From the NCBI GenBank assembly GCA_000004985.1, contig GG738876.1: a DNA stretch of 64,000 nucleotides, one strand, 5' to 3'. The stretch is from Naegleria gruberi (taxonomy: Eukaryota). Both the position numbers and the translations under genes were made by a program. The notes under the pieces are model-generated. The model worked only from the letters and a program-made list of their open reading frames with translations, was not told the DNA's origin and searched no databases. Positions 1 to 64,000 of the stretch are shown here, one piece after another. How positions within the stretch are numbered: the first letter of the stretch is position 1; each line of letters begins with the position of its first letter.

Positions 1-2420
1 ATATATGCTGAAAGAAATCCATAGTATTTCCCTTTCTCAAGTTCTGAAATTGGATATTTATGGAATGGAATAGAATTTTGTGTTACCCATGTCAATAAAT
101 TGGTTTGTTGTGTCATATCCTCTTCCAATAGTGATTTTCCGTTTACCAAGAAATCAAGTATTTTGATAAGAACTCTTTCATAATATTCCTTATCACTTCC
201 CTTTTTTCCATTTTCAATAACTCTGTAGAGAAGATTTCTTTGGTAAGCATCTTTCTTTTCAACAAGTTGCTTCACAAGCTCACCCAAATTTTCAGAATAT
301 CCCATCTGTTCCAATAAATATTGAGCCACTTTGAAATATCCGTGCTCGATGGCTAAATCTACTGCTCTCAATCCGTTTCGTGTCTTTGTGTCCATGGAAA
401 GCTTATACTTTTCCACCAACAACTTGACTATTTCTAAAGCTCCAACAACTGATGCTCCATGAAGGAAAGTATTTCCCTCCAAAGTGGTCATGTTATTATC
501 TGCTCCACGATCCATTAACCATTCAACAATATTGGCCTTGCCATAATATATCGCATAGTTAACAGGACTGGAATGTTTAACATTGGTAATTTGATTCATT
601 AGCTTGTGCAGAGTTTCTTTTGAAAGTTTGGTTTCCAAATATTCCAAAACATTCAAGTGACCATGAATAGCTGCAGCATGAAGGATATTCTCACCATTGT
701 TATCAATTTGTGGATCAGCGCCATGTTCCAACAAAAATTGAAGACATTCCAATTGGCCCATAGTACTAGCTTGCAAAACAGGTGGTTGATAGGGATGAGT
801 AGAGAAGTTTGGATCCACCTGCAAGTCTTCTATCAAATACTTTAAAATATCAATTCTTCCAACAGAACAAGCAGCAGATAGGCATCTTTGTACTGATTTT
901 AGGTTGGTTTGCATAAAATCATCTCTTCTTGGCAAAACCAATTTGAAAATAGAGACATCCAAGCTGTTGAGTGGCACATATTCTAGAGGGAGGTTTCCAG
1001 ATTTGTCAATTTTCAATGCCAGATGAGGATATTTTTGTAGAATATACTCTATGAGATCCTTATTCTTTGATCCAATACTCAAGTGGGCAATATTCTTGTC
1101 TGCTTGGTATTCAACCTGTTCAGGATTAATATTTAATTCCTCGATAAGATACTTGACAATTCTTAAATGACCAAAATTGGCTGCCGTTGAGAGACAATCC
1201 AATTGGTTAAATTGACGTAATGTGAAAGTCTCCTTGTATTTGGTCAAATATTGTAATATTTCTAAATGGCCAAGTTCAGCATAAAGATTGGGAAAGTTTG
1301 CATTTGAGTTATTCAAATAGTAAAATCCATTCCTCATGAAATAATCTGCCAAATAAATATTCAATCCAAGTTCGGCACACCACAAAGTTGGATACTTGTT
1401 ATTCACATCTTTGAATTTCTCAACTGGATATTTATCCCTATTTGAAAGGAAATAGTAGAGAATTTTCATAGATCCATACATGGATGCCAAATGGTAACAT
1501 GTTGGTTTCCTTGGATGATTGGCAGGTTCTAACAATGAAATTTCATTATGAATTGAAAGAATGTACTCGAAAATTTCCACTTGATCATAAATTGAAGCTA
1601 AAAACAGTGGAGAATAACCATCTATATCTGAGCAAGAACAACTCAAGCCACCTTGTTGTTCATCAGCAATTAAATACTTGAAAATTGATAATGATCCATG
1701 CATGGCAGAATAATGCAAAACATTCCTGCCTCTATGATCTATAAATTGCAAAGCCTCCTTGCCAAATTTTCCAACCAATTGTTGGAAAAGGCTTAAATTA
1801 TCATTCATTGAAGCAATCATTAGAAGATTTCTACCCTCGGAATCTCTCATATCCTTCAAACTCTCCCAACATTCTTCAATCCACTCGAGAGGCACCATAA
1901 ACAACAAATGCAATGGATGGCACTCTTTGCAATCAATCACTGATTTTTCTGCTAATTTACACAATCTAACAAAAGACTCCTTCTCTTGTTTCACAATGGC
2001 ATTCACGAACAATTGATGAACATTATCATCATGATTAAATTTCTTTACATTGATCAATATTTCAACCATTGATTTCCTCTCGGAAATAATCATCCAATCT
2101 AACCAATTAAAATCCACGAGAGAAATTGACAAATCTACCAACTTGGTCAAATAAAACAATCTCAAGATGAAATTTGCTAAACTTGACTTTCTTCTCGTGA
2201 TTAACTTGTTCAGGTAATTGTTTAATTTTCCCTCCAACATTAAGTAATTAATTAAATTTTGATTTAAATATAAATTCTGACCAACATTGATTGTATGTTG
2301 CTCATCCGAACAATTTCTCAGCAAGGCATTGGGTGAATCCTCCACGTACGCCTTCTCAAAGAGTAGAATTTCAGTGTTGAAATGATCTTCAAGAGGTGAA
2401 GGAGTGACTTTTCTTTCCAT
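1..2420 (-). CDS. Ankyrin-repeat protein, 3' end runs off the window start (ATG at 2420-2418 on minus strand)
   Basis: Reverse-strand translation reads open from 2420 down to position 1. It contains repeated ankyrin-like units (e.g. NGENILHAAAIHGHLNVLEYL, GNTFLHGASVVGALEIVKLL, RNGLRAVDLAIEHGYFKVAQYLL). It is absent from the ORF track because no stop falls inside the window. Confidence 0.55.
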   Translation of the reverse strand, partial: MERKVTPSPLEDHFNTEILLFEKAYVEDSPNALLRNCSDEQHTINVGQNLYLNQNLINYLMLEGKLNNYLNKLITRRKSSLANFILRLFYLTKLVDLSISLVDFNWLDWMIISERKSMVEILINVKKFNHDDNVHQLFVNAIVKQEKESFVRLCKLAEKSVIDCKECHPLHLLFMVPLEWIEECWESLKDMRDSEGRNLLMIASMNDNLSLFQQLVGKFGKEALQFIDHRGRNVLHYSAMHGSLSIFKYLIADEQQGGLSCSCSDIDGYSPLFLASIYDQVEIFEYILSIHNEISLLEPANHPRKPTCYHLASMYGSMKILYYFLSNRDKYPVEKFKDVNNKYPTLWCAELGLNIYLADYFMRNGFYYLNNSNANFPNLYAELGHLEILQYLTKYKETFTLRQFNQLDCLSTAANFGHLRIVKYLIEELNINPEQVEYQADKNIAHLSIGSKNKDLIEYILQKYPHLALKIDKSGNLPLEYVPLNSLDVSIFKLVLPRRDDFMQTNLKSVQRCLSAACSVGRIDILKYLIEDLQVDPNFSTHPYQPPVLQASTMGQLECLQFLLEHGADPQIDNNGENILHAAAIHGHLNVLEYLETKLSKETLHKLMNQITNVKHSSPVNYAIYYGKANIVEWLMDRGADNNMTTLEGNTFLHGASVVGALEIVKLLVEKYKLSMDTKTRNGLRAVDLAIEHGYFKVAQYLLEQMGYSENLGELVKQLVEKKDAYQRNLLYRVIENGKKGSDKEYYERVLIKILDFLVNGKSLLEEDMTQQTNLLTWVTQNSIPFHKYPISELEKGKYYGFLSAY

Positions 2421-2920
2421 TTTTTAATGATAGATGTTCTGGTCATCAAGATATGGATAATTATTGGTTGTCATTGATAAGGGAGAGTACAAGATGAATC
2501 CTATGGCTTTTCTCTTTGTTCGGATGTTTCTCTTCTTTCACAAGTTCTTGTTTGTTGGTAGGAAGGAAAAATTGAAACATTTTTTTCCAAGTTGAATTGA
2601 TTAAGGCGCGAAATTTATTAAATTATTTTCAATTTAATAATTGTAAATACATGTATTGAAAGGTACTGTACATTATTGTTCATAGGTTACTCGGAAAACA
2701 ATTCCTTCTTTAAATTCCCTCAGAGGATATTTAAGATGAGCTACTTCATTTCAAAAAAGTAAATTTCCAAGTCGTCATCCATTCGGAGAAAACCATCAAC
2801 TCAAAGGATATTAAATACTCGTGTCCTAAATACCCTCTGCGCTTATTTACTATCCAATCAACTAAATGCATTTATGAACACAAGTTAGAGTGGAAACTTC
2901 AAGAAACAATTCAAAAAAAA

Positions 2921-4638
2921 ATGTATCTTATTGAACTGTTGCTTGCAATTCTACTTGTCATTGCAACCATTATCATTGTGAGAGTTTATACGAGTTATAG
3001 AAAGGTTTCACACATTCCTGGAGGTTGGCAAATAACCAGTTTTCTATTTAGAATTCCAATTGTGGCAGAGTATGTCTTTATTAATAATCCGAGAAGAATT
3101 CTTCAATTGGTAAAGGAGAAGAGTGAGAAGGAGAATGGAAATGTTGTGAGAGTTAGTTTGATGGGTAGAAATATTGTCTATATCAATGATAAAGAGTTAC
3201 TGAAAGAGGTTATTGTGACGAAAGGTCATAATTTCCCAAAACATAAGGCGCCTTATGAAGGATTTACTATATTTGGTGAGAATATATTGACCATTGAGGA
3301 TTCTGCTGATGAAAATTTAAGAAATCATCACAAGGTTTGTTCCCCTGCATTCACAAATCAAAATTTGGAATATCTTGTAGATTATTCTTCTAAAAGTATC
3401 GGAAAGTTGTTCGATAGATGGCAGAAACAAACTAAAGAATACACAATCAATGGAAAAACTGTACAAGGTTACTCACCTGCAGATATCAAGAATGATTTCA
3501 GTGATTTGACTCTTGATATTTTAGGACAAGTTGGTTTTGGTTTGGATTTTGACATTTTCTCTGCTAATGAACATTCTGAAGGCATTGAATTTAGAAAAAG
3601 TCTTGAATTACTTTTCACAACTGGTGTATTTGTTAAATTATATGTTGGAATGAATCCTCTCCTTAAATGGGCTCATCCACTAGCTCAACAATATTTTGGA
3701 ATTGACCATGCATTGAAGTATGTGAGTTCCAAATTGGATGACATGATTTCTGTGAGAAAGAATGAAATTGAACATCAATTTAGTTTATCTGGTGAAGGTT
3801 CTGATAGAAGAGACTTGTTGAGTTGCTTGATTGAAGCAAATTATCTTCAAAAAGGTTTATTGACTGATGATGAAGTCAAGTCTGATGCGTTTATTTTTTC
3901 GCTAGCCGGCCACGATACTACTTCAACAACCTTCCAATGGGTAAGTTTTAATTTTTTTATTGTTATTTAAATTTTTTTTATTTTTTTAAAATTTTCAAAT
4001 TCCATAAATAGTGTTGTTATGAATTAGGAAAGAGATTGGATGTTCAACAAAAAGTTCGTGAAGAAGTCAATTCCATCTTGAAAGGAAGAAAGCCAGTCTT
4101 TGATGACTTTACCGAAATGAATTATTTGAATTGTGTTGTTATGGAAACTTTAAGATTGCATCCACCAGTTCCAGCTGGTTTCCGTGTGGCCAAGAAATCA
4201 ACCAACATTGGAAAATATCAAATTCCAAAGGGTACCATTATTGCACTCGATTTGGCTAATACCAATTGGAATGAAAAACATTGGGAGAAACCTTTCGAAT
4301 TTATTCCAGAAAGATTTGCTATGAATTTTGATGAAAGACAAAAAACTGAAAGTGATTTTACGTGGGTTCCATTCTCTATGGGTAACAGAAAGTGCATTGT
4401 AAGTTTGAAAATCTATATTTCATTTATTTAGGCATTTAAATAATTCCAAATTTGTAAATTTTAGGGATTTAAATTTTCCAGATATGAATTATTCACCCTA
4501 TTGAGCAATATGATGCAAAAATATGAAATTATCACATTGAATGATGAATCTAATCCAAAAGATAGAGTATATGAAGTCCCTGGTCCAACCATCAATCCAG
4601 GAAATTTAAGATTGCTATTTAAGGAAATTTCCAATTAA
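2921..4638 (+). CDS. Cytochrome P450 monooxygenase, 3 exons: join(2921..3940,4012..4398,4465..4638), about 526 aa
   Basis: N-terminal hydrophobic anchor MYLIELLLAILLVIATIII. I-helix AGHDTTSTT, ExxR (ETLRLHPP), PERF, and heme-binding FSMGNRKCIGFKFS spanning the exon 2/3 junction. Introns are GTAAGT...AG (71 and 66 nt) and phases are consistent. The joined reading gives ...TTFQW|CCYELGKRLDVQQKVREEV. Confidence 0.85.
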
Positions 4639-4703
4639 TTAAAAAAATAATTTAATAAATAAATTGAGAAACACAAGAAATCAAATCTTGATCTCAAGTT
4701 GAA

Positions 4704-5906
4704 CTACCACATTTGGAATAAATCATCAGCATTTGTTGGTAACATTGTGAGTCTCTTCTTCTTTTGCTCTATAAAATCTTGCAAGTCAACTGGATCACTA
4801 TTTGCTGGACTCACGTCACTTTTTCTTGGAGTTCTATTAGAAAAACTATTCAATGGAGTGGATGTAATCGTACCAGGTGTTGGGAGTGGTCTTTCCTTAA
4901 GAGGTTTTCCACTAATTTGAACGGTTGGAGTTGTTGGAAGATTCGTCTTTTCCTTTTCAAGTTCCTTATTGAGAAAATCATTTCGTTCTTGTTTAATCTT
5001 ATCCATCAGATTGCTGGTGTGGAGAGTTTTAATGTTAGTGCCTGTTACTGTTGATGTGCTTGGTTTTGGTGAGGTTAGTGCTGAGCTAGTGGTATAGTCA
5101 ACATTCGAATAAGATTTCGAATGGACTGGACTTGAAGGTAATTGTACGGATTCTCTTTCTTTTCTTATCATATTTTCCAATAATTCTAAACGTTTCATTT
5201 CTTCTTCTCTCAATAATCTTAACAATTCTTGTAAGCGATCTTCTTCAGAATTCGACCAATTTTCGGATGAAGAAGGTGTGAATCGAATAGACTTTCTTTC
5301 AAATAATTGCATTGCTTCCTTGTAATTTGATGAATCCAACTTTTCATTTTCAAATTGTTGCAATAATTTTGAGAATCTTTCTGTCATTTTACTGTCAGCT
5401 GTCGAGACATTCTTTCTAATATTGAAATTTCTCTTAACTCTGTCATGATGGAAAGCTGTGGTGGATTGTTGTTTTGGTTTTCTTTCAATTCTTGCAATTT
5501 TCTCGCTTACACTTGAAGTTGGTGGAGAGTTTCCTCCAGTTTCGGTTAATTGTTCGAAATTACCAATTGTCTTTCTGATGGAAGAATTAGTTTTGATATT
5601 TCTTGAAATTCTGTGATCCGAAGATGGGGAATGATTCTTTGGTGATGAAGATAAATTTGGTGAAGAGGACATTCTATTCAAATTATTATTCGAATGTGGT
5701 TTAATCATCACAGAGGAAGAATTTGAACGATTTAATATTGGTACATTCGAATCATCCTTTGCTGATGGTTGAGTTGGCGATGATCCTTGCTTTTCAAAAA
5801 TGTCAATTCTTTCTTTCGTCTTGTTGGAAATCGAAACTGTATGTCTCTTATTCGAATCATCAAACTTTTGAGCAAGGGATGAAACTTTTTTCACTCCAGG
5901 TGACAT
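4704..5906 (-). CDS. Ser/Asn-rich low-complexity protein with a coiled-coil segment (hypothetical)
   Basis: 400-aa ORF. Poly-S/N/T tracts plus a heptad-like stretch EEDRLQELLRLLREEEMKRLELLENMIRKERE. No recognisable catalytic domain. Confidence 0.45.
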   Translation of the reverse strand: MSPGVKKVSSLAQKFDDSNKRHTVSISNKTKERIDIFEKQGSSPTQPSAKDDSNVPILNRSNSSSVMIKPHSNNNLNRMSSSPNLSSSPKNHSPSSDHRISRNIKTNSSIRKTIGNFEQLTETGGNSPPTSSVSEKIARIERKPKQQSTTAFHHDRVKRNFNIRKNVSTADSKMTERFSKLLQQFENEKLDSSNYKEAMQLFERKSIRFTPSSSENWSNSEEDRLQELLRLLREEEMKRLELLENMIRKERESVQLPSSPVHSKSYSNVDYTTSSALTSPKPSTSTVTGTNIKTLHTSNLMDKIKQERNDFLNKELEKEKTNLPTTPTVQISGKPLKERPLPTPGTITSTPLNSFSNRTPRKSDVSPANSDPVDLQDFIEQKKKRLTMLPTNADDLFQMW

Positions 5907-6079
5907 GTTGTGATAGGATTGGTGTAAATTTTTTTCTTATTGGCTTGACGAAACCTTTCTAATAACTTTGCTAAGACTGCGGAGTGCAAAAACGACAATT
6001 TTTTGAGAATCATTGAAAAGGATCCAAGAACCAAATCAGGCCAATAATTAAAGGTATTTAATGGATATTAAACGGCGAA

Positions 6080-6427
6080 ATGAAAGGTCCGAAAATCAAT
6101 ATTTTCAAAAAGAGATTCTTTAAGATTGAAGGTCATAATCTAATATATCAAACGGATAGTAAGGATTGCAAAGCTCTTGGTTCAATTGATTTGAGAACAG
6201 CTCTCACTGATATTGCTCCTGAAAAATCGAGTAATAAGAGAAAATATGTTTTCAGAGTAGAAATTCCAGGAAGAACCTACTTTATGTCAGCACCATCCAA
6301 ATTGGAATGGAGAAGGAAATGTTATGGATTAGTTCTTTCACTTTCTAATTTGTTAATTTATATGAAGAACTGTAAAGCAGTTATTGTAAACTTCAAAATA
6401 TTCCGCATTCCAATGATATTCTATTGA
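6080..6427 (+). CDS. Small PH-domain-like protein (hypothetical)
   Basis: 115-aa ORF. FFKIEGHNLIYQTDSKDCKALGSIDLRTALTDIAPEKSSNKRKYVFRVEIPGRTYFMSAPSKLEWRRK resembles a pleckstrin-homology fold pattern. The C-terminus is uncertain. Confidence 0.35.
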   Translation: MKGPKINIFKKRFFKIEGHNLIYQTDSKDCKALGSIDLRTALTDIAPEKSSNKRKYVFRVEIPGRTYFMSAPSKLEWRRKCYGLVLSLSNLLIYMKNCKAVIVNFKIFRIPMIFY

Positions 6428-6530
6428 AAATTGTTGAATTTAAACTTTCCACTGCTTTCTAATAATAAATTGACCTTTCGTCCATCATCAACTCCAAATA
6501 GTTCATCAATTAATTCATTGTAATCAATAA

Positions 6531-8063
6531 TTGTTCAACTTTCCACAAAAAAAAATGTCTCAATTTCCACTCCCAATCTCCCACTTTCTCATCCGAAACC
6601 AAGTTGAATTTCTTCTTCTCACCTCCGATGGTAAACTCTTCATCTCCCCTCACATGCACAATACTCGTCACATTCACATGATCCGATCACAATATTTACA
6701 AGATTTATCATCCGAAAATTTTTATATCACAATGACGGATAGAAATTTACATCAGAAAGATGTCGTGATGGAAAATACAAGTCTTGTAGAGTTTCGGTTG
6801 AAATCAATTGATTTGCTAAATGTGGAGAAGGTTAAGAAGATGAATGAGAATAGGAATGAGAAGGTGATTTTGATTAATGATGCTCATCAGGTTATTGGAA
6901 AGAATGTTAATGGAAAGGTTTCGTATTTGAGTGAAATGGAAAGTTTGATAGTGAGAGCATCAAGTTGGGAACCAATTATTTTGGAAAATTGGATATATGC
7001 TACAGAAATGTATCCTGCCTTGGATTTCTTATGGAATTGTGAGAGAGTGAGATGTTTCAGTGTGTCTGTGAATGGAAATATTTCTCTAGTCACTGAATCA
7101 AACTCAATTTATATATTTGGAAATGTGGAAAATTTTATTGGAAAGAAGTGTGAATTCAGAGGAGAGTACGAGAGAGATGGATTGAGATTTGTTCGATTGA
7201 GGCCACCAAAATTGGCCTGCACAAAGAGTCAATATTGTGAGAATGAATTTTCCACGAGTAATGACTTTCAAATCACTCAGATAGAATGTGGAATTTCACA
7301 TGTTATTGTGCAATGTAAGAATAGAGATATTTATGTGGTGGGAGAAAATTCTGCCATGCTCATTGGATTGGAACATCGATCTCTGTATAGAATGTTAACT
7401 CCTCTTAGAATTTCTGTATTGAACGATCTTGAGTATGTGGTGCAAATTGTTTGTTTGACATCTTGCACTCTTTTCTTGACAAGTGAAGGTCGCGTCCTAT
7501 TTACTGGATCGTTTAAGAGCAAATCAAATGGAATTGAAGTATTTAAACAACTAGTGGGAAGAGTTTCTAAAATTTCAGGAGAATCTTCATATGTCGCATT
7601 CCTAATGGAAGACAATCAAACAATTTGCTTGTTTAATGTATCTCTACGATTTGGAGAAATGATTTTTGAAACAAATTTGGAAAAGGGTCAAATTGCTGAC
7701 ATTAATTGTTCTTCTTCTGGAATTGAAATATTAACAAGTGAGGGAGACATTGAGAATATTTGCTTTTCCCACCAAGGAATGAAAGATATGGATGAAAACT
7801 ATGGAATGATTCCAACAAAGGTGGTACCAGTCACTGTGAAAGAATGCTACAATATTACACCTTATTATTTCGAACACACAGAAAGTGACCTCTCTCCAAT
7901 TCATCCCTGTACAAGAATTGCCCAATTTCTCATTTACAATCAAACACCATCCTACATTACAAGTATAGAAACAAGAAATGTCAAATATTTCAAAGAAAAT
8001 TTACATTCAAATTTGAAATCCCTCTTAGAAACCTTCTCTGATATATCACTTTCCACAATTTAA
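6531..8063 (+). CDS. Hypothetical protein with RCC1-like beta-propeller repeats
   Basis: 510-aa ORF with repeated blade-like units (QIECGISHVIVQCKNRDIYVVGENS; QIVCLTSCTLFLTSEGRVLFTGS; SGESSYVAFLMEDNQTICLFN). Weak family assignment. Confidence 0.4.
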   Translation: MFNFPQKKMSQFPLPISHFLIRNQVEFLLLTSDGKLFISPHMHNTRHIHMIRSQYLQDLSSENFYITMTDRNLHQKDVVMENTSLVEFRLKSIDLLNVEKVKKMNENRNEKVILINDAHQVIGKNVNGKVSYLSEMESLIVRASSWEPIILENWIYATEMYPALDFLWNCERVRCFSVSVNGNISLVTESNSIYIFGNVENFIGKKCEFRGEYERDGLRFVRLRPPKLACTKSQYCENEFSTSNDFQITQIECGISHVIVQCKNRDIYVVGENSAMLIGLEHRSLYRMLTPLRISVLNDLEYVVQIVCLTSCTLFLTSEGRVLFTGSFKSKSNGIEVFKQLVGRVSKISGESSYVAFLMEDNQTICLFNVSLRFGEMIFETNLEKGQIADINCSSSGIEILTSEGDIENICFSHQGMKDMDENYGMIPTKVVPVTVKECYNITPYYFEHTESDLSPIHPCTRIAQFLIYNQTPSYITSIETRNVKYFKENLHSNLKSLLETFSDISLSTI

Positions 8064-8338
8064 TCCTCAATCCACTCATCCCATTCAAATTTCCTCAATA
8101 AATCCTCTCCTAATCTTTAGTTCACCTTCAACAATGAAAACGCCATTCTTCAACAAGGCAAAAACTTTTCATTGTAAAATCTGTCGCCCCTCCTTCAACA
8201 ATTTTTTGGTTGGTTCCAATTTTTTCCAACCGCTCTTGTTCCCGTAATCATCAGGGTGAATAATTGGTGAAAAATTAAAAAATACCTCAACAATATTTAA
8301 CAAACTCTTTCCCGAATATATAATAATACCTAATTACA

Positions 8339-9949
8339 ATGGCCAACAAGACTAAACGTCCACAACAACAAGATGAATGGGAAGATGAATCTACCCTCAA
8401 GAAGGTTCCAGTTACCTTGTTGAGTGGTTTCTTGGGAGCAGGTAAGTAATTTCACATTGTCATCTTTGTATTCGATATTGATGATGTTTCTTGTGATTGT
8501 GAAATGGAAATTGGATAGGTAAGACAACACTGCTGAGACACATCCTAAAGAATAGAAATAACCTCAGAGTTGCTGTAATTGTCAATGATATGGCTGCATG
8601 TAAGTAATTTCCCCTCCATTCAATTTTTCACACCAACATCATGGTCAATTGCTGCAAATTTTAACACAACATGTTGAAATTCAATTCAATCACCACCAAC
8701 AGTGAATATTGATGAAGCTCTTGTCGAAAAATCAGGAGTCAAACTCAAACAATCAGAAGAGAAACTTGTCTCGATGAAAAATGGTTGCATTTGCTGCACT
8801 CTTCGTGAAGATTTACTCGTAGAATTATATGAATTGGCACAAGAAGGAAAGTTCGATTATTGTGTGATTGAATCGACGGGAATTGGTGAGCCAATGCAAG
8901 TGGCAGAAACTTTCACATTCGATGTTGGTATTCAAATTGAACAAGACGAAAAGAGTGGAAAGAGAAAGAAGAAGAACAAGAAGGAAAAGAAGACTTTCAT
9001 CTTGTCAGATTTTGCACAATTGGATACTTGTGTGACAGTGGTAGATTGCAACAGTTTCTTCCAAGATTTGAAATCAGTCGAAACATTGGCCGAAAGATAC
9101 AACAAGCAAAATGATGAAGAATATGAAAGAAATTTGGCAAACTTGCTGATTGACCAAATTGAATTTGCCAACGTCATCCTCTTAAATAAGACAGATCTCG
9201 TCACTCCGGACGAATTGACCAAGATTAAGGGTGTCATTTCCAAACTAAACCCAGACGCAACCGTACACGAAACCCAAAACTCTACCGTTCCATTGGAGAA
9301 GATTTTAAACACTGGACTATTTGACTTTGAAAAGGCAGCATGCAATCCAGGTTGGCTTAAAGAAATTCGTGGCTCTCACAATCCTGAAACTTTAGAATAT
9401 GGCATCTCCAGTTTCGTCTATAGACGTAGAAAGCCATTCAACACCAAACTCTTATTCGATTTCTTCTATTCTGAAAAGTACATGCAACAAAACGTGCTCA
9501 GATCGAAAGGTTACTGTTGGCTTAATACAAGAAATGATTACTGCGGAGATTGGGAACAAGCAGGAAACCAAATTACCATCCACGATGGAGGACTTTTCTT
9601 TGCAGCACTCGGTGAAGAACAAGGAAAATCAATGTACGGAGAGGAAGTCTTTGAAAGGGTCAAGAAGGAGGATTTTAAGGACGGAGTTGGGGATCGTCGT
9701 CAGGAGTTGGTGATTATTGGACAGAATTTGAATGAGGAGGAAATAACTAAGAGATTGGATGCCTTATTGATTAGTGATGAAGATTTTGCTAAGGGAGTTG
9801 AGTATTATTCAACTCAATTGTGTGGTGATGAGGGATTATTTGCTCCGTTCAATAGTTTTGAACAAAATGAAGAGATGGAATGGGAAACTGATGAAGAGGA
9901 AGAAGAAAAGGTTGTACCAGAAAAAAAGAAGAATCAAAAGAAGAAATAA
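8339..9949 (+). CDS. CobW/ZNG1-family metallochaperone GTPase (COBW domain), join(8339..8441,8519..8599,8703..9949)
   Basis: P-loop GFLGAG|GKTTLL split by a phase-1 intron (GTAAGT...AG). CobW motif [11 protein letters not shown]. Switch region and an acidic Glu-rich C-terminal tail. Exons 1-2 were found upstream of track ORF 8702..9949. Confidence 0.8.
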
Positions 9950-9993
9950 ATATTTTGTAAATAATTAAATAATTTAAATATTTATTAAAAAAA

Positions 9994-11205
9994 ATGAATG
10001 AAAGCGAAAAGAAGAGAAAATTTGATGAATTTAATGAAGCGAATAATTGTATTGAATCGTCATCAGCATCAGCACCATTAATTGGTTTATCTTCGGAAGA
10101 GTTTCATCTCCAAGTAGTAGAGGAAAATAATTTAAAAACTTCATCATCGGAAGAAGAAACAACGAAGAAGGCTTTGCCATCATTAGTAGATACATCCTCT
10201 CCATCATCAAAATTATTTACCATTCTCTATCAGGATAAAGACGTAGTCATCATTGATAAGCCTCCAAATTTAAGGCTCTACGCAAGTGAACATTATTCAA
10301 TGGAAACGGTAGAAAAACTTGCAAAGGAACAATTTGCTTCCATGTTGATGGATAAGGACCCACAGAATTCTTGTTCTTCTTCTGGTAAAATTGAGGATGA
10401 TAATTCTTGTAAAGGAAGTAATAAGAAAAGGAAAATTCAATCACGTACTGGTAGTAGTGATGAGAGGAAAATTAGATTTCCTCACCGATTGGATATGGCC
10501 ACTTCTGGAGTGTTGTGTTTGAGCATGACAAGGGAGAGCTGTGCTTGTTTGAGTACAAGTTTTGAAGACAAGACGAGTAGGAAGTTTTATTTGGCCTTGT
10601 TGAGTGGAGATGTGAATTTGGAAGAGTTGAAAATGAATGAAAAATTGAGGAATAATGTCAAGGTCGTGAATGAAAATGATTGCTCGAAAATTATCATAAC
10701 ATCATTCATTGGAAGAGATGATGGAGGAAATAATGAAAATGAAGAGTATGATCCAACTGGAAGAGGATTTGTCATGAAACAAACATTGGAAAAACCTATT
10801 GAAGATTTGAGTAAATACAAGACTAAGCAGGAGAGACAGCAACATCAATTTAGAGAAGGGACGTCAGAGATGATCATTCTCAGTTATGGACAAGTGGAAA
10901 ATAAGCCAGTTACAAAGGTGCTGCTGAGGCCACTCTCTGGTAGAAAACATCAATTGAGATTGCATTCACTCCTCTTAGGACATGCCATTATTGGAGATGA
11001 AATGTATGGAGAAAATGATGGATTTTCAAGATTAATGTTACATGCCTATTCGTTGCAAATTCCAATTGATAAGGAATATCTTTCAGGAGAGAAGAGTAAA
11101 CGAAGTATCAATGTGAGAACACAAGATCCATTTGACAAGATTTATGTGGAAAAGCAAGTATTGGTAGATGAATCTAAATTGGTAGAAATTTTGGGAACTA
11201 GATAG
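9994..11205 (+). CDS. RluA-family RNA pseudouridine synthase domain protein
   Basis: Catalytic [11 protein letters not shown] motif, KHQLRLH motif, and [13 protein letters not shown]; 403-aa ORF. Confidence 0.7.
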
Positions 11206-11255
11206 TTATTAATTCTAGATAGTTATTCAAACTTGTTCTTGTTATGAAAATTTTA

Positions 11256-14200
11256 TTAACAAATGATGGATAGGCATGCCATTATCAAAAGCGCAACCAA
11301 AACCAGAGAAACATGTGCAATAGGAGAGGCATGTGAAAGAGATTGAGACGGATTGATAATATTACTAACTTCTAGTTCAATATTTTCACCAGTAACAACC
11401 AGAGCATAACTCTGTGGTCTGAAAATGTAACTTGCCGACACCTTAATGATAATTCCAACACTGCTTTCATCAATCCAAACTTGTTCAACATTATTTCTAA
11501 AATCACGTTCTCCTGCTGTTGATCCAACACCACTATTCTTTTCCTTGAGTTGTGAATTTCCGTAATATTGTTGAGTTCCAACTTGTACCAATAAATCCAA
11601 ATCATTGACAAGTTGGCTAGAGGAAGAAGGACTTCCTGGATAATCTGCCCACACCAATGTTATTTTCACATTTGAAATCTTATTCTTCTCATTCAAAGCT
11701 TTCAAATAATAATAGTGATAGGTTTTCACACTATCAATAACTGGATCTCCAAATTCGGTGGTAACATTTGTGCTTCCAACTTGAGTATTGAATCGATTAT
11801 CTGTATTATGAATGTGTTTCACTCTTCCAATTTGAAGAATTCTCTTACTTTCCTCAAATGCAAGCACTTTATCCAATTGAACTCTTCCAAATCCTTGATA
11901 GAAGCATCCAATTTCAGTACGTGGCAAAATTTTGAAAGAGGTCAGATAGTCATTACTCACTGTCTGTAAATCAGTTCCAGAATTAATGACTGAGGCCTTC
12001 AATAAGGCAGATGATGGAATAAAACCATCCTGTGCTTGTTTCTTCTTACTTGGATAATAGCCCTCTCTGTAATATTGACGAACGATAGCAACAAGACCAG
12101 CTGTTGTTGGTGTGGCCATACTGTTGTTTTGTACAATTGATTGATAAATTAATTGATAGATTAAATACTATTTTCAAAATATTAAACTAACCTTGTTCCA
12201 CGAGTTGCTCTGATGGCATCAACTGGCGATTTGTAAGTATCTGAACAAGTCAATCGAGGTGAATATTTTGTACTGCTGTATGATCTGGCACTCAAAACGT
12301 CAGCTCCAGGAGCATTCACGTCAGGTTTAATTCTCAAATCTGGTGTTGGTCCTCTACTGGAAAATGTTGCCATCGAATCAATTTGTAGACCTTTTGTATT
12401 GAGTGAATCAAAGACACACTTTCCACAAAACCTGTCTCCACTAGCACCAGCAGCACATCCACAATTTCCAGTTGCATAACTAATATTCGATCTGGCACAG
12501 AAACCATCCGTTGAACAAACATTGAAATCAGTCATGAAGAATGCACACTCCTCCACGGCAACACTACAATTGAGAGATGCCAAAATTTCCTTCCTAATAT
12601 CATCCAAAGCAGGTGGTTGTTTGAACATTAATTCGTGTTCTCTTCTGGCCTGGAATGAATTATGACTTGCTCCAACTGCCAATCCATTCTTTGTTTGAGC
12701 TTGAGCTCCAATTGACTTGAATCCATCATTTCCTGAATTTCCAGCTGAGAAGAGAACTATCAAATCCTTGTGTTGCCAAATATATCGATCAGTGTACATG
12801 GCATAGAGATTGTAAGAAGTTCCTCCTCCCCAACTATTGGTCTGAATTCTACTATTCATCATTTCATATGTGAATATGTGAACACTCTTGTGTGGCTCCA
12901 ATGGTTGATAGGTGGCACCTCTCCTCTGTGGACAAGTTGAGTTGGCATAACTCTTACAGGCACATCCTGGAATGGAATCACATGTGCATCCACCTGGTTT
13001 GGCACATCCCAATTGAACGAGTGCCAACTTGGCCTCTGAGGCAATTCCACGATAATCGTACAGTTCTGGAATTGAGGAATATCCAGCAACAGTTGCAGCA
13101 ACATGAGTTCCATGATCATAATCATTCGAATTGAGATCGATTAAACCAAAATGCATTTTGACTTTTCGATGATTGGACGAAAGATTAATATTTGACTCAT
13201 TCAGAGTTCTAATTTGCTCAACCTTCTCATTAGGATCATAAAAGAAACAAGATAATGTGTCAAACGTTCCATCCACAACAGTAATCACTTCATCTTTCCC
13301 AGTTAATCCATTAAAATATGATTTCCCCTGTTCTGGAACTGCATCCGATCCATAATTAATAATTCTCTTTGAATACTTGTTCATTTCATAATTGGCATGC
13401 ATTGGTTCAATCCAAATAACTGAAGATAACTTTCCAATTTCATAAGCAATAGCAAGAGCATGGTCTTTCCTCACAGTTATGGCAATACTCTCAGAATGTT
13501 CGACTAATTTGGAAATTATCAATTGACCATTGTTAATGGATTGAGTGAAATGTCTCAATTGTTCACTCACTGTTTCAATTTCTTGATTCATTTCAAGGAG
13601 AATGGTCATGGAAATGAATTGTATTGGAGTTTCTTGTTGGGATTTTGTAGATTCTGAACTTTCTTGGGATTGAGTTTCTAATAATTCTTGATCTTGAAAT
13701 TCGCCAATGTGAAACTTGAAAATTGGATCAATTTGACCTATCCATTCGATATTGTCATTAGAAAGTAAATCTTTAACATTCTCCAAGCTAGCTCTCATGG
13801 AAAATGTGTTCATTGCCAAATGCGAAACCTTTCCGCTTTCCAATAAACTTTCGTCCATTGAATTTCTCAGCAGAATTGGTTTCTCAACGTTTCTACATTT
13901 AAAAAGAATGTGGAAATTATAATCACCCAAACTGGAATGATCCACATTCCTTTCCTTGTTATTGTGAATGAACGGATTCGAATAGTGTAAATAATTTCTT
14001 CTAATTTCGTTGATATTTCTAATATTTTGCAAAGATGATAGAGTAAACATATTCTTTTGGTAAATATCATCCAAAGCCTTCATTCCCAATCTTTTCAAAT
14101 TTTCTTCTCCTCTCAAAATCCCTCCATTCATACGAAAGGTTTCGTCTAATGATTTTGTCAAGTAATTACTTTCGTCTAACTGCAACTGTAAACCATCAAC

Positions 14201-14290
14201 ATTCGATGCTGCAAGTGTTACACTCCACAACATGCACTGGAAGAATAGAATACACAAGAGACCAAATAATTCGAAAGGTTTGGAGGACAT
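11256..14290 (-). CDS. Secreted subtilisin-like serine protease (S8 family), complement(join(11256..12120,12192..14290))
   Basis: Signal peptide MSSKPFELFGLLCILFFQCMLWSVTLAAS. His motif DYDHGTHVAATVAG, Asn motif SAGNSGNDG. The Ser motif GTS|MATP is split by a 71-nt phase-2 intron (GTTAGT...ACAG) that joins the two track ORFs. There is a Cys-rich insert GCAKPGGCTCDSIPGCACKSYANSTCPQRRG. Confidence 0.8.
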
Positions 14291-14519
14291 TTTTTTTAAC
14301 TTCCGAAATGATGTTCTCCTTTGAATTGTTTCATTGATTTTTAGGAGATATTTGTTTGATTTAGTTGGGATAAAAGGATGTTTATTGGTCGATTTAGTAA
14401 TTGAATGGTTTATTGTATGTTGAAATTATTAGAAATGAAGAAGTTATTGACATGGGGTAAAATAGAGAACTTGTTGAATGTTTGTTTTTGTTTAACATTT
14501 TATATTCATAAAATGTGAA

Positions 14520-14590
14520 TCGGGTGTGGTATAGTGGTAGCATTCCAGACTGTCACTCTGGCGACCCGGGTTCAATTCCCGGCACTCGAG
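14520..14590 (+). tRNA. tRNA-Asp (anticodon GUC), intron-less
   Basis: Cloverleaf drawn by hand: acceptor TCGGGTG/CACTCGA, anticodon stem CCAGA/TCTGG with loop CTGTCAC, T-arm CCGGG-TTCAATT-CCCGG. Closely resembles eukaryotic tRNA-Asp-GTC. Confidence 0.85.
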
Positions 14591-14787
14591 ATCAAATTTT
14601 TACTTCATCACTGTATTTTACTTTTCAATATTGTCATAATATCAAGAAAAGCATCTAATCTACCTAATTCTGAAATTTCATATGATCATCTCTTAAAACC
14701 ATATAGAAAATAACCTCGTACTAAACTGACCTATTTTATTCAAAAATATCTTCTCTAATTGAACTTTGAATTTTCATTTTAAAAAAA

Positions 14788-15744
14788 ATGATTAAACCCA
14801 ATACCACATCGTCCCTCGATCATGAAAATAATCACAACTCCACTAGAAGTGTCATACAACAAGATGATTCGGAATCTAAACCAATCCAACTCTCAGAAAA
14901 TCTGCATTTCAATTATTTGTACCTATCGGACGATGTAATTGGTGAAATTCTATCTTTTCATGATGATTTTCAATTTGTAGTAATGAATTGTGCATTGGTT
15001 TCAAAACAGTGGTTGAAAGTCATTTCGGAACGATCAAAACTTTCATTGGAATGGAATAACTTGAAGAAATTGAAGGGAAGATTTTTACAGAATATCACAA
15101 CTTTCACAGTGAGGGCTATTGAAGGAATTGGATTGATTAGTGACATACTGAAACAATTGAAATTTCTGGATATTTCTACTAATGCTATTGGATATAAAGG
15201 AGCTAGATATATTGGCCAATTGGAACAATTAAATCATCTTGAAATTAGAAATTGTAATATTGGAGTGGAGGGAGATAAATATATTCGTCAATTGCAACAT
15301 TTGACTCATCTTGATATTGGATGCAATAACATTGGTGATGAAGGAGTCAAATATATTAGTCAATTGAAACCATTAACTAATCTAAATGTTTATTTAAATA
15401 ATATTGGTGTTGAAGGAGCGAAATATATTAGTGAGCTTAAACAATTAACTCATCTTGATATTGGGTGCAATGACATTGGTGGTGAAGGTGCCAAATATAT
15501 TGGTACACTTGAAAATGTAACTCATCTCAGTATGTCAGATAATAATATTGGTTGTGAAGGTGCAAAATATATTAGTGGAATGAAACATCTAAGTTTTCTC
15601 GATATTGCTACCAATCGTATTAGAGATGAGGGAGCGAAATATATTGGTGAAATGGAACAATTATCATTTCTGTTTATGAGATACAATATTATTAGTGATG
15701 AAGGAGCAAAATATTTAAGCGAAAGAGGATTCAATAATTGTTGA
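14788..15744 (+). CDS. Leucine-rich-repeat protein (ribonuclease-inhibitor-type LRRs), possible F-box-like N-terminus
   Basis: About 8 tandem 24-28-aa repeats of the form L(T/S)HLDIGCNNIGDEG(A/V)KYI(S/G)QL. 318 aa. Confidence 0.6.
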   Translation: MIKPNTTSSLDHENNHNSTRSVIQQDDSESKPIQLSENLHFNYLYLSDDVIGEILSFHDDFQFVVMNCALVSKQWLKVISERSKLSLEWNNLKKLKGRFLQNITTFTVRAIEGIGLISDILKQLKFLDISTNAIGYKGARYIGQLEQLNHLEIRNCNIGVEGDKYIRQLQHLTHLDIGCNNIGDEGVKYISQLKPLTNLNVYLNNIGVEGAKYISELKQLTHLDIGCNDIGGEGAKYIGTLENVTHLSMSDNNIGCEGAKYISGMKHLSFLDIATNRIRDEGAKYIGEMEQLSFLFMRYNIISDEGAKYLSERGFNNC

Positions 15745-15823
15745 TCTAGAGAAATGCAACACACTCTAGTTTCCAAAAATGTGTGTTTAATGTATATGTT
15801 CAAATGATATATTTCAAAAAATA

Positions 15824-16894
15824 TCATTCTCCAATAAATTTAAGACCAATATCAGATCTAATCTTATCCATAATTTTCAATGTGTTAATTGTTACATTAG
15901 ACGAAACTATTTCACTCTCGAGTTTACTTTCTAATAAACAATCAATGACATGTTCAATTTCGTATGCAAGTCCTTCAGAATTAGGGAAATTAAATTGTGA
16001 AAATTCAGTTTTTCCATAAAGTGGCTCTTCTAATTCAATAGTTTCGTGACCTTTCGAATAATTTGTCCAAGTCAACTTGGTAGGACAACAATGCATACCA
16101 CCTAAATGAATTTTACCTAAACTTCCATGAATAGTTGCACTACTATCCAAGAATGCATTAATACTTGTCGAAACCTTTCCAATTCTATTTCCAGAAAATT
16201 TAAATTGACATTCCACACTTTCGTCCACATTATTAACAAATGTTCCAATCGATTGAATAGTTTCTGGTGAGAAATCATTCATCACCATACAAACGAAAGA
16301 AATAGGATAAATTCCACAAGCCAACAATGCACCTCCTCCCAATGAATTTTCAATTAATCCACTATTCGAAACATGATTATTCTTAAAACCCAATTGAGCA
16401 TGAATCAAATGAACCTGTCCAATCTCTCCACTTTCGATCAATTGTTTAGCCTTCTTGAAAAGTGGAAAGAATGGCATCCAATTAGCTTCCATCAAGAATA
16501 ATTTTCTTTCTCTTGCCATTTCGAATAATTCACTAGCTTGTTTTTCATTCAAGGTAAAAGTCTTTTCGCATAGAACTGACTTTCCACTTTCCAAACACAA
16601 TTTAACATTTGAATAATGTTCGGAATTTGGTGTTGCAACATAGACAATGTCAATATTCGAATCTTGCAACATTTTTTCATACGAATCGAAACTCTTTCCA
16701 ATATCGTGTTCCTTTGCAAATTGATCAGATTTTGATGAATTTCTCGATGCTACTCCATAAATTCTACACTCCCGAATGGTTTCGTATTTTGTTGACTTAT
16801 TTTCATGATGAAATTTATGCATGGATTGAAAAGCAAGTGAAAAATCATGAGCTATACGCCCTGTTCCCATTATTCCAAACGAAACTCGTCTCAT
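15824..16894 (-). CDS. Gfo/Idh/MocA-family NAD(P)-dependent oxidoreductase (dihydrodiol dehydrogenase-like)
   Basis: N-terminal Rossmann FGIMGTGRIAHDF; NIDIVYVATPNSEHY; consensus EKP-like LCEKTF. 356 aa, intron-less. Confidence 0.8.
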   Translation of the reverse strand: MRRVSFGIMGTGRIAHDFSLAFQSMHKFHHENKSTKYETIRECRIYGVASRNSSKSDQFAKEHDIGKSFDSYEKMLQDSNIDIVYVATPNSEHYSNVKLCLESGKSVLCEKTFTLNEKQASELFEMARERKLFLMEANWMPFFPLFKKAKQLIESGEIGQVHLIHAQLGFKNNHVSNSGLIENSLGGGALLACGIYPISFVCMVMNDFSPETIQSIGTFVNNVDESVECQFKFSGNRIGKVSTSINAFLDSSATIHGSLGKIHLGGMHCCPTKLTWTNYSKGHETIELEEPLYGKTEFSQFNFPNSEGLAYEIEHVIDCLLESKLESEIVSSNVTINTLKIMDKIRSDIGLKFIGE

Positions 16895-18819
16895 CTCTTT
16901 AATTCACTCCACAGAAAATGTGCAATTCCAAATTGTTCCAATTTTTTTTTTCACTTTTGAAAAATCTTATTGTAAAAAATTTTTAAGAATCCCAATAGTG
17001 CGCCCTTCTCCAACCCTTATCATCCTGTGATGGAAGTTGTAAATGGATGCAGTTGATATCTTTGAGATGATGGATCAGAAAGAATCTTTCAGAGATATGC
17101 ATATGAACAATAGACACATCTATGTCAATAAGTATAATTGGTGAGAGATGTGCGTTCGATACTTACTGCAGTATCGTTTACCAAATCTTGCAGATTCTTA
17201 TTCCACCACCACCAAGGGAATAATTTCAGTTAGCATGCTTTGCCTCTCGAACAGCTGTAGATTTTTTTCATTGAATAGTTTTTTTATTGAATTTATCCTA
17301 TTTCTTGGGATCACTTTACAATAATATATTATCGAAAGCAAGAAATAATAAAAAGAGAAGTGGTATATGATTCTTACATTTTGAAAACATCCTGCCAATC
17401 TTGCTCAGTTATTTCAATTTGTGTCTTTAAAACTGTCAAACGACATAATTATAAAATGGCTCATTTCCATTTATGTGAAAAGTTTAACAAAAGAAATACC
17501 TCAATGATTCGTAAGGAGATTCTTGATGATTCTTTTTGATATCTAAGATTTGGAATGATCGTTTATCCTGAAGTAACACCTTCAATCAAACTAAACTCCC
17601 AAGATTACAATTTTTTTCATTATTCACCATTGGTTGACCATTGAAATGATTCTCAATGGGCAGTGCAACAATATTATTGAAAGTTCTAGATGCAATTTTG
17701 TAACACATTCGTATTTACTTCTTTCCAACATCATTAGTGTTCCATACCGAATGTTATGTTCACATACCAAATGGAATTGTTGTACCTCCCAAATCATATT
17801 CAATAATCATTGTCATCTTTAACATGTTATTTACATATTGTATATTCTCTCATAAGAATCCATTAGTTTAGTTTATCCTTGGTTGACTTGTTGAGATTCT
17901 GTTTCAATAACTGTTCAGAACTTTAAAGATTTTCAGATAACACTTGCTAAATCATCAAAAGACTTCCTTGTTGTGTGAATTTTCTCACCAAACGTGTGAA
18001 AACTATCCATTAAAACCAAATTTCTTTTATTTAGACCATCACCTGCCAAAAATCAATAACAATCCCATTCAGAAACCACTAACCGTTTTATTATTGAATT
18101 TTGACATTTTTTCATAAATGTCTAGTTTTTATAAAAGTATCCTACCACTTTTTAGTATCACTTCAACCATTTTCATATCGACACTTGAAAGGTTTTCCTA
18201 CGGAAAAGTGATGGACTTGCAATTTATTCTAATACCGAACAGCGCTTTGATCAAAAACCTCAAGAGCAACCTCGATTAACCAAGACTTTCTCCTCTTGCT
18301 TTTTGATTATATTTTCACAACAGTTGGTCGATGCAGAGATTTTGAGCGTTTAAAATGATCTTGGTGTTGAAACTCTGAGGGAACTAACACTTTGAAAAAA
18401 ACAACTTGATACCCAACCATTCAACGGTTTTAATATTTTGTGCCGGCAATAACACACAACACTCAGAAGAAGAAGCGTTATCTTATATATTGAAACATTA
18501 ATCTGTTGATCATATTATCAATAGTGATTTTGTGTGCGCTTTTATATTTGATTCATTATCATCAACAAGAAGACTGTTGTTGAAATTTTGCTACCTCATT
18601 AATCATTCCTTTTCCCTCTCCCGTAAATATTTATCTTTAAACGTTTGTGTTCTCTCTCCTTTCAAGAAGAAGCAAAAACCAGAAGAATAATAACAACAAC
18701 AATACCTTTCCCTATCTCCCATCAACACGTGTAAACAGCCCTTTCAATATTTCAGCACATAATATTGCTAAATAGACCTCCCTGCTAACATTACTTCCAT
18801 AATATACTACTCGAAAACA

Positions 18820-20439
18820 ATGTCCTCATCAATTGCCCTGAATAATTCTAATACCTCTACCACTACTACTACCAATCCTCCTTTTGATATTTCCAAGCTT
18901 GTTACTCAAGCAGTTTTGTTACCTTCCTCCTCATCGTCATCCTTCCATAACAACCTCCCTAAATCATCATCATCATCCCCCTGTGCATTGGATAATAATA
19001 CCAATGAACAACAACAACAACAACCATTGAGTGATGATTCGATCATTCTCGAAGAAACAACCACCACCGACGTTGATAATACAGTAATTGCCACCATAAC
19101 GACAAAAGCTGCTCTAGGCAGTGGTGCTTTGATGGTTGAAGGAGTTGCCCTTGTCGACGATGAAGATGACGAAGAATCAACACCTGCCACACCAGAAGCT
19201 AATGGAGAATCCCAGCAAGAATCTTCTCAACAAGAACACCAAGAATCTGGCCTTTTAAAAGCCAAGAAGAAGAAGAATTCATTGACTAATAGTGCAGCAG
19301 CTCTTGAAGATTTGGAAACTATTTCAACCATGACAACTGTCAAGACTACAAGTACAACAAAGAAGGTTGTCAAGAGACATTCATCGCTCTCTGCTCAAAC
19401 TATGAACCAAGCAATGGATCAATCAATGAATCAATCAGCTCAACAAGAAGAACAATACACCACTCTTAAATCATCCACTCCAACAAAGAAGCAGAACAAG
19501 GAAAAGAAAGCAAGTCCTATCAATAATCTCTTCAAATCCATCAAGGGTGTCATTAAATCTTTAAAGAAGAATAAGAATAACAAGAGCACTTCTAGCTCAA
19601 CGACTTCACATAATAATAGCAAGCAAGATGGTGATTTAATCCATCAATTCTGTANNNNNNNNNNNNNNNNNNNNNNNNNNNNNNNNNNNNNNNNNNNNNN
19701 NNNNAACAAGGTGAAGCACTCACTGGTTTCTCAACAAGACGAAGAAGTCAAGACAAATAAGAAGAGAGCTCACAAGCAAGCTCCACAAACTGCTCTTCTC
19801 CCACCTCAACGACCACACGTTCAAGGCAAGAAGACTCTTGTACTTGACCTTGATGAAACATTGGTTCACTCTGTCTTTGTACATACTGACCAAGCTGACT
19901 TTGTGATTCCAATTGAAATGGATGGTAGAACATACTCTTGTTATGTTCTCAAGAGACCTGGAGTTGACGAATACTTGAGAGAACTCGGTCAATACTATGA
20001 AATTATCATCTTTACTGCTTCTCTCTCCCTGTATGCCAACCCACTTCTTGACATTCTTGATAAGCATGGTGTCATTGAAGGTAGATTATTCCGTGAACAT
20101 TGTACAAAGGTTGGTGATACTTACATTAAGGATCTCTCAAGATTGGGTCGTGATTTAGATCAAACCATTATTGTAGATAATTCTCCAAGTTGCTATGCAA
20201 TGCAACCACAAAATGCTTTGGCTTGTACCACATGGTACGATGATCCAAACGATAGAGAGCTGGGTCTTCTTGCTGATTGTCTCAAACGACTTGAAAGAGA
20301 AAAGGCTGTCTATGATGGTCTCAAGTCATGGAAGGAATTAATTTCATCAGGTGTTAATGTTACCTCATGGAATGGCGGATCAGCAATGACAGTATCCTCG
20401 ACGTCTCACCATCATCAAGTAATAAAGAAAAGAATGTAA
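18820..20439 (+). CDS. CTD small phosphatase-like protein (FCP1-homology/NIF domain), interrupted by N-gap 19656-19704
   Basis: C-terminal catalytic domain KKTLVLDLDETLVHS (DxDxT motif) ... IIIFTASLSLYANPLLDILD ... IIVDNSP. Long Ser/Thr/Gln-rich N-terminal region. The gap sits in the low-complexity linker. Confidence 0.8.
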   Translation: MSSSIALNNSNTSTTTTTNPPFDISKLVTQAVLLPSSSSSSFHNNLPKSSSSSPCALDNNTNEQQQQQPLSDDSIILEETTTTDVDNTVIATITTKAALGSGALMVEGVALVDDEDDEESTPATPEANGESQQESSQQEHQESGLLKAKKKKNSLTNSAAALEDLETISTMTTVKTTSTTKKVVKRHSSLSAQTMNQAMDQSMNQSAQQEEQYTTLKSSTPTKKQNKEKKASPINNLFKSIKGVIKSLKKNKNNKSTSSSTTSHNNSKQDGDLIHQFCXXXXXXXXXXXXXXXXXNKVKHSLVSQQDEEVKTNKKRAHKQAPQTALLPPQRPHVQGKKTLVLDLDETLVHSVFVHTDQADFVIPIEMDGRTYSCYVLKRPGVDEYLRELGQYYEIIIFTASLSLYANPLLDILDKHGVIEGRLFREHCTKVGDTYIKDLSRLGRDLDQTIIVDNSPSCYAMQPQNALACTTWYDDPNDRELGLLADCLKRLEREKAVYDGLKSWKELISSGVNVTSWNGGSAMTVSSTSHHHQVIKKRM

Positions 20440-20698
20440 ATAACAAATCATTTTCACAACTATTATTGTTGAACTGTTAGCTAAAAGTGTAAAATATTTG
20501 TCAGTTTTCTTTACAAAGTTCATGAGTACCGGCAAATACCTTCGCATGAGCGAATTGCTTATTGTAAACGTTACAATTTTGTAATCAAGATGTCAATCAC
20601 TGTAGTTTATCTCTAAATAACTGTAAATGCATTGTATAATCTGTCTCACAGTGAATTTGCTAGATATTGTCATTCTTTATTCAATCTTTCTGGAGAGT

Positions 20699-20780
20699 GA
20701 TAACCAGAGTTTTGAATAAGTGTTTAAACAGCTAAATTTGTCAGCATCTTCAAGTTGTGCAAGAAATTCAAAACTCTGGT
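20699..20780. repeat. Hairpin-forming inverted repeat (about 18-bp arms, about 46-nt loop) in 3' flank of the CTD-phosphatase gene
   Basis: ATAACCAGAGTTTTGAAT (20699-20716) pairs with ATTCAAAACTCTGGTTAC (20763-20780), 17/18 complementary. Confidence 0.5.
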
Positions 20781-20991
20781 TACGATAGGTTTGGTAATAA
20801 AGCAGTGATAAAGCTCCACAATTTTTGAATAATAAGTTACTGCAATTTTTTAGAACCACTTATCATTAATGATTAACTTTTTAAATACAAAATATGAAGA
20901 GGCCTTATATTATAAACTAGACATTAGGGGGAAGATATTTATCTATAAATATAAGGTGCTGTCATTAAGGAAAAAGAATAGGAAGAAAAAT

Positions 20992-21072
20992 TGCAGAAGG
21001 TGGGATTTGAACCCACGAAGCTTGCGCAGTAGAACTTGAGTCTACCCCCTTTGACCACTCGGGAACCCCTGC
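20992..21072 (-). tRNA. tRNA-Leu (anticodon CAA), intron-less, long variable arm
   Basis: Minus-strand GCAGGGGTTCCCGAGTGGTCAAAGGGGGTAGACTCAAGTTCTACTGCGCAAGCTTCGTGGGTTCAAATCCCACCTTCTGCA. 3-bp D stem, anticodon loop CT-CAA-GT, 12-nt variable arm, T-arm GTGGG-TTCAAAT-CCCAC. Confidence 0.8.
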
Positions 21073-21219
21073 TTCACATTCATGATGAAAATTATCCTGA
21101 TTTGACATTACCCAAGACACTAAGGCACTAGGTTTGAAATGGTTGCCTTAATTTTCCAGTTCCTTGTATTAGTAGTTATTTTTATATTATTAGAGTTTTT
21201 ATTTACAATTTATTCATTG

Positions 21220-22521
21220 TTATTGATTGAATGCCTCAGAGAATGCTGCCCAATTAGGACTTTCTTCCAAGTCGAAAACAGCAAAAATAACTTGTTTGAG
21301 GCATGAGTTTTCATACTTTTTCAAACATTTTCTCCACAATTTGGCTTCTCTGAATGGATCATGTAAGAATGCTCCACATCCACTGGCACCTGTTACAAGT
21401 GTGTGAATATTCTGATCGGCACACGTCTTGAGAACTCCCTCAATATCTAGAATGAGTCGTTGTTCCAATTCCTTTTCATTTGTAATATTTCCATAACCAT
21501 ACCAGGAGTAAAAGTAATTTCTCTCCGAGTATGGAGTAAAGAAGGGAACAAATGGTCTGAAATCTGCAAATGCAGCAGCAATCATGTAGCAATCGACTGG
21601 CTCACTACCAGTCACGAATTTTGTCTTGGTAAAGTAATTGCCACCTGGAGGCAAATGAAGACCCTTCTTGTAAGAAACCCACCTTCCTCTCACAAAGCTC
21701 TTCATTCCAGTATCAATTAATTTTCCAACAGTTCCCAATAGAGCAGCACCATCACAATTGGTTGCAACTTCTTCCTCTTGAGATCCTCCATAATCAACAC
21801 AATATGTTCCACATACATTGTGTGCATTAGCAAAATTGACCCAGGCAACTTTCTTACTAGAATCATTTAATTCCTTTGAAACCAGCTCAACAACTTCTTG
21901 TGTTCCCATTCTCAGTGACCTGGTTTTTAGTAGGTTTGAATCTAAAAGCTCATCAATTAAAAGAGGAGCTTCAGGTTTCAATTCAGGACAAAACCAATCA
22001 TATAAAGTGAGAGAGCTCAAATGGTCAATTAATTGAGAACGTTTCTCCTCTACCTGTTCTTCACTCAAGTTCATAGTACCGTCCCAAGCTACATCTACTC
22101 TCGATCCAATAGCATATACTCTTCCTCTCAATAATCTTTTATCTGCATGACTTTTCGAATAGCTCAACTTTCGAACATTCTCTCTCGACATTCTATTCGT
22201 CACTCTCAAGCAAAAGTTTTGGAATTCCTCTCCATGTAAATCAAAACTTCTCGATCCAATTCTATGAAATGCTTCTCTGTACTTTTTGAGAATTTCCTCA
22301 ACAGATAATGAAGATTCACAAGGTTGAATATCATTTAACCAATTTAAACAAGTTTGATCTTCCACCAATTTTAAATATAATTTTTCATTAATTATTGTTT
22401 TGATCTTGTTGTTTTCCTGATCCGATTCTTGTTGATGAATTATTGTTTTAAATTGTTTCAAACCGGAAGGAAATTCAGCTGGATAATCATTACGAAGTTT
22501 TGGCAATGTCGAGTTGATCAT
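21220..22521 (-). CDS. Bacterial-type poly(ADP-ribose) glycohydrolase-like macrodomain protein (DUF2263-like)
   Basis: VAWVNFANAHNVCG...GGSQEEE matches the PARG signature (NFASA..GGG..QEE). The later LVTGASGCGAFLHDP matches the second conserved block (GAWGCGVFGNDP). 433 aa. Confidence 0.55.
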   Translation of the reverse strand: MINSTLPKLRNDYPAEFPSGLKQFKTIIHQQESDQENNKIKTIINEKLYLKLVEDQTCLNWLNDIQPCESSLSVEEILKKYREAFHRIGSRSFDLHGEEFQNFCLRVTNRMSRENVRKLSYSKSHADKRLLRGRVYAIGSRVDVAWDGTMNLSEEQVEEKRSQLIDHLSSLTLYDWFCPELKPEAPLLIDELLDSNLLKTRSLRMGTQEVVELVSKELNDSSKKVAWVNFANAHNVCGTYCVDYGGSQEEEVATNCDGAALLGTVGKLIDTGMKSFVRGRWVSYKKGLHLPPGGNYFTKTKFVTGSEPVDCYMIAAAFADFRPFVPFFTPYSERNYFYSWYGYGNITNEKELEQRLILDIEGVLKTCADQNIHTLVTGASGCGAFLHDPFREAKLWRKCLKKYENSCLKQVIFAVFDLEESPNWAAFSEAFNQ

Positions 22522-22754
22522 TTTTTTCTATTATTATTAATATTATGAATAAACCACCATTTTCTTATCAGTTCCATGAAGAAGTATTTTCAGAAGAGTT
22601 ATTTCCCAATGTGCTGAGAATTGATGATATCATCAAAAAGATGACGTCATTTTGCCGCCATTTTTTTCACGGGTGGCCGACGCATATTCAAAATGGCCTG
22701 AAATCGTCACTGGGAAAACATGGGCCAAGTTGACTTCCAACGATATATATAATA

Positions 22755-23902
22755 TCACACCACATAAAATTAACAGTACGTGACGGTCATATATAAACTA
22801 CTATTCATGAATTGTAATGGTTTCAATCGTTGTATTACACGAGTAAATAATCAATTTGTCATTTTGAAAAATTACAATTTTAATTACAACAACTTAAAAA
22901 CCACATTTTCTAAATTTCATATGGTAATCTCTCTGAATTATATTGTATACATACCAAAAAGTAATGTATCAATTATTTGCTATTTAAAACCTTGTATTTT
23001 TAAATATTTATCTATTAAACTTTAACTACTATATTTGGAATAAAATTTTCAATATTCTCAAGAAATAATTAACCAATGTTTTCATGGTTAATGTTAAATT
23101 ATATAAAGATGATAATCAAGCAAAATAATATAAATTGTTAATGATTTAGTGTTTCAGGATTCAAATCTTATGTTTTTGTCAATTTATCTTCCTTATTTTT
23201 CAGTATTTTAAAAAAAGCCGAATCAGAAAGATTGTAATTGTAATTTAATTTAGTTTCGTATATTGTTGGAGATGTAAATCATTAAGAATAAAAACTAGAT
23301 ACGAAAAAACATTGAAATTCTTGCTGGGCTAGTGGTAAATTTTTAACTTGGTCAAAATTCAAAAAATGCCACCAAAGCCAAGCAAGTTCATGCTTCGATC
23401 AAAAATTATGAAATCAACAAGATCCAAGAACAAGAATGATGATGATGATCTCTCTAATATTTGTCCTGGTATTGATTTAAAAAGAATTGGTGATGTAAAA
23501 TTGATTAATTTAATTGGAAAGAAAGTTTTTATTCGTGATGGTCGTTTATTCACCCATTCCGAACCTATTACAATATCATCTAGACAATGTACATGTTCTT
23601 CTTGTGGAAAATTGTATAGAAATTCATTACGAAAGTACCATGACAGAACATTAGCAAAGAAAAATCAACAGTTCCGTAAAACAATCAAATCACTCAAAAG
23701 GAAAGTCAAAATATTGTCACATAATGATGATGTTATTGTAGAAAAATTGAGATCACTGTTGGAACGTAATATTATCACACCAAATCATTTCTTTTATAGA
23801 TTTATATCTAACACGATCCTCAATGCCGACAAATCTTCACATTACTTCATGAATAGTAGTTTATATATGACCGTCACGTACTGTTAATTTTATGTGGTGT
23901 GA
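22755..23902. mobile_element. TIR-bounded element (non-autonomous DNA-transposon-like), about 1.15 kb, abuts N-gap 23903-23952
   Basis: Perfect 57-bp terminal inverted repeats TCACACCACATAAAATTAACAGTACGTGACGGTCATATATAAACTACTATTCATGAA at 22755-22811 and reverse-complemented at 23846-23902. AT-rich interior plus one 179-aa ORF. Confidence 0.6.
23348..23887 (+). CDS. ORF inside the TIR element: basic 179-aa protein with a Cys/His cluster (CTCSSCGKLYRNSLRKYH) and a coiled-coil-like tail; not a DDE transposase
   Basis: Track ORF. The protein is Lys/Arg-rich, the Cys/His cluster is a possible zinc-binding motif, and the 3' end runs into the right TIR. Confidence 0.35.
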   Translation: MVKIQKMPPKPSKFMLRSKIMKSTRSKNKNDDDDLSNICPGIDLKRIGDVKLINLIGKKVFIRDGRLFTHSEPITISSRQCTCSSCGKLYRNSLRKYHDRTLAKKNQQFRKTIKSLKRKVKILSHNDDVIVEKLRSLLERNIITPNHFFYRFISNTILNADKSSHYFMNSSLYMTVTYC

Positions 23903-24024
23903 NNNNNNNNNNNNNNNNNNNNNNNNNNNNNNNNNNNNNNNNNNNNNNNNNNCTGAAATTTTATTAATTTTATCTTTTTTTGCTTAATCATCATCATCCT
24001 AGGATGAAAATGCATAATTTATTA

Positions 24025-24603
24025 TTACAAGACATACATACACACGATGGTATAAATGGCCAAGCAAACAGTACTCAATAATCCCCATAACCAAACCAAT
24101 GTTCTCAATGGAGGCAAATTGAACCAGTACATGAAAAAGTAGACCATTCTAGAGAGGGTAAAGCTTGCCATCAGAATATTCCCCACAATGGCATTCCACA
24201 AGGAATATTGAGGATCGGTGATTGATGTATAACTCATTGTAGAGATGATAACGTATGGAATTGCAATCATGATGAATGGCACAACATTTTCAATGTCATT
24301 TCTGTGAATGTTGCCAGCCAATTCGGCACGAGAGGCCCATGAGGATGGTTTCTGATCTTCGAGGGAGTAATTGCTATTGTTGAGTGCTTGTTTTTGCTTT
24401 TTAGTCGACATGGCATCTATCATTTTAGAAATACCTGTTATTTGAGCAGCAATGAATAGACGAAACATTAAGAGAAAGACATTATAGACAAATCCTTGAA
24501 GGACAGGATTGTAGAGAATGAGTGGTTGCATTTTGTTTTGTTGTGTGAGTTTTTCTCTTTTACAAAGAGTTGAGCTATTTGAATGAAATATTGTGTTGTT
24601 CAC
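24025..24603 (-). CDS. MAPEG family protein, microsomal glutathione S-transferase 1-like
   Basis: NIHRNDIENVVPFIMIAIPYV aligns to the MGST1 RAHLNDLENIIPFLGIGLLY block, and RMVYFFMYWFNLPPLRTLVW to the RIYHTIAYLTPLPQPNRAL block. 4 predicted TM helices; 192 aa. Confidence 0.65.
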   Translation of the reverse strand: MNNTIFHSNSSTLCKREKLTQQNKMQPLILYNPVLQGFVYNVFLLMFRLFIAAQITGISKMIDAMSTKKQKQALNNSNYSLEDQKPSSWASRAELAGNIHRNDIENVVPFIMIAIPYVIISTMSYTSITDPQYSLWNAIVGNILMASFTLSRMVYFFMYWFNLPPLRTLVWLWGLLSTVCLAIYTIVCMYVL

Positions 24604-24799
24604 AACTCAATGCATCCTCCCGGATCTTTTAGTGTACGTCCACAGGTCAACCTACTCTCACAAATAACAATGTTTCTTCTTCAAGTGTATGTGCTGATGC
24701 TAATTTCCAAGGGATCTCATTTCTATGTGTTATTAAAAACAGCAATGAAAGATTGTTAAATTTCTGAAAATTTAACATATTAAAGAAATTTAATTTACA

Positions 24800-25771
24800 C
24801 TACAATTTAATATTGGTAATATCTCTGAGAACTCTATCAATTTGTGGACTGTTCAACACTGAAGAATCCACAAAGATGACCTTCTTGTTGGATTTCATCT
24901 TGCCTGACTTGACAATTCCCTTCTTTCTCGGTGTTGGAGTTTTTGGTGATGTTGGAGAGAGAAGTGAATTATTCAAAGTTGTGCTCGTTTCAATGATACT
25001 TCGTTCTCCAAATTTGAATTCATTCCAAGGTCTAACTTCTGCACAATTGGCCAAGTTCAACAAATAATCCACATCGTGATTATTTCTTCTGCCAATGAAA
25101 TCATATAAGTAAATAATTAATGTACAAATGTCACGGGTTGAATCCAATTCCAATTCTTGAATGAATTCAAACTTTTCATTACTTGAATTTTCCTGATTTT
25201 CAATTCCAATGCAATTGAACAGGTAGATGAATTTGAAACTCTTCAAAAAGGAAAATTGTGCTTGAATAGAGTTTGTTGCCTTTTCATTCAAGGTAAAGTA
25301 CATTTCGAACAATTCATGTTCTGTTAATTGTTTTTCGAATAGAAAACCAGAGATTCCACACGAAGAAGAAACTTGTTGAAAATCTAAATGATTTTCAACC
25401 TGTCCAGAATGCCCAAATATTTGTTGAATTAAATGTAAGCAGGAGAGAAGATGAAAGCTTGTTCGTGATGAATTCAAATCCGAAATCCAAACTCTAATTT
25501 CGGTTATTAACGGATTCAACACTTGAAACTCTGCGCTAAATTGAACAAACATGGTCAGATATTCATTATCAAGTAAGGCTTTGAGGAAATCTACTTTTTG
25601 TTCAAAGGGTTTCGGATAGCTTTTAGAGAGAATAAAAGTATTTTCTGAGGTTGGAGGCGAGCCAATAAAGGCATCATTCAACATGGACTGCATTGATAAT
25701 AACTTGGATGGATGAATTGTTTTACTAGGAGTACTAACTTGTGATATTTTATCATTGGAAAAGGAAAACAT
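24800..25771 (-). CDS. Hypothetical protein (no recognisable domain)
   Basis: 323-aa ORF of ordinary composition with a Ser/Pro/Thr/Lys-rich C-terminus. Confidence 0.4.
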   Translation of the reverse strand: MFSFSNDKISQVSTPSKTIHPSKLLSMQSMLNDAFIGSPPTSENTFILSKSYPKPFEQKVDFLKALLDNEYLTMFVQFSAEFQVLNPLITEIRVWISDLNSSRTSFHLLSCLHLIQQIFGHSGQVENHLDFQQVSSSCGISGFLFEKQLTEHELFEMYFTLNEKATNSIQAQFSFLKSFKFIYLFNCIGIENQENSSNEKFEFIQELELDSTRDICTLIIYLYDFIGRRNNHDVDYLLNLANCAEVRPWNEFKFGERSIIETSTTLNNSLLSPTSPKTPTPRKKGIVKSGKMKSNKKVIFVDSSVLNSPQIDRVLRDITNIKL

Positions 25772-26345
25772 TGTGATGAGAATGATTGAGAATTTTTTTT
25801 AAGGTTTTTTGGAGGTTTTTCAAAATGTTGGCGGGAAATTTGAATTAAGTTCTTTTGAGGTCAAGCTTTTGTTGAATATTTAAATTGTAAAAATGAGAAA
25901 ATTGTAAATAAATTGAAGAGATTATATAGAAACACCAACTAAAATCTTCTTCCAAGTTGTGCAATAACGAACAGCAATTTCTATGTTATTTTCACTATTG
26001 AAGTATGTCCAAAATAATCTTGGTACAAAATTGTGTTTTGCACAAACATTGAAACAACCCATGGTCATACAGTGGACATATGATATTCAGAACATTGAAA
26101 CTCTTTCGAACGCATCATTTCCTTCCCTATCCAACTGCACAACTTTCAGAATCTAATTCCAATTCCGCAATAATTCCACCTCCTTAAATGTTAATTGTTT
26201 AGAACCGCCTGATAGAACATGAGATAAGTTACAAGCTGGAACTTTTGGCGCCAACCTCAAAAGTGTCGTTGCAACCAACATCTTCTTTCAGTAAAAAAAA
26301 CAAACAAGAAAAAAAAGTGGCGTTTTCCAATCAGCAAAAAAACCA

Positions 26346-28774
26346 ATGAAAAGAGAAACTTTTAAGGTTCATGCAATACAACAAGGAAGAAGGAATAATG
26401 ATTCAACTCCTTCTTCTTCCTACTCGGAAGGATTTTTAAAGATGAAGAAGAATGTAAATAATAGCTTGATGATGCTGGTTGCATTAATATCAATCATGCT
26501 GCTGTTGGGTTTCTCTCAATATGTTGAAGCATTGAATGGTGAGGGAGTTGATGTATCCAAGTGCACTTATCAGAGTTCTGTCTCATTGGGCTCTACCATG
26601 ACTTTAAAGTGGAATGTTTTGAAGAATCCTAGTGATGCCTCCAATTATATTCTCGAATTTGGTTTAATTTGCACAAAGGCAGGTTATTGTTCCATTGGAT
26701 TTGATCATCCGTATGGGCAGGGCATGCAAAGTATTGATACCTTGTTTGCTTTTGTGAGTTCTGGAGTTGCCAATGTTCAGGATTGTTACTGCACCAATAA
26801 GCATTCAATTCCAACCATCGATTCGAACAATGGAGGTTCTAATGACTTTTTGGAAACTAATGGTGGAGTTGTGAATGGACAGTATCATTATAGATGGAGT
26901 AGAAAGATGAGTACTGGAGATTCACAGGATGCAACCTTTAAGAATTCAAATGTTTATGTGAGTTGGGCCTATCATTCATCCTCTACCTCAATTTCTTCAA
27001 CTCACACCGACTATGGAAGAAATATTGCAGTTAATTTCCTTTCCAATACACCAACTGAAACCTATGTGAAAGGAATGATTAATAATGGAGCTAGTAGTTC
27101 ATCCTCTTCTTCCTCAAATTCAACAAGTACTAGTAGCTCCACTTACACACAAGTTCCATCTCTATGCCCTTGCCATTGGTATTGCTTCACTAATCATGGC
27201 TGGATTAATTGTGACTTATTTGCCAACTGCTTTCAAATCCAACATTATTACTCACTTTTTATTTTATAGAAAGATTTCCAAGGTTATTCCATATGATTTT
27301 CCATTAGTTTCTTATGTGAATCAATTCCTTGATTTGACAATTGGTGAAGTATTGGTGATTATTGTCTATTTGGCTATGAAGGTTGTTTGGTTTGTTTATG
27401 GATTTCTTACTCAAACTGATGATTCTACAGCAAAGAAGGTAGCCTCTGGATTTACTCAATTAATTGTGTTTAACTATATTTTCCTGTTCATTCCAGTGAC
27501 AAGATATTCAGTTTTACAAGCATTATTTGGAATTTCATTCGAAAGATCAATCAAATTCCATAAATGGATTGGTGTCATGGTTTTCCTCTCTGCAACTGCT
27601 CATGGTATAGTGGAATTTATTGCGTACAGGGACAATATTCCATATATATTCTCGGTTGGTGATGGTTTTCCATTACTGGGAATTATTGCTTGGTTGACTC
27701 TTGGATTGCTTCTTTTATTCTCACTTGAGCCAATCAGAAGAAAATTATATGAATTGTTTTTGGTATTCCACATTCCATTGACCTTTATCACAGTCACATT
27801 CTCAATTATTCATGGTGAAGGTTGGATTAATTTACTTCCATATATGGCATTCTCACTCTTTTTAATGGTAGTGGATTTTCTTTTGAGAGCAATAATTGGA
27901 TTTGGCGTTCCAACCAAGTTGGTTCAGATTTCATATGATGAAGATGCTGAGGTTACAACTTGTGTATTCGAAAAGAGATTCTTGACCCTGTTCCACAATC
28001 CAAATCATGCTCACTTTGTCTTTGTTTACATTCCACAAGTTTCCATTTATCAACTCCATCCAATGACAATTAGTTCATGTGTTAAGTTGCATGATGGTAG
28101 TCATCAATTTACATGCCACATCAAACGAATGGAAGGAGGTTCTTGGTTAACCAAATTGGCCAACCTAGCCAAGTCAAAGAATGATTGATGAATATTTTGG
28201 CGTTAGAGTTGAAGGAGCATATGGAAATCTTTCCATTCCATTCTTCAATTCAGGACTATTCTCAAAAATAGAAGATCCAAAGCGTACCATTGTCTTTATC
28301 GTTGCTGGAATTGGAGCCACTCCTGCCAATGCTATCCTTACAGCTCTGGAAGATCCAAAATATAATGAACCAACTCCTTACAAGGTCTTTGTTAACTTTA
28401 CAATGAGAAATGAAGCTCTCCTTCCTCACTTGACCAAAATTATTCAACAAAAACCCAATGTTGAAAGTTCCTTCTATATTACTGGTTCCAAATCAAAATC
28501 TCACAATGCCAATCAGATTGAAATGCTAGAGAAGGGAAGAAGTACTGGAATAGATCATAGTAATGATAGAAGATTTATCAAGGGATCAAGACCAGTCTAT
28601 GAAGAGTATCTTCATAAGGTGAAACAATATGTTGCCCAATCTAAATCAAAGCCATACGTTTCAGTGTTTGCCTGTGGTCCAGCAGCCATGATGAATGCAG
28701 TTCATAATGCTGTAATTTCAGCTAGTGATATGGATTGTCGATTTGAACTTCATAAGGAAGAATTTGAATTTTAA
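26346..28774 (+). CDS. DOMON domain fused to a ferric-reductase/NADPH-oxidase-type flavocytochrome (paralog A); coding spread over 3 frames by two apparent +1 frameshifts near 27100-27170 and 28160-28185
   Basis: Signal peptide, then Cys-containing DOMON-like domain (CTYQSSVSLGSTMTLKWNV...GYCSIGFDHPYGQGMQS...DCYCTN). TM ferric-reductase domain with His ligands (HKWIGVMVFLSATAHGIVEF, FHIPLTFITVTFSIIHGEG). FAD motif HPMTISS. NAD(P)H motifs IVFIVAGIGATP and VFACGPAAMMNAV. The frameshift positions were inferred by comparison with in-frame paralog B. Confidence 0.65.
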
Positions 28775-29065
28775 TTTATAAACTATTTTGTTTTAAGGTA
28801 ATAAAAGCATCTTGGAATTCCAAGAGGAAGTTTTTTCCTCTGTTGTTGAAAAATATGGACTTTTTTGGAACTTTTACGACAAGAATATGTTGTTAAGGAT
28901 GCATCCTTCCCTTTTAATCTTCTTATTTTCCATTATTCCACATGAATCATTGTAAATTGCGCTGGTGTTTTTAAAAATTGGCGTTTTGCATGGCCTCCTC
29001 TCCTCAAAACCAAGAAGACAACTGGAAAAAATCTTTAACACAACCATTGAATAGGATTTTCACAC

Positions 29066-31497
29066 ATGTGGATATTAAGGCAGCAGCAGAATCATCCAAT
29101 AAAACATTTAGAGAGTGTTAACTACTCTCTTTCATCAAATAGAACACAAAAATGTTCGGAAAGAGGATTATTAAAATTAACTGTCATGTGTTTGATAATA
29201 TTCATGATAAATATCACTCATATACAACATGTTGAGGCATTGAACAGTGCAGGAAATGATGTGTCCAAATGTACCTATCAAAAATCAGTAAAACTTGGCT
29301 CTACCATGACTCTCTACTGGAATGTTTTGAAAAATCCCAATGATGCCTCCAATCCCATTCTTGAATTTGGTTTAATTTGCACAAAAGCAGGTTACTGTTC
29401 CATTGGATTTGACCATCCATTTGGAAAAGGTATGCAAAGTATTGATACCTTGTTTGCTTATACTTCCAATGGAGCTGCATATGTTCAGGATTGTTATTGC
29501 ACCAATAAGAAATCCATTCCAACCATCGACTCGAACAATGGAGGTTCTAATGACTTTTGGAAACTAATGGTGGAGTTGTGAATGGACAGTATCATTATAG
29601 GTGGAGTAGAAAGATGAGCACTGGAGATTCACAGGATGCAACCTTTAAGAATTCAAATGTTTATGTGAGTTGGGCCTATCATTCATCCTCGACTTCAATT
29701 AGGTCAACTCACACGGCCTATGATAGAAATATTGCCATCAACTTTCTTTCTGTCTCGCCAACTGAAACCTACTCAACTGGTATGATTAATTCTGGAACTA
29801 GTAACAATAATAATGGAGGTGGTAATAATAATGGTGGCAATGATGACAATGAAGGAGACAATGATGATGACCATGACAGTGGAGATTCAAAGAAGCACTT
29901 GTATCATTTGTATGCTTTGGGAATTGCTGTATTTTCCTTAATGGTATTAGGAATTATTACCACTATCTTACCAGCTTCTGTCAAATCTAATATCTTTACT
30001 CACTTTTTGCTGTACAGAAAGGTTTCGAAAGTTATTCCATATGATTTTCCATTAGTTTCCTATGTGAATCAATTCCTTGATCTGACTCTTGGTGAGTTGG
30101 TTATCATTTTAGTATATGCTGGATTGAATGTTATTTGGTTTGTTTATGGATATTTGGAAAGTCAAAAGGTTTCGTCTGCATTTGCAAAGGTGATTGTATT
30201 TAACTATATTTTCCTGTTCATTCCAGTGACAAGATATTCAGTTTTACAAGCATTATTTGGAATTTCATTCGAAAGATCAATCAAATTCCATAAATGGATT
30301 GGTGTCATGGTTTTCCTCTCTGCAACTGCTCATGGTATAGTGGAATTCATCGAATTTAAAGATAACATTCCATTCATGTTTTCAGTGGAGGATGGATATC
30401 CATTGTTGGGAATTATTGCATGGCTAGCTCTTGGATTATTATTGCTATTTTCAATGGAGCCAATCAGAAGAAAATTATATGAATTGTTTTTGGTTTTCCA
30501 TATTCCATTGACATTTATCACAGTCACATTCTCAATTATTCATGGTGAAGGTTGGATTAATTTACTTCCATACATGGCATTCTCTATTATTTTAATGGTA
30601 ATTGACTGGACTTTAAGAGCAATTATTGGATTTGGTCTTCATACACAACTAGTCCATATATCCTATGATGAAGAGTCTGAAGTGACCACTTGTGTATTCG
30701 AAAAGAGATTCTTGACCCTGTTCCACAATCCAAATCATGCTCATTTTGTTTTTGTTTACATTCCACAAGTTTCCATTTATCAACTCCATCCAATGACAAT
30801 TAGCTCATGTGAAAAACTTGCAGATAGTAACCATTACCGATTCACATGCCACATCAAAAGAATGGAAGGAGGTTCTTGGTCAACCAAATTGGCCAATCTT
30901 GCAAAATCCAACAAACCAATCGATTCATATCATGGTGTTAGAGTTGAAGGAGCTTACGGAAATCTTTCCATTCCATTCTTCAATGACAGTCTCCTCTCCA
31001 GAAGTGAAGATAAAAAGAGAACCATTGTCTTTATCGTTGCTGGAATTGGAGCCACTCCTGCCAATGCTATCCTTACAGCTCTGGAAGATCCAAAATATAA
31101 TGAACCAACTCCTTACAAAGTCTATGTGAATTTAACTTCAAGAAATGAAGCAATTCTCAAGCACTTTAGAATACTGGTCCAACACAAACCAAATGTAGAT
31201 TGCACATTCTACATAACAGGAACTAAACCATCCAAATCTATAGAAATGTTAGAAAAAGGGCAAAGTACTGGAATTGACCATAGTACAGATAGAAGGTTTA
31301 TCAGAGGATCAAGACCAAATTATGTTGATTACTTGAATGGTGTGAAAGCACAAGTCAATCAATCAAAATCGCTCCCTTACGTTTCAGTGTTTGCCTGTGG
31401 TCCTTCTTCAATGATGAATTCTGTTCATAATGCTGTGTGGTCATGTAGTGATATGGATTGTCGTTTCGAATTACATAAAGAAGAATTTGAATTTTAA
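29066..31497 (+). CDS. DOMON-ferric reductase/NOX-type flavocytochrome (paralog B); one apparent -1 frameshift at a T-homopolymer near 29553-29560
   Basis: Same architecture and long 100% identical stretches with paralog A (e.g. 27461-27600 = 30211-30350). The homopolymer is T4 here versus T5 in paralog A at GACTTTT(T)GGAAACTAATGG. It has a poly-N/G/D acidic linker instead of paralog A's poly-S linker. Confidence 0.65.
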
Positions 31498-31827
31498 ATT
31501 GTTGATGAAATTAAATGATAATTTTCTGTGTCATTGTGTGAAGATCACTGAAGCGCTGTTGATTTTTTTTAAGTGATCACACAATTTAGAGCAAACATAA
31601 CCTATTTCCAAACACTGACATTTGACGTCGTCATTAAAACAATCGAACAGTCAAAAAAAATCACCCATCTGTCCAACATCAAAGTTGTCAAAATTACGAT
31701 AGAAAACAACCAAGTCATCCGTAACAAGAGATAGTTTTCTTCTTCTTCATCTTTAAATTATAATCTTTTTTCAACAACACATCATCATATCCAACACAAC
31801 CATTGGATATATTCACATCATAAGAGA

Positions 31828-33860
31828 ATGGGAAATGGAAAATCAAAGGAAGGAGGAAAAGGTGGTTTGTTAGCCGTGTCGAGAAATTCCCTCGATGAAG
31901 GTCCTCCTGCAAAATCCTCTTCCAGTGTAAAACCAAATCAAAGAGTTAATATCTATGTTGATGAAACGTCGGTTAAGAATAATAATAATACTACTACTAC
32001 ATCTAATATGAATAATAATAATAATAACAATACTAATAATAATAATAGCCTTCATCAGAGTCAACTTTCCAATGATTCATCATCAACTAATAATAATACA
32101 ACAACAACAACAGCAACTCCACCCTCCAATAATCAAAATCCAAACACAGCAACAGGAACAACAATTTCCAATACCAATACAGATAGTACCACATCATCAT
32201 CACCCAACGCGTCGACTAACAATTCTGTTCTCACTCCTTCGAATCAGCAACAACAACATCATGTAACTTTTGGCGCCAATACTGGTTCTTCTTCGTCTAT
32301 TGTTTTTGGTGTTGATGTGAGTGTGGCGGTTCAGAGAAGCTGTAAATTAATTCTCAAAATGTTACTCCAGAAAAAACAACAAGAATCAGGCGCTGCTGCT
32401 GCTGATAGTTCTCCTCCTCCTCCTCAGGAAAGTATTTCGGAAGAAAAAGTATGTTAATTTAATTATTATTTCAAGTGTTCTAATAGAATTTTATTATTTT
32501 GATATTATTGTTATTGTTATCGTAATTGATTACGATGATGATGATTTTAATTATTATGAATGATGATTTTAATAGAAGAATGAATATAAACATCCATTGG
32601 CAAGTGATGAAGAAATAGAAGCCATAGAGAAAGTATGTGCCAATCTAGAAACTTTATTCATTCCGGAAGTATTACGTCAATGTCTTAGATTTTTAAATTA
32701 CTATTCATCTCTTCTTGAACAAGGTGTCTATCGTATACCTGGAGATACACAGAAAATGAAAGAATATAGAGAAGTATTTGATAAAGGTCAGTCCATTGAC
32801 TTTTTGGCAGAGAATCGAGAAATTGATAGAAAGAGAAAGGAAGCACAAGAAAATGGAGTTACTGTTGATATAGTGCATCACGGAGTAAGTATTTATTCGA
32901 AAGTATAATATTCTCATTATCATCATTATAATCACAATGAACATCATCACAACAATAGATTAAACATGATGCTCATGATGTGGCTGGTCTCATTAAATTG
33001 TTCTTGAGAGAGCTTCCTGGAGATTATCATTTATTTACATCACAAACAGCTCCTGAATTTTCCATTTCACATTTGAAGAATTTTGCAACAGAGGAAGAAA
33101 AAGTTGAATCAGTGAGGACAAGTTTACTTCGAGTACCAAGAGCTAATAGAGATACTTTGAAAGCTCTGTGTGAACACTTTAGACTGATAATCAAATACGA
33201 GAAATCTAACAAGATGACAACTGACAATTTACTCAAATGGTATGTTTTAATTTTTCACATAATTTTTCAATAACATTTGATCCTATTCAAATGAAATTAT
33301 CGCAACAATCTTCTTTCATCATCTGGAACAATAACAGTATATGTGGAACATCACCTTATGTATTGGCTTTCTATTTTATGGTTCAATTCTATGATATAGT
33401 TTTCAGAGAGGAGGAAAAGAAAGAACCATCTAAACCATTAACAGAAGAGGAAATGAACTCGACCAAGAATATTGAATGGTTGCTAAGAGCTCAAAATGAT
33501 AACAAAAATGTACTCAGTCTGGGTAATCTTTCACACCTCACTGGAGGAAATAACAATTTATCAAATGAAGCACTTGCAGGTAAAGCCATGAGTGCTAGGG
33601 AAAGTAGAAGAAAGTCGTACTATCAAAGACAGCAAAGAAATGACAGCACAGCATCTGAAGATACACCAACTACTGCCACTGACCAATCTGATTTTGCCTC
33701 CCCAGCAACAAATGATAATTCCAATTCTGATTTAGATCCAATAACTTTAGCACTATTGAAAATGAAAAAGGACAAGGATACACAAAACGAAAACACAATT
33801 GCCACAGACAATGTAGACTCACAAGAACAAAATGATTCTTCGATTACAGTTGAGATGTAA
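31828..33860 (+). CDS. N-myristoylated RhoGAP-domain protein, join(31828..32448,32576..32884,32959..33239,33338..33860)
   Basis: MGNGKSK N-terminus (myristoylation consensus). Poly-N/T/Q/S tracts. The RhoGAP domain is spread over exons 2-4: GVYRIPGDTQKMKEYREVFDKG...DIVHHG|IKHDAHDVAGLIKLFLRELP...NKMTTDNLLK. Introns start GTATGT, GTAAGT, GTATGT and phases are consistent. The last acceptor (AACAG|T) is the least certain. Confidence 0.65.
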
Positions 33861-34626
33861 AATGTGAATGTTGCCATGTTTCCAATTTAACCTTTTTCGT
33901 AGTGTTATTGAAAAGGTACATTATGAATTTCGAGTTAATGCAAATATAAACTATTAAATTTTCTTTAAAGTTTCTTTAAAAATTATGAAAAGCGCAATAA
34001 CAATTAATAATTAATGTTTGGATTCTTCACGAAAAAAGTGATAGAAGGCTCAGGTAGACCTCTTTTCACAGCAATCCAATCTTCCTGACTTCTGCCACCC
34101 ATATTGTATTGGTATATTTCGTTTGCTGAATAGATTGCTGACAATCTTATTAAAGGTATTATTAACAACAATGATGGCAACAATTGAGATTGCAACATTT
34201 TGGTTTTCCTTTAATTTGTTTGAAGATTTTGTATCCAATTTGAACTTTCATTGAATGAAGATCTTGTAATCTTCCCATTTGAATTCCTATCCCACTCCTT
34301 TTGATTCCAAGTTTCAGTTGCAACAGTAATTATCAAAGTATCTCGATATGGAAATGATTGAAAATATCACACAGAACTCAGCATGTCTTTTTTCACATGT
34401 GCATTACAACATCCACCTCTGCATCCAATTGTAAATGATCCTTCACATTGAAAAATTCCACACTTCTCTTCATAGTTTCCACTTCTTATTCGGACTCTAA
34501 ATTATTTCGATAATTTTCAAAAATTAAAAATTTAAAAAAACTCGTTGAAAAAAAAGCGAAAAAACCTCAAACCGAATTTTTTGTGGAATATTTTTCATCA
34601 CCCTTTATCGTCATCTTCATCATAAT

Positions 34627-35856
34627 ATGTCTTCCTCCGCACCACCAGTTCTTCCAAAGGGAAGTACCATGAGAGATATTTTCGATTATTGCGAAAAGAA
34701 TGGATTAGATTCTGTTGCGCAAGGTATGATTGAATTGGCTCCTCCTATTAAATTGAGAGGTTTGCTTCAACATATTACTATGGATGATTCTGTCCATCAA
34801 TATAGATTACGTATGGGTCAACCAATTTATAGAGAAGGCTTGTTGAACATGTTGCATAATCACTATGGAATGAAGAATTTAACAGTTGATAACATTTTGG
34901 CTGTTCAAGGTGTTACTGCTGGATGTCTTTCTACATTGTTGTGGTTGAAGGAACAAGGTAAATCACAAATCGGATTAATGACACCATTCTATACTTATCA
35001 CTTGCGTGATATTGAAAGTGTTTTTGGTAATACTAAAGAAGCTTTGGAAAAGCATGCCAGATTCATTAAATTAGGTCCTGCTCCAAACTTTGATATTGAT
35101 TTTGATGATATTGAAGAAAATTATTTAAAGAAGGGATTGTTGGACTGTTTAATGATTTGTAACCCAGGTAATCCAACTACTCGTGTCTATGAAAAGGATG
35201 AATTGGAAAGACTTGTTCGTTTGTGTGCCAAATATGATTGTTATGTCTTGTTGGATGAATGTTATTGTGACATGGTTTGGAGAAGGGATGAAAATGGAAA
35301 GACTACCATTGATTTTGTTTATTGTCCACAAGCTAACGATGAAATTTTGAATACTTTGAAGAATGTTATTGTCTGTAGAGGTTTCTCAAAGAATATGGGA
35401 TGTCAATCATGGCGTTGTGGTTATGTTATTGCTCATCAAGATGTTATTAATTCATTGATGCGTACTCATGATCCATTGTACATTTGTGTTCCATATTTCC
35501 AACATGCTTTGGGTGAATATTTGAAGGATGATTTGCCAGATTTTGCTAGACATGTTAGAGAAACAGGTCAATTGATGCTTGATAACTTGGAAGTTTTGAA
35601 GGAAGCTTTCTCAAAGAGTTTGGGTTGGAAATTATATCAACCAAGTGGTTCCATGTATGCTTTATTCCAACATGAATCTGCTTCTGATTTGGATGCTGTT
35701 GTTGAAGCTCTTAAATTGGGTGTTGGTGTCTCTCCTGCCAGCATTTTCTATCCACCAGGTGTTGATAATAGTGGAATGATTAGAATTCACTTGGGTATTT
35801 CACACGAAAAGGCCAAGAGAATTGCTAAACAATTGGTTGAACGTTCTCAAAAGTAA
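34627..35856 (+). CDS. Class I/II PLP-dependent aminotransferase
   Basis: NPGNPTT (consensus NPxNPTG); PLP-lysine region CRGFSKNMGCQSWRCGYV; 409 aa, intron-less. Confidence 0.75.
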   Translation: MSSSAPPVLPKGSTMRDIFDYCEKNGLDSVAQGMIELAPPIKLRGLLQHITMDDSVHQYRLRMGQPIYREGLLNMLHNHYGMKNLTVDNILAVQGVTAGCLSTLLWLKEQGKSQIGLMTPFYTYHLRDIESVFGNTKEALEKHARFIKLGPAPNFDIDFDDIEENYLKKGLLDCLMICNPGNPTTRVYEKDELERLVRLCAKYDCYVLLDECYCDMVWRRDENGKTTIDFVYCPQANDEILNTLKNVIVCRGFSKNMGCQSWRCGYVIAHQDVINSLMRTHDPLYICVPYFQHALGEYLKDDLPDFARHVRETGQLMLDNLEVLKEAFSKSLGWKLYQPSGSMYALFQHESASDLDAVVEALKLGVGVSPASIFYPPGVDNSGMIRIHLGISHEKAKRIAKQLVERSQK

Positions 35857-35996
35857 ATTGATTGTTCTTTATTAGCAGTTTATTGGAATTTCTATATGGA
35901 CTAGAGTGAAACTTCTTTGTCTATTCCTTGTACAATCAACGAATAAGTTTAAAAACTGAATCAGAATCAGTGAAAACCTCTCCTAGATGAAATATT

Positions 35997-36608
35997 GTGA
36001 GGGAACTTTTCCTTAATAAAAAAATGTCCATTCTCTATGCAGCCATCTACCAATTTCAATCTTCAGATAATCCAGTTCTTCTCGGAGAGGGTCCAAAATC
36101 GAGTGAATTAAGCACGACCATTTCCAAGAAGGTATTGCCTTTGTGTTTATTTTCTTCATCATCAAAGACCGATGATCAAAAGCAAGCCATCACACATGGT
36201 CCTATTCAATATTCCTATGTGGTCTCCAAGCAGGTAATTTATGTGGTGGCCGCAGAGAAGGGAACCAAGTTGAGAGTGCTCTCGGATTTTCTCAGAGTTT
36301 TGGAAGATAAATTTACATGTATTAATGATAAGAAACAACCAGGAAGAGTTTCAAAATTCATCTTGGCCTGTGTTAAGCAATACAATACAGATCCTACCAA
36401 GATGGATAAGATTGCACAAATGGAGGAAAAGATTGAGACAGTTAAGGATAGTATGATGAATAATATTGATGAAGTTTTAAAGAGAGGAGAACGTGTGGAA
36501 AAGCTACAAGGTGATACTGGTGAGTTGGAGGACATAACAGCTGATTTTAAGAAGAATACTAGAAGTGTAAAGAGAAGACAAGTTGGTAATTCATGTCAAA
36601 TCCTATAA
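35997..36608 (+). CDS. Longin-domain R-SNARE, Ykt6-like, with C-terminal CaaX box (CQIL); likely true start at second Met (36024)
   Basis: N-terminal longin-like domain. SNARE heptads with central Arg (KRGERVEKLQGDTGELEDITADFKKNTRSVKRRQ). No TM; ends ...NSCQIL, consistent with a geranylgeranyl CaaX as in Ykt6. Confidence 0.65.
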   Translation: MRELFLNKKMSILYAAIYQFQSSDNPVLLGEGPKSSELSTTISKKVLPLCLFSSSSKTDDQKQAITHGPIQYSYVVSKQVIYVVAAEKGTKLRVLSDFLRVLEDKFTCINDKKQPGRVSKFILACVKQYNTDPTKMDKIAQMEEKIETVKDSMMNNIDEVLKRGERVEKLQGDTGELEDITADFKKNTRSVKRRQVGNSCQIL

Positions 36609-36680
36609 TTGTACATTAATATATTAATTTCTTCACATATTATAGCTTGGTCCAAATCCTCTTTTAAAAGATAGTGAACT

Positions 36681-39600
36681 TTAAATGTCAAGTCGAACAT
36701 CATCTGCAGTTTCGACAACCTTCTTGACTAAAACTTCCTTATGTAATTGTCCAATAAGTCTTCCCATCCAAACAACAAACAAATCGTCAATTCTCAATTG
36801 AGAGAAGAGAAGGTGAGCAATGAGGGCTGGTGTATCTTCACTTATGGCAACAGGACATGTTTGATAATCGAGCGAAATCCTTTCACTTCTTGGATTATTA
36901 TTGTCTTGTAACTCGATAGTGTGATTGGAATTTTGATTTTCTTCAGTGAGGGCAGGCTCCCACCCAAAATATAATGATTCACCTCTTGACAAGAGTTTGG
37001 TTGACAAATTCTCTTTTTCTTCTTGATGTTCTGGATGTTCTTGAGTATTACCACTATTACTGTGGCTAGACTCCTCCTGTTCGATTGCTTGCTTTTTCAA
37101 ATTGTAAATATTTTGTAATTGAATTAAAGAAATAGTACCCAATAAGAACATATCCTTCTTGCTATTGACAACTGGGAATGTCTTTGGCAGAACCTTTCTA
37201 TTTTCTAAAATAGTTTCCAACTCACTAAATGAAGCATTTTCCTCAAAAACTATTAAAGAATCTGCATAATTCATAATATCCTTAACAGTGAAATTATCAT
37301 TGTCCGTTTGTGCTTCCAACAATGCTGGCCAACCTTTGAGTTTGATAATTGAATCATAAATGTTCAAAGTTAAGGATCTACTAATCTTGACTGCAATAAT
37401 GGCTGCCATTAGAGAGGGTAAATAGACTCCAGTACCAGCCACTTCCAATAAGATAAATACTGTACTAAAAGCATGAGTAGCACTAGCAGACAGGGCAACA
37501 GCACCAACAATTGCATAGCCTCCAGCATTGATAGCATATTCTGAATTGGTGTATCCATTTTGGAACATAAAGTGCATCACTTCACCCCAGAAACGACCAA
37601 CACCAGCACCCATAACAACGAGAGGTACGTAAATACCTGCAGGGATTGGTAAGGAAACTGAAATAAAGCTAAGCAAAATTCTGAAAACGAGGAAAATACT
37701 CAAGTGGGCAAAAAGCTCATTATAATAATTTACACCTTTTGTTCCTTCACTGATCCATGCTCCAATTGCTCCATTTTCTGGTAGTAATTGTTGTCCGTAA
37801 AATAAGCTTTCCAATGTTTGACTAACAGAAAGTGACATGAATTTTCCAAACAAATAAGGGAATGTTATAACACTAGTAATGATTGCAATCAAAACAGACC
37901 AAAGGAAAATATTTTGGAGTGGATACAAGTATTTCTTTCCATTCAGTTTTCCAAATTTGAAAAATCCCAAATAATATCCTCCAAATCTATTTCTCAATCG
38001 AAGAAGTTTGTCATTGATAAAAACAAATCCTACGCCCATAAGTCCAAGGAATGCTCCTAAAAGTGCATATGAAATTAAATCTGGAATGGTATATGCTGGC
38101 AATGAAAATCTAATGTGCCAAACAAATGACAAGTAAATAGTGCCATCAGTTGCAGCGTGTAAAAGACGAGAAGTAAGAGCAGCAACTACGGCCACATAGA
38201 AAGACTTGATATAAGTTCTCAATGAATAGTATGTACCGATAGCTTCCAGAGCTAGTAATACACCACCTCCAGGTGTACCAAAGTTTGCACCAACACCCAT
38301 GGCCTAATGAAATTATAGTTCATTCAACAACCAGAAAGAGAAAATCAACTTACACAACCACAGGCAATCATTTGAGCTCTCAAGGTCTTACTATCCTTAA
38401 TGCCTTTGAATATTTTCAATTTCAGTAAATTATCAGCCAGTGAAGCTCCTATGGTGATTACAGGACCAACTCGACCTACAAACATGCTCGCTCCAATCAC
38501 TAGAGGCAAACAAAATACTCTTACAAATAAAGTTTTAAATGCTACTGGATCTTTGAGTGAATCGACACCAGTCTGAAATATTGAATCAGTTTCTGTTATC
38601 AATAAATTTGAAATATATCATGATAAACATACCAAAATTGCTTTGATTGCTGGAACACCACTTCCTTCAGCAGTTGGAGCGACCCAAGCAGTCATGAATA
38701 AACAAAATATAATAAAGGTAATATTATACAAGACCCACATTACCATCTTGACAGCATTTCTTGACGTTTCATCTGTTATGTAATTGAATTGTTCAATTAG
38801 TTCCCATCTCCCAATTTCCATATATGTTATAACAATATCCTGTACAAAGACAATCAAACCTCCCAAGAGCCCTAAAATACTCAAGAATGTCCACACATAT
38901 TTCTGTGCTGCGAAATCAGTGTACTTTTTAAATAACCTCTTGATATCAAATCTTCCTCCACTGGAAACAGTGGCAAGTCCTCGTTCCTTTAACTCTTTCA
39001 CTTTCATTTCAAAATCGTGAGCTGTGTGCAGAATTTTAAGCATTGTGTAAGTATTAATTTGGTCAAATGAGGCACTTGTTGAAATGTTAAAATTACTAAA
39101 TGCTGATTTCTTTTGTACTGTTGGTGGTGTCTGCAATCCAATATCTCTATCATCATTAAAATCCTCATTCGTTTCATTATTTCTTCTATTAAATATTGTG
39201 GTCATTTGTCCATATCTTGTTTTCGTTGTATCCTCTATTCCTAATTTCACCTCATTCTCATCCAACATGGGTACATCGGAAAAGTTTAATTTATCAGAAC
39301 ATGATGAACTACTCCTACTATGATCTGTTCCTGCTGAATTAGGAGTAATGATAACTCCAGAATTTACAGAATTTGCAGAGTTTGTTCTACTGTGAGAGGG
39401 AGGTTTTTGAGTTTTTGATTTTTCCTCTTCCTTCTTCGGAATTGCTTTCATTCCAGGAGGAGGCATAATATATGTAGTACTTGGAGAACTTGGGCTCTCC
39501 ACAACAATTACTTCCTCATCCTCCGAATCATCTGCATAATCATAGAATGGATTTCTTTCCAGAACAGCATTAATTACATCATTGTTGAGGTAGGAAGGTG

Positions 39601-39703
39601 TTGCTGGAGTTTTTACAGAATTAGTAGAACCACTTGCTCCTCTATTATTGCTATTCAAACTATTTGTACTAGCAGCCTTTGAGCCACCAAATCTAAAGGA
39701 CAT
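36681..39703 (-). CDS. CLC-family chloride channel/transporter with C-terminal CBS domains, complement(join(36681..38303,38354..38572,38633..39703))
   Basis: GSGVPAIKAIL (GSGIP motif), GRVGP (GKEGP motif), and FGTPGGGVLLALE (GxFxP motif) across the three track ORFs. They are joined by two short introns (60 and 50 nt, GTATGT/GTAAGT...AG), and the splice choice reproduces the conserved ILTGV...KTLFVRV spacing. Two CBS-like repeats at the C-terminus. Confidence 0.8.
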
Positions 39704-40069
39704 CCAAAATTATAATATATATATTTAATAATATTGATAATAATAATAATGATGATAAATTGGAATAAGATGATGCAGAAGTGTATTACACTGCGTGCCA
39801 ATAATATGCTGTTTGAAAAAACAGTGCACAAACTAACAACAAAATTATTCAAATTCCGATGTTGAAAGTTGCTGACCAAAGATGATGAAATATTTTTTCT
39901 GTTGTGGTGATCTTCTCCAAATTACAAATTATCCGTAAATTCATATTCTCGCCAATTCATCAAATTAAAAAATAATTGAGCTGTAGTTGATATTTGTAAT
40001 CTTTGGAACAAACAATGTTCTCAGAACATTCAATAAACTCGTTTACAATTTCTGGTTTGTTAGTGAAAT

Positions 40070-43000
40070 ATGGGAGCTGTGCGTTTAGAATCGAAAAAAA
40101 AAATGGCCGATAATCTTTCCACTGTCTCTGTTGCACGTGGAGGTGAGGATGATGGCACTGGTTTGATTGGTCAATTGCCGAATGAATTGATCAAACAAAT
40201 ATTTTACTATTGTAGTGGGAAGGAGGAAGTACAAAATTTAGCACTCACCAACAAGCTTTTATATTCAATTTTTGATGCCGAGATGGAATTGAATTTAGAT
40301 CGGCTAAGATTGGGATTTTTGAATGGAAGAGTAAAAAAGGAGAGTAGACTTTCACGTCTATTGGAGTTGTACAATTCTAATAATGGTGAAATGTTGACAT
40401 ATGACCAATACTTTGTGGATAAGAATTTAATGTACAAGGAGGCCTATACTGATAGAATTCAAGTACCTTCTCTGGATGCTGGTGATGAAGAAATTAATAG
40501 AGAGGATTTTATTAAGTCCATGCTATGTGATATTCCAGCCTCTCGTAATATGAAATTGAATGAAGATGATGAAGATAATGAGAAAGAAGATGAGGAAAAG
40601 GAGGATAAGGATAGTGATGAAGAGGAAGAAGCTCCAAAAAAGAAGAAACGAAAACTTTCTAAAAAAGCAAGGAAAAGATTTGACGATGAAGATATGAATG
40701 ATGACGAAGATGAAGAACAAGATGATGAAGAAGGGGATAGTGACGACGAAGAAGAAGCAAAAGTTGCCAAAGCAAAGAAAGGATTTGAAGCTAATACTCT
40801 CAATGAATTCAAGACTAGAATTAACAAATTGCTCAAGAAAAACACTTTGGCTGCAACAATTTCGAACATCATCTTTGAATTCAACAAGTCTTCCAATATC
40901 AAATTCATTATTGCAGGTGGTTTTGTGCTTCATTGCATTACTGGGTGTAGTTCATGTGATATTGATATTTTCTGTATCAATAATGGAGAAGATGACAAGA
41001 GTGTGGATATTGCTTTCAAGAAGGTTCTTGCTATCATTGAAAAGAAATTGAAAGAAGAATCTATCGAGTATAGAGTGTTGAAAACTAATGGTACACTCAA
41101 CATTATGCCTAAGATTAGTGGAGAACGAACAAAATTCCAAAACAAGTATCCAGACTCAAGCACACCAGATAATAAGTTGGGCGTTCAATTTGTTTTGAGA
41201 AGAGTTGCCTCTATTGAAGAGCTTATGTGTTTTTTCGATATTGACGCATGTAGATTTTCATTTGATGGTGAAAAGGTCTATACTATATTGGAAGGGTTAC
41301 GTGCTTTGCAGTACAATATGAATTTTATTGGAAGAGAACATATTTCAACTATTCTCTATTATGATAGAGCTATCAAGTATAGCAGAAGAGGCTTTGGAAC
41401 TTTCAGTGTTGACTTTCATCACCCACTCCAACACCGTTTGCACATTCAACCTTTTGTGACTTGGTTGAGAAAATTCTTTGGTGAACATTACTTTAATGAT
41501 GATCCACAAGTTATTGAAGATGATCCTTATTATTCAGGATATTCTAATTGGGATGAATATTCTCATTTAGCACCTTATATGTTTGTTCACATTTATGGCA
41601 ACGGAGACGAAGAACAAAATTATGGAAATAGAGATATTGATGAAGACAATTATTACACTGTCATTTTAAGAAGTGTAGACTATTGGTTGATTGACAAGTT
41701 TTGCAATCATCCAATCAGAACCGTTCTTTCTAGCTTGTGGGAATATTATTCAGATGGTAGATATATTAATGATTTAAAAAAGGTTAAAGTAGAGGATAAC
41801 GTAGACGGAGATGAGGAATTGATTGAATCAATTGCAACACACATTGAAAAGCATGATGTTCACTATTTTTGTAAAGACATTTCAGAATTGTTGCAAAAGA
41901 ACCAATCTATTTACATTACCGAGGGCTATTTAGATAGTCACTTGATGAAAAAGTACAAGTATTACAAGTGCTATATTTGTGGAAAGTATTCTCATATTAC
42001 AAAGAAGAAGAAGTGTGAAAATACAGATTTTTGTTCGGAATGTCACAAATTCAATGAGAGAGCCAAGTCACTCCGTAGAGATTTGAATGATAAGGTAGCC
42101 ATAGTAACAGGTGCTAGAGCCAAGATTGGTTATGAAACTGCCTTGTTATTGCTTAGAATGAAATGTACTGTTGCTGCTACTTCCAGATTTGCACACAATG
42201 CCTTTGACAAGTTCAAGTTAGAGAAGGATTTTAATGACTGGAAAGATAGATTACTTGTTTATCCATTAAATTTGAAAGATGGTAAATCAGTGATGGAATT
42301 TATTGAATTTATCAAGAAGAAATTCAAGCATATCGATATCATTATTAACAATGCAGCTCAAACCGTCCGAAGACCAGTCACTTATTATCAACCTCTTATT
42401 GAAATTGAATTGAAAAATTGTGATAGTCCTCTTCCTCTTTCCCTTCCAACTGAAAATAAGGATGTCAAGGAATTGCAAGTACTCAGCAATAATTTGATTG
42501 AACAAACCATTCGATGCACCAAAGAGACAAGTCTTCCTGAGGATTTATCTTACATACCAACTAGTGAGAAGGATAAGTTTGGAGAGTTTATTGATAAGAG
42601 AAAGCTCAACAGTTGGAATCAATCGTTGACTGATACTTCGACTATTGAATTGGTAGAGGCTCAAATGATTAACAATGTTGCTCCAACTCTTATTGTTTCA
42701 AATTTGCAGGGAGTCATGACACCTGACTATGATAAGGCTGATGGCGATAGTAATCCAAATGATTCTCTTGCATTGGGCTATTCTTTCATTATTAATGTGA
42801 GTTCTCACGAAGGTCAATTCAACACAACTGGAAAGACAGACAATCACATCCATACCAACACTTCCAAAGCATCATTGAACATGCTTACCAGATCTGGTGC
42901 TAATCAATTTGCCAAGAGTGGTATTTTGATGAATAGTGTTGATACTGGATGGGTTTCATCAGCAATCAAAACATTCAAAGATCCTGTACTAAATTGTGAA

Positions 43001-43090
43001 GATGCTGCCTACAGAATTTTATACCCAATCCTTTCAGGATCTTTGGATTATGGTAAATTGTACAAAGATTACAAAGTGGTAGATTGGTAA
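40070..43090 (+). CDS. Multidomain protein: F-box-like N-terminus, long acidic D/E tract, CCHC zinc knuckle, C-terminal short-chain dehydrogenase/reductase (SDR)-like domain
   Basis: LPNELIKQIFYYCSGKEEVQNLALTNKLLYSIF (F-box-like). About 100-aa D/E/K-rich tract. CYICGKYSHITKKKKC (CX2CX4HX4C). SDR Rossmann VAIVTGARAKIGYETA, NNAAQT, INVSSHEGQF...HTNTSKASLNML. The canonical YxxxK Tyr position appears substituted. 1006 aa. Confidence 0.6.
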   Translation: MGAVRLESKKKMADNLSTVSVARGGEDDGTGLIGQLPNELIKQIFYYCSGKEEVQNLALTNKLLYSIFDAEMELNLDRLRLGFLNGRVKKESRLSRLLELYNSNNGEMLTYDQYFVDKNLMYKEAYTDRIQVPSLDAGDEEINREDFIKSMLCDIPASRNMKLNEDDEDNEKEDEEKEDKDSDEEEEAPKKKKRKLSKKARKRFDDEDMNDDEDEEQDDEEGDSDDEEEAKVAKAKKGFEANTLNEFKTRINKLLKKNTLAATISNIIFEFNKSSNIKFIIAGGFVLHCITGCSSCDIDIFCINNGEDDKSVDIAFKKVLAIIEKKLKEESIEYRVLKTNGTLNIMPKISGERTKFQNKYPDSSTPDNKLGVQFVLRRVASIEELMCFFDIDACRFSFDGEKVYTILEGLRALQYNMNFIGREHISTILYYDRAIKYSRRGFGTFSVDFHHPLQHRLHIQPFVTWLRKFFGEHYFNDDPQVIEDDPYYSGYSNWDEYSHLAPYMFVHIYGNGDEEQNYGNRDIDEDNYYTVILRSVDYWLIDKFCNHPIRTVLSSLWEYYSDGRYINDLKKVKVEDNVDGDEELIESIATHIEKHDVHYFCKDISELLQKNQSIYITEGYLDSHLMKKYKYYKCYICGKYSHITKKKKCENTDFCSECHKFNERAKSLRRDLNDKVAIVTGARAKIGYETALLLLRMKCTVAATSRFAHNAFDKFKLEKDFNDWKDRLLVYPLNLKDGKSVMEFIEFIKKKFKHIDIIINNAAQTVRRPVTYYQPLIEIELKNCDSPLPLSLPTENKDVKELQVLSNNLIEQTIRCTKETSLPEDLSYIPTSEKDKFGEFIDKRKLNSWNQSLTDTSTIELVEAQMINNVAPTLIVSNLQGVMTPDYDKADGDSNPNDSLALGYSFIINVSSHEGQFNTTGKTDNHIHTNTSKASLNMLTRSGANQFAKSGILMNSVDTGWVSSAIKTFKDPVLNCEDAAYRILYPILSGSLDYGKLYKDYKVVDW

Positions 43091-43265
43091 ATTATCTATT
43101 TATGGTAACAACTCAAAATGAATAAACTACTTTTTAACACCTTTGATTTATCTTCCTTTTCTTTATTAGAAGCATCAAACTTTAATAAATACAATTCGTT
43201 TCTTGCTAACCGAATCAATTATCATTACAAAAAAACCAAAACAATTAATCTACTGAGAAGTTGAA

Positions 43266-43485
43266 GATGGTTCTCTCCAATTTAATTTTGATCATTTTGG
43301 CAATCCTTCTACCACCTGTACCTGTTGCCATCAAGGTAAGTGTTTAAATTGATTCTATTCGAAACTAAACAATAACTATAGACTGGCTGCAGTTTCCACC
43401 TCTTGATTAACATTATTCTCCTCATTCTAACGGTTTACATAGGGGCACTAATACACGCGATATACGTCATTGTAGCAGTTCATTA
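43266..43485 (+). CDS. Pmp3/Lti6/UPF0057 plasma-membrane proteolipid, join(43266..43334,43381..43485), 57 aa
   Basis: MVLSNLILIILAILLPPVPVAIK|TGCSFHLLINIILLILTVYIGALIHAIYVIVAVH matches PMP3 conserved positions (LPPV..., ...HAIYVI). 46-nt GTAAGT...TATAG intron, phase 0. Missed by the ORF track because of the intron. Confidence 0.75.
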
Positions 43486-43508
43486 GCTGAAATAAAAGTT
43501 TATTTTGA

Positions 43509-44138
43509 TTAGTCATGAATTTTACCATTTGCAATCACAGAAAGATTGGAAACCAATCCATCCAATTGAGAATGTTGTCTTCCTCCTCCATTATAAATGA
43601 TCTTTCCAATAGAAATCTTGTCAGATCTTGAATATTCCAAATTTCCTTGATATGCCTTAACAGAACCAACAACATTACCATTGACAGTAAGAATGGATCC
43701 ATGGTGCTTATTATATCTCCATTCTATGTGATGTTTCTCATTTAATCTCAAAGGTTCACTGTCATTGGTCAAGGCAATCAATTTTCCGTTTATATTTCCA
43801 TAAACACCAACAACTCCAGGTTTTTTATCAGAATCTTTTCCAAACAAGTAGAAGGTAAAGACCCATTTTGAACTATCTGATAAATCTCCCATGCTAATAA
43901 TCATGGAACAATACTTGTTGGCGAAAGAATTGATAACCACATCAAACGAAACCAAAACTTCACCTCTAATCACGCTGTATAGAAAGGAAACTTCCTTTTT
44001 CAAAGAATCAACTTGTTGTTCAAGAGATGGTTGAAATGAATCCTGTTGAGATTGTGTAATTTGCATACTGGACTTTTTTTTTGGTGTTTGAGAGCTTTTG
44101 AACATATTAGAGGTCGAATGAAACGTGAAAAATACCAA
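43509..44138 (-). CDS. Hypothetical protein, concanavalin-A-like/LamG-like beta-sandwich suspected
   Basis: 209-aa ORF whose pattern (VFTFYLFGKDSDKKPGVVGVYGNINGKLIALT...ILTVNGNVVGS) resembles lectin/LamG folds. Weak. Confidence 0.35.
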   Translation of the reverse strand: MVFFTFHSTSNMFKSSQTPKKKSSMQITQSQQDSFQPSLEQQVDSLKKEVSFLYSVIRGEVLVSFDVVINSFANKYCSMIISMGDLSDSSKWVFTFYLFGKDSDKKPGVVGVYGNINGKLIALTNDSEPLRLNEKHHIEWRYNKHHGSILTVNGNVVGSVKAYQGNLEYSRSDKISIGKIIYNGGGRQHSQLDGLVSNLSVIANGKIHD

Positions 44139-44199
44139 ACGTGATGAATCACTGATTGAAGATGTGAATGAGTGTTTAGCTAGTCATTTATTCATTGTA

Positions 44200-45303
44200 T
44201 TAGCAGCTATTATGCTTAATAGATGATTGTTGTGTTAGACCATCCTTTGTAACTTTCCAAAACGAAAGAGTGTTGTCATATGCTCCAGCAACAAATCCTC
44301 CTCTTGGTGATTCTACAATATTCAAAATTCTATTATCTGTAATTTCATCACTGACCAACAATTCTTCACCTTCCTCTTTTGTAATGTCAAATACTCTAAT
44401 AGCATTATTTTCTGCTGCATTGTTTTTTGACATTGCCGAACCAATTAGCAAGTTTGAATATACCTTAGACCATACCAATCCAAATACTCGTGAATTGAGG
44501 TGTTTAATTTTCCTTATTAATTTGCCAGTTTCGGTTTCCCAAATGCAAATCTTTCCATCACCGACTCCACCACCACTTGCTAGCTTGGGTGATTGATAAT
44601 TATGAGACCAAGATAATGCCTTAACAGTGCTGTTATGCTTTTGAAGTCTGAATTCAGGTTGTTCAACATTGACTTTCCATATTTGGATTTCGTTATCTGA
44701 ACCTGAGCTAGCCAATTGTTGTCCATTTGGAGACCATTCTAAGCCGCAGATTTTTGCACAGTTACCTGCAACTGAACTAATTACTTCTCCAGAACGAATA
44801 TCATGAGTCATAATATTTCCAAAATTATCCGATCCTGATGAAATCAAGTGCTTTTGAACTGGATTCCAAGATATAACTGGCACTCTGTCCCTGTGTCCAC
44901 TAATTTGTCCAATTTTAATAGTCCTCTCAATGTCCCAAAGGTGAATTTGTCCAGAATTGAAACCTATGGCCAAAATGGATCCATCCTTGTTCCAGGAAAC
45001 GCTCGTAGTGATATCACTTTCTTGTTTCAATTCACAAACACTCCCCAAATTAGCATTCCACAAATTAACTGCCTTATCCTCCGTTGCTACAGCAAGTATA
45101 TTTCCTCCACTCCAACAAATATTATTCGTATAATAATCATTCACATAATCAGACTTCATCAAATTCCGATATTCAAACTTCATATGAAAACTTTTTTCCT
45201 TCATTTTCAATTGTAATAGTTTGAAACTTTCATTGTGAGAAGAAGGAAATGAATTGAAATCGGTGAGAGGGATGCAAGCAATGTTGGGGTTTGATTGATT
45301 CAT
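44200..45303 (-). CDS. WD40-repeat protein
   Basis: Multiple WD repeats (GQIHLWDIERTIKIGQISGHRDRVPVISWNP; IQIWKV; KICIWETETGK). 367 aa. Confidence 0.7.
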   Translation of the reverse strand: MNQSNPNIACIPLTDFNSFPSSHNESFKLLQLKMKEKSFHMKFEYRNLMKSDYVNDYYTNNICWSGGNILAVATEDKAVNLWNANLGSVCELKQESDITTSVSWNKDGSILAIGFNSGQIHLWDIERTIKIGQISGHRDRVPVISWNPVQKHLISSGSDNFGNIMTHDIRSGEVISSVAGNCAKICGLEWSPNGQQLASSGSDNEIQIWKVNVEQPEFRLQKHNSTVKALSWSHNYQSPKLASGGGVGDGKICIWETETGKLIRKIKHLNSRVFGLVWSKVYSNLLIGSAMSKNNAAENNAIRVFDITKEEGEELLVSDEITDNRILNIVESPRGGFVAGAYDNTLSFWKVTKDGLTQQSSIKHNSC

Positions 45304-45390
45304 TGAATGAACGTTCTGGTATTTTTTTTGGTTTAATTTCTTACAATGGTTTAATTTATTTTTGATTTTAGAAATGTTACAAAAATTATA

Positions 45391-48300
45391 TTATGTGAGA
45401 CCAAATGATTGAGTACCTTGTTCAATGGCTTGAATCAATTTTTCCTTCAAGGTTTCTCTATCTCTATAGCTTGGAAGTTTCAAAAGAGAGTAGCAAGTAC
45501 TGGAAGTTGGTAAACGAGAGGTGTCAGTCACTCTTTGAATACAAATCTTTGGGTGCATATCTTTAAATCCGAGCAGTGGTGGTCTTGAAATTGAACTAAT
45601 GAATTTGAGTAACAAGACGTGTTGTGAAGAGGTCAAATCATTAAAGACAACATCCCAAAACATTTGAATGGTTGGATGTTCTTGACTGTAACCACTTCCA
45701 TACTCTGTATTGGCATATAGGTCATCAATATCGATTGGACTATCACTTCCACAGATAATATCAATAAATTCATTTTCATCAAAAAGAGAAATCCATGATG
45801 AAGGTACAATTTCATTCAATCCCTTCATGAATGCATCTGATTGACTCTTAATTTGGTGGTTGAGCTTATAATTAGCAACTCTGAAAATAAAGGAGAGTTT
45901 GTTGCTGTCAGTCACTGCAATATTTTCACCATTTGGTATCAATTGTCTTGCAATTCTGCCAGATAATTCATCTCCATCCACAATAGTAAAATTCAATCCC
46001 AAATCTCCTGCATTATTATTATTTTTCAAAAAGAGCAAGTTACGATGTAATTCCTTGTCAAATGTAGCCAAATCATTAATTAAATCATTGTTGTTACCCT
46101 TCATTAATTTTGAAACGAAAAATTTGGCAAATGGTAAGTCAATAACAATGGCATCATAAATTGCCTTGCCTAATATCTTCCCCAAAAAGTTATAAAATCT
46201 CAAATCAAGACCATCTGGATAAATTATTGAGGAATTAGGATTTGGATATAAACGACCATCATCGGTTGCTTTGAAAAGTCCATAGCTATTGCTGAATGCA
46301 AGTTTGCTCAATTCGAACAAGTATTCTCTCAATGGGCCAAGGCCAATACCATCCTCTACAGTGTTATGTTGATCAATAAATTGCACTCTTACTCTTCCTT
46401 TCAATTGAAGAGGGGAAAGGTTGTTCAATTTGGCATAAGAATCCTCAAATATTTGTTCCCTTCTTATTCCAATAGGTTCTATGAAATGCTGTAAATCATA
46501 ACAATAGTCTCTATCCATTGCAATAACTTCCTTGAATATCTTTAATCTTATTTCTAAAGGTACTAAGAAGGGTAATTTCTCGATAAGCTCTTTCGTCTTG
46601 TTAAATGCCTGAGCCTCTTTGAATGATGATGTTTTTCTGGACATGGCTTCTCTTAAGGCTTGAATTCGTTGTAATCTGAGAGGAATATATTCCCCTGTAA
46701 CCATTGGAGAGTCATCATCAACCATTTCATCACCTCTAAATATAAACTCGGAAATCTTTTCAATATCAAGATTAGATGCCTCAGTTATAGTGAAATGATT
46801 CTTTGGACAAAAGTTTAGCCTAACATCTCTGTTGTGTAATTTGGTGAGTAAATCACAGAGGCCGGCTTTGAGTGTGAGTTTCGAATTATTCCACACCAAC
46901 TCAAAACATAAGGGAATGAGAAGTGCTGATATTTGAACATTTTCCTCCAATGAAAATGGTTTTGTCTTGAAGCTTTCATCATCCATAAAGGCAAGAATAT
47001 TGTCATATACTTTACAAAATAGAGCTAGAATTTCAATATTTTCCAACAGGTCATTCTTGATAGCACTCCACATTAATTTGACTAATTTAAAATCATCAGA
47101 ACAATAGGAAATAATATTCAATATGGTACTTGTATGTTTGCTTTCATCATGCATTAGGAAAAGAAAAATGTTTGAAAAGTCTACAAGACTTTCCTTATTT
47201 TCATCCACTGACAAAATAGCATCAATGATACGTTTGAGGTGAACACCTTTCATTAAGAGTTCGACTTGCTGCCTGATATCGGAAAGTGTTGAAAATTGTT
47301 CATCACTTTCTTCAGATACCACTGATTCATTTATGGAAATCAAATCAAAGTTCACTTGAGGCAAAATGGTAGCTACAATACGAAGATAATTAACAATGCT
47401 TTGAGGGGAGATCTTGTTCTCTTTCATGAATCCATGTACAAGCTCTATTAAATTTCCACAAAAATAGAGTCTTCTCTTACTTTCCTTCTCTTCTGATTTG
47501 AATTTTTCAATGACATCTTGAGGATTCAATTTGGAAAACAATGTATCAATATCAATCTGAAGAAGAGAACTTGTAGAAAAGTGTGTAAAAATGAATGGAA
47601 GAGAAAAGAGCTCCAACAAAAAAGACAGTGACAGCTGTGGATCAAATACACAACCTGACAATGTCAATCCCAATATGCTAGCAGCATAATTCTTTGATTT
47701 TTCTTGGTGATGTGTCACAAATTGATGAATAATTGAGATGATGTTACAGTCCTTTGTACAAATAATCTTTCCTAAAAACTTGGCAAAACTCAAGTCATTA
47801 GTGAAATACTTCCTATCAAGAAGGCAAGTTAGTGATTGTGTCGCAAGAATTAATCTCTTGTTTGATGAGAGATCCAACTCATTGTCGTTTGTTCTACTAA
47901 TAAAGTCCAATACTAATCGAGCTAATTTAGAATATTTGAAATGAGCAGCATCTTCAGAAATGATGGCGGAACTATTTCTTATTGTTCTTATCAGAAAATT
48001 CAAAATAATCAACAATCTGTTGAAATCCTTTTCATCTCGTTTAGGATTATAAAAATACAAGAGTTTGTTCAGTAGTTGTATAAATTTCGACAAATCCAAT
48101 CCTGATTTCATATATTGTTGTACCAATTCATCAAAGGCTAACCGTTGTCTATTTTTCTCCTTTCTACTATTCAAAAACTTTCTAGCAACCCTCACCAACA
48201 AGGCTCCTGATTGTTCTTCAAGCTTTGATTGCCGATTCCTCTCTCTTTCTCTTCTAGCATTTTCCAATATTTCCTCTCGGGATAAATTCTTTGATCCTCC

Positions 48301-48402
48301 CATGGAAACTTTCTTTCCACTTGCTCCACCACCAAAAGAAAAATTCATAGTGAAAGATAACAGCAATAGAAAAACGGAAAACACAACAGAAAGATTGAAC
48401 AA
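45391..48402 (-). CDS. HECT-domain E3 ubiquitin ligase, UBE3C/Hul5-like (N-terminal IQ-like basic helix)
   Basis: C-terminal HECT lobe ending LPTSSTCYSLLKLPSYRDRETLKEKLIQAIEQGTQSFGLT (catalytic Cys context). N-terminal ARRERERNRQSKLEEQSGALLVRVARKFLNSRKEKNRQ. 1003 aa, intron-less. Confidence 0.8.
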   Translation of the reverse strand: MFNLSVVFSVFLLLLSFTMNFSFGGGASGKKVSMGGSKNLSREEILENARRERERNRQSKLEEQSGALLVRVARKFLNSRKEKNRQRLAFDELVQQYMKSGLDLSKFIQLLNKLLYFYNPKRDEKDFNRLLIILNFLIRTIRNSSAIISEDAAHFKYSKLARLVLDFISRTNDNELDLSSNKRLILATQSLTCLLDRKYFTNDLSFAKFLGKIICTKDCNIISIIHQFVTHHQEKSKNYAASILGLTLSGCVFDPQLSLSFLLELFSLPFIFTHFSTSSLLQIDIDTLFSKLNPQDVIEKFKSEEKESKRRLYFCGNLIELVHGFMKENKISPQSIVNYLRIVATILPQVNFDLISINESVVSEESDEQFSTLSDIRQQVELLMKGVHLKRIIDAILSVDENKESLVDFSNIFLFLMHDESKHTSTILNIISYCSDDFKLVKLMWSAIKNDLLENIEILALFCKVYDNILAFMDDESFKTKPFSLEENVQISALLIPLCFELVWNNSKLTLKAGLCDLLTKLHNRDVRLNFCPKNHFTITEASNLDIEKISEFIFRGDEMVDDDSPMVTGEYIPLRLQRIQALREAMSRKTSSFKEAQAFNKTKELIEKLPFLVPLEIRLKIFKEVIAMDRDYCYDLQHFIEPIGIRREQIFEDSYAKLNNLSPLQLKGRVRVQFIDQHNTVEDGIGLGPLREYLFELSKLAFSNSYGLFKATDDGRLYPNPNSSIIYPDGLDLRFYNFLGKILGKAIYDAIVIDLPFAKFFVSKLMKGNNNDLINDLATFDKELHRNLLFLKNNNNAGDLGLNFTIVDGDELSGRIARQLIPNGENIAVTDSNKLSFIFRVANYKLNHQIKSQSDAFMKGLNEIVPSSWISLFDENEFIDIICGSDSPIDIDDLYANTEYGSGYSQEHPTIQMFWDVVFNDLTSSQHVLLLKFISSISRPPLLGFKDMHPKICIQRVTDTSRLPTSSTCYSLLKLPSYRDRETLKEKLIQAIEQGTQSFGLT

Positions 48403-48662
48403 GTTGTGTTGCTATTTTTTTCAAGTTATTTTTAAATTGAAATGTTCCGTTCTTCAATTAGTGCCTACAAGAAATAAAACACAATAAAAAAATTAAACAA
48501 TGATCCTTTGTTGATTTTCGGAGGGGTTTTTCATGATGAAACCACCAAACTTTCATATCATCATCTCAACAAGATCTAAATAGTAGTAATAGTAGTAATT
48601 TTTATTAGTGGATTATCATCATTAAATTGTAATTTACTTTTCATGATGGACATAAATTCAAG

Positions 48663-50546
48663 TTGGTGTTCATCCTATCATTCACCCACCATCACCATAC
48701 AATAATATTATTTGTAGAAATTAATTTTAAAAAAATGTCATTACGCAATAATGCTTCATCTTCGTTACTTCAACTTCCGCCAGAAATAACTTTCAAAATA
48801 CTTGAATTTATTATTTCAGAAGAGTTCTACTGTTCGGATATTTGTGATCAAGATGAAACGAAACTAATGGAAATGATTCAGAGAAAAGTTGTTTCCAACA
48901 CTATTTATAATCTCTTTGAAGAATTAAAAGATTACCTATTAGTACATAGAGATTTATTTTACAATAATTTTATTAATATTCATTGTAATAGGCAGTTTCT
49001 AATAATTTGGAAAAGAATTCTCTATTCATTCGAATATCATTACAAAAAGGAATTTAAAAAAGAGTTTATTCTCGCTGATCAAGTTCTTTCATTAATTAGG
49101 GAATGTAAAACTGGAGATGAACTTTCTACCAAAAAATTAATAATTGCTGTGTTTTCAAGATTTAATAGTCCTGAATGCATATTAGAAACGTTCTTTAATG
49201 TGAAATGCTCTTCATCAAATTCAATTTTATATTTTAGTGGATATAATGGTATTCTTGGAGAATTGATGTGTAAGGATCATGATTGTGAGAATTGGAAGGA
49301 ACAGTTACATAAATTGGATCAGTTATTGATTCAATACCCTTCATTGACTCAGAATCCGAAATATTCAATGGTTATTATTCAAAAAATGTGTATTTTCTTA
49401 ATCTCAAAGCAAATCTATTCTAATATTATTCGAGCGACAAAGAAGAAACGAGATAAAACTTGGAAAAAGAAAGCTGAAATAATAGGTAATGTCTTTACTA
49501 TGATATTTAGTAAAGATTTCATAGTTGAAAATTCACTGTCCTCCTCTCAAATGCAATCATTAAGTATAGTTCTAGCGACTATTAAGGTTGTGTGCTCGAG
49601 TGATCTATTTGATAAGATATTTTCCAGGTGGATTCTTAATAGTTCGAATAGGTCATGTTACTTGAATAATTTACTGTTTACCAATACTTTCTCTGGCGAT
49701 TGCAAAAGATTTAAATATTGCATAATTGAATCATTTATAGTACATGGTCAGTTTAAAGAGCTTGAAAGGCTTATTGAAACGGTTTCCAAGCTCCCATCTC
49801 AGCCATCTAGTGTAATTTCCAGTACAATATCTGAAATACTGTCAATCTACTTTGATAAGATTGAATTGTTCCAATTAGAAGTAGAGAAATATACCCAACA
49901 AGTTATTGACCTAATATTAGCATGTTGGAATTTGAAAGCCAGTTTAAGAAATGAGGATGTTATTGATATTCTTCAGAGTTTGACAAGTACTGTATGTACA
50001 AAGGCGTTACAGGTGAAAGATGATAATTTCTTGGTAGAATTATTTGATAAGTTTTACTTCACATTATTCTCAAAAGAGTTTCTGTGTAATAGGCTAATAT
50101 TAATGGAGTCTATACTTCTCCAATCAAATATACTCTTACATGCAATTCAGAACGTTAGAATTTTTGAACATTTGATGAATAATGTTGGAAATCAGAACAC
50201 TTTCAAAAAGCAGTTGACCTGCATTTGTCAGGATTCAACCATCTATTCCAAGGTACTTTCCTTTTCTGTCAGTTATGAATCTACCTTTTATTTACATAAT
50301 GAAATTTACAAAATGAGAACAGAGAGTCCCTTCCATGATACTATTGAATTATTTGAGAAGAGATTGAGGGTAATTAAGAAATACCTTAACAACATTTCAA
50401 TTTTCAAAAACACTATCACTGATCAATCTTCAAAATTCAACGAAACTCTCGAACAGTATACTAGAAAACATAATAGTGAATGGAAAAAGAACATAGACAA
50501 ACTGAAAGGAATTATTACAATATTGAAGGATGAATTTTGTGATTAA
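48663..50546 (+). CDS. F-box-like domain protein (hypothetical)
   Basis: LLQLPPEITFKILEFIISEEF near the N-terminus (F-box-like). The rest is helical and has no recognised domain. 627 aa. Confidence 0.45.
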   Translation: MVFILSFTHHHHTIILFVEINFKKMSLRNNASSSLLQLPPEITFKILEFIISEEFYCSDICDQDETKLMEMIQRKVVSNTIYNLFEELKDYLLVHRDLFYNNFINIHCNRQFLIIWKRILYSFEYHYKKEFKKEFILADQVLSLIRECKTGDELSTKKLIIAVFSRFNSPECILETFFNVKCSSSNSILYFSGYNGILGELMCKDHDCENWKEQLHKLDQLLIQYPSLTQNPKYSMVIIQKMCIFLISKQIYSNIIRATKKKRDKTWKKKAEIIGNVFTMIFSKDFIVENSLSSSQMQSLSIVLATIKVVCSSDLFDKIFSRWILNSSNRSCYLNNLLFTNTFSGDCKRFKYCIIESFIVHGQFKELERLIETVSKLPSQPSSVISSTISEILSIYFDKIELFQLEVEKYTQQVIDLILACWNLKASLRNEDVIDILQSLTSTVCTKALQVKDDNFLVELFDKFYFTLFSKEFLCNRLILMESILLQSNILLHAIQNVRIFEHLMNNVGNQNTFKKQLTCICQDSTIYSKVLSFSVSYESTFYLHNEIYKMRTESPFHDTIELFEKRLRVIKKYLNNISIFKNTITDQSSKFNETLEQYTRKHNSEWKKNIDKLKGIITILKDEFCD

Positions 50547-50752
50547 TAGTACATCACGATATCGATTAAAACCATAGTGATGATTTACTGTGATTTTACA
50601 TGATGAAAATTTCAAATGAAAATTCACTAATATACATTACAATTGGGTTTCATAGGAGATGTGAAACTTTTATGCACCAATTTTAATTGCACAGTAGTCC
50701 ATTCCAATTTTCAAAAAATTAAGGACTTGGAAATCTATAAGCGTTGATGAGA

Positions 50753-53422
50753 TCAATCATTAATTTTGGAACATTTGTGCATTAGTAATTCAGCTGCCAC
50801 ATCATTGTTGAGTTCATGATATTCTTTGAAGAGTTCTTTTGCTTCGTCGAATTGATTTGAGAAGAAGAGTATGCAAGCTTGATTGTATTTGGTCCATTTG
50901 GCTTTCTTTTCCTTTTCTTTTAACTCATACATCCATTCTGTTAAAAAAGAATAGTTAAATATTTTAAATATTTTCAAAATTATTACTTACCATCCATGCC
51001 AACATGTAAACTTTCACCCAATTCATAAATGTGTGTTGGTTCTATTGGTGCTTTTTCATTATCTTTGTGTTGAATAAATGGTGATGAAAAGTATGTATCT
51101 AGGATCAATTCTGTCGTATAAACATATCTCATTTGATAATGTTTCTCTAAACTTGAAAATACTCTATCAGATAAAACAATATTCAAATTCATTTTTGATG
51201 CAATATTCAACATGGACTCCAAATTGAATCTAGCACTTGAAATAACTGTGAAGTTCTTAAAATCATTCGATCCTAAATTTCCACATAATGATTCTTGAAC
51301 ACAAATTGCAAATCTAAATTTTACAATTTCAATCAAATGAGGTTTCTTTTTCAAAATTTGATTTGGCCATTTCTTTGATTTGGTTGTATTTAGTTTTTCC
51401 ATTAATTGAACACATGTTGCAGCTGCTTTTTCTGAATGTTTTGACTGGTTTGAACTTGCATTGAATGAAATTGAAATTAAATCATTTTCAAAATTTCCCA
51501 AATATCCATTACTTGTTCGACAAACTAATCCCACATGATCAAAGAAATCTTTCAACAGGTCAACACAATCACCTGCTGATATTTCAGAGAATAATCTATT
51601 CAATCCTTCAATATGAATTGCAACAATGGATAATTTCTTTCTATCCAAGTGAAGTGAGAAAATGTCCAAATCATTCGAATATCTTCGATGTGAACTAGAG
51701 GTATGACTTCTACTCCAAGCGGATGCTTTTGAGGATTTATGATAGGAATCCATTGAAGCACCCTTCTTCTTTGAATCTTGGCCTCCATTGTTTTCATTGT
51801 TAGATCCTCCTTGATCTAATTGAGAAAGTAAATGTGATGGAATGAAAGCTCTGTAAAGTTTGATTCTGTCTGTCATGGTTTTGAAATGATTTTGTAACTG
51901 TTTCACTTCTGTAAACTTGGAATCATGAATTTCTAAATTATCCAAATCCATGTGAGAAACACTTTCGAATAAATCAATCAAATTGTAAAATGGTTTCACT
52001 AATCTGACTGAAATGAAGATGGAAATGGCTACACCTGTTGTGACAATGAATGTGGCACCAACAATAGCACAAATTACAGCAATAACAATTGACCTAATGT
52101 AATTCCATTGAGGAACTGCTAACACAAACAACCTATTTTGAACAATTATTATATCTAACTCGTTTAGGTTACTTACCAATCAACATCAGTATCTGTACAT
52201 AATCTGTAAATTGAAATGTAATCAGTTTCTGATGTAATTAAATACTTGGTATTGCATTTAATATTCAAACTAGTTCCATAGTGTTCTTCTAATAGGCGAG
52301 CAATAGCAGAAACTCTTTCATCATTATCAATCTTGAGAAAGGTCTGTCTTGTGACAGATCCATCTGAATTAACAACTGCAACTCTTGCATTAGAATTGTC
52401 ATCTTCAATATTGTAAACTATTTACCTTAATCATTGTACAACTTACTTGCAATCATATATTGAGTTGCCATTTCAATAATAAAACTTTTAGAACCAGTTA
52501 TTTTAGAAGTTGCATTCGCCAAATATTGAGAAATAGTTTCAGCAGACATGTCAATTGCCAGATAATACTTAAATTTGTTTCCTTTTGCATCTGGTTGAGT
52601 TAATGGCATTGAATTATACATGGTAATGAAAGTATACTGTGGTTGTGATGCATCTATGAAACTTAGAGACATGGTTGCTTTGTTGGGATGAGTATTTCCT
52701 GTAGTAATCATAACTGTCAAGTCAAAAAATCCTAATTGAATGTCAGGAATAGAACTTCTATTGCAATAGTCAAGTTCATCAAAGTTATTACAATAATAAA
52801 GTTGTTGATCCTTTGTGGTGATGTTGAATAAGGCTTGCTTGCCTCCCCAGTCCATAACTCCATATTGTCTTTAAGAAATTAAAGAAATATTGTAAAGCTT
52901 AAAACTTTTGTAAAGTATTTACCTTCCTTCATTGTCACCAATATTGCAAGTGACAACAACTCCTTTCATGTAACTCTTTTGTTGCTTATAAAACTGATAA
53001 ATCATCACTTCTATCTGATCTCTATCCGAAAAATCAAGTGATTTCAGCATTAAATGTTTGGCATTGTCGCTTGACATTGACACTTCTCTAATCAACTGTG
53101 CTACAAATGAAATAATATTATTAAACTCATAATCTCTCAATTCTGAACTATAAGAAACCACTGATGGCATAAAACTGCTCAACCATATTGCTGAAAGCAT
53201 TAAAACAGTCAACAATACAATTATTGAAATTATTAAAATTAGCCACATTTTAATCGAACCAAAGAATGCAATCTTTCTCTTGTCTTCGTTACTAAAAAGG
53301 CCATGTTCTTCCTTGGTGATCCACATTTGTAGAGTGGACAAGGAACTACCATTCTTTGGGTTTTCCTCAATCTCTCGCTCAATTTTTGTTTGAACGGGTG
53401 TGACTTGTTTCTTTTCTTTCAT
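50753..53422 (-). CDS. Sensor adenylate/guanylate cyclase, ACG-like: TM, extracellular sensor domain, TM, HAMP-like, class III cyclase domain, TPR-like tail; complement(join(50753..50937,50991..52132,52177..52417,52447..52868,52923..53422)), about 829 aa
   Basis: Five exons link track ORFs 52919-53422, 52427-52855, 50983-52179 and 50753-50977 plus an unlisted exon 52177-52417. Introns of 54, 29, 44 and 53 nt all start GTAAGT/GTAAAT and end AG with consistent phases. TM1 WLILIISIIVLLTVLMLSAIWL, TM2 IVIAVICAIVGATFIVTTGVAISIFISV. The cyclase-like block is LSIVAIHIEGLNRLFSEISAGDCVDLL...FAICVQESLCGNLGS. Confidence 0.6.
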
Positions 53423-53799
53423 TTTTTTATATTGTGGTGCTCAAAGTTTGAGTCATTACTGCTCCAAGAGGACCAGGAAGCGAGGGTGGTATTATAATAA
53501 GATAGTGGCAGTATCTTATGGTCTCACTGTTTTTGGTCTTCCTCTACATTTTGGAGTGTTGGTTGGGCGGTGGACCAGAATTGTAATGGTAATAGGATTT
53601 GTGATTAAGCCACACGAACGTTGTCGAACACTTATTTATTTGATCAGGCTCTAATAAGGTCCATAATTGTTAAAATGGTTTACGTAAATCTAGGAACTGC
53701 ACAAGTAACATGACCTGTTCGAACTATTAAGAAACCAAATGGAAAATTTCGGTAGTTGTTGAAACACAAAGAAGCAAGTTGCTGAAGAGTTAAAACAAG

Positions 53800-54010
53800 A
53801 AGCTGAAGTAAAGGCCACTGTATTTGATTTGTCAAGTTGGGGCGCACAATCAGGATCATCTGCAAGTATTCCTCTTCTTCTCTTCTTGTTGATGAAACAC
53901 CTCTCTTCATTGGAGGAGGCTGCTTTGTTATTAAGCACTGGTGAGTAGCCCTAAATACGCAAAACATCAAGAACAACAACATGTATAATTTTTTGGAATT
54001 TGGAGTAGAA
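53800..54010. repeat. Subtelomeric dispersed repeat copy A (partner copy at 58290-58580)
   Basis: Shared blocks by eye: TGTATTTG(ATTT)GTCAAGTTGG; CAGGATCATC; TCCTCTTC.TCTCTTCTTGTT; TGCTTT.TTATTAAGCACTG; CGCA.AACATCAAGAACAACAAC; TATAATTT.TTGGAATTT. Confidence 0.55.
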
Positions 54011-54415
54011 TTACTCCGGGAGTACACACCGAAGGAGACACATTTTGAATTTGAGATACTGTTTTTGTGATGACCAAGTAGATGTGCCGATCTGGAGTTC
54101 ATTAGGTAAAGAAAAAGAAAAAGAAATCCAAAGCCAATCTTCAAAATGGTGAATCTATTCACTTGCCACCACAATAAAAAAATAAATTGAAACTTCCAAT
54201 TCCTCAATTTCAACAGATTTTGGTTCTCCTTTCATAAACAGAGCAAACACTTGGATCAGCGACAGGTTCTTTCTCAGAAACAGATGAATTGTACTACAGA
54301 GTCTCGGCTTTCAAATAATTGTGCCTTTGATGATGTGAAAGTTTGGTGGTATGACTCTAGTTACAATATCTAATCAATTAGCGCAAGTTCGTTCTAATTT
54401 CCAACTCGAAAAAAA

Positions 54416-56329
54416 ATGAAAACACTTGCTAACAAGGTTATTTCATCATCAATTATTACCGCTTCTCGAGGATCCTCTCTCAAGAATGGTTCTATTCTTG
54501 TTGGTGGTACTTTTAATACATTACCATTGATCAATATTGGAAAACATCATCCATCATTTTCAATAATTGAAATTGCTAGAAGAAATTATCATGCAACAAG
54601 TAGTAAAATGTTCTTTGATTTGAAAAAGGCCAAACAAGAAGCAGAGACTGTAGTTTATTCCGAACAAGAACAGAATGAATTGATCAAAAATTATCAACTA
54701 CTTGAGGACAAATTTCAGAGATTAACTGAGAATATTATTGAATATCGTAGAAATCATCCTACTCCTGTTCAATTAGAAACGAACCACTTATTTGTTCAAG
54801 TTTGTGATATTGTAAATTTTTGTTACAAAACCTTTCCGACAGGTAGTGCTCCAGTTAACATGCAAGTTAGATTCTTCAAATCAAATGTTGGAATGAAGTC
54901 ATATGTCTTGATGAAGAAGGTTGAGTTGTTAATGTTAAAGATTGTAAATCAAGAATGGTTCCCAGTTGAAACAATCAGAACTCAATTCCATGAGGAAAAT
55001 ATCATGGAATCCATTTCTGATGTTGTTCATCCTCCTGATACACCTATTGACGATACACTCTTCTTGTATGCTTCTTATAATACAGCCCTTTCTTATGCAG
55101 CTTTCATTCCAAAACTAAACATTAGAGATATGGTGAGACCAATCACAAAGGAAAATCTAATTGCTGCAACATTATTCTTGTTTAATCGATTGAAGGATTT
55201 TCCAGATTGGACCGATGAGTTTAGAGCTTATGTCGAGTGTGTCTTTTCAGATTATGAATCAGCCAAATTGGCTTATACTACTGCAAATCCAATTGAAAAT
55301 GAACCAGCTTTCCATTATAATGCTGATGATAATGCTTATTCTTACTTGGGAAAGACATTCACAGAGCACGAGTTTGATTGGTTCGAAGATATTGAAACAA
55401 ATATTCCAATTCATCTTGGAAATTTTATCAAAGCTGTGTCGGCTGCTGCTTATTTTGATGGAGATAGAAAGCAAAGTATTGATATTTTGGATGAATGTAT
55501 CAAAACTGATCCAAAGAATATTTATATTCACTATTTGAAGGCATCTTGTTTAAACAATCTCACTAGTTCAGAGTCAGACCTTAATATTGTTCGCAATAAT
55601 TACTCAGATGCTATTCATCATTTGGAGAAGGCATTGGCCTATCTTGAAAATATTCCAAAGTTGCCACTTCCTACTCTTGCAAAGACTAATTTTTCACACG
55701 AAATTGAAGAACCAGAAAAACAGGTTGAAAGAATTAACGATCTCAAATTCACACCAATTTGTTTATTATTGGCCAACGTGTATGCAAGAGCTGCTGAATC
55801 TGGAGTTTCAATAGATTTGCGACACATTTACGGTGCAAAGGGGGTCGATTATGTCAGACAAGTTGAATTATATTCAAGATCACCTAATGAGCCTTATTTG
55901 TATATGAGTAAGGGAGGTTGCTATTATGCTTGTGGTATGTATGAATTGGCAGTCAATGCCTATTCTTCTGTTGAAAGATTTGAAGCAGTTTTGGATCCAA
56001 ACGCCATCATTGACTCTCTTTGTTATGCTTCGAATGGAATGGTTGCTCTTGGGTATTCTGATAAGTGTTTGGAAGCAATGGAATTTTATATTGAAAAATA
56101 TAATAATGATGCGAGATTAGTTTTTCAAAAGATTCTCTGTAAAGAGTACATGTGTAGATCAAAGGATGAATTGAGACAGGTTTTGAAAGAATTCGAACAA
56201 TTAAAGGAGAGCATTCAAGATTTGAAACTCACTCCATGGATTTATTCAAGGGTTAACGAGCAAACCGATGCAAGAATTAACGATATTTTTGCAGCTATCA
56301 ACAATCCACAAATTGCTGAACGTTGGTAA
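54416..56329 (+). CDS. Hypothetical protein with TPR-like helical repeats; N-terminus resembles an organellar presequence
   Basis: 637-aa ORF. N-terminus MKTLANKVISSSIITASRGSSLKNGS is basic/hydroxylated and free of acidic residues. C-terminal helical-repeat-like segments (GGCYYACGMYELAVNAYSSVERFEAVLDPN). Last gene before the subtelomeric non-coding zone. Confidence 0.45.
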   Translation: MKTLANKVISSSIITASRGSSLKNGSILVGGTFNTLPLINIGKHHPSFSIIEIARRNYHATSSKMFFDLKKAKQEAETVVYSEQEQNELIKNYQLLEDKFQRLTENIIEYRRNHPTPVQLETNHLFVQVCDIVNFCYKTFPTGSAPVNMQVRFFKSNVGMKSYVLMKKVELLMLKIVNQEWFPVETIRTQFHEENIMESISDVVHPPDTPIDDTLFLYASYNTALSYAAFIPKLNIRDMVRPITKENLIAATLFLFNRLKDFPDWTDEFRAYVECVFSDYESAKLAYTTANPIENEPAFHYNADDNAYSYLGKTFTEHEFDWFEDIETNIPIHLGNFIKAVSAAAYFDGDRKQSIDILDECIKTDPKNIYIHYLKASCLNNLTSSESDLNIVRNNYSDAIHHLEKALAYLENIPKLPLPTLAKTNFSHEIEEPEKQVERINDLKFTPICLLLANVYARAAESGVSIDLRHIYGAKGVDYVRQVELYSRSPNEPYLYMSKGGCYYACGMYELAVNAYSSVERFEAVLDPNAIIDSLCYASNGMVALGYSDKCLEAMEFYIEKYNNDARLVFQKILCKEYMCRSKDELRQVLKEFEQLKESIQDLKLTPWIYSRVNEQTDARINDIFAAINNPQIAERW

Positions 56330-56640
56330 TAACTAAGCACATGGTCTAAGTTTGAAAAGGTGTTAAATAAACATCTTTTAACTTACCATTGTGATATATA
56401 ATAGTCTGATCTACATGTGTTGCAAACAGGAAGGTGTACCTTCCTATATTTATTGAGATAATCAATAAAGTTTGGAATGTGTCAGAAAAACTTGCCCTCT
56501 CGCCATTTTGCCATATTTGAGATCTGGACTTTTATAGTCTGGAAATAGGGTAGACGTGTTCCATATTCAATAATCTATATGAAAAAAAGAAGAAATAAAA
56601 TTAACTCTTGAATTGAGTATATAACGACTATTGATATTAC

Positions 56641-56658
56641 TATATATATATATATGGT
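56641..56658. repeat. (TA)n microsatellite
   Basis: CTATATATATATATATGG, direct reading. Confidence 0.8.
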
Positions 56659-58289
56659 ATTTGGATAATAAATTCCACAGAAATCACTCTTGAAATATAA
56701 AATGCACTAGAGTATGTGAGAAACATAATGGTGGTGAAACTGACCAATAACTCGCTGAAATGACTGATATGGAATGTAAACTATGGTCTATTATTCATGT
56801 AAGTGTGACTAGACAGTGTCAATTCCACTATAGTATTTCATACTGGATTGAAATCATCAAATATACTTCTATACATCACATATATCATGTAGAACTAGTT
56901 TCAATATTTAATATTGTGAGATGACTCTGTTGGATACCATCTCTATAAATATAACAAGATGAAAAGTGTCAATATATGTTTTCACATACATGTTACTATG
57001 AAGAGTCATCATTATATCATCTAAATAGGTAGTATTTATATATAACAATTGAACATATGATTCCTGTATCAATAATTCATTATTCAATGATTTAGATATG
57101 ATGGTAAAATTTAATTTTGGAATTAAGATTCTTCCCTATTGATTACCTTAGATGTTTCCTTAGTTGACTTGAAGTTTTTGAGCCATCAATATGAAACTTT
57201 CACAGATTGTTCTCCTCACCAAGAGGAGTGTATTCATATTGATACTTGTATGATATTTTGTAAAATGAATGAGATGGAGTATATTTTATATGTTGAAATG
57301 TGACAATTTGACAGATTGTTATTATTATCATACTGAATTCAACTCTAATAGACTTAAATTGATACCATATGTAGGTTGGGTTTGGTTAACCTGGCGCCGG
57401 ACGATTTTGTCCAAAAATCCTGCCTTTCGACCTAAAATTTTTTAGCTATGCCTTCTACACATCTATTTCTATCTACCATATTAATATCTAGTCTTGTCTT
57501 TAAGTAGTTTTCGAGAAAATAGCCTCTGATTAGAGGTCATTTTTCAATAAAATTTTCCCGCGGAAATTTCCCCGCTTTTAGTATTGGGTTTGGTTATCGT
57601 TTCGTACTATTGGATCTTCATTATTACTGAAATACATAATCAATGATATACATCATTAAATAGGTTACAATCTCAGCTATCCAGTGGGCTATAGATTGTG
57701 TATAGTTTCTTATATAATTATTGAGATAATCAGCAATTCCTCACTCAATATATTGCGATTTTACTATTCCTAGGGAAAGGTAAAAGAATGATCAGAAATT
57801 GATCAATAAAAAATATATGTCATACTAGAGATGATTTGCTATCGATTGGTGTTTCAACTTTTGGATTTCACTAAGTAATTATTGAATTATCACCGAGGGT
57901 TTGGGTTGGTGGGGTTTGGGTGAGTTTTATACACTTTCATACAATAGAGTGATATTGAAATGTACCCTTTGATATTTCTGGATGGGTAGCATGATTTAGT
58001 GATGATTCCGACAATAAAAATCATATATTGTTCATATAATTATCAAGATATTGTATAATTTATTAAATATAAAGTGGGTAATATTGAATATTCTTTGTAG
58101 GAGCGGAAGCACTTATTCTTGTCAGTTGGAGTCAGTATTGTATTAAGGTTCATTTAAGGAATCTTAAAAAAATACAATAACAACTCACCTGCATCAACAT
58201 CATCAAGTATATCATCTATATTGAATATAAAGCAACAGCAAGAATGTATGGAGTTGATTCAACATGATTATTGGATTGGAGAGATGGCA

Positions 58290-58580
58290 AAAATATTACT
58301 ATTATTGTATTTGTCAAGTTGGAAGTACCCTCAGGATCATCAGCGAGGTTTCCTCTTCATCTCTTCTTGTTAGAGAGGTTTTTCATCCACAAGATGGTCA
58401 TCTTCTTCAATTGAAGAGGTTGCTTTATTATTAAGCACTGAGAGAAGCGTTTTTAAATTTTATTTTGATGAAATAAATCAAAATTTATTACGCACAACAC
58501 ATCAAGAACAACAACAGCAACATGCTGATACACCATCATCATCACTGGGTGAATTGGCCATCATTGTTGTATAATTTCTT
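58290..58580. repeat. Subtelomeric dispersed repeat copy B (partner of 53800-54010), followed by His-rich partial ORF running into scaffold gap
   Basis: See copy A. The downstream ORF 58522-58753 (MLIHHHHHWVNWPSLLYNF...) is truncated by the N-run. Confidence 0.5.
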
Positions 58581-58753
58581 GGAATTTATTGGATTAACAG
58601 TAAATTTTGGAATTACTCTCCTATTGAAGATGGAACATCAGCAACATCACCAAGATGATCTTCAATTGGATAGTATTGTTTTCAGGAGTGGTTTCACGCT
58701 TTTTGTGGGCTCTTTCAACATACCATCATCAGAATGGTCATCATCTTGTTGAG

Positions 58754-61700
58754 NNNNNNNNNNNNNNNNNNNNNNNNNNNNNNNNNNNNNNNNNNNNNNN
58801 NNNNNNNNNNNNNNNNNNNNNNNNNNNNNNNNNNNNNNNNNNNNNNNNNNNNNNNNNNNNNNNNNNNNNNNNNNNNNNNNNNNNNNNNNNNNNNNNNNNN
58901 NNNNNNNNNNNNNNNNNNNNNNNNNNNNNNNNNNNNNNNNNNNNNNNNNNNNNNNNNNNNNNNNNNNNNNNNNNNNNNNNNNNNNNNNNNNNNNNNNNNN
59001 NNNNNNNNNNNNNNNNNNNNNNNNNNNNNNNNNNNNNNNNNNNNNNNNNNNNNNNNNNNNNNNNNNNNNNNNNNNNNNNNNNNNNNNNNNNNNNNNNNNN
59101 NNNNNNNNNNNNNNNNNNNNNNNNNNNNNNNNNNNNNNNNNNNNNNNNNNNNNNNNNNNNNNNNNNNNNNNNNNNNNNNNNNNNNNNNNNNNNNNNNNNN
59201 NNNNNNNNNNNNNNNNNNNNNNNNNNNNNNNNNNNNNNNNNNNNNNNNNNNNNNNNNNNNNNNNNNNNNNNNNNNNNNNNNNNNNNNNNNNNNNNNNNNN
59301 NNNNNNNNNNNNNNNNNNNNNNNNNNNNNNNNNNNNNNNNNNNNNNNNNNNNNNNNNNNNNNNNNNNNNNNNNNNNNNNNNNNNNNNNNNNNNNNNNNNN
59401 NNNNNNNNNNNNNNNNNNNNNNNNNNNNNNNNNNNNNNNNNNNNNNNNNNNNNNNNNNNNNNNNNNNNNNNNNNNNNNNNNNNNNNNNNNNNNNNNNNNN
59501 NNNNNNNNNNNNNNNNNNNNNNNNNNNNNNNNNNNNNNNNNNNNNNNNNNNNNNNNNNNNNNNNNNNNNNNNNNNNNNNNNNNNNNNNNNNNNNNNNNNN
59601 NNNNNNNNNNNNNNNNNNNNNNNNNNNNNNNNNNNNNNNNNNNNNNNNNNNNNNNNNNNNNNNNNNNNNNNNNNNNNNNNNNNNNNNNNNNNNNNNNNNN
59701 NNNNNNNNNNNNNNNNNNNNNNNNNNNNNNNNNNNNNNNNNNNNNNNNNNNNNNNNNNNNNNNNNNNNNNNNNNNNNNNNNNNNNNNNNNNNNNNNNNNN
59801 NNNNNNNNNNNNNNNNNNNNNNNNNNNNNNNNNNNNNNNNNNNNNNNNNNNNNNNNNNNNNNNNNNNNNNNNNNNNNNNNNNNNNNNNNNNNNNNNNNNN
59901 NNNNNNNNNNNNNNNNNNNNNNNNNNNNNNNNNNNNNNNNNNNNNNNNNNNNNNNNNNNNNNNNNNNNNNNNNNNNNNNNNNNNNNNNNNNNNNNNNNNN
60001 NNNNNNNNNNNNNNNNNNNNNNNNNNNNNNNNNNNNNNNNNNNNNNNNNNNNNNNNNNNNNNNNNNNNNNNNNNNNNNNNNNNNNNNNNNNNNNNNNNNN
60101 NNNNNNNNNNNNNNNNNNNNNNNNNNNNNNNNNNNNNNNNNNNNNNNNNNNNNNNNNNNNNNNNNNNNNNNNNNNNNNNNNNNNNNNNNNNNNNNNNNNN
60201 NNNNNNNNNNNNNNNNNNNNNNNNNNNNNNNNNNNNNNNNNNNNNNNNNNNNNNNNNNNNNNNNNNNNNNNNNNNNNNNNNNNNNNNNNNNNNNNNNNNN
60301 NNNNNNNNNNNNNNNNNNNNNNNNNNNNNNNNNNNNNNNNNNNNNNNNNNNNNNNNNNNNNNNNNNNNNNNNNNNNNNNNNNNNNNNNNNNNNNNNNNNN
60401 NNNNNNNNNNNNNNNNNNNNNNNNNNNNNNNNNNNNNNNNNNNNNNNNNNNNNNNNNNNNNNNNNNNNNNNNNNNNNNNNNNNNNNNNNNNNNNNNNNNN
60501 NNNNNNNNNNNNNNNNNNNNNNNNNNNNNNNNNNNNNNNNNNNNNNNNNNNNNNNNNNNNNNNNNNNNNNNNNNNNNNNNNNNNNNNNNNNNNNNNNNNN
60601 NNNNNNNNNNNNNNNNNNNNNNNNNNNNNNNNNNNNNNNNNNNNNNNNNNNNNNNNNNNNNNNNNNNNNNNNNNNNNNNNNNNNNNNNNNNNNNNNNNNN
60701 NNNNNNNNNNNNNNNNNNNNNNNNNNNNNNNNNNNNNNNNNNNNNNNNNNNNNNNNNNNNNNNNNNNNNNNNNNNNNNNNNNNNNNNNNNNNNNNNNNNN
60801 NNNNNNNNNNNNNNNNNNNNNNNNNNNNNNNNNNNNNNNNNNNNNNNNNNNNNNNNNNNNNNNNNNNNNNNNNNNNNNNNNNNNNNNNNNNNNNNNNNNN
60901 NNNNNNNNNNNNNNNNNNNNNNNNNNNNNNNNNNNNNNNNNNNNNNNNNNNNNNNNNNNNNNNNNNNNNNNNNNNNNNNNNNNNNNNNNNNNNNNNNNNN
61001 NNNNNNNNNNNNNNNNNNNNNNNNNNNNNNNNNNNNNNNNNNNNNNNNNNNNNNNNNNNNNNNNNNNNNNNNNNNNNNNNNNNNNNNNNNNNNNNNNNNN
61101 NNNNNNNNNNNNNNNNNNNNNNNNNNNNNNNNNNNNNNNNNNNNNNNNNNNNNNNNNNNNNNNNNNNNNNNNNNNNNNNNNNNNNNNNNNNNNNNNNNNN
61201 NNNNNNNNNNNNNNNNNNNNNNNNNNNNNNNNNNNNNNNNNNNNNNNNNNNNNNNNNNNNNNNNNNNNNNNNNNNNNNNNNNNNNNNNNNNNNNNNNNNN
61301 NNNNNNNNNNNNNNNNNNNNNNNNNNNNNNNNNNNNNNNNNNNNNNNNNNNNNNNNNNNNNNNNNNNNNNNNNNNNNNNNNNNNNNNNNNNNNNNNNNNN
61401 NNNNNNNNNNNNNNNNNNNNNNNNNNNNNNNNNNNNNNNNNNNNNNNNNNNNNNNNNNNNNNNNNNNNNNNNNNNNNNNNNNNNNNNNNNNNNNNNNNNN
61501 NNNNNNNNNNNNNNNNNNNNNNNNNNNNNNNNNNNNNNNNNNNNNNNNNNNNNNNNNNNNNNNNNNNNNNNNNNNNNNNNNNNNNNNNNNNNNNNNNNNN
61601 NNNNNNNNNNNNNNNNNNNNNNNNNNNNNNNNNNNNNNNNNNNNNNNNNNNNNNNNNNNNNNNNNNNNNNNNNNNNNNNNNNNNNNNNNNNNNNNNNNNN

Positions 61701-62899
61701 NNNNNNNNNNNNNNNNNNNNNNNNNNNNNNNNNNNNNNNNNNNNNNNNNNNNNNNNNNNNNNNNNNNNNNNNNNNNNNNNNNNNNNNNNNNNNNNNNNNN
61801 NNNNNNNNNNNNNNNNNNNNNNNNNNNNNNNNNNNNNNNNNNNNNNNNNNNNNNNNNNNNNNNNNNNNNNNNNNNNNNNNNNNNNNNNNNNNNNNNNNNN
61901 NNNNNNNNNNNNNNNNNNNNNNNNNNNNNNNNNNNNNNNNNNNNNNNNNNNNNNNNNNNNNNNNNNNNNNNNNNNNNNNNNNNNNNNNNNNNNNNNNNNN
62001 NNNNNNNNNNNNNNNNNNNNNNNNNNNNNNNNNNNNNNNNNNNNNNNNNNNNNNNNNNNNNNNNNNNNNNNNNNNNNNNNNNNNNNNNNNNNNNNNNNNN
62101 NNNNNNNNNNNNNNNNNNNNNNNNNNNNNNNNNNNNNNNNNNNNNNNNNNNNNNNNNNNNNNNNNNNNNNNNNNNNNNNNNNNNNNNNNNNNNNNNNNNN
62201 NNNNNNNNNNNNNNNNNNNNNNNNNNNNNNNNNNNNNNNNNNNNNNNNNNNNNNNNNNNNNNNNNNNNNNNNNNNNNNNNNNNNNNNNNNNNNNNNNNNN
62301 NNNNNNNNNNNNNNNNNNNNNNNNNNNNNNNNNNNNNNNNNNNNNNNNNNNNNNNNNNNNNNNNNNNNNNNNNNNNNNNNNNNNNNNNNNNNNNNNNNNN
62401 NNNNNNNNNNNNNNNNNNNNNNNNNNNNNNNNNNNNNNNNNNNNNNNNNNNNNNNNNNNNNNNNNNNNNNNNNNNNNNNNNNNNNNNNNNNNNNNNNNNN
62501 NNNNNNNNNNNNNNNNNNNNNNNNNNNNNNNNNNNNNNNNNNNNNNNNNNNNNNNNNNNNNNNNNNNNNNNNNNNNNNNNNNNNNNNNNNNNNNNNNNNN
62601 NNNNNNNNNNNNNNNNNNNNNNNNNNNNNNNNNNNNNNNNNNNNNNNNNNNNNNNNNNNNNNNNNNNNNNNNNNNNNNNNNNNNNNNNNNNNNNNNNNNN
62701 NNNNNNNNNNNNNNNNNNNNNNNNNNNNNNNNNNNNNNNNNNNNNNNNNNNNNNNNNNNNNNNNNNNNNNNNNNNNNNNNNNNNNNNNNNNNNNNNNNNN
62801 NNNNNNNNNNNNNNNNNNNNNNNNNNNNNNNNNNNNNNNNNNNNNNNNNNNNNNNNNNNNNNNNNNNNNNNNNNNNNNNNNNNNNNNNNNNNNNNNNNN
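58754..62899. other. Scaffold gap (4146 N) between subtelomere and terminal telomere-associated sequence
   Basis: Uninterrupted run of N. The giant six-frame ORFs spanning it are artefacts. Confidence 0.99.
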
Positions 62900-63600
62900 G
62901 AATTGATATGAAATTCAATACCAATTATTGAAATACCATGATTAATTGATCTATATATGATGCTATAATTGAAAGATTTTAAAATTAATATCATTTCATT
63001 ATCTTGATATTCATTATTCCCATGATTACACTCCTGACATGTTGAATGATATCAAATTGTCATGAAACTGATACAGTAGTGTTTATTCACCATTAGTAAG
63101 GTACTGTATCAATTTCATAATGATCTGTATAGTAGATGTCATTGTCTCATCCCTGTAGGTATCAAGTGGATCAGCCATGTACCATGAATGATATGGATGA
63201 TCTTCAAAATCATATAGATATATTTAATTATCATGTATAGATGTATTGGAAGTGAATTGAAGTGGTATAGATTTCTATCTTCAATGTTAGTATAGGTCAG
63301 TTGACAAGTTGAATAGTTAATTTCCTTAGATGATTCCACAGTACCTGAAATTGATACATGTTGTTACCAACATGATTTATAAGGTGATATATTGATTTGA
63401 ATTGATTTTGAAATGTTTTCATTGATATTCTAATTGTCTAATCTATTATATGAAATTAACTTATATAAGTCATTATAATGATGTAATATTATGTTATAAT
63501 ATGATTATATATTCAATTTGGAGTATATTGATATATAATATATTGATTTATAATGAGTATTTATTGAGATAATCAATTAAGATGACTAAAAATCAAAATG

Positions 63601-64000
63601 TTGGGTTTGGGTTTGGGGTTGGGTTTGGGTTTGGGTTTGGGTTTGGGTTTGGGTTTGGGTTTGGGTTTGGGTTTGGGTTTGGGTTTGGGTTTGGGTTTGG
63701 GTTTGGGTTTGGGTTTGGGTTTGGGTTTGGGTTTGGGTTTGGGTTTGGGTTTGGGTTTGGGTTTGGGTTTGGGTTTGGGTTTGGGTTTGGGTTTGGGTTT
63801 GGGTTTGGGTTTGGGTTTGGGTTTGGGTTTGGGTTTGGGTTTGGGTTTGGGTTTGGGTTTGGGTTTGGGTTTGGGTTTGGGTTTGGGTTTGGGTTTGGGT
63901 TTGGGTTTGGGTTTGGGTTTGGGTTGGGTTTGGGTTTGGGTTTGGGTTTGGGTTTGGGTTTGGGTTTGGGTTTGGGTTTGGGTTTGGGTTTGGGTTTGGC
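63601..64000 (+). repeat. Telomere repeat array (TTTGGG)n with occasional TTGGG/TTTGGGG variants, about 65 units, G-rich strand 5'->3' toward the window end (right chromosome terminus)
   Basis: Direct reading. The array begins after the unique junction ...GAGATAATCAATTAAGATGACTAAAAATCAAAATG and runs to the last base of the window. Confidence 0.9.

What the first reader, a model, noticed from the sequence alone, without database searches (positions are those of the whole stretch)
22755..23902. Compact element with perfect 57-bp terminal inverted repeats carrying a small basic Cys/His protein gene
TCACACCACATAAAATTAACAGTACGTGACGGTCATATATAAACTACTATTCATGAA occurs at 22755-22811 and as an exact reverse complement at 23846-23902. 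It brackets 1.15 kb of AT-rich DNA and one 179-aa ORF (Lys/Arg-rich, CTCSSCGKLYRNSLRKYH cluster, coiled-coil tail) with no DDE/transposase features. Perfect TIRs imply recent mobility or recent copying. An assembly gap starts exactly at the right TIR edge, as expected for a multi-copy element. The TSD cannot be read because of that gap. The TIR termini (TCACACC...) do not match the classic hAT/CACTA/Tc1/piggyBac termini I can recall. This could be a non-autonomous member of an uncharacterised TIR family that has captured or encodes a DNA-binding accessory protein.
Basis: seen in the sequence. Interest (0 to 1): 0.65.

Follow-up and report, generated by a model that had tools for sequence, protein, structure and literature searches.

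The report
Internally deleted P-like transposon in Naegleria
The inverted repeats are real and bracket a broken copy of a P-element-type "cut-and-paste" transposon in the amoeba Naegleria gruberi; its small basic protein is the front end of the transposase left after an internal deletion, which is an ordinary kind of find.

Summary
Bases 22755-22811 and 23846-23902 are a perfect 57-nt inverted repeat, unique in the window, and a 50-N gap follows directly. The window is Naegleria gruberi DNA, ending in its TTTGGG telomere repeat.

The ORF (173 aa from ATG 23366) is not a captured or accessory gene. An exhaustive HMMER search of 1.84 billion proteins gave one relative (E 2.9e-21, 41% identity). 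In its metagenome contig that protein continues, through a 35-nt in-frame intron, into a 602-aa protein. This protein passes Pfam's threshold for the P-element/THAP9-type RNase H domain and aligns collinearly with catalytic D230 and D303 and the D(2)H motif of Drosophila P transposase.

Homology of the window ORF stops at codon 160, exactly where the right arm begins; codons 161-173 are read-through into the arm. So this is an internally deleted, non-autonomous copy that keeps a Cys/His module and a leucine-zipper-like coiled coil, the layout of the Drosophila KP element.

Copy number, the target-site duplication and an autonomous partner could not be tested, because the N. gruberi genome is not in the searchable collections. 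The repeat's outer edge is set by the contig end. A 7-nt direct repeat (CTGAAAT) suggests 107-nt arms as an alternative. Known kind; low to moderate interest.

The parts
22755..22811 (+). Left arm of the inverted repeat (minimum extent), TCACACCACATAAAATTAACAGTACGTGACGGTCATATATAAACTACTATTCATGAA. Its inner end lies in an 18-nt near-palindrome, 22799-22816.
22812..23365 (+). 554-nt non-coding 5' region of the element (21.8% GC, stops in all frames). It is presumably the promoter and 5' leader of the transposase gene (inferred).
23366..23845 (+). Codons 1-160: the N-terminal remnant of a P-like transposase. It is homologous to residues 1-174 of the metagenomic protein P0055 (40-41% identity).
23462..23605 (+). 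Cys/His module (aa 33-80). C33, H64, C77 and C80 are conserved in the homologue. The order is not that of THAP.
   Evidence: no THAP hit
23651..23758 (+). Leucine-zipper-like coiled coil (aa 96-131). Heptad a positions are L F L L I L; d positions are N I V D L.
   Evidence: weak DivIC and bZIP matches; long helix 100-133 in a low-confidence model
23846..23887 (+). Codons 161-173 plus the stop: read-through of the truncated gene into the right arm (FMNSSLYMTVTYC*).
23846..23902 (-). Right arm of the inverted repeat. Its inner edge (23845/23846) is the inferred deletion junction. Its outer edge is the contig end.
23903..23952 (.). 50-N assembly gap hiding the right flank, or the outer part of the right arm.
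22705..22754 (+). Candidate outward extension of the left arm, exactly 50 nt. It belongs to the element only if the gap holds its reverse complement.
   Evidence: inference, untested
22698..22704 (+). Candidate 7-bp target-site duplication CTGAAAT, left copy.
23953..23959 (+). Candidate 7-bp target-site duplication CTGAAAT, right copy (the first 7 nt after the gap).

Best explanation
This is a non-autonomous, internally deleted copy of a cut-and-paste DNA transposon of the P-element/THAP9 (TNP-like) kind. It sits in the intergenic DNA between a microbial-type PARG gene and a MAPEG gene of Naegleria gruberi, about 40 kb from a chromosome end. The copy keeps both terminal inverted repeats (at least 57 nt), the 554-nt 5' leader and the first 160 codons of the transposase gene. 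Those codons encode a basic tail, a Cys/His module that probably binds DNA, a leucine-zipper-like coiled coil and the first helix of the next domain. A deletion removed everything from codon 161 to a point inside the right repeat, so the frame now runs 13 codons into the repeat and stops. Shown: the repeat; the homology of the ORF to the N-terminus of a protein that carries a TNP-type RNase H domain; the absence of any catalytic part in the window; the end of homology at the arm boundary. Inferred: that a deletion produced this layout; that the copy can move only if a full-length transposase is supplied in trans; and, by analogy with the Drosophila KP element, that the truncated protein, if made, would bind the element's ends and dimerise and so inhibit rather than catalyse transposition.
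For: Organism: the left neighbour is 100% identical to NAEGRDRAFT_58416. The window ends in the TTTGGG array reported as the N. gruberi telomere candidate (PMC3622300). Repeat. Homology: one hit in 1.84e9 representative proteins, P0055, E 2.9e-21, query 22-164 to 27-178; BLASTP E 5e-31; the start codon, C33, H64, C77 and C80 are conserved. In contig L001, P0055 is followed 8 nt later by a 340-aa ORF. A 35-nt GT..AG intron joins them in frame. The spliced 602-aa protein hits PF21787 (TNP-like RNase H N-terminal domain) at 32.8 bits, above the cut-off of 24.6, E 9.9e-8, across the splice site (ORF2 alone gives 28.3 bits). Against the Drosophila P transposase (sequence verified as PDB 6p5a_A) the alignment is collinear. 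It pairs SWDEM with AFD230EM, SSDGANGN with VSD303LGTGN, FDYSHMIKRARN with SDTPHLIKLVRN (the D(2)H motif, PMC3698922) and LPSISTL with LPSRTTL. The coiled coils also align. The domain order DBD, zipper, HTH, RNase H is that of P transposase (PMC7776569). tblastn of the 602-aa protein on the window hits only 23438-23857. Codon 161 starts at 23846, the first base of the right arm. The ORF is open over 183 codons where the other frames have 7-9% stops. Without the element the PARG-MAPEG spacer would be about 355 nt instead of 1503 nt.
Against: No second copy, no autonomous copy and no target-site duplication was seen, and none could be looked for in the N. gruberi genome with these tools. The superfamily link rests on a single metagenomic homologue. 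Pairwise BLASTP of that homologue to P transposase is not significant on its own (E 0.12). The N-terminal module is not a THAP domain, and no GTP-binding insertion or C-terminal RNase H half was detected in the homologue. No annotated N. gruberi protein matches the ORF, so an active partner may not exist. The right arm is the last 57 nt of a short contig, with no independent sequence to confirm it. Repressor activity is pure analogy.
Confidence: 0.75

Rival explanations
1. One reading: a complete small TIR element whose 173/179-aa gene is a captured or accessory DNA-binding protein, mobilised by an unrelated, unknown transposase.
For: The ORF is intact and basic, has Cys/His residues and a coiled coil, and has no Pfam family.
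Against: The only homologue carries the same N-terminus fused to a TNP-type RNase H domain. Homology ends exactly at the arm boundary, and the last 13 codons are repeat sequence. This is the signature of truncation, not of a complete gene.
Confidence: 0.05
2. Assembly artefact: the right arm is a chimeric or fold-back read tail at a contig end. The real locus is either a full-length element whose remainder lies in the gap, or has no right repeat at this position.
For: The arm is the last 57 nt of a 4.2-kb contig bounded by two 50-N gaps. Perfect identity and an abrupt inner boundary are also what a chimera gives. No independent sequence of this locus was obtainable.
Against: Of the six contig ends checked in the window, this is the only one that repeats nearby sequence in inverted orientation. 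A random chimera would rarely join two points 1 kb apart in a 41-Mb genome. The window also has a 4146-N gap, so gaps appear to be sized, and 50 N argues against a hidden 1.5-2 kb. An inverted repeat bracketing a transposase fragment is what a real deleted element looks like.
Confidence: 0.08
3. An immobile single-copy relic: a real deleted P-like element with no living relatives in the genome. The ORF would then be neither expressed nor functional and the repeats no longer used.
For: No annotated N. gruberi protein resembles the ORF among 1.84e9 representatives that do include N. gruberi proteins. There is no other copy in 64 kb. N. gruberi has only about 5% repeats (PMC6125883).
Against: The 57/57 identical arms and the 173-codon open frame in 27%-GC DNA indicate little decay since the deletion. 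The contig break at the repeat edge is typical of multi-copy sequence.
Confidence: 0.12

Closest known systems
Drosophila melanogaster KP element (internally deleted P element encoding a truncated repressor; Lee, Mul & Rio 1996 and Lee, Beall & Rio 1998, cited in PMC7776569)
   Same: Both have TIRs at each end, an internal deletion that removes the whole catalytic region, and an ORF that keeps the N-terminal DNA-binding module plus the leucine-zipper dimerisation region and stops a few codons after the junction. From my own knowledge KP is 199 + 8 aa; here it is 160 + 13 aa. By the collinear alignment, the truncation falls at the start of the HTH domain.
   Different: The host is a heterolobosean amoeba, not a fly. 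The N-terminal module is not THAP. The arms are at least 57 nt rather than 31. The deletion reaches into or up to the right arm, so no 3' subterminal sequence is left. Repressor activity, copy number and TSD are untested.
P superfamily transposons outside insects (zebrafish Pdre/THAP9 with internally deleted copies; P-like elements of Trichomonas vaginalis and rust fungi)
   Same: These are cut-and-paste elements with TIRs and a TNP-type RNase H transposase. Families typically consist of a few full-length and many internally deleted copies (PMC7776569; PMC3698922; PMC3164196).
   Different: Those families have 7-9-bp TSDs and, where described, THAP domains. Here the TSD is unread and THAP is absent. 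The nearest protein is only 41% identical and comes from an unidentified metagenomic organism.
BuT5, the MITE partner of the Drosophila buzzatii P element (PMC3698922)
   Same: It is a roughly 1-kb non-autonomous derivative that shares only its ends with its P-like master element.
   Different: BuT5 has no coding capacity. This copy retains 160 codons of the transposase.
Kolobok elements, a superfamily reported from Naegleria (PMC9587614)
   Same: They are TIR DNA transposons present in the same genus.
   Different: Kolobok has TTAA TSDs and 5'-RR..YY-3' termini. Here the visible terminus is TCAC, the flank is AATA, and the transposase remnant is of the P type.

Membership tests
P superfamily (P element / THAP9 / TNP-like) DNA transposons | Transposase with a TNP-type RNase H catalytic domain (DDE triad, D(2)H motif) encoded by the element | tested here: not met
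   This copy has no catalytic part. tblastn of the 602-aa homologue hits only 23438-23857 in the 64 kb. That is expected for a deletion derivative, but it makes the copy non-autonomous.
P superfamily (P element / THAP9 / TNP-like) DNA transposons | Homology of the encoded protein to a protein that carries that catalytic domain | tested here: met
   ORF to P0055: E 2.9e-21. The spliced 602-aa protein hits PF21787 at 32.8 bits, above the 24.6 cut-off. D230, D303 and the D(2)H motif align with 6p5a_A. The third catalytic residue was not identified.
P superfamily (P element / THAP9 / TNP-like) DNA transposons | N-terminal THAP C2CH zinc finger (C-x2-4-C-x35-53-C-x2-H with conserved P, W, F, P) | tested here: not met
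   No PF05485 hit at E<=1. The conserved ligand candidates are C33, H64, C77 and C80 in a different order, and the ORF has no Trp.
P superfamily (P element / THAP9 / TNP-like) DNA transposons | Coiled-coil / leucine-zipper dimerisation region after the DNA-binding domain | tested here: met
   Five heptads at aa 96-131 with L/F/L/L/I/L at a positions and N/I/V/D/L at d positions. The region aligns with the P transposase zipper. This is sequence evidence only.
P superfamily (P element / THAP9 / TNP-like) DNA transposons | GTP-binding insertion domain splitting the RNase H fold | tested here: not met
   Only PF21787 is detected in the 602-aa homologue; PF21788 and PF21789 are not. The test was by Pfam only, on one sequence.
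P superfamily (P element / THAP9 / TNP-like) DNA transposons | Terminal inverted repeats | tested here: met
   57 nt, 100% complementary. The outer limit is unknown because of the gap.
P superfamily (P element / THAP9 / TNP-like) DNA transposons | 7-9-bp target-site duplication | tested here: inconclusive
   The right flank is in the 50-N gap. CTGAAAT at 22698-22704 recurs at 23953-23959, which fits a 7-bp TSD only if the gap holds the reverse complement of 22705-22754. The chance of this is 1.2e-4 at that offset and 0.009 anywhere within 60 nt.
P superfamily (P element / THAP9 / TNP-like) DNA transposons | Family of several copies, including a full-length autonomous one, in the same genome | not testable with these tools
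   The N. gruberi genome is not in the DNA collections. The arm 21-mer is absent from viral, metagenome and prokaryote contigs. No annotated N. gruberi protein matches the ORF.
KP-type truncated-transposase repressor | Retains the DNA-binding and dimerisation regions, lacks the catalytic domain, and has an ORF that is open and ends just after the deletion junction | tested here: met
KP-type truncated-transposase repressor | The protein is expressed, binds the element's ends and inhibits transposition | not testable with these tools
   No expression or binding data are available. The structure model is unusable (pLDDT 43.7).
MITE | Short (under about 800 bp), no coding capacity, high copy number | tested here: not met
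   The element is 1148 nt with a 173-codon ORF. Copy number is unknown.
Kolobok | TTAA TSD and 5'-RR..YY-3' termini (PMC9587614) | tested here: not met
   The visible terminus is TCACACC and the left flank is ...TATAATA.

The most novel reading that the evidence does not exclude
The copy belongs to a P-like lineage of heterolobosean amoebae that replaced the THAP finger with a different Cys/His (C-H-C-C) DNA-binding module. Its truncated 173-aa product would be a functional KP-style inhibitor of its own family, that is, deletion-derived transposase repressors arising independently far outside Drosophila.
Probability: 0.12. Interest if true: 0.45.

Novelty: new member of a known kind. Interest (0 to 1): 0.25.

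Why it matters
It adds a P-element-type transposon, in deleted form, to the sparse repeat inventory of Naegleria gruberi, a reference free-living excavate. It also shows that the N-terminal domain of this lineage is very rare in sequence space: one relative among 1.84 billion representative proteins. In practical terms it explains an unannotated ORF and a contig break in the reference assembly. It also gives a concrete prediction for closing the gap: 50 nt of repeat followed by CTGAAAT. It does not change how such elements are thought to work.

Tried and rejected
- **Family and structure searches on the ORF.** Pfam and PDB sequence searches found nothing significant.
- **Word-indexed protein searches.** The search with the ORF gave no hit. 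The search with the 602-aa homologue also gave nothing; its candidate list saturated at 8000, so this result is uninformative.
- **Exact-protein look-ups.** Look-ups of the ORF (173-aa and 179-aa forms), of three neighbouring N. gruberi proteins and of P0001 were all 'not on record'. No second assembly of the locus was obtained.
- **Willaertia magna.** The PARG locus L002 shares no synteny beyond the PARG gene, so it is not a usable empty site.
- **Collection scans.** Scans of JGI metagenome contigs and IMG/VR with the N-terminal alignment and the 602-aa protein gave no relatives. The arm 21-mer is absent from viral, metagenome and prokaryote contigs.
- **Structure prediction.** AlphaFold2 on the two-sequence alignment gave pLDDT 43.7, so no fold search was run.
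- **PDB profile search.** A search with the two-sequence alignment found nothing.
- **Sub-terminal motifs.** The test for motifs shared between 22705-22754 and the rest of the element gave 20 shared 7-mers against 19.4 in controls, so it is uninformative.
- **Gap size.** I tried to size the other 50-N gap (19655-19704) from the gene it interrupts. The frame is kept across it, but the gap lies in a low-complexity linker, so this is inconclusive.
- **Other superfamilies.** Tc1/mariner was considered because a TA precedes TCAC, and Kolobok because it is reported in Naegleria. Both were rejected on the identity of the transposase remnant and, for Kolobok, on the termini.

Full report
**Observation.** Bases 22755-22811 and 23846-23902 are 57 nt long, perfectly complementary and 1034 nt apart. 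A 32-nt part of the arm occurs nowhere else in the 64 kb even with three mismatches, and none is expected by chance. BLASTN of the whole element against the window finds only itself and its own arms. A run of exactly 50 N follows the right arm directly. The element has 26.6% GC, and 21.8% in the 554 nt between the left arm and the ORF, against 35-36% in the flanks.

Three details differ from the finding. With an ATG start the ORF is 173 aa (23366-23887), not 179 aa. Its last 13 codons and its stop codon lie inside the right arm. The contig that carries the element is only 4.2 kb (19705-23902), and the perfect match ends at the contig end, so 57 nt is a minimum and the terminus TCACACC is not established.

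**Organism and setting.** The gene to the left (21220-22521, minus strand) is 100% identical over 433 aa to NAEGRDRAFT_58416 of Naegleria gruberi, a microbial-type PARG. The window ends in about 400 nt of TTTGGG repeats, the candidate N. gruberi telomere repeat (PMC3622300). The window is therefore the end of an N. gruberi chromosome, from a gene-dense 41-Mb genome with about 5% repeats (PMC6125883). The element lies between the 5' end of the PARG gene and the 3' end of a MAPEG gene (24025-24603; PF01124, E 6e-12). Without the element that spacer would be about 355 nt instead of 1503 nt.

**What the ORF is.** Pfam, PDB sequences and the word-indexed protein search gave nothing. The exhaustive HMMER search of 1.84 billion representative proteins gave exactly one hit. 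This is P0055, 270 aa, E 2.9e-21, 41% identity, aligning query 22-164 with 27-178 (BLASTP E 5e-31). The two proteins share the start (MP), C33, H64, C77, C80, the KLYRN-LRKY stretch and TPN-FFY.

P0055 comes from a 1884-nt metagenome contig (L001, 31% GC). There it is followed 8 nt later by a 340-aa ORF on the same strand. A 35-nt GT..AG intron (814-848) joins the two in frame into a 602-aa protein. The second ORF alone passes Pfam's gathering threshold for PF21787, the N-terminal RNase H domain of P-element/THAP9-type transposases (28.3 bits against 24.6). The spliced protein scores higher (32.8 bits, E 9.9e-8), and the match spans the splice site (aa 248-385), which supports the intron model.

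I wrote the Drosophila P transposase sequence from memory and verified it as PDB 6p5a_A. BLASTP against it is not significant on its own (E 0.12). It is collinear, however, and it pairs SWDEM with AFD230EM, SSDGANGN with VSD303LGTGN, FDYSHMIKRARN with SDTPHLIKLVRN (the D(2)H motif listed for the superfamily in PMC3698922) and LPSISTL with LPSRTTL. The coiled coils also align with each other. The domain order (DNA-binding module, zipper, HTH, RNase H) is that described for P transposase (PMC7776569).

**Anatomy of the window copy.**
- Codons 1-24 are a basic tail.
- Codons 33-80 hold the four conserved Cys/His residues.
- Codons 96-131 form five clean heptads, with L F L L I L at a positions and N I V D L at d positions.
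- Codons 132-156 align with the start of the next domain of the homologue.
- Codon 161 begins at 23846, the first base of the right arm, and similarity to the homologue ends there.

The 602-aa protein finds no other match in the 64 kb. The frame is open for 183 codons, whereas the other two forward frames have 26 and 36 stops over the element, so the copy has decayed little.

The simplest reading is an internal deletion. It ran from codon 161 to a point at or inside the right repeat and left a non-autonomous element. Its ORF is the front end of the transposase fused to 13 codons of repeat sequence. This is the layout of internally deleted P elements, and of the KP element in particular (PMC7776569; KP sizes are from my own knowledge).

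**How it most likely works.**
- *Shown:* the element has inverted repeats and a transposase remnant, and no catalytic domain.
- *Inferred:* it can move only if a full-length transposase of the same family is made elsewhere in the genome.
- *Inferred:* the truncated protein, if expressed, would bind the element's ends through the Cys/His module and dimerise through the zipper, and so compete with the transposase, as KP does.

I put about 0.75 on the deleted P-like element and about 0.1-0.2 on a functional repressor.

**Termini and duplication.** Two models remain.
- *Model 1.* The terminus is at 22755, and the duplication is hidden in the gap.
- *Model 2.* The seven bases CTGAAAT at 22698-22704 recur as the first seven bases after the gap (23953-23959). 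The stretch between the left copy and the left arm (22705-22754) is exactly 50 nt, the length of the N run. If the gap holds its reverse complement, the element is 22705-23952, with 107-nt arms and a 7-bp duplication. That fits the 7-8 bp of the P superfamily (PMC3698922).

An identical 7-mer at one fixed offset occurs with frequency 1.2e-4 in this window, and anywhere within 60 nt with frequency 0.009. Two gaps of exactly 50 N in one window suggest that 50 is a floor value rather than a measurement, so I regard the two models as about equally likely. Only sequence across the gap can decide.

**Limits.** The N. gruberi genome is not held in any DNA collection I could scan. Copy number, an autonomous partner, the duplication and an empty site are therefore untested (look-ups). 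The Willaertia magna PARG locus is not syntenic. No annotated N. gruberi protein resembles the ORF, although N. gruberi proteins are in the searched libraries. Any full-length partner is thus unannotated or absent. The structure model was too poor to use (pLDDT 43.7).

An assembly artefact at the contig end cannot be excluded without reads, but it is unlikely. Of the six contig ends checked in the window, this is the only one that repeats nearby sequence in inverted orientation. A repeat that happens to bracket a transposase fragment is also not what a random chimera would give.

**Comparison and verdict.** The element works like, and most probably is, a deleted member of the P/THAP9-type superfamily. 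The membership features met are TIRs, a zipper, and homology to a TNP-type RNase H protein with aligned D, D and D(2)H. Those not met are a THAP finger and, in the homologue, a detectable GTP-binding insertion. The duplication is inconclusive and copy number is untestable here. It is a new member of a known kind, with a possibly novel N-terminal DNA-binding module. Interest is low to moderate.

Noticed in passing
window 63601-64000: There are about 66 tandem TTTGGG units, with the G-rich strand running 5'->3' to the window end. This is a telomere array matching the candidate N. gruberi telomere repeat of PMC3622300, so the window is a chromosome end and the element is subtelomeric (about 40 kb in).
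   Followed up: partly
window 21220-22521 (-): The microbial-type PARG gene (NAEGRDRAFT_58416) has a patchy set of close relatives at about 50% identity: Willaertia, Acrasis, Physarum and several bdelloid or related rotifers (Adineta, Rotaria, Didymodactylos). The pattern suggests horizontal transfer or repeated loss.
   Followed up: no
window 19655-19704: A second gap of exactly 50 N interrupts an FCP1/NIF-type phosphatase-like gene (18820-20439). The reading frame is the same on both sides of the 50 N, which is weakly consistent with the gap length being about right (1 in 3 by chance).
   Followed up: partly
window 22799-22816: An 18-nt near-palindrome, TACTATTCATGAATTGTA, straddles the inner end of the left arm, with the perfect 8-nt palindrome TTCATGAA at its centre. 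It could be a dimer-binding site or the point where the deletion ended; it was not tested.
   Followed up: no
L001 814-848: The metagenomic P-like transposase gene has a 35-nt GT..AG intron that joins two ORFs in frame. The gene caller had split it into two proteins with no Pfam annotation. The contig is 31% GC with an A-rich start context like the window's, so the source is probably a related protist.
   Followed up: partly
window 14520-14590 (+) and 20992-21072 (-): There are tRNA-Asp(GTC) and tRNA-Leu(CAA) genes. The latter lies 150 nt downstream of the PARG gene.
   Followed up: no
window 58754-62899: A 4146-N gap lies about 700 nt before the subtelomeric AT-rich region. The list of ORFs of 1400 aa across it is an artefact of N codons.
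   Followed up: no

What the first reader, a model, noticed from the sequence alone, without database searches (positions are those of the whole stretch)
26346..31497. Tandem pair of DOMON-ferric reductase/NOX genes with long 100%-identical blocks and different frameshifts in each copy
Two head-to-tail paralogs (about 2.4 kb each, about 300 bp apart) encode signal peptide + DOMON-like domain + 6-TM bis-heme ferric-reductase domain + FAD (HPMTISS) + NAD(P)H (GIGATP, CGP) modules. They share perfectly identical stretches over 140 bp (27461-27600 = 30211-30350), which suggests recent duplication or ongoing gene conversion. Copy A needs two +1 shifts, one in a poly-Ser linker around 27100-27170 and one at 28160-28185. 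Copy B needs one -1 shift at a T4-vs-T5 homopolymer (29553-29560). Each shift lies where the other copy is intact. All shifts are in homopolymer or low-complexity DNA, so homopolymer basecalling error in a draft assembly is the most economical explanation; independent pseudogenisation of both copies is the alternative. Their linkers have diverged completely (poly-S in copy A versus poly-N/G/D in copy B), unlike the identical catalytic core.
Basis: partly seen in the sequence, partly recalled or inferred. Interest (0 to 1): 0.6.

Follow-up and report, generated by a model that had tools for sequence, protein, structure and literature searches.

The report
Frameshifted tandem ferric reductase genes, Naegleria
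Two neighbouring copies of an already described amoeba (Naegleria gruberi) membrane ferric-reductase gene are kept partly identical by gene conversion and carry three one-base reading-frame breaks whose cause (very young mutations or draft-sequence errors) cannot be settled here, so the finding is ordinary apart from showing that the public protein models are wrong.

Summary
The window is Naegleria gruberi NEG-M, near a telomere-like scaffold end. Copy A (26346-28774) and copy B (29066-31497) are head-to-tail paralogues encoding signal peptide, DOMON, one extra TM helix, a 6-TM bis-heme ferric-reductase domain, and FAD and NAD(P)H domains.

Copy A changes frame twice: at 27090-27145 and at about 28176-28182. 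Copy B changes frame once, at T4 29555-29558, where A has T5. These breaks are not introns. Homology runs straight through each one, and the Willaertia magna orthologue is a single uninterrupted ORF.

Synonymous divergence is mosaic (dS 0.04-0.18 in blocks, above 1 elsewhere; run test P about 2e-4). This supports gene conversion.

The proteins are FRE-type, not NOX-type. Zhang et al. 2013 already list both genes (D2VJS7, D2VJS8) in the DOMON-bearing eFRE clade 2, using models distorted by these breaks.

Overall dN/dS is 0.26 and 98 of 101 family-invariant residues are kept, so any inactivation is very recent. I could not decide between young, possibly heterozygous, lesions (about 0.5) and consensus errors (about 0.4). 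Interest is low.

The parts
26346..28774 (+). Copy A (JGI model D2VJS7 / XP_002675746 = P0002). DOMON-ferric reductase gene read in three frames. The likely true start is the ATG at 26442 (MKKNVNNSLMMLVALISIMLLLGFSQYVEA, a signal peptide).
26592..26975 (+). Copy A DOMON domain (residues 83-210).
   Evidence: Pfam PF03351, E 9e-18. The predicted fold matches heme-b cytochrome/DOMON domains 6JT6, 1D7C, 4QI3 and 4ZEL. Met and two His are invariant in the family.
27090..27145 (+). Copy A frame break 1 (frame 0 to 1), inside the Ser-rich linker. It cannot be placed more precisely.
   Evidence: GMINNGA is read in frame 0 up to 27089. THKFHLYAL, the start of the extra TM helix, is read in frame 1 from 27145. 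The JGI model bridges the break with a 31-nt 'intron' (27097-27127, GTTCAT...ACAAG) that is unlike the real 55-75-nt GTA(A/T) introns of the window.
27463..27798 (+). Copy A ferric-reductase transmembrane core. Heme histidine codons lie at 27559-61, 27601-03, 27769-71 and 27811-13.
   Evidence: Pfam PF01794, E 2e-20. H-x13-H occurs twice.
28176..28182 (+). Copy A frame break 2 (frame 1 to 2), in AAAGAATGATT, inside the FAD-binding domain.
   Evidence: LAKSK is read in frame 1 and MIDEYFGVRVEGAYG in frame 2. Both align to B, P0003 and Willaertia with no residues missing. The JGI model instead splices out about 200 nt that encode invariant residues.
28286..28714 (+). Copy A NAD(P)H-binding domain (GIGATP at 28307-28324, CGP at 28673-28681).
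   Evidence: Pfam PF08030, E 1e-9; motifs.
29066..31497 (+). Copy B (JGI model D2VJS8 / XP_002675747 = P0001, which starts at an internal Met after the break and so lacks DOMON).
29555..29558 (+). Copy B frame break (frame 2 to 1): TTTT where copy A has TTTTT (26847-26851). It lies inside the DOMON domain and inside a near-identical tract.
   Evidence: SNDF is read in frame 2 and LETNGGVVNGQYHY in frame 1.
27469..27617 (+). Longest exact A=B block (149 bp), equal to 30199-30347. A gene-conversion tract over TM2-TM3 of the ferric-reductase domain.
   Evidence: In Willaertia, 14 of the 33 identical residues here use another codon.
28286..28383 (+). Second exact block (98 bp), equal to 31021-31118. 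A conversion tract over the NAD(P)H-binding motif.
26823..26983 (+). Near-identical tract in DOMON, equal to B 29531-29690. It carries 2 synonymous differences plus the T5/T4 indel.

Best explanation
The locus is a tandem pair of paralogues from the known DOMON-bearing ferric-reductase family (eFRE clade 2) of Naegleria gruberi. It lies about 32 kb from a telomere-like array.

Each repaired gene encodes a signal peptide, an extracellular heme-type DOMON domain, a low-complexity linker, one extra TM helix, a six-helix bis-heme ferric-reductase domain, and cytosolic FAD and NAD(P)H domains. The inferred mechanism passes electrons from cytosolic NAD(P)H to FAD, then to the inner heme, the outer heme and the DOMON heme, and finally to an extracellular acceptor such as Fe(III).

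The duplication is old: dS is about 1 or more outside the blocks. Short gene-conversion tracts of about 50-160 bp have since re-homogenised parts of the coding core. Both copies were under purifying selection until very recently.

The three frame breaks are plain one-base length changes in short runs or low-complexity DNA. They are not introns, recoding sites or gene fissions. My slight preference is that they are genuine, very young loss-of-function alleles, possibly heterozygous, in a redundant subtelomeric gene pair. They would be younger than the last conversion events. I cannot exclude consensus errors.
For: Organism, genes and domains:
- The domain architecture comes, and the DOMON fold.

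Not introns:
- Homology is continuous through all three breaks.
- The Willaertia orthologue is one 731-codon ORF.
- Real introns in the window look different.

Conversion:
- dS is mosaic.
- The run test gives P about 2e-4.
- There is a 149-bp exact block with no deep codon conservation.

Past selection:
- dN/dS is 0.26.
- Each copy keeps 98 of 101 columns that are invariant in seven other family members, as good as the intact controls.
- Lineage-specific replacements are similar in the two copies, 37 and 32.

For genuine lesions:
- All three breaks fall in the 4.9-kb pair, while about 28.7 kb of other ORFs of 300 aa or more in the window are unbroken. If three events were placed uniformly, the chance is about (4.86/33.5)^3 = 0.003.
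- Copy A has two breaks.
- The pair sits near a telomere-like array and belongs to a multi-copy family of seven DOMON-bearing paralogues. Null alleles are commonly tolerated in such a setting (established knowledge).
- The assembly is Sanger shotgun (my own knowledge), so no homopolymer-specific error mode is expected.
Against: - No independent reads or assemblies of this locus could be reached, so the breaks rest on one draft consensus.
- The scaffold has gaps nearby: 50 N at 23903-23952 and 19655-19704, and 4146 N at 58754-62899.
- Three one-base edits restore full-length ORFs with no stop codon and every catalytic motif intact. This is what consensus errors would look like.
- Two hits in A and one in B with no other visible damage require the lesions to be very young. 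I infer an age of roughly 0.006 substitutions per site or less. That is a narrow time window.
- The count of unbroken neighbours is biased, because broken genes elsewhere would show up as shorter ORFs.
Confidence: 0.5

Rival explanations
1. All three frame breaks are errors of the draft consensus: base-calling or assembly errors in low-coverage stretches, or a chimeric consensus across heterozygous length variants in the low-complexity linker. Both genes are intact and functional in the organism.
For: - Minimal one-base repairs give complete 808- and 810-aa proteins that align end to end with homologues.
- There are no stop codons, all motifs are kept, dN/dS is 0.26, and 98 of 101 invariant residues are kept.
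- The breaks lie in short runs or low-complexity DNA.
- Assembly gaps lie within 2.4 kb of copy A and elsewhere in the window.
- The strain is reported as heterozygous (PMC9928731).
Against: - Three indel errors in 4.9 kb against none seen in about 28.7 kb of neighbouring long ORFs needs a local low-quality patch spanning both genes.
- Sanger chemistry (my own knowledge of the project) has no systematic T4/T5 problem.
- The evolutionary tests cannot tell errors from very young lesions.
Confidence: 0.4
2. The breaks are biological features of expression: short spliceosomal introns (as the public models assume for copy A), programmed ribosomal frameshifting, or fission of copy A into three separately translated ORFs.
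For: - The JGI model P0002 bridges both A breaks with GT-AG 'introns'.
- ORF2 and ORF3 of copy A each begin with an ATG close to a junction.
- The A break 2 region contains GAT TGA T, an in-frame stop that could in principle host a +1 shift.
Against: - Coding homology continues on both sides of every break with no residues missing.
- The 200-nt 'intron' would remove residues that are invariant in nine family members.
- The 31-nt 'intron' is half the size of real introns here and lacks their GTA(A/T) start.
- The Willaertia orthologue is uninterrupted.
- The ATG at 28181 is an ancestral internal Met, also present in P0003.
- The break positions differ between A and B, so no conserved recoding signal exists.
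- Break 2 cuts inside the FAD-binding barrel rather than between domains.
Confidence: 0.03
3. Both copies are old, decaying pseudogenes, and the identical blocks reflect recent duplication rather than conversion.
For: There are frame disruptions in both copies. B has one non-conservative change at an otherwise invariant Pro.
Against: - dN/dS is 0.26, and nonsynonymous changes are almost absent in the low-dS windows (3 against 10 synonymous).
- There are no stop codons, and invariant residues are kept as well as in intact controls.
- dS is about 1 or more across much of the genes. The 5' ends, linkers and flanks are unalignable, next to blocks with dS of 0.05 or less. A single recent duplication would not produce this pattern.
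Confidence: 0.04

Closest known systems
DOMON-containing eukaryotic ferric reductases, eFRE 'clade 2' / model M10 of Zhang et al. 2013 (PMC3591440): seven N. gruberi paralogues plus Albugo F0X089 and Phytophthora D0MUZ3
   Same: The architecture is the same: DOMON, one extra TM helix, the ferric-reductase domain, FAD and NAD(P)H domains. Copies A and B are themselves in that data set as D2VJS7 and D2VJS8.
   Different: Nothing differs in kind. The published entries used the frameshift-distorted models. D2VJS8 is listed as '1 TM ?' with no DOMON. D2VJS7 lacks about 66 residues of the FAD domain and most of the linker.
Yeast FRE / plant FRO ferric-chelate reductases
   Same: They share the six-TM bis-heme domain with H-x13-H in TM3 and TM5, the HPxT FAD motif and the GxGxTP NAD(P)H motif.
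   Different: FRE and FRO have no N-terminal extracellular DOMON domain and no extra TM helix. Enzymatic activity of the Naegleria proteins is untested.
NADPH oxidases (NOX1-5, DUOX, RBOH)
   Same: The superfamily and the dehydrogenase module are the same. The closest solved chain by sequence is the csNOX5 dehydrogenase domain 5O0X/8CAK (E 2e-6).
   Different: The NOX signature His-119 is Glu here. The TM5 histidines are 14 apart rather than 13. There are no EF-hands. Zhang et al. place the separate true Naegleria NOX genes (D2VM77, D2VLT6) elsewhere in their classification.
Plant CYBDOM / AIR12 and animal FRRS1 (SDR2) proteins (DOMON plus cytochrome b561)
   Same: An extracellular heme-type DOMON is coupled to a transmembrane di-heme electron carrier that reduces apoplastic or extracellular Fe(III) (abstracts of PMC10784552 and PMC10784544).
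   Different: The membrane module is cytochrome b561, fed by ascorbate. Here it is a ferric-reductase domain fed by its own NAD(P)H/FAD domain. The resemblance is an analogy of wiring, not family membership.
Cytochrome domain of cellobiose dehydrogenase / pyranose dehydrogenase
   Same: These are the best structural matches of the predicted DOMON domain (6JT6, 1D7C, 4QI3; Foldseek E 3e-5 to 2e-4, TM 0.47-0.56). A Met and a His about 93 residues apart are invariant, as for the Met/His heme ligands of CDH (CDH ligation from my own knowledge).
   Different: They are fungal secreted flavocytochromes with 13-16% identity. Heme binding by the Naegleria domain is inferred, not shown.

Membership tests
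DOMON-bearing eFRE clade 2 (Zhang et al. 2013) | Ferric-reductase transmembrane domain with four heme-ligating histidines in TM3 and TM5 | tested here: met
   PF01794 E 2e-20 (A) and 5e-22 (B). H405/H419 and H475/H489 in A, H409/H423 and H479/H493 in B. These are invariant in 9 family members.
DOMON-bearing eFRE clade 2 (Zhang et al. 2013) | C-terminal FAD- and NAD(P)H-binding dehydrogenase module | tested here: met
   PF08030 in both copies. PF08022 in B only, at 21.3 bits, just under the 22-bit cut-off. HPMT, GIGATP and CGP motifs are present. Matches the csNOX5 dehydrogenase domain.
DOMON-bearing eFRE clade 2 (Zhang et al. 2013) | N-terminal extracellular DOMON domain followed by one additional TM helix | tested here: met
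   PF03351 E 9e-18 (A) and 3e-19 (B). Hydropathy shows a signal peptide, an extra TM at A 272-290 / B 284-302, and six further helices. In B this holds only after repair of the frame break.
DOMON-bearing eFRE clade 2 (Zhang et al. 2013) | Listed as a member in the defining study | tested here: met
   D2VJS7 and D2VJS8 occur in the supplementary tables, and D2VJS8 is labelled 'clade2'. Accessions were mapped.
DOMON-bearing eFRE clade 2 (Zhang et al. 2013) | Ferric (metal) reductase activity | not testable with these tools
   No biochemical data exist for any Naegleria member. Only whole-cell ferric reductase activity in N. fowleri is reported (PMC7326272).
NADPH oxidase (NOX) group | His-119 (NOX2 numbering), four residues after the second TM3 heme histidine | tested here: not met
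   The sequence after the second histidine is G-I-V-E in both copies. Criterion from PMC3591440.
NADPH oxidase (NOX) group | TM5 heme histidines 13 residues apart (NOX2 His-209 / His-222) | tested here: not met
   Here they are 14 apart (475/489 in A, 479/493 in B). NOX2 positions from PMC3591440.
NADPH oxidase (NOX) group | Thr-178-Gly-179 dipeptide in TM4 | tested here: inconclusive
   TM4 reads PLLGIIAWL, i.e. Leu-Gly with no Thr-Gly. I did not align it to NOX2 residue by residue.
Heme-b binding (cytochrome-type) DOMON | DOMON beta-sandwich fold with conserved Met and His axial-ligand candidates | tested here: met
   Model pLDDT 74. Top PDB matches are cytochrome domains 6JT6, 1D7C and 4QI3 and the DBH DOMON 4ZEL. 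Met68, His122 and His161 are invariant. Actual heme binding is not testable.
Pseudogene (non-processed) | Reading-frame disruption in the genomic sequence | tested here: met
   Two breaks in A and one in B. This holds in the deposited consensus only.
Pseudogene (non-processed) | Relaxed constraint: dN/dS near 1, loss of invariant residues, additional stop codons | tested here: not met
   dN/dS 0.26. 98 of 101 invariant columns kept. No stop codons after repair. These tests have little power against lesions younger than about 1% divergence (inference).
Pseudogene (non-processed) | Lesions confirmed in independent reads, and no intact transcript | not testable with these tools
   No second N. 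gruberi copy of the locus is retrievable.
Spliceosomal intron at the break sites | GT...AG segment of normal size whose removal joins the homologous coding sequence | tested here: not met
   Homology is continuous across the breaks. The orthologue is intronless. Introns in the window are 55-75 nt and start GTA(A/T).
Interlocus gene conversion between tandem paralogues | Mosaic of near-zero and saturated synonymous divergence that protein constraint does not explain | tested here: met
   dS is 0.04-0.18 in blocks against 0.5 to above 1 elsewhere. Run-length permutation at synonymous-capable codons gives P 2e-4. The Willaertia orthologue shows free synonymous change in the same block.

The most novel reading that the evidence does not exclude
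The reciprocal pattern, in which each break lies where the other copy is intact, inside or beside conversion tracts and in a subtelomeric setting, could reflect a switchable system. Surface ferric-reductase copies would be turned off by slippage in short runs and restored by gene conversion from the neighbouring copy. That would be a eukaryotic analogue of bacterial contingency loci.
Probability: 0.03. Interest if true: 0.6.

Novelty: already known. Interest (0 to 1): 0.18.

Why it matters
The practical value is for annotation. The public proteins XP_002675746 (D2VJS7) and XP_002675747 (D2VJS8) are artefactual: one has invented introns, one has lost DOMON, and one has lost part of the FAD domain. 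These distorted models have already entered a published family classification, where one is listed as '1 TM ?'. The repaired 808- and 810-aa sequences show both loci encode, or very recently encoded, the full DOMON-FRE architecture.

Biologically, the pair is a clear small example of patchy interlocus gene conversion in a subtelomeric gene family of a heterolobosean. If the lesions are real, it also shows very recent loss of redundant ferric reductases in the laboratory strain NEG-M. None of this changes what is known about the family.

Tried and rejected
1. Introns were rejected. Homology is continuous across the breaks, the orthologue is intronless, and real introns in the window look different.

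2. Programmed frameshifting and gene fission were rejected. The break sites are not conserved between the copies. The first A break is not at a stop codon. The junction ATG is an ancestral internal Met. Break 2 lies inside a domain.

3. I looked for independent sequence of the locus and found none.
- Exact look-ups of P0001, P0002, P0003, two copy A ORFs and both flanking ORFs found nothing on record.
- Two protein searches returned only the JGI models for N. gruberi copies A and B, each in a cluster of size 1.

4. The DNA of the third close paralogue (D2W2K5, on another scaffold) could not be obtained. A three-way codon analysis or GENECONV run was therefore not possible. A protein-level three-way comparison showed A and B are mostly sisters, with similar numbers of private changes (37 and 32).

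5. I considered using the defects of the D2W2K5 model (no N-terminus, no extra TM) as evidence of further lesions, then dropped the idea. JGI models in this family are also incomplete for ordinary reasons. For example, D2V2B1 misses its first exon, which contig L002 shows upstream of a real intron.

6. Pfam scans of other adjacent or overlapping ORF pairs in the window gave no evidence of further frameshifts, but the power of that check is low.

Full report
**What the window is.** A protein search with the repaired copy B returned two 'predicted protein [Naegleria gruberi]' entries on one 396,977-bp scaffold. P0001 is 100% identical over the part after the copy B break. P0002 is copy A. Their accessions are XP_002675747 / D2VJS8 and XP_002675746 / D2VJS7. 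The window is therefore the JGI draft of N. gruberi NEG-M. It has about 35% G+C, two 50-N gaps (19655-19704, 23903-23952) and one 4146-N gap (58754-62899). It ends in 66.7 copies of a TTTGGG-type repeat at 63601-63999. This looks like a telomere, so the gene pair lies about 32 kb from a chromosome end.

**Checking the observation.** Copies A (26346-28774) and B (29066-31497) lie head to tail on the + strand, 291 bp apart.
- Copy A is read in frame 0 up to the Ser-rich linker. It is in frame 1 from no later than 27145 (THKFHLYAL...) and in frame 2 from 28181 (MIDEYFGVRVEG...).
- Copy B shifts from frame 2 to frame 1 at TTTT 29555-29558, where A has TTTTT.
- Skipping one base at 27141 and one at 28180 in A, and re-using one T at 29557 in B, gives 808- and 810-aa proteins with no stop codon.
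- These proteins carry DOMON, Ferric_reduct, FAD_binding_8 (B only, just below cut-off) and NAD_binding_6.
27461-27600 and 30211-30350 are not identical as written. The longest exact block is 149 bp, 27469-27617 = 30199-30347, followed by blocks of 98, 71, 59, 56, 53 and 46 bp.

**The breaks are not introns or recoding sites.**
- The repaired proteins align without missing residues through all three junctions to the third close paralogue P0003, to Willaertia magna P0004 and to P0005.
- The Willaertia gene is a single uninterrupted 731-codon ORF (L001 8001-10196).
- Real introns in this window are 55-75 nt, AT-rich and begin GTA(A/T).
- The public copy A model bridges the first break with a 31-nt 'intron' (GTTCAT...ACAAG). 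It bridges the second with a roughly 200-nt 'intron' that deletes residues invariant in nine family members.
- The public copy B model simply starts at an internal Met after the break and so lacks DOMON.
- The ATG at 28181 is an ancestral internal Met, since P0003 has KSKKMV there. The second break also lies inside the FAD-binding barrel. Fission into separate ORFs is therefore not credible.

**What the genes encode.** Hydropathy shows a signal peptide, one extra TM helix after the linker, and six further helices. Both copies have H-x13-H in TM3 and TM5, plus HPMT, GIGATP and CGP.

A model of the copy A DOMON region (mean pLDDT 74) matches several solved domains. These are the heme-b cytochrome domains of pyranose dehydrogenase and cellobiose dehydrogenase, and the DOMON of dopamine beta-hydroxylase. 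A Met and two His are invariant across the family.

The inferred electron path is NAD(P)H, FAD, two membrane hemes, the DOMON heme, and then an extracellular acceptor. Only the domains and motifs are shown here. Cofactor binding and activity are inferred.

By the criteria of Zhang et al. 2013, the proteins are FRE-type and not NOX-type. The His-119 equivalent is Glu, and the TM5 histidines are 14 rather than 13 residues apart.

**Prior knowledge.** Zhang et al. [quoted passage not shown] Their supplementary tables contain D2VJS7, D2VJS8 and D2W2K5. D2VJS8 is annotated '1 TM ?', meaning no DOMON was seen, which follows directly from the frame break. Intact homologues exist in N. fowleri, N. lovaniensis and W. 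magna; some have two DOMON domains.

**Gene conversion.** Over 792 aligned codons, dS is 0.71, dN is 0.18 and dN/dS is 0.26.
- dS is strongly mosaic. It is 0.04-0.18 in windows at 26814-26993, 27463-27552, 27733-27822 and 28274-28363. It is 0.5 to saturated elsewhere.
- The 5' ends, linkers and flanks do not align at all.
- Among 564 codon pairs that encode the same degenerate amino acid, 25% differ. Yet there are runs of 47, 32 and 23 identical codons, with permutation P of 2e-4, 1.5e-4 and 3.5e-4.
- In the 149-bp block, the Willaertia orthologue uses a different codon at 14 of 33 identical residues. Synonymous sites there are therefore not intrinsically frozen.
- An old duplication with later short conversion tracts is the straightforward reading.

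**Are the genes decaying?**
- Each copy keeps 98 of the 101 alignment columns that are invariant in seven other family members. This is at least as good as intact control genes treated the same way.
- Private replacements are balanced, 37 in B and 32 in A.
- In the low-dS windows, which represent the most recent time slice, there are 10 synonymous and 3 nonsynonymous differences.
- Purifying selection therefore acted until very recently.
- By my own estimate (inference), three frameshifts in 4.9 kb at an indel-to-substitution ratio of about 0.1 correspond to only about 0.6% neutral divergence. These tests could not detect that.
- They exclude old pseudogenes. They do not separate very young lesions from sequencing errors.

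**Real lesions or errors?** No independent sequence of this locus was reachable.

For errors:
- The sequence is a draft consensus with gaps nearby.
- The breaks lie in short runs or low-complexity DNA.
- Minimal edits restore perfect ORFs.
- The strain is reported as heterozygous, so a chimeric consensus in the Ser-rich linker is conceivable.

For real lesions:
- From my own knowledge the assembly is roughly 8x Sanger shotgun, which has no homopolymer-specific error mode.
- About 28.7 kb of other ORFs of 300 aa or more in the same window are unbroken. The other overlapping-ORF candidates are explained by introns or antisense ORFs, or have no domain support. If three events were placed uniformly, the chance that all fall in this pair is about 0.003, although that count is biased.
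- Copy A has two hits.
- A redundant, subtelomeric, multi-copy family is where null alleles are usually tolerated.

I put genuine young lesions, possibly heterozygous, at about 0.5. Consensus errors are at about 0.4, and all other readings together are below 0.1.

**Verdict.** The domain reading and the gene-conversion idea are supported. 'NOX' should be dropped in favour of FRE. The preference for basecalling error is not well founded, but it is not refuted either. The family and these very genes are already in the literature, so the finding is of low general interest. Its practical value is that the public protein models of both genes are wrong and can be repaired. ENA run ERR1078381 holds reads from a near-identical Naegleria. 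Together with the original traces, it could settle the question.

Noticed in passing
window 63601-63999: A telomere-like array, with TRF unit TTGGGT (TTTGGG-type), 66.7 copies and 98% match. It runs to the end of the window with the G-rich strand pointing outward. The region studied is therefore subtelomeric, about 32 kb from the array.
   Followed up: partly
window 19655-19704, 23903-23952, 58754-62899: Three assembly gaps (50, 50 and 4146 N). The nearest is 2.4 kb upstream of copy A. This bears on local assembly quality.
   Followed up: partly
L002 1452-3680 (ENA ERZ929261, run ERR1078381, project PRJEB11402): A 'metagenome' contig encodes a DOMON-FRE protein (P0005) that is 620/622 identical to N. 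gruberi D2V2B1. An independent short-read data set of a near-NEG-M Naegleria therefore exists. The contig also shows a first exon (1452-1775: signal peptide plus the first half of DOMON) and a short intron that the JGI model D2V2B1 misses.
   Followed up: partly
P0003 (D2W2K5, N. gruberi scaffold of 174,974 bp; not in the window): The public model of the third close paralogue starts at the internal MTLYWNV. It also lacks the extra TM helix between the linker and the ferric-reductase domain. It is probably mis-modelled too. Its DNA could not be retrieved.
   Followed up: no
window 27084-27145 versus 29791-29895; L001 (Willaertia): Copy B's N/G/D-rich acidic linker resembles the Willaertia linker (…NPVDNGGSMDDDENG…). 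Copy A's is a shorter Ser-rich one. Copy A's linker therefore looks derived, and it is also where its first frame break sits.
   Followed up: no
P0006, P0007 (N. fowleri, N. lovaniensis): More distant family members are about 1006 aa long and carry two tandem DOMON domains before the ferric-reductase core.
   Followed up: no
window 31828-33860: The downstream neighbour appears to be a multi-exon RhoGAP-like gene by eye (YRIPGD, LFLRELP motifs). It has a long N/T/S/Q-rich low-complexity first exon and short GTA-type introns, for example near 32909-32958 and from 33240. Pfam gave no hit on the two pieces tested.
   Followed up: partly

What the first reader, a model, noticed from the sequence alone, without database searches (positions are those of the whole stretch)
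40070..43090. Chimeric F-box / poly-acidic / CCHC-knuckle / SDR-like protein with a likely catalytically altered SDR
A single 1006-aa ORF combines an SCF-adaptor-like F-box at the N-terminus with a Rossmann-fold SDR at the C-terminus (TGxxxxIG-like GARAKIG, NNAA-like NNAAQT). In the active-site segment HTNTSKASLNML the canonical YxxxK Tyr position appears occupied by Thr/Asn, which suggests a pseudo-enzyme or a non-classical mechanism. A zinc knuckle (CYICGKYSHITKKKKC) and a 100-residue D/E tract lie between. It could be an SCF substrate adaptor that uses a dead SDR fold for metabolite or nucleotide sensing.
Basis: partly seen in the sequence, partly recalled or inferred. Interest (0 to 1): 0.5.

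Follow-up and report, generated by a model that had tools for sequence, protein, structure and literature searches.

The report
F-box, nucleotidyltransferase, atypical SDR fusion protein

Summary
The 1006-aa ORF is real. It is Naegleria gruberi NAEGRDRAFT_58420 and is conserved in N. lovaniensis, N. fowleri and Willaertia. The F-box holds up under family-level profile tests. The C-terminal SDR is real, and Thr929 does sit at the catalytic Tyr position, as shown by alignment to PhaB.

Three parts of the description are wrong or incomplete:
- The "CCHC knuckle" is not one. It is a Cys4(+His) zinc-ribbon-like element that always precedes this SDR type.
- The acidic tract is about 70 residues, mixed-charge and not conserved.

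The Tyr-to-Thr change is invariant across a family of more than 2000 proteins from bacteria, archaea, protists and giant viruses. That family also has invariant cofactor-loop motifs and invariant Glu, His-x-His, Asn and Lys around the active site. This argues for a non-classical but functional site, not decay.

The NTase-like domain is repeatedly fused to F-box or BTB modules in protists and giant viruses. Most likely this is an SCF-docked NTase/SDR enzyme-like cassette acting on a nucleotide or RNA ligand; the substrate is unknown. I rate it a new variant of known kinds, of moderate interest.

The parts
40070..43090 (+). Whole ORF (1006 aa + stop). The likely true CDS starts at the second ATG, 40103 (995 aa, = NAEGRDRAFT_58420).
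   Evidence: orthologues also begin 'MA...'
40157..40327 (+). F-box (LPNELIKQIFYY...) with a conserved family-specific extension ending in RLxFLN (ORF aa 30-86)
   Evidence: Pfam F-box scores 22.1 bits on the isolated segment; 13/15 homologues hit F-box-like; the profile hits FBXW7, AnkB, FBXO31, TIR1, SKP2 etc. in PDB
40547..40780 (+). Low-complexity mixed-charge linker (ORF aa 160-237): two acidic runs split by the basic patch KKKKRKLSKKARKR. Not conserved.
40901..41413 (+). Pol-beta / class II CCA-adding-like nucleotidyltransferase-fold core (PF26128), ORF aa 278-448. Contains G283-G284-x12-D297-x-D299-x-F301, then F389-D390-x-D392-x-C394 and R433..K436.
41414..41920 (+). Helical subdomain following the NTase core (ORF aa 449-617), with a disordered loop. 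Leads into the conserved EGYxDSHLxxKY segment.
   Evidence: model pLDDT 82.6, loop at mid-domain residues 268-289 below 50; conservation
41963..42061 (+). Zinc-ribbon-like element: C634-x2-C637-x4-H642-x12-C655-x2-C658. Not a CCHC knuckle.
   Evidence: The four Cys are present in 115-117 of 119 family members; C649 is not conserved; no zf-CCHC Pfam hit
42083..43087 (+). Classical-fold SDR domain of a distinct family (ORF aa 672-1006). Gly motif is T680-G-A-R683-A-K685-I-G687; also R706, N760-N-A-A-Q-T.
   Evidence: adh_short 3e-17; model pLDDT 88.6, pTM 0.91; Foldseek top hits are isopiperitenone reductase and FabG; family statistics
42368..42649 (+). Family-specific insertion of about 95 residues between beta4 (NNAAQT) and the alpha4 Asn helix. 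It carries invariant Pro, Asp, Asp, Arg and Trp (FP..D..G..D.R..NSW).
42788..42889 (+). Active-site segment IINVSSHEGQFNTTGKTDNHIHTNTSKASLNMLT. S912 is at the Ser position; E914, K922, H926, H928 are conserved; T929 (42854-42856) is at the Tyr position; N930; K933.
   Evidence: PhaB alignment; IPR alignment; column counts

Best explanation
Shown: the gene encodes a heterolobosean-conserved multidomain protein. From N to C it has an F-box, a non-conserved charged linker, a Pol-beta/class II-like nucleotidyltransferase-fold domain (PF26128) with an intact GG-x12-DxD motif, a helical subdomain, a Cys4(+His) zinc ribbon, and a classical-fold SDR. The SDR belongs to a large, uncharacterised family whose active site is N-(S/A)-T-K plus invariant Glu and His-x-His, instead of N-S-Y-K. 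Inferred: the F-box docks the protein to Skp1/Cul1. The NTase-Zn-SDR cassette is a working ligand-binding unit, and probably a catalytic one, rather than a decayed fold. I infer that the NTase uses NTP/Mg2+ through D297/D299, and that the SDR binds a dinucleotide cofactor (probably NADP(H), given R683, K685 and R706) and uses a non-tyrosine acid/base set (candidates H926, H928, E914, T929). The most plausible ligand class is a nucleotide-bearing molecule, possibly an RNA 3' end. The protein would therefore either present such a ligand-bound target to SCF for ubiquitylation or be an SCF-regulated enzyme. The substrate and the chemistry are not known.
Against: There is no biochemical evidence for any domain. 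The middle Gly of TGxxxGxG is Lys in 112/119 members, so canonical NAD(P) binding is not assured. Class II NTase motifs B (RRD) and D (EDxxR) are absent, so this is not a CCA-adding enzyme or PAP, and the position of a third carboxylate could not be checked because no coordinates were available. The bacterial neighbourhood signal is modest, is not a fixed operon, and is inflated by related Flavobacteriia. The bacterial N-terminal extension is only mildly basic. High conservation is equally compatible with a ligand sensor. F-box function (Skp1 binding) is untested, and the full-length Pfam score is below threshold.
Confidence: 0.55

Rival explanations
1. One reading: an SCF substrate adaptor in which the SDR is catalytically dead and serves only as a metabolite or nucleotide (e.g. 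NADPH) sensor that gates substrate recruitment, as in atypical SDR sensors such as HSCARG/NMRAL1 or NmrA.
For: The catalytic Tyr is absent, the Gly motif is non-canonical, and the F-box is supported. Conservation of binding motifs fits a sensor as well as an enzyme.
Against: The same active-site constellation is invariant in more than 2000 mostly stand-alone bacterial, archaeal and viral proteins with no ubiquitin system partner. Invariant polar residues (E914, H926, H928, T929, N930, K933, N868) cluster at the catalytic positions, which is unnecessary for mere cofactor binding. Active SDRs lacking the Tyr exist.
Confidence: 0.2
2. The NTase-like domain is the functional core as a non-catalytic substrate-recognition or scaffold module of cullin-RING ligases, in a family expanded in protists and their giant viruses through host-virus conflict. 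On this view the SDR is an accessory add-on in one sub-lineage.
For: The domain is fused to F-box, BTB, ankyrin, VWFA and RING-like modules in many protist and giant-virus proteins. The N. gruberi paralogue NAEGRDRAFT_60034 is F-box + NTase-like with no SDR.
Against: GG...DxD and a downstream Asp are invariant or nearly so across distant members, which argues for metal/NTP chemistry rather than a pure scaffold. The SDR fusion recurs in 24 of 147 representatives across distant lineages.
Confidence: 0.15
3. The F-box acts outside SCF (as in some yeast F-box proteins), or merely makes the enzyme itself unstable through auto-ubiquitylation, so the protein is simply a regulated bifunctional enzyme.
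For: The F-box is divergent, with a family-specific RLxYLN extension. Some NTase-Zn-SDR relatives (e.g. Acrasis kona P0138, choanoflagellate P0261) show no detectable F-box.
Against: Nothing direct. The parallel BTB fusions point to cullin-RING contexts generally.
Confidence: 0.08
4. Gene-model or assembly artefact: two or three adjacent genes read through as one ORF.
For: None beyond the unusual length and composition.
Against: The reading frame is uninterrupted. The same order of domains occurs in single proteins from four other heterolobosean genomes and from metagenomes.
Confidence: 0.02

Closest known systems
Classical SDRs (FabG, PhaB acetoacetyl-CoA reductase)
   Same: Rossmann fold, NNAx motif, alpha4 Asn, Ser and Lys of the tetrad, and beta5-alphaF-beta6 topology. 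These align directly.
   Different: Tyr is replaced by Thr. A 4-residue insertion carrying His-x-His lies just before it. There is an invariant Glu after the Ser position. The middle Gly of TGxxxGxG is Lys. There is an insertion of about 95 aa after beta4 and an obligatory N-terminal zinc ribbon. Identity is at most 20%.
Mentha isopiperitenone reductase (PDB 5lcx/5l4s)
   Same: Best structural and profile match. It has a large insertion and a non-Tyr residue (Glu) at the catalytic position, yet is an active C=C 'ene' reductase.
   Different: It has Glu, not Thr. It has no zinc ribbon and no HxH, and its Gly motif is canonical. Only the N-terminal half aligns strongly.
Class II nucleotidyltransferases (CCA-adding enzymes, bacterial poly(A) polymerase) and TENT5/FAM46
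   Different: No PolyA_pol Pfam hit. Motif B RRD is replaced by FDxD, and no EDxxR base-recognition motif was found. There is no recognisable body/tail tRNA-binding domain.
Pandoravirus 'cluster 7' BTB-nucleotidyltransferase proteins (bioRxiv 10.1101/2023.12.02.569716)
   Same: The same kind of NTase-like domain: motif A present, RRD replaced by DFD, two conserved basic residues downstream. It is fused to a cullin-adaptor module. Pandoravirus proteins are Foldseek hits of my model.
   Different: BTB instead of F-box, viral rather than cellular, and no zinc-ribbon SDR. That annotation is also purely computational.
F-box proteins carrying enzyme domains (FBH1 F-box helicase; KDM2A/B = FBXL11/10) - from general knowledge
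   Same: An N-terminal F-box attached to an enzyme-type domain instead of WD40/LRR repeats. FBH1 is among the profile hits.
   Different: Different enzyme classes. To my knowledge no F-box-NTase-SDR protein has been characterised.

Membership tests
F-box (PF00646 / PF12937) | Profile match above the Pfam gathering score at the N-terminus | tested here: met
   17.1 bits (< 20.5) in the full-length scan, but 22.1 bits for the isolated segment. 12-13 of 15 homologous N-termini match, best E about 3e-6.
F-box (PF00646 / PF12937) | Homology to structurally defined Skp1-binding F-boxes | tested here: met
   A family profile against PDB sequences gives 16 F-box proteins among 19 hits, the best being FBXW7 at E=0.002.
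F-box (PF00646 / PF12937) | Binds Skp1 and assembles into SCF | not testable with these tools
   Needs a pull-down or co-structure.
zf-CCHC retroviral-type zinc knuckle (PF00098) | C-x2-C-x4-H-x4-C spacing and a profile match | tested here: not met
   No hit at E<=10. The spacing is C-x2-C-x4-H-x6-C and that fourth Cys is not conserved. The conserved partners are a distal C-x2-C.
Classical SDR (adh_short, PF00106) | Profile match and Rossmann/SDR fold | tested here: met
   63.2 bits against a gathering score of 26.6. The model matches FabG and IPR with probability 1.0.
Classical SDR (adh_short, PF00106) | TGxxxGxG cofactor loop | tested here: not met
   The loop is T-G-A-R-A-K-I-G. The middle Gly is Lys in 112/119 family members.
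Classical SDR (adh_short, PF00106) | Catalytic tetrad Asn-Ser-Tyr-Lys (YxxxK) | tested here: not met
   N868, S912 and K933 are present, but the Tyr position is T929 (118/119 Thr). The Ser position is Ala in 85/119 members.
Classical SDR (adh_short, PF00106) | NAD(P)(H)-dependent oxidoreductase activity | not testable with these tools
   Needs binding and activity assays.
Pol-beta nucleotidyltransferase superfamily | Fold: mixed beta-sheet flanked by helices | tested here: met
Pol-beta nucleotidyltransferase superfamily | Motif hG[GS]-x9-13-Dh[DE]h | tested here: met
   A-G283-G284-x12-D297-I-D299-I-F. D/D invariant and GG at least 90% conserved in 33 and 84 sequence sets. It aligns on the DIDIF of CD-NTase 6p82.
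Pol-beta nucleotidyltransferase superfamily | Third catalytic carboxylate on the adjacent strand | tested here: inconclusive
   D390 is invariant (D392 at least 90%), but no model coordinates were available to check its position.
Class II CCA-adding enzyme / poly(A) polymerase (PF01743) | Pfam PolyA_pol match; motifs B (RRD) and D (EDxxR) | tested here: not met
   No Pfam hit for the query or for 33 relatives. FDxD stands in place of RRD. The same was noted for the Pandoravirus relatives.
PF26128 (Pfam family covering the middle domain; name not available to me) | Precomputed Pfam hit | tested here: met
   Listed for P0001 and its orthologues and for stand-alone or BTB-fused relatives of the middle domain. 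The model is absent from the local Pfam copy, so I did not re-score it.

The most novel reading that the evidence does not exclude
The zinc-ribbon 'HxHTNxxK' SDRs are a previously unrecognised family of RNA-directed (tRNA/rRNA) NADPH-dependent modification enzymes that use a tyrosine-independent, possibly His/Glu- or metal-assisted, mechanism. In Naegleria and other protists this enzyme is fused to a CCA-adding-like nucleotidyltransferase and an F-box, which would link RNA 3'-end or nucleotide chemistry directly to SCF ubiquitin ligase control.
Probability: 0.15. Interest if true: 0.8.

Novelty: new variant of a known kind. Interest (0 to 1): 0.45.

Why it matters
Two things would matter if confirmed. 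First, a family of thousands of SDR-fold proteins, found in at least 580 bacterial species plus archaea, protists and giant viruses, has replaced the supposedly universal catalytic Tyr, and usually the Ser and one Gly of the cofactor loop, with a different invariant set and an obligatory zinc ribbon. Working out its chemistry would extend the known mechanistic range of one of the largest enzyme superfamilies. Second, protists and their giant viruses repeatedly attach a CCA-adding-like nucleotidyltransferase fold to cullin-RING adaptor modules (F-box, BTB). This points to an unexplored connection between nucleotide or RNA chemistry and ubiquitin ligases. The practical lesson for the scan is that a missing catalytic residue in a single sequence should be judged against its own family before it is called a pseudo-enzyme.

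Tried and rejected
1. zf-CCHC: rejected. There is no profile hit, the spacing is wrong and the fourth Cys is not conserved.
2. Acidic tract as a functional element: rejected. It is absent or different in orthologues.
3. Anti-phage defence models (PADLOC): no hits for the whole protein or the middle domain.
4. NCBIfam: only generic SDR models, far below their cut-offs.
5. Membership in the class II CCA/PAP family: rejected, because there is no Pfam hit and motifs B and D are missing.
6. Fixed bacterial operon for the SDR family: not found. Three of the first seven loci had no RNA-related neighbour. In 80 loci the best recurring neighbour (a DEAD-box helicase) lies within 2.5 kb in only 10, mostly Flavobacteriia.
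7. Known domain in the ~130-aa bacterial N-terminal extension: none found. It is only mildly basic.
8. NTase fusion in giant-virus copies of the Zn-SDR: absent in 6 viral loci.
9. Literature searches for the locus tag, for PF26128 and for the domain combination returned nothing specific, apart from the Pandoravirus BTB-NTase preprint and the isopiperitenone reductase paper.
11. Gene-fusion artefact: rejected on orthologue evidence.
Full report
THE OBSERVATION. The window contains a single uninterrupted ORF at 40070..43090 on the + strand, 1006 aa long. A database search shows it is Naegleria gruberi NAEGRDRAFT_58420 (100% identity), annotated from the second Met at 40103, giving 995 aa. Orthologues also begin 'MA...', so 40103 is the likelier start. 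The neighbouring genes are typical eukaryotic genes: a ClC channel split by short introns, a CDC20/Fizzy WD40 protein and a HECT ligase. Full-length orthologues exist in N. lovaniensis (54% identity) and Willaertia magna (two copies). More distant proteins with the same order of domains occur in N. fowleri and in metagenomes. The gene is therefore real and is not a read-through artefact.

F-BOX. In the full-length Pfam scan the F-box scores 17.1 bits (E=0.005), below the gathering score of 20.5. I therefore tested it at family level. Fifteen homologous N-termini, taken from orthologues and from other proteins that share the middle domain, align over LPxE[IV]..x.I..[FY] followed by a family-specific S[IL][DE]..RLxYLN extension. 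Scanned one by one, 13 of 15 hit F-box-like and 12 of 15 hit F-box, and the query segment alone scores 22.1 bits. A profile of the 15 searched against all PDB sequences returns 16 F-box proteins among its 19 hits (FBXW7, Legionella AnkB, FBXO31, TIR1, FBH1, FBXO42, FBXL2, SKP2, FBXL5, FBXO4, FBXW8). The F-box assignment stands. Skp1 binding itself is inferred, not shown.

ACIDIC TRACT AND 'ZINC KNUCKLE'. The charged region spans ORF aa 160-237. Only about 69 residues reach 55% D/E, it is interrupted by KKKKRKLSKKARKR, and it is not alignable between orthologues. It is a low-complexity linker. No zf-CCHC model matches even at E<=10. The conserved residues are C634, C637, H642, C655 and C658, and the four Cys are present in 115-117 of 119 family members. 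This is a C-x2-C...C-x2-C zinc-ribbon-like element that always sits directly before this type of SDR, in bacteria as well. It is part of the SDR family's own architecture and not a separate nucleic-acid knuckle.

THE SDR AND ITS ACTIVE SITE. adh_short matches in two pieces (E=3e-17) because about 95 residues are inserted after beta4. An AlphaFold model built from a 119-sequence alignment is confident (pLDDT 88.6, pTM 0.91) and matches classical SDRs. The top Foldseek and profile hit is Mentha isopiperitenone reductase. The decisive alignment is with PhaB: query '...iinvsshegqfnttgktdnhihtntskaslnm...' against '...ivnissvngqkgqfgqtn----ystakaglhg...'. This places S912 on the catalytic Ser, T929 on the catalytic Tyr and K933 on the Lys. 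A four-residue insertion (N-H-I-H) lies immediately before T929.

IS THE SDR DEAD? The zinc + SDR module alone retrieves 2184 proteins at about 96% coverage. They come from Bacteroidota, Myxococcota, Bdellovibrionota, Spirochaetota, Elusimicrobia, Lokiarchaeota, Balamuthia and other protists. A scan of species genomes found relatives in 582 of 600 candidate stretches, and six viral contigs, four of them 117-624 kb and one labelled a GVMAG, also encode the module. In 119 aligned members, the Tyr position is Thr in 118 and K933 is invariant. The Ser position is Ala in 85 and Ser in 34. N868, E914 and H926 are invariant, and H928 and N930 are each present in 118 of 119. In the cofactor loop TG-x-R-x-K-I-G, Gly, Arg, Ile and Gly are invariant, and Lys occupies the usual middle-Gly position in 112 members. 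TTRF has an invariant Arg, and NNAAQT is essentially invariant. The insertion also carries invariant Pro, Asp, Asp, Arg and Trp. This is strong purifying selection on a different active-site constellation, mostly in stand-alone prokaryotic proteins. It is the opposite of what a decayed pseudo-enzyme would show. There is precedent for an active SDR without the Tyr: isopiperitenone reductase carries Glu there and reduces C=C bonds (PMC4988501). From general knowledge of SDR cofactor rules, basic residues in the Gly loop and directly after beta2 (R683, K685, R706) predict NADP(H). However, the Gly-to-Lys change means canonical binding cannot be assumed. No family member has a solved structure, and I found no literature on the family.

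DOMAIN CONTEXTS. Among 147 representative relatives of the NTase-like domain, 24 carry the same zinc-ribbon/HxHTNxxK SDR at their C-terminus. These include Acrasis kona and the choanoflagellate Didymoeca costata, so NTase-Zn-SDR is a recurrent cassette. Among 84 other relatives, 17 have BTB domains, and several have F-boxes at strict thresholds, with many more at family level. Viral relatives add ankyrin, VWFA and RING-like modules. N. gruberi also has an F-box + NTase-like paralogue without the SDR (NAEGRDRAFT_60034) and a stand-alone SDR paralogue, P0007. One Willaertia orthologue has an A20-type zinc finger inserted after the NTase core. From general knowledge this domain type is linked to ubiquitin binding, which would be a further tie to the ubiquitin system.

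HINTS TO THE SDR FAMILY'S ROLE. In seven bacterial loci, the gene overlapped a co-directional truA (L001), followed a co-directional RluA-type pseudouridine synthase by 28 nt (L008), faced truA (L009), and followed valS by 33 nt (L006). Three loci showed nothing RNA-related. In an unbiased clustering of flanking ORFs from 80 species genomes, the most recurrent neighbour was a DbpA-type DEAD-box RNA helicase. It was present in 12 loci, with all 14 copies on the same strand, 8 copies adjacent, and within 2.5 kb in 10 loci. It lay sometimes upstream and sometimes downstream, and it also occurred in a Bacteriovoracaceae genome. TruA or RluA-type genes were near in three further loci. This is an enrichment for RNA-metabolism neighbours, but it is modest, is not a fixed operon, and is inflated by related Flavobacteriia. 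The bacterial N-terminal extension is only mildly basic and matches no known domain. Combined with the fusion to a CCA-adding-like fold, an RNA or nucleotide substrate is a reasonable working hypothesis, but nothing more than that.

MOST LIKELY MECHANISM. Shown: the architecture, the family-wide non-classical SDR site, the intact NTase signature, and the recurrent coupling of these domains with each other and with cullin-RING adaptor modules. Inferred: the F-box docks the protein on Skp1/Cul1; the NTase-Zn-SDR cassette binds, and probably chemically acts on, a nucleotide-bearing ligand; and the protein either presents a bound target for ubiquitylation or is itself an SCF-controlled enzyme. The remainder is split between a scaffold-only NTase domain, an SCF-independent F-box and an artefact.

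NOVELTY. Every individual fold is known, the gene is in public databases as a hypothetical 'F-box domain-containing protein', and the NTase-like domain has a Pfam entry and a computational description in Pandoraviruses. As far as I could find, three things are undescribed: the zinc-ribbon, Tyr-less SDR family as such; its recurrent fusion to that NTase-like domain; and the F-box-NTase-SDR architecture. I rate it a new variant of known kinds, with moderate interest (0.45). It would surprise an SDR specialist and is testable, but it currently lacks any functional anchor.

Noticed in passing
window 43509-48402 (- strand): Directly downstream of the F-box gene lie an unassigned 209-aa ORF, a CDC20/Fizzy-type WD40 protein (44200-45303, E=1e-73) and a 1003-aa HECT ubiquitin ligase (45391-48402, E=5e-88). 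That makes three ubiquitin-system genes within about 8 kb. It may be coincidence, since gene order in eukaryotes rarely implies function.
   Followed up: partly
window 36681-39703 (- strand): A voltage-gated ClC chloride channel gene appears as three consecutive ORF pieces (36681-38300, 38345-38602, 38618-39703) separated by very short gaps. This is consistent with very short introns or frame changes. It lies divergent to the F-box gene.
   Followed up: partly
window 58754-62899; also 19655-19704 and 23903-23952: Runs of N (assembly gaps). The large one explains the GC=0 stretch and the spurious ~1400-aa 'ORFs' listed at 58655-62994.
   Followed up: yes
window 14520-14590 (+) and 20992-21072 (-): tRNA-Asp(GTC) and tRNA-Leu(CAA) genes.
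   Followed up: no
P0003 (Willaertia magna orthologue), residues 488-510: An A20-type zinc finger (PF01754, E=6e-7), flanked by acidic low-complexity sequence, is inserted between the NTase core and the helical subdomain. It is absent from the Naegleria protein. From general knowledge, this domain type is associated with ubiquitin binding.
   Followed up: no
L010-L089 (bacterial loci), e.g. L018 3503-4843, L021 3621-4961 and 6584-7897, L033 1796-3046, L051 3607-4920: DbpA-type DEAD-box RNA helicase genes lie co-directionally next to the zinc-ribbon SDR gene in several flavobacterial genera and in a Bacteriovoracaceae genome. TruA/RluA pseudouridine synthase or ValRS genes are adjacent in others (L001, L006, L008, L009, L040).
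   Followed up: partly
L090, L092, L094, L095 (IMG/VR contigs of 117-624 kb): Giant-virus-sized contigs encode the zinc-ribbon/HPHTNMAK SDR with unrelated N-terminal regions of 300 or more aa (L094 and L095 share one). No NTase-like domain was detected in them.
   Followed up: partly
window 40070 vs 40103: Two in-frame ATGs. The database model and the orthologues favour the second (aaaaaaaATGGCC), so the first 11 codons of the reported ORF are probably 5' UTR.
   Followed up: yes

Follow-up and report, generated by a model that had tools for sequence, protein, structure and literature searches.

The coding sequence on the minus strand at 53422-50753 of the window, the 64,000-nucleotide stretch of Naegleria gruberi contig GG738876.1 analysed here, raises the question of whether it encodes a sensor cyclase of the ACG type, as had been proposed in a sequence-only reading of the locus, or a receptor of a different kind. 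ACG combines a CHASE domain with an active cyclase domain and has been reported only from dictyostelids (PMC4399386). All of the named full-length relatives found for the window protein are from Heterolobosea, in a family with 166 cluster representatives at E≤1e-30. The closest homologues are Naegleria proteins, matched at E=0, which argues that the gene is not a product of chance. P0001 (an N. gruberi 'predicted protein' of 772 aa, with 85-92% identity over the aligned exons), its N. gruberi paralogue P0002, P0003 (N. lovaniensis C9374_004049), and P0004 (N. fowleri FDP41_001066) are of the same family and architecture. No database protein is identical to the gene product and no second copy of the family was found within the 64-kb window. 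The family is large, confined to the heterolobosean amoebae, and uncharacterised, no description of it having been found in the literature on Naegleria cyclases and inactive cyclase-homology domains.

The five-exon reconstruction of the earlier reading is supported by these E=0 matches and by the splice sites, which are GT..AG in all four introns, with consistent phases between an ATG at 53422 and a TGA at 50755-50753. Exon 1 (52923-53422, 500 nt; all features are on the minus strand) carries the start codon, the cytosolic stub, the first transmembrane segment (TM1), a stalk helix, and the first part of the ectodomain. It ends at the donor GGAAG/GTAAAT, at the same codon as in N. lovaniensis, where a 130-nt intron follows ...GDNMGR/QYG in L001, so that the position of intron 1 (52869-52922, 54 nt, phase 2, GTAAAT...AAAG) is kept. 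As the stub contains 12 inserted residues when compared with P0001 and P0002, an additional intron within exon 1 was sought by reading the sequence by eye and rejected; the sole GT..AG candidate, 58 nt long, would disrupt the reading frame. Exon 2 (52447-52868, 422 nt) encodes the membrane-distal module of the ectodomain and has a counterpart in N. lovaniensis that is also 422 nt and is 65% identical. The start originally given for this exon is better than that of the public P0001 and P0002 models, which skip its first 36 residues, present in P0003 through to P0009.

In the case of intron 2, two acceptors 15 nt apart give in-frame versions of 29 nt (52418-52446) and 44 nt (52403-52446, GTAAGT...TTGAAG), where introns 1, 3, and 4 are 54, 44, and 53 nt. 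The 44-nt version is most likely the one used, judging from comparison with the homologues: it yields ...YMIA/NDNSNARV..., which aligns without gaps to P0002, P0003, and P0004, and the orthologous N. lovaniensis gene, which shares introns 1 and 2, has intron 2 at the same codon with its exon 3 likewise beginning AG/ATGACA. Exon 3 (226 nt) therefore most likely extends over 52177-52402 rather than 52177-52417 as first drawn, and the 829 aa obtained by joining the five original pieces (2490 nt, zero internal stops) become 824 aa, from a 2475-nt reading frame that is intact over the five exons. The existence of this hidden exon is not in doubt. Its encoded segment, the membrane-proximal module of the ectodomain, is conserved in all homologues and is 88% identical to P0001; it is missing from the list of ORFs of at least 40 aa because the stop-to-stop segment 52421-52176, open over 82 codons, has no usable start codon.

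Removal of intron 3 (52133-52176, 44 nt, phase 2, GTAAGT...AATAG) produces ...TDVDW/LFVLAVPQW, gap-free against all homologues, although the N. lovaniensis orthologue has no intron at this site. The listed ORF at 50983-52179 had been described as starting from a Met at an exon/intron boundary; the boundary is correct, but the codon there (52179-52177) is a TTG formed by the three bases that end exon 3, and the first 15 codons of the ORF are intron 3 readthrough. Exon 4 (50991-52132, 1142 nt) encodes the end of the ectodomain, the second transmembrane segment (TM2), the HAMP-like region, a transducer-like motif, a linker, and the cyclase-homology domain (CHD). Across intron 4 (50938-50990, 53 nt, phase 1, GTAAGT...AACAG), the junction ...GMD/EWMYEL restores a DEWMYEL motif that is near-invariant in the family. 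Exon 5 (50753-50937, 185 nt including the TGA) encodes a conserved helical TPR-like tail, aa 763-824.

The order of modules put forward for the protein, a cytosolic stub, TM1, ectodomain, TM2, HAMP-like helices, CHD, and a short TPR-like tail, is borne out by hydropathy, profile matches, and structure models. The stub (aa 1-57) is K/R-rich ahead of TM1 (aa 58-81, with a hydropathy peak of 3.14 at aa 61-79), and a second hydrophobic segment lies at aa 387-420 (52122-52021). Basic residues flank both segments on their cytosolic sides, with cysteines and NxS/T sequons in the loop between. The structure models are those of the orthologues P0003 and P0001 (50% and about 90% identical), which stand in for the window protein and rest on a shallow alignment of 13 sequences, with mean pLDDT of 65-68. 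Both have a helix, loop, and helix after TM2, corresponding to aa 421-470 (52020-51871). The Pfam HAMP profile does not match the window protein and a phmmer search of the PDB with the 77-aa HAMP-like segment returned nothing; the NCBIfam profiles NarQ, PorY, and NarX match aa 384-477 weakly (E 2.4e-5) through their TM2-HAMP parts, and the Pro and Glu that mark helices 1 and 2 of a HAMP domain are near-invariant across the family alignment.

In class IIIa/b cyclases the consensus of the cyclase transducer element (CTE) is hydrophobic-x-Pro-x-x-hydrophobic, in a short helix just N-terminal to the catalytic domain. The transducer-element-like motif RIKLYRAFIPSHLLSQL (aa 471-489; 51870-51814) resembles this consensus, an assignment that is not profile-based, and sits 46 aa ahead of the CHD, separated from it by a Ser-rich linker (aa 490-535; 51813-51676) that is predicted to be disordered (pLDDT<50). 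Among 89 representatives the spacer from this motif to the CHD is 38-156 aa, with a median of 66. At the other end of the protein the tail matches TPR_2 at E 0.028, scoring 15 bits where the cut-off is 27, and designed TPR proteins weakly (E 0.4-2), and the tail of a distant member, P0079, matches Fis1_TPR_C (E 2.4e-4). In the P0001 model it forms four helices at pLDDT 82-87, in a region where P0001 is 92% identical to the window protein.

The ectodomain does not appear to be of the CHASE type and is also longer than the roughly 250 aa first estimated, hydropathy giving about 305 aa between TM1 and TM2. It has the layout of a double Cache (dCache) domain, with a long N-terminal helix and two PAS-like alpha/beta modules between the transmembrane helices, and the exon 2 module has a conserved pair of cysteines (C193 and C202) and NIT/NRS sequons. 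The Pfam dCache_1 and PDC profiles match neither the window protein nor the Naegleria members, but among 39 diverse family members two match dCache_1 (best E 3e-6) and five match MCP-like_PDC_1 (best E 6.6e-5). The extracellular part is predicted from the models to be a bacterial-style dCache ligand sensor, comparable to the dCache_1 domains of bacterial chemoreceptors and sensor enzymes, namely PctD (7prq), McpU (6f9g), McpX (6d8v), PscC (6mni), PctA (9koo), and TlpC (5wbf). Sequence identity to these is only 7-13%, and the window protein differs from them in its eukaryotic host, conserved cysteines, and glycosylation sequons.

The CHD (aa 536-725; 51675-51106) has the class III cyclase-homology fold, as indicated both by sequence matches to class III cyclases and by its alpha/beta model. 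A match to PF00211 had been named as a test of the cyclase assignment, which fails it: the window protein has none even at E≤10 and, among the 13 closest relatives, the best has E 4.9e-4 and none reaches the gathering score (P0003 has 14 bits, where 21.9 would be needed). Six residues are canonical for catalysis: two metal-binding Asp, the substrate Lys and Asp/Thr, and the transition-state Asn and Arg. Three of these are replaced. The first metal Asp is His556 (51613-51615), where FSDIxGFT has become AIHIEGLN; the substrate Lys is Asn596, where DKFVGD has become GNFEND, although the second metal Asp is kept as Asp600 (N596-F-E-N-D600, 51481-51495); and the transition-state Arg is Met690 (N686-L-E-S-M690, 51211-51225, from HMMER alignments). 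The register near Asn686 and Met690 shifts by one residue between alignment methods, such that Asn686 is retained given a one-residue insertion and the Arg position falls on Ser689 in the ungapped register; the Arg is absent in either. Asp600, Arg656, Thr678, and probably Asn686 are kept.

These losses are not peculiar to the window gene. P0001 to P0004 are degenerate at the same catalytic positions, and across 137 family representatives the first metal Asp is kept in only 3, the substrate Lys in 5, and the second metal Asp in 47, with no more than two of five canonical residues present in 129. Paralogues have K, R, Y, L, or V at the first metal Asp site. In bacterial relatives, on the other hand, that Asp, the substrate Lys, and the transition-state Arg are present in 20 of 20. 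Relative to the class IIIb adenylate cyclases P. aeruginosa CyaB (3r5g), Spirulina CyaC (1wc0), and Synechocystis Cya2 (2w01), the window CHD has replaced the first Asp, the Lys, the Arg, and the GFT phosphate loop, and has a long linker upstream and a TPR-like tail downstream. As key catalytic residues are gone from the CHD, the window protein has probably lost the ability to make cAMP or cGMP, and the absence of the first Asp, Lys, and Arg family-wide makes the label of 'cyclase' doubtful.

It could be argued that the protein is nevertheless an active adenylate or guanylate cyclase, regulated by a ligand or by osmolarity like ACG or the bacterial sensor cyclases and with a cyclic nucleotide output. 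Its class III fold and its HAMP-like and transducer-like elements are typical of regulated cyclases, Asp600, Arg656, Thr678, and Asn686 are retained, and in UniRef the orthologues go under the name 'Guanylate cyclase domain-containing protein'. Non-canonical substrate-specifying residues are tolerated by some active class III cyclases, among them mycobacterial ones, and with Asp600, Thr678, and probably Asn686 in place an unusual catalytic arrangement is conceivable. To our knowledge, however, there is no active class III cyclase that lacks the first metal Asp, and here the Lys and Arg are also gone and PF00211 does not match. Transducer element and catalytic domain are normally coupled by a helix, which the long disordered linker interrupts here, and the CHD is conserved less than the HAMP region: pairwise identity is 76% in the transducer-like motif, 54% in HAMP, 38% in the CHD, and 19% in the linker. 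An active cyclase is thus an unlikely explanation of this gene.

The likeness to ACG therefore does not go beyond general receptor-cyclase topology. A membrane-flanked ectodomain and a cytosolic class III domain are present in both (PMC4399386), and to that extent the proposal of an ACG-like sensor cyclase stands. By the description of ACG, the window protein differs in its dCache-like ectodomain, where ACG has CHASE, and in a degenerate CHD, which with His556, Asn596, and Met690 and no PF00211 match does not appear from its sequence to be catalytically competent; it also has additional HAMP-like, linker, and TPR-like parts. ACG itself is known from dictyostelids only, and the relatives of the window protein are heterolobosean.

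Active cyclases of similar build do exist in the Heterolobosea. Willaertia magna ABK040_003823 (P0132) has the same ectodomain type, transducer motif, and TPR-like tail, and yet it keeps all of the canonical catalytic residues and matches PF00211 at 71.7 bits. In N. lovaniensis, the gene at L001:2949-4433 has a canonical CHD with the DW-TM-HAMP-transducer layout of the window protein. In both of these the transducer motif is only about 13-16 aa from the catalytic domain, and the N. lovaniensis gene lies 1.5 kb from the orthologue of the window gene.

The proximity of these two N. lovaniensis genes favours the possibility that the window protein is a regulatory subunit, which would heterodimerise with a canonical Naegleria CHD and either make the activity of its partner ligand-dependent or poison it in a dominant-negative manner. 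Class III domains are dimers with composite sites, and heterodimers in which one half is degenerate are found in mammalian C1/C2 and in soluble guanylate cyclase, by analogy with which the degenerate CHD might act through a partner. A further analogy is provided by the fungal rhodopsin-cyclase heterodimers, in which a NeoR subunit has neither a canonical transducer element nor the residues that bind metal and base (PMC10622942). Against this, the window CHD has lost residues of both complementary halves, the first Asp from one and the Lys and Arg from the other, so that a heterodimer would be left without any fully canonical site. There is also no canonical cyclase gene within the 64-kb window, and in comparison with N. 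lovaniensis the gene itself matches but the flanks are not syntenic. On balance a role as such a subunit is rather doubtful.

The loss of catalytic residues, together with a telomere-like (TTTGGG)n array about 10 kb from the gene, could also be taken to indicate a decaying, functionless copy in a fast-evolving subtelomeric region, and the N. lovaniensis orthologue does have frame disruptions ahead of its tail. The window gene itself has an intact frame across canonical splice sites, and its identity to P0001 and the strong conservation of the HAMP, transducer, and tail motifs would not be expected of a decaying copy. Across the family, constraint falls on positions other than the lost catalytic ones: the residues that hardly vary among 39 diverse members are the Pro and Glu of HAMP, F-x-P in the transducer motif, G-N-x-G at the core of the CHD, and the DEW Trp. 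That the same degenerate residues are kept across genera, in more than 100 cluster representatives, supports long-term retention of the gene after the loss of catalysis and makes decay a very improbable explanation.

What is observed is how the gene is built, which folds its product has, which canonical residues are lost, how the family is distributed, and where conservation lies; from these a signalling output is inferred. The explanation that is favoured, with a probability of roughly 0.6, is that the window protein is a receptor of the dCache-HAMP type that has a non-catalytic pseudo-cyclase for its output domain and that descends from active dCache-HAMP cyclases. By analogy with bacterial chemoreceptors and HAMP-cyclases, the dCache domain would bind a ligand outside the cell and the signal would be relayed via TM2 and the HAMP-like element, a presumed four-helix bundle. 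The CHD would not cyclise ATP or GTP; it may instead be a dimeric scaffold or a module that binds nucleotides, and together with the TPR-like tail and a probably phosphorylatable linker it would hand the signal on to partner proteins. The family would have been derived from bacterial-type active dCache-HAMP-cyclases, of which those of Willaertia and N. lovaniensis would be persisting examples. Degenerate class III domains are present elsewhere, in the P. aeruginosa 'class III adenylyl cyclase-like ATP-binding protein' (6yii) and in fungal CcNeoR4, but these differ from the window protein in input domain and lineage; neither is a dCache-HAMP receptor and neither forms a large paralogous family.

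More tentatively, the family as a whole may be a large, partly subtelomeric heterolobosean class of 'pseudo-cyclase receptors', in which a cyclase domain has been turned into a non-catalytic signalling module. Within such a class it is conceivable that the module serves as a nucleotide sensor or scaffold or, alternatively, as a ligand-gated inhibitor of canonical cyclases. Sequence profiles have identified one Cache-type sensor in Naegleria (PMC4822843), instead of which there could be dozens of such extracellular sensors; dCache, the commonest bacterial extracellular sensor type, would then occur in a eukaryote in much greater numbers than searches with profiles have suggested. If true, the pseudo-cyclase receptors would be a eukaryotic counterpart of the pseudokinase receptors.

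At least 81 cyclases were counted for Naegleria in a pangenome study (PMC9928731). Naegleria cyclases are usually counted as sensors that produce cAMP or cGMP and, if a subfamily of some size has no catalytic activity, such counts overstate the capacity for cyclic-nucleotide signalling and obscure receptors of another class. The series from active (Willaertia P0132 and the N. lovaniensis neighbour) to degenerate members would be a natural model for the way in which a receptor coupled to an enzyme turns into one coupled to a pseudoenzyme. For this locus a corrected gene model is now available; exon errors are present in the public models of the family from both N. gruberi and N. lovaniensis, where in addition to the exon 2 residues absent from P0001 and P0002, P0003 lacks the tail.

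The window carries one copy of the receptor gene, in AT-rich, eukaryotic DNA of about 33% GC. Three-frame translation gives five open segments on the minus strand, from 53422 to 50753, and GT..AG introns of compatible phase allow these to be spliced together. The junctions of the sequence-only reading define exons 53422-52923, 52868-52447, 52417-52177, 52132-50991, and 50937-50753, separated by introns of 54, 29, 44, and 53 nt, and give a CDS of 2490 nt and a protein of 829 aa. This product has matches at E=0 among Naegleria proteins, which would not be expected of a chance assembly, and the five-exon reconstruction is therefore borne out. Exon 3 is indeed absent from the list of ORFs of at least 40 aa, as had been claimed, because this segment has no start codon. 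The ORF start at 52179 is located at the exon 3/intron 3 boundary, as described, but the codon is TTG and not Met; this TTG lies across the exon 3 end, and the 398-aa ORF that it opens has intron as its first 15 codons.

For intron 2, the donor at 52446 stands, but the length of 29 nt, by far the shortest of the introns in this gene, is probably wrong. There is an alternative AG 15 nt downstream, also in frame, which makes the intron 44 nt (52446-52403) and yields YMIA/NDNSNARV across the junction (slash), aligned without gaps with P0002 of N. gruberi, P0003 of N. lovaniensis, and P0004 of N. fowleri. In the N. lovaniensis orthologue locus (L001), where the exon structure was solved, introns 1 and 2 cut the same codons as in the window gene and exon 3 starts AG/ATGACA, identical to the 44-nt version. 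Since the gap-free alignment and this exon start agree, exon 3 is preferably placed at 52402-52177, and the product is probably 824 aa. Introns 3 and 4 are not present in the N. lovaniensis orthologue; splicing them out in the window brings back the gap-free alignment and restores the family motif DEWMYEL.

The public N. gruberi models P0001 and P0002 both omit 36 residues that are present in other species (window 52868-52761, exon 2 codons 1-36), and the exon 2 start originally proposed is better than theirs. Sequence comparison suggests that the reference annotation mis-models this family systematically. P0001 takes a third, more distal acceptor for intron 2 (YMIA/IAVVNSDG, window 52446-52382). 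The N. lovaniensis model P0003 ends in WVQVHKFK and is missing its TPR-like tail (L001 8415-8745), because the conserved HIYELG and DEWLYEV...KWTKYNQAC tail sequences are encoded just downstream in two other frames; the shifts reflect either indels in the assembly or disruptions of the frame.

The 824-aa product has a dCache-type receptor architecture, and the proposed module order of stub, TM1, ectodomain, TM2, HAMP-like segment, cyclase fold, and TPR-like tail is seen by hydropathy, profile matches, and predicted models. A poorly conserved, basic cytosolic stub (aa 1-57) precedes TM1 (aa 58-81), which with TM2 (aa 387-420) makes up the only strongly hydrophobic segments. The loop between them (aa 82-386) has conserved cysteines and NxS/T sequons, which would fit an extracellular location, and measures about 305 aa rather than the 250 aa first estimated. 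After TM2 there is a helix-loop-helix (aa 421-470) in both predicted models, which are of the orthologues P0003 and P0001, and the NCBIfam NarQ, PorY, and NarX models cover aa 384-477 through their TM2-HAMP parts (E 2.4e-5); as Pfam HAMP has no match in this protein, the segment is termed HAMP-like. It is followed by a transducer-element-like motif, RIKLYRAFIPSHLLSQL (aa 471-489), recognized by alignment and conservation, with the hydrophobic-Pro-hydrophobic pattern that is the consensus of the cyclase transducer element. A Ser-rich linker (aa 490-535), disordered with pLDDT <50 in both models, leads to the class III cyclase-homology domain (CHD; aa 536-725), identified by its cyclase matches. 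The tail (aa 763-824) opens with DEWMYEL and has four confident helices in the predicted P0001 model, with sub-threshold TPR profile matches only.

The cyclase fold is without a canonical active site. Canonical residues were located in three independent alignments: one from phmmer, one from a profile hmmsearch, and a MAFFT alignment that included two solved enzymes and 20 bacterial relatives. The first metal-binding Asp is His556, the FSDIxGFT loop reading AIHIEGLN, and the substrate Lys is Asn596. The second metal Asp (Asp600) and class IIIb Thr (Thr678) are kept; the transition-state Asn counts as kept (Asn686) only with a 1-residue insertion in the alignment, and the transition-state Arg is missing in both registers (Met690 or Ser689). 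At these columns, D, K, D, N, and R are present in every one of the 20 bacterial relatives. Residual or unconventional catalysis is one alternative reading. Another is that the protein is a regulatory or dominant-negative heterodimer partner. Class III cyclases use an established two-metal mechanism, and because the missing residues come from both complementary halves of the active site, this CHD is predicted to be unable to make up a full canonical site, whether in a homodimer or with a canonical partner. PF00211 (Guanylate_cyc), the suggested check, has no match at all in the window protein and is under its gathering score in all of the 13 closest relatives; the canonical Willaertia magna cyclase P0132 reaches 71.7 bits.

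Loss of the site is a feature of the family. Of 137 representatives, 3 have the first Asp, 5 have the Lys, and 47 have the second Asp, with K, R, or H commonest at the first Asp position; 129 of the 137 have two or fewer of the five canonical residues, and P0132 alone has all five. No database protein is identical to the window product, which places the window in a Naegleria genome near to, yet distinct from, that of the annotated N. gruberi proteome. Its nearest proteins are P0001 (88-92% identity over exons 3-5) and P0002, followed by relatives in N. lovaniensis (50%) and N. fowleri (38%). A word-indexed search gave 13 relatives, beyond which were bacterial cyclases matching the cyclase domain alone, while an exhaustive profile search gave 166 cluster representatives at E≤1e-30, many spanning the whole profile. 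This is thus a large lineage-specific family, retained over the long term, with N. gruberi, N. lovaniensis, N. fowleri, Willaertia magna, and Percolomonas as named sources and environmental contigs as the remainder. In some members there are ankyrin repeats at the N terminus, or a solute-binding-protein domain. The repeats occupy ~390 aa in long forms (P0089, P0096, environmental contigs) and occur in 12 of 39 members scanned; P0161 has instead a bacterial solute-binding-protein domain, and a C-terminal SAM domain.

The loss of catalytic residues might suggest a pseudogene, but the ORF is intact and the conservation pattern is contrary to this. Within Naegleria, pairwise identity is 76% in the transducer motif, where conservation in the family is highest, 54% in the HAMP, 42-44% in the TM helices, 38% in the CHD, 35% in the tail, 32-33% in the ectodomain, and 19% in the linker. 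Invariant or nearly so in 39 diverse members are the HAMP Pro and Glu, the F-x-P of the transducer motif, the CHD core G-N-x-G, an Arg that follows the CHD, the Trp of DEW, and an Asp in the tail. The transmembrane-signalling helices are thus intact and strongly constrained. In a non-catalytic receptor of this kind, ligand binding at the dCache domain would drive a HAMP-type conformational change, with an output other than cyclic-nucleotide synthesis, and the CHD may be a dimeric or nucleotide-binding scaffold acting with the tail and Ser-rich linker.

The spacer between transducer motif and CHD is 38-156 aa (median 66, 89 representatives), against about 13-16 aa in both of the canonical relatives compared, P0132 and a neighbouring gene in N. 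lovaniensis, which would mean that linker insertion accompanies catalytic loss. The TPR-like tail is also present in P0132 and is therefore older than the loss. The N. lovaniensis neighbour (L001 2949-4433; FTDIANFT, DKFIGD, NTASRLE) is on the same strand, 1.5 kb upstream of the orthologue, and has no counterpart in the window. None of its canonical catalytic residues is missing and its layout is DW-TM-HAMP-transducer, in a model that looks N-terminally truncated.

The protein had been read as similar to Dictyostelium adenylate cyclase G (ACG). This holds for gross topology only; the protein has neither a CHASE ectodomain nor the full set of catalytic residues. In a survey of Cache domains, the only Cache-containing protein reported from Naegleria was an adenylate cyclase of bacterial type (PMC4822843); the family described here points to many further dCache-like sensors, overlooked by profiles. 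A literature search found no published account of the family or its degeneracy.

The neighbours are ordinary eukaryotic genes with no evident functional link to the receptor gene: a short-chain dehydrogenase fusion (1006-aa ORF, 40070-43090, +), a single-exon CDC20/Fizzy WD40 ORF (44200-45303, -), a HECT-domain ubiquitin ligase (45391-48402, -; E 5e-88), and, upstream, a protein that matches TPR weakly (54416-56329, +). Immediately downstream is a 603-aa ORF without a Pfam match (48735-50546, +). The CDC20/Fizzy ORF is 98% identical to an ENA contig protein, its next-best matches being 36-38% identical proteins of plants, animals, and metagenomes, with no named Naegleria orthologue among the homologue search matches. 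A telomere-like TTGGGT/TTTGGG hexamer array (63601-63999; 66.7 copies, 98% matches), its G-rich strand running 5'->3' outward, extends to the window end, and so marks the end of a chromosome or scaffold. This makes the receptor gene subtelomeric, about 10 kb from the end with a 4.1-kb assembly gap between, a setting that fits a fast-expanding receptor family. That gap is an N run of 4146 bases (58754-62899), and four apparent ORFs of 1390-1420 aa at 58655-62994 are artefacts of it; two further runs are of 50 bases each (19655-19704, 23903-23952). The window also contains tRNA-Asp(GTC) (14520-14590, +) and tRNA-Leu(CAA) (20992-21072, -).

Follow-up and report, generated by a model that had tools for sequence, protein, structure and literature searches.

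A recurring short motif and a probable fossil chromosome end in a subtelomere of Naegleria gruberi

Short tracts of telomere repeat occur inside subtelomeres, as shown by the TG1-3 tracts at the X-Y' and Y'-Y' junctions of yeast and by the degenerate TTAGGG tracts between human duplicons, and a fossil end within a subtelomere is a known kind of structure. Between its last gene and its telomere a chromosome may carry distinctive non-coding sequence, such as TARE/Rep20 in Plasmodium, Y' in yeast and the subtelomeric repeats of trypanosomes. Short elements have also been described near telomeres. Ciliates have cis-elements for telomere addition, the 15-bp Cbs of Tetrahymena and the E-Cbs of Euplotes with its TTGAA core, and subtelomeres contain the SPE2 sites bound by PfSIP2 in Plasmodium and the Tbf1/Reb1 sites of yeast. 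We know of no programmed chromosome fragmentation in Naegleria. The literature that we searched contains no paper describing Naegleria subtelomeres, and in it the telomeres of N. gruberi are known only from TTTGGG, a candidate repeat read off scaffold ends (PMC3622300). The region described below gives a first anatomy of a Naegleria subtelomere, made up of a gene-free zone with biased word usage, one probable fossil junction and a candidate junction motif.

The stretch of DNA analysed here, referred to as the window, covers 64,000 nucleotides at the end of a N. gruberi scaffold and ends in some 400 bp of TTTGGG, with variant units (TTTGGGG and TTGGG) at the base of the array, which starts at about position 63600 (Table 1). 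A 4.1-kb gap separates this true end from the putative relic T2, and the terminal contig has been positioned by scaffolding alone. The last 7 kb of the arm are an ordinary gene-free subtelomere. We lean towards reading everything distal to the last gene, up to the TTTGGG telomere, as the subtelomere of one N. gruberi arm, and we think it somewhat probable, judging from the sequence, that this motif-bearing subtelomere encloses one fossil chromosome end.

Table 1. Coordinates of the features of the chromosome end, as positions in the window.
Feature	Position	Strand	Remarks
ORF-free subtelomeric zone	56330..58150	+	~70% AT, C-poor, directly after the stop of the last gene (56329)
Motif copy c1, TATTTATTGAGATAATCAATAAAG	56447..56470	+	23/24 versus c3, first 20 nt exact
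Weak telomere-like tract T1, GGTTGGGTTTGGTTA	57374..57388	+	last 13 nt are the left copy of the direct repeat
Insert, 195 bp, of foreign composition	57389..57583		C 22.6%, GC skew -0.24
T1', right copy of the 13-nt direct repeat TTGGGTTTGGTTA	57584..57596	+	other copy at 57376
Motif copy c2, TATAATTATTGAGATAATCA	57713..57732	+	19/20 versus c1
Degenerate motif copy c5, TAATTATTGA-ATTATCA	57876..57892	+	2 edits from core
Telomere-like tract T2, GGGTTTGGGTTGGTGGGGTTTGGGTGAG	57897..57924	+	~4.5 degenerate telomere units, four G-runs, G-strand orientation
Non-coding fragment paralogous to 53816-53981	58297..58516	+	E = 8e-15
Scaffold gap	58754..62899		4146 N
Telomere-adjacent AT-rich sequence	62900..63557	+	extremely rich in ATTGAT/TGATAT words
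Motif copy c3, TATTTATTGAGATAATCAATTAAG	63558..63581	+	18-nt spacer before the telomere
Terminal telomere array	63600..64000	+	~67 TTTGGG units, 98% matches

The candidate fossil is similar to the interstitial telomeric sequences of other organisms, in that the species' own repeat forms a short and decayed tract, set in from the end by a few kb, oriented like the terminal array and placed in a gene-poor setting with signs of duplication and exchange. It differs from them in that the tract is 28 nt long and seen at one end, and in that its conserved neighbour is a motif of 15-24 nt rather than a kilobase-scale element. The blocks flanking T2 are not demonstrable as duplicons, because the motif copies lack flanking homology. 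As with TARE/Rep20, Y' and the trypanosome repeats, distinctive non-coding sequence is found between the last gene and the telomere, but the Naegleria end has no alignable units and presents instead a short-word bias and one 15-bp tandem repeat (2.1 copies, 63524-63554) inside the telomere-adjacent sequence. The motif recalls the Cbs and E-Cbs of ciliates, since it is conserved over about 15 nt, lies between a few and about 20 nt from the start of the telomere repeat and occurs at more than one junction. However, its distance varies (4 versus 18 nt at the two junctions seen), some internal copies have no tract, and a role in telomere addition is only putative. It is comparable to the SPE2/PfSIP2 and Tbf1/Reb1 sites as a specific short motif limited to non-coding subtelomere and consistent in orientation, whereas its four copies form no regular array and its binding by a protein is only putative.

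An earlier note on this DNA, made from the letters only, had described an ORF-free zone enriched in TGATAT/ATTGAT words like those near the telomere, and both descriptions hold. No ORF in 56330-58150 is longer than 59 aa, this being the longest ORF-free stretch of the window, and from there to the gap all three minus-strand frames are broken and plus-strand ORFs reach at most 76 aa. ATTGAT and TGATAT together have a density of 10.4/kb in the zone and 27/kb in 62900-63600, compared with 3.5/kb elsewhere. With the motif masked, the zone shares more same-strand 8-/9-mers with 62900-63600 than does each of the 420 other windows compared, and an excess of G over C is common to the zone and the telomere-adjacent sequence. 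The assignment of the zone to telomere-associated sequence that belongs, by composition, to one type with the telomere-adjacent DNA is supported.

All the strings quoted in that note are present, displaced by 0-10 nt. The 24-mer next to the telomere and its internal match, reported at 63552-63575 and 56444-56467, correspond to c3 and c1 (found at 63558-63581 and 56447-56470, matching at 23/24 positions), and the third occurrence, reported at 57719-57734, is ATTATTGAGATAATCA at 57717-57732, a part of c2. The 15-mer TTATTGAGATAATCA has three exact copies in the window (56450, 57718 and 63561), all on the plus strand and within the last 7.6 kb, and the remaining 56 kb contain no exact copy and one copy with a single mismatch. 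A 20-mer common to c1 and c3 (56447 and 63558) is the sole exact 20-mer repeat of the window outside one tandem gene duplication. The degenerate copy c5 was found with an explicit edit-distance scan of the window, and its left flank, AAGTA, is also c3-like. All copies lie on one strand and point endward in 3.1 kb of assembled terminal sequence, with mutually unrelated spacings of 1270, 159 and 5682 nt between successive copies. In c3 the core of the motif is dyad-symmetric (ATTGA-GATAA-TCAAT), and c2 departs from the dyad with a right arm reading TCAGC. The term junction motif is used on the strength of a single telomere, because one chromosome end was examined.

Copy c1 lies 118 nt past the stop codon of the last gene, with the perfect hairpin GGAAGGTGTACCTTCC before it and the word TTTGG after it (56471-56475). 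We considered c1 as a general poly(A)/terminator signal and rejected this, because the motif is absent from every other gene in the window. A search for the extended motif in metagenomes returned more than 120 chance matches on unrelated contigs, none of them with TTTGGG arrays or similarity to the window, and a scan of prokaryote genomes for the motif together with the telomere gave zero matches. Everything retrieved by a scan for (TTTGGG)6 was a hexamer repeat of bacteria, and where such an array stood at a contig end, the contig had 40-64% GC and an unrelated junction.

Telomere-like tracts of 12 nt with at most one mismatch to (TTTGGG)n number four in the window against 1.2 expected. Three of them cluster in 57374-57924, all on the G-strand and pointing the same way as the terminal array. 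Among these tracts T2 alone is individually significant, and T1 is marginal. Reported earlier at 57897-57926, T2 proves to be a 28-nt G/T tract ending at 57924; over 25-28 nt it consists of G and T only, its 12-mers being within one mismatch of (TTTGGG)n. T2 aligns with the true telomere in its innermost stretch, where the array is irregular, and none of 500 shuffles scored as high. It is probably an interstitial telomere relic. Copy c5 ends 4 nt upstream of T2, as c3 ends 18 nt upstream of the true telomere, and with no tract at all after c2 the spacing from motif to tract is inconsistent. The resemblance of c5 and T2 to the true junction is confined to about 20 nt, the outer flanks being unrelated. 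The window holds five matches to the motif with at most two edits, c5 included, against 3.3 expected, and c5 alone is at chance level. The association of the motif with a decayed telomere seed, as it had been proposed, is thus borne out internally by the pair c5-T2, of which c5 had escaped the earlier note, but c2 at 57717 is not the partner.

The two other tracts noticed earlier are T1 (reported at 57364-57380; the string GGTTGGGTTTGGTT stands at 57374-57387) and T1' (TTGGGTTTGGTT at 57584-57595). Both are present, but they amount to one 13-mer, TTGGGTTTGGTTA, duplicated around a 195-bp insert, and because both are this 13-mer the tracts at 57376 and 57584 are not independent. The GC skew is +0.08 to +0.22 around the insert versus the negative value within it, and nearly all CpGs of the zone 56.3-58.7 kb gather at or around its two ends. 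The 13-nt repeat looks like a target-site duplication around the insert. We sought a second copy of the insert within the window and found none. Folding of the insert on both strands was no better than that of shuffles (z = 0.03 and -0.8), neither strand has an A-rich or simple-repeat tail, and terminal inverted repeats are also absent. The two insert ends gave zero exact matches to viral contigs, and Rfam and tRNA searches with the insert and the surrounding zone were empty.

Directly observed are the features of the sequence, the way they point, their confinement to the end and the missing block homology; from these we infer both the order of historical events and any function of the motif. 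The pair c5 and T2 would be the remnant of an earlier chromosome end. Later, new distal sequence carrying the same terminal motif would have been placed beyond it, perhaps by recombination with or break-induced copying from another end, or by end joining, and the trapped telomere tract T2 would subsequently have decayed. The tracts at 57376 and 57584 would represent one site, duplicated when a foreign fragment of 195 bp was inserted. For copies c1 and c2 and for the weak tract at 57374, a past as chromosome ends cannot be demonstrated. Copy c1 is followed by a mere TTTGG, which counts against the fossil-end reading, as does the tractless c2.

The earlier note had explained the zone as a tandem series of telomere-associated blocks that each finish with the motif plus a decayed telomere seed and that arose by serial healing or by amplification. 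A telomere-type word does indeed follow within 18 nt of three of the four motif copies (TTTGG at c1, T2 at c5 and the telomere at c3), and the zone and the telomere-adjacent sequence have word usage in common. However, no homology past the 15-24-nt motif was found by blastn (word sizes 7 and 11), by nhmmer or by shuffle-tested gapped local alignments of the flanks, so that block homology is nil at any sensitivity, and Tandem Repeats Finder detected no tandem periodicity linking blocks of the zone. The spacings between motif copies are likewise unrelated, and two of the three proposed seeds are the duplicated 13-mer around the insert. Since no alignment extends past the motif copies, these are not reiterated blocks, and a model already largely contradicted in this way appears to us very improbable. 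That note had named two observations that would speak against it: the matches are in fact isolated and lack flanking similarity, but the motif is not equally frequent in non-terminal sequence. Another reading is coincidence, by which low-complexity, AT-rich DNA of biased composition, full of ATTGA and GATA, would yield repeated words and runs of G and T that have no history in common. An isolated pair of 15-16-mers is indeed unremarkable, with about 7 expected from base composition and roughly 10 seen in the window; motif matches at up to two or three edits are at chance level overall, T1 by itself is not significant, and the similarity of the flanks is no higher than that of shuffles. Yet TTATTGAGATAATCA is expected at about 0.0005 copies per strand, shuffles never matched the observed count, and base-composition estimates give about 0.002 for an exact 15-mer in three copies and about 0.01 for an exact 20-mer pair. 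A pure G/T tract of 25 nt matching the telomere has an estimated expectation of about 0.01, and a match with at most two edits would fall by chance into the 40 nt before T2 with a probability of about 0.001, for a pairing that was spotted post hoc. As the copies are moreover on the same strand and all in the 3.1 kb of assembled terminal sequence, we judge coincidence to be improbable.

Telomere-targeting mobile elements, such as HeT-A/TART of Drosophila, Athena of rotifers and the telomeric retroposons of Giardia, might have left successive copies at this end, split by short telomere tracts, with the motif as the terminus of the element. The insert lies inside a telomere-like tract and has a 13-nt duplication typical of target-primed insertion, and short telomere tracts pointing one way suit such arrays. 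On the other hand, the assembled part is without a reverse-transcriptase or other ORF, and the insert is single-copy in the window, without poly(A) or terminal inverted repeats. Moreover, the motif is on the telomere-proximal side of the tracts, which in such arrays is formed by the variably truncated 5' ends of the elements, and these would not be conserved. Even with the predominance of LINEs, the main transposon class in the sister species N. fowleri (PMC6831594), in its favour, this origin seems to us quite improbable. Perhaps the motif is a functional cis-element of chromosome ends that is kept intact by selection as the DNA around it drifts, either as a site for a dimeric telomere or subtelomere protein or as a promoter-like element for telomere-ward transcripts, with the tracts being incidental. 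The exact conservation of 15-24 nt amid unalignable DNA, the dyad symmetry of the core, the single orientation of copies confined to the end and the enrichment of the surrounding DNA in words that resemble the half-site, ATTGA(T), and mostly point the same way would all be consistent with such a role. But the right arm of the dyad is disrupted in c2, with four copies selection cannot be told from recent short-patch copying, and the motif has been seen at one end only; we regard this explanation as unlikely. It is compatible with reading c5 and T2 as a fossil end.

A further reading of the motif, to which we give little credence, is that TTATTGAGATAATCA(AT) would be a dedicated Naegleria end element found beside every TTTGGG telomere, where it may either attract a factor that binds the end or promote the addition of telomere repeats and healing a few nucleotides downstream. 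If this were true, c1 with TTTGG and c5 with T2 would each record a separate healing event. If the motif is common to all ends, it would provide a handle on end protection and healing in Heterolobosea, far from the model systems; if it is not general, what is described here is a typical eukaryotic subtelomere plus an interstitial telomere remnant.

The distal part of the arm was also compared with other loci. The last gene codes for a protein with the same sequence as N. gruberi XP_002675751. Another scaffold, which carries NAEGRDRAFT_74410, encodes a product that matches residues 339-637 of this protein at 299/299 positions but differs upstream, and this suggests that the distal block may be common to another locus. 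This match and the duplicated non-coding fragment at 58297-58516 speak for a dynamic end. The identical protein on that scaffold could also stem from an unmerged haplotype and not from another chromosome end. The sequence at 53816-53981, to which the non-coding fragment before the gap is paralogous, is intergenic and lies upstream of the last gene. A tandem duplication of 4.5 kb, including this upstream fragment, the gene and c1, with c1 and c3 homologous, was considered and rejected, as the distances misfit (2.6 kb versus 5.3 kb) and the 660 bp preceding c3 are dissimilar to the 3' half of the gene. The N. fowleri homologue (35% identity) has an internal position, 137 kb from the start of a contig of 988 kb.

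By its sequence, the window is the terminal 64 kb of a scaffold of N. gruberi NEG-M. Its ~34% GC sequence is densely packed with long, intron-poor ORFs in the standard genetic code, and the last of these (54416-56326) is identical to N. gruberi XP_002675751 (NAEGRDRAFT_80226; 396,977-bp contig). A perfect GC-rich hairpin, GGAAGGTGTACCTTCC (56430-56445; 6-bp stem, 4-nt loop), lies ~100 nt past the stop codon of this gene and may be a 3'-end signal. The window ends in an array of ~67 units of TTTGGG with 98% matches (Tandem Repeats Finder), the repeat proposed from scaffold ends as the candidate telomere repeat of N. gruberi (PMC3622300). The innermost units (63601-63630) are irregular (TTTGGGG, TTGGG), and a further TTGGG variant is found near 63921. 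The terminal 1.1-kb contig is set off from the remainder by a gap of 4,146 N. The N. fowleri homologue of the last gene (35% identity) is in the interior of its contig, so conservation of this end does not extend across the genus. Our literature search found no paper on Naegleria subtelomeres.

The earlier note had described a motif adjoining the telomere that recurs almost exactly further inward and a third time as a shorter copy. Both recurrences were confirmed, and the 24-mer is present at the end, although with a spacer before the repeats; all quoted strings exist, with coordinates off by 0-10 nt.

Features of the chromosome end (coordinates in the window)
Feature	Position	Strand	Remarks
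Motif-core hit, 1 mismatch	ends at 4980		≤2 edits
Motif, near-copy of 24-mer (c1)	56447-56470	+	23/24 match, first 20 nt exact; TTTGG follows; hairpin abuts upstream side
Telomere-like tract	57374-57387	+	G-strand orientation
195-bp segment	57389-57583		whole structure 57376-57596
Telomere-like tract	57584-57595	+	G-strand orientation
Motif, 16-mer copy (c2)	57717-57732	+	
Motif, degenerate copy (c5)	57876-57892	+	≤2 edits
Telomere-like tract (T2)	57897-57924	+	28 nt; G-strand orientation
Gap	58754-62899		
15-bp tandem repeat TATATTGATTTATAA	63524-63554		2.1 copies, directly before terminal motif
Motif, 24-mer next to telomere (c3)	63558-63581	+	18-nt spacer, then repeats
Terminal array	63600-64000		

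The 15-mer TTATTGAGATAATCA has three exact copies in the window, all on the + strand and within the last 7.6 kb, against an expectation of ~0.0005 per strand; in the other 56 kb the closest match is a single copy with 1 mismatch. If one tandem gene duplication is set aside, the window repeats no 20-mer exactly other than the one shared by c1 and c3. Because ~7 exact 15-mer pairs are expected from base composition in such a window (roughly 10 were listed), it is the triple occurrence and the 20-mer, not single 15-16-mer matches, that show non-randomness. At this one telomere and within these 64 kb, a short candidate junction motif is confined to the terminal region. The window also contains a tandem pair of paralogous genes (26517-28774 and 29225-31497; ~81-85% nucleotide identity, period ~2.7 kb).

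Scanning the window for the motif core by edit distance gave five hits at up to 2 edits. Besides c5, these are the three exact copies and the one with 1 mismatch, and the number of hits is not significant by itself (3.3 ± 1.9 expected). However, c5, which reads TAATTATTGA-ATTATCA, ends 4 nt upstream of the telomere-like tract T2 on the same strand, a placement with a post hoc chance of ~0.001, and its left flank resembles that of the terminal copy (AAGTAATTATTGA versus GAGTATTTATTGA). The best alignment of T2 is to the true telomere, at its irregular innermost repeats, and none of 500 shuffles scored as high. A motif followed by a short spacer and telomere repeats is therefore present at two places, the true end and a site 5.7 kb further in (gap included). 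The TTTGG 6 nt after c1 could be a more eroded instance, not distinguishable with confidence from chance, and nothing like a telomere-type word follows c2.

Tracts of 12 nt with at most 1 mismatch to (TTTGGG)n were observed four times versus 1.2 expected, three of them within 57374-57921 and oriented as the G-strand of the real telomere. The three telomere-like tracts that had been reported thus exist, but they are not three independent events, because those at 57376 and 57584 are one and the same 13-mer, TTGGGTTTGGTTA; T2 is the only individually improbable one. The two TTGGGTTTGGTTA copies flank a 195-bp segment with 22.6% C and a GC skew of -0.24 versus +0.08 to +0.22 in the surroundings, and nearly all CpGs of the ORF-free zone cluster at or around both of its ends. 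Neither a second copy of this segment in the window nor an Rfam match nor a significant fold was found. The most parsimonious explanation is that it inserted into a single weak telomere-like site and duplicated 13 nt of the target, which reduces the three proposed telomere seeds to two sites; the insert may be a truncated retroposon, although it has no 3' tail.

The zone following the last gene is indeed ORF-free: ORFs in 56330-58150 reach 59 aa at most, and between 58100 and the gap stops interrupt each of the three minus-strand frames, and no plus-strand ORF is longer than 76 aa. Together with the terminal contig it forms the longest ORF-free stretch of the window; others are 16904-18908 (2.0 kb) and 20086-21222 (1.1 kb), the latter containing a tRNA-Leu (20992-21072). 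The texture that the zone was said to have in common with the telomere-adjacent sequence was also borne out. ATTGAT plus TGATAT reach 27/kb in 62900-63600 and 10.4/kb in 56330-58150, compared with 3.5/kb elsewhere and 0-11/kb in other ORF-free stretches. With motif copies masked, the zone and 62900-63600 have 124 same-strand 8-mers and 50 same-strand 9-mers in common, more than any of 420 non-terminal windows, some of them equally AT-rich (61 ± 14, maximum 108, and 18.6 ± 7, maximum 39). Both are C-poor, with G>C.

The earlier note had explained these features by tandemly reiterated telomere-associated blocks, each ending in the motif and a decayed telomere seed. This model is contradicted in its main test, since blastn (word sizes 7 and 11), nhmmer and Tandem Repeats Finder found no repeat homology past the motif copies, and gapped local alignments of their flanks against shuffles found no similarity outside the motif. 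The only extended similarity within the window end is between 58297-58516, just before the gap, and 53816-53981 (nhmmer E = 8e-15; 82-93% in patches); the former is a diverged non-coding duplicate of the latter, the intergenic stretch preceding the last gene. The motif matches are thus isolated, which had been named as evidence against the blocks, but the similar motif frequency in non-terminal sequence, named alongside it, was not found. What survives of the proposed relic chromosome ends is one site, whose motif copy the earlier note lacked.

Coincidence in compositionally biased DNA is disfavoured by the triple exact 15-mer, the unique 20-mer and the c5-T2 statistics. An array of telomere-targeting retroelements would place the motif on the other side of the tracts, and the assembled part presented no ORFs or element homology. 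The motif may be a functional binding or promoter-like element, which would fit the dyad symmetry of its core (ATTGA-GATAA-TCAAT) and the exactness with which it is conserved amid unalignable DNA, and this is compatible with a fossil end. Overall, the region is best read as a typical subtelomere preserving one probable fossil chromosome end, at 57876-57924. Terminal blocks copied between chromosome ends would have trapped a telomere tract, as happens in yeast and human subtelomeres, and a second locus would fit here. NAEGRDRAFT_74410, on a different, 236-kb N. gruberi scaffold, is identical (299/299) to residues 339-637 of the last-gene protein (window 55430-56329), and the two differ upstream of residue 339. 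The distal block, from ~55.4 kb outward, thus seems to be present near-identically at another locus, which would be a second chromosome end or, alternatively, an unmerged haplotype. Any role of the motif is inferred, as is the succession of events. The structure is a further instance of a well-known kind, of modest interest unless the motif proves general.

Exact (TTTGGG)6 arrays also proved unexpectedly frequent in bacterial and archaeal assemblies, on more than 120 contigs (L122-L241), some at contig ends and one (L216) adjoined by arrays of other 7-nt units; these are unrelated to Naegleria.
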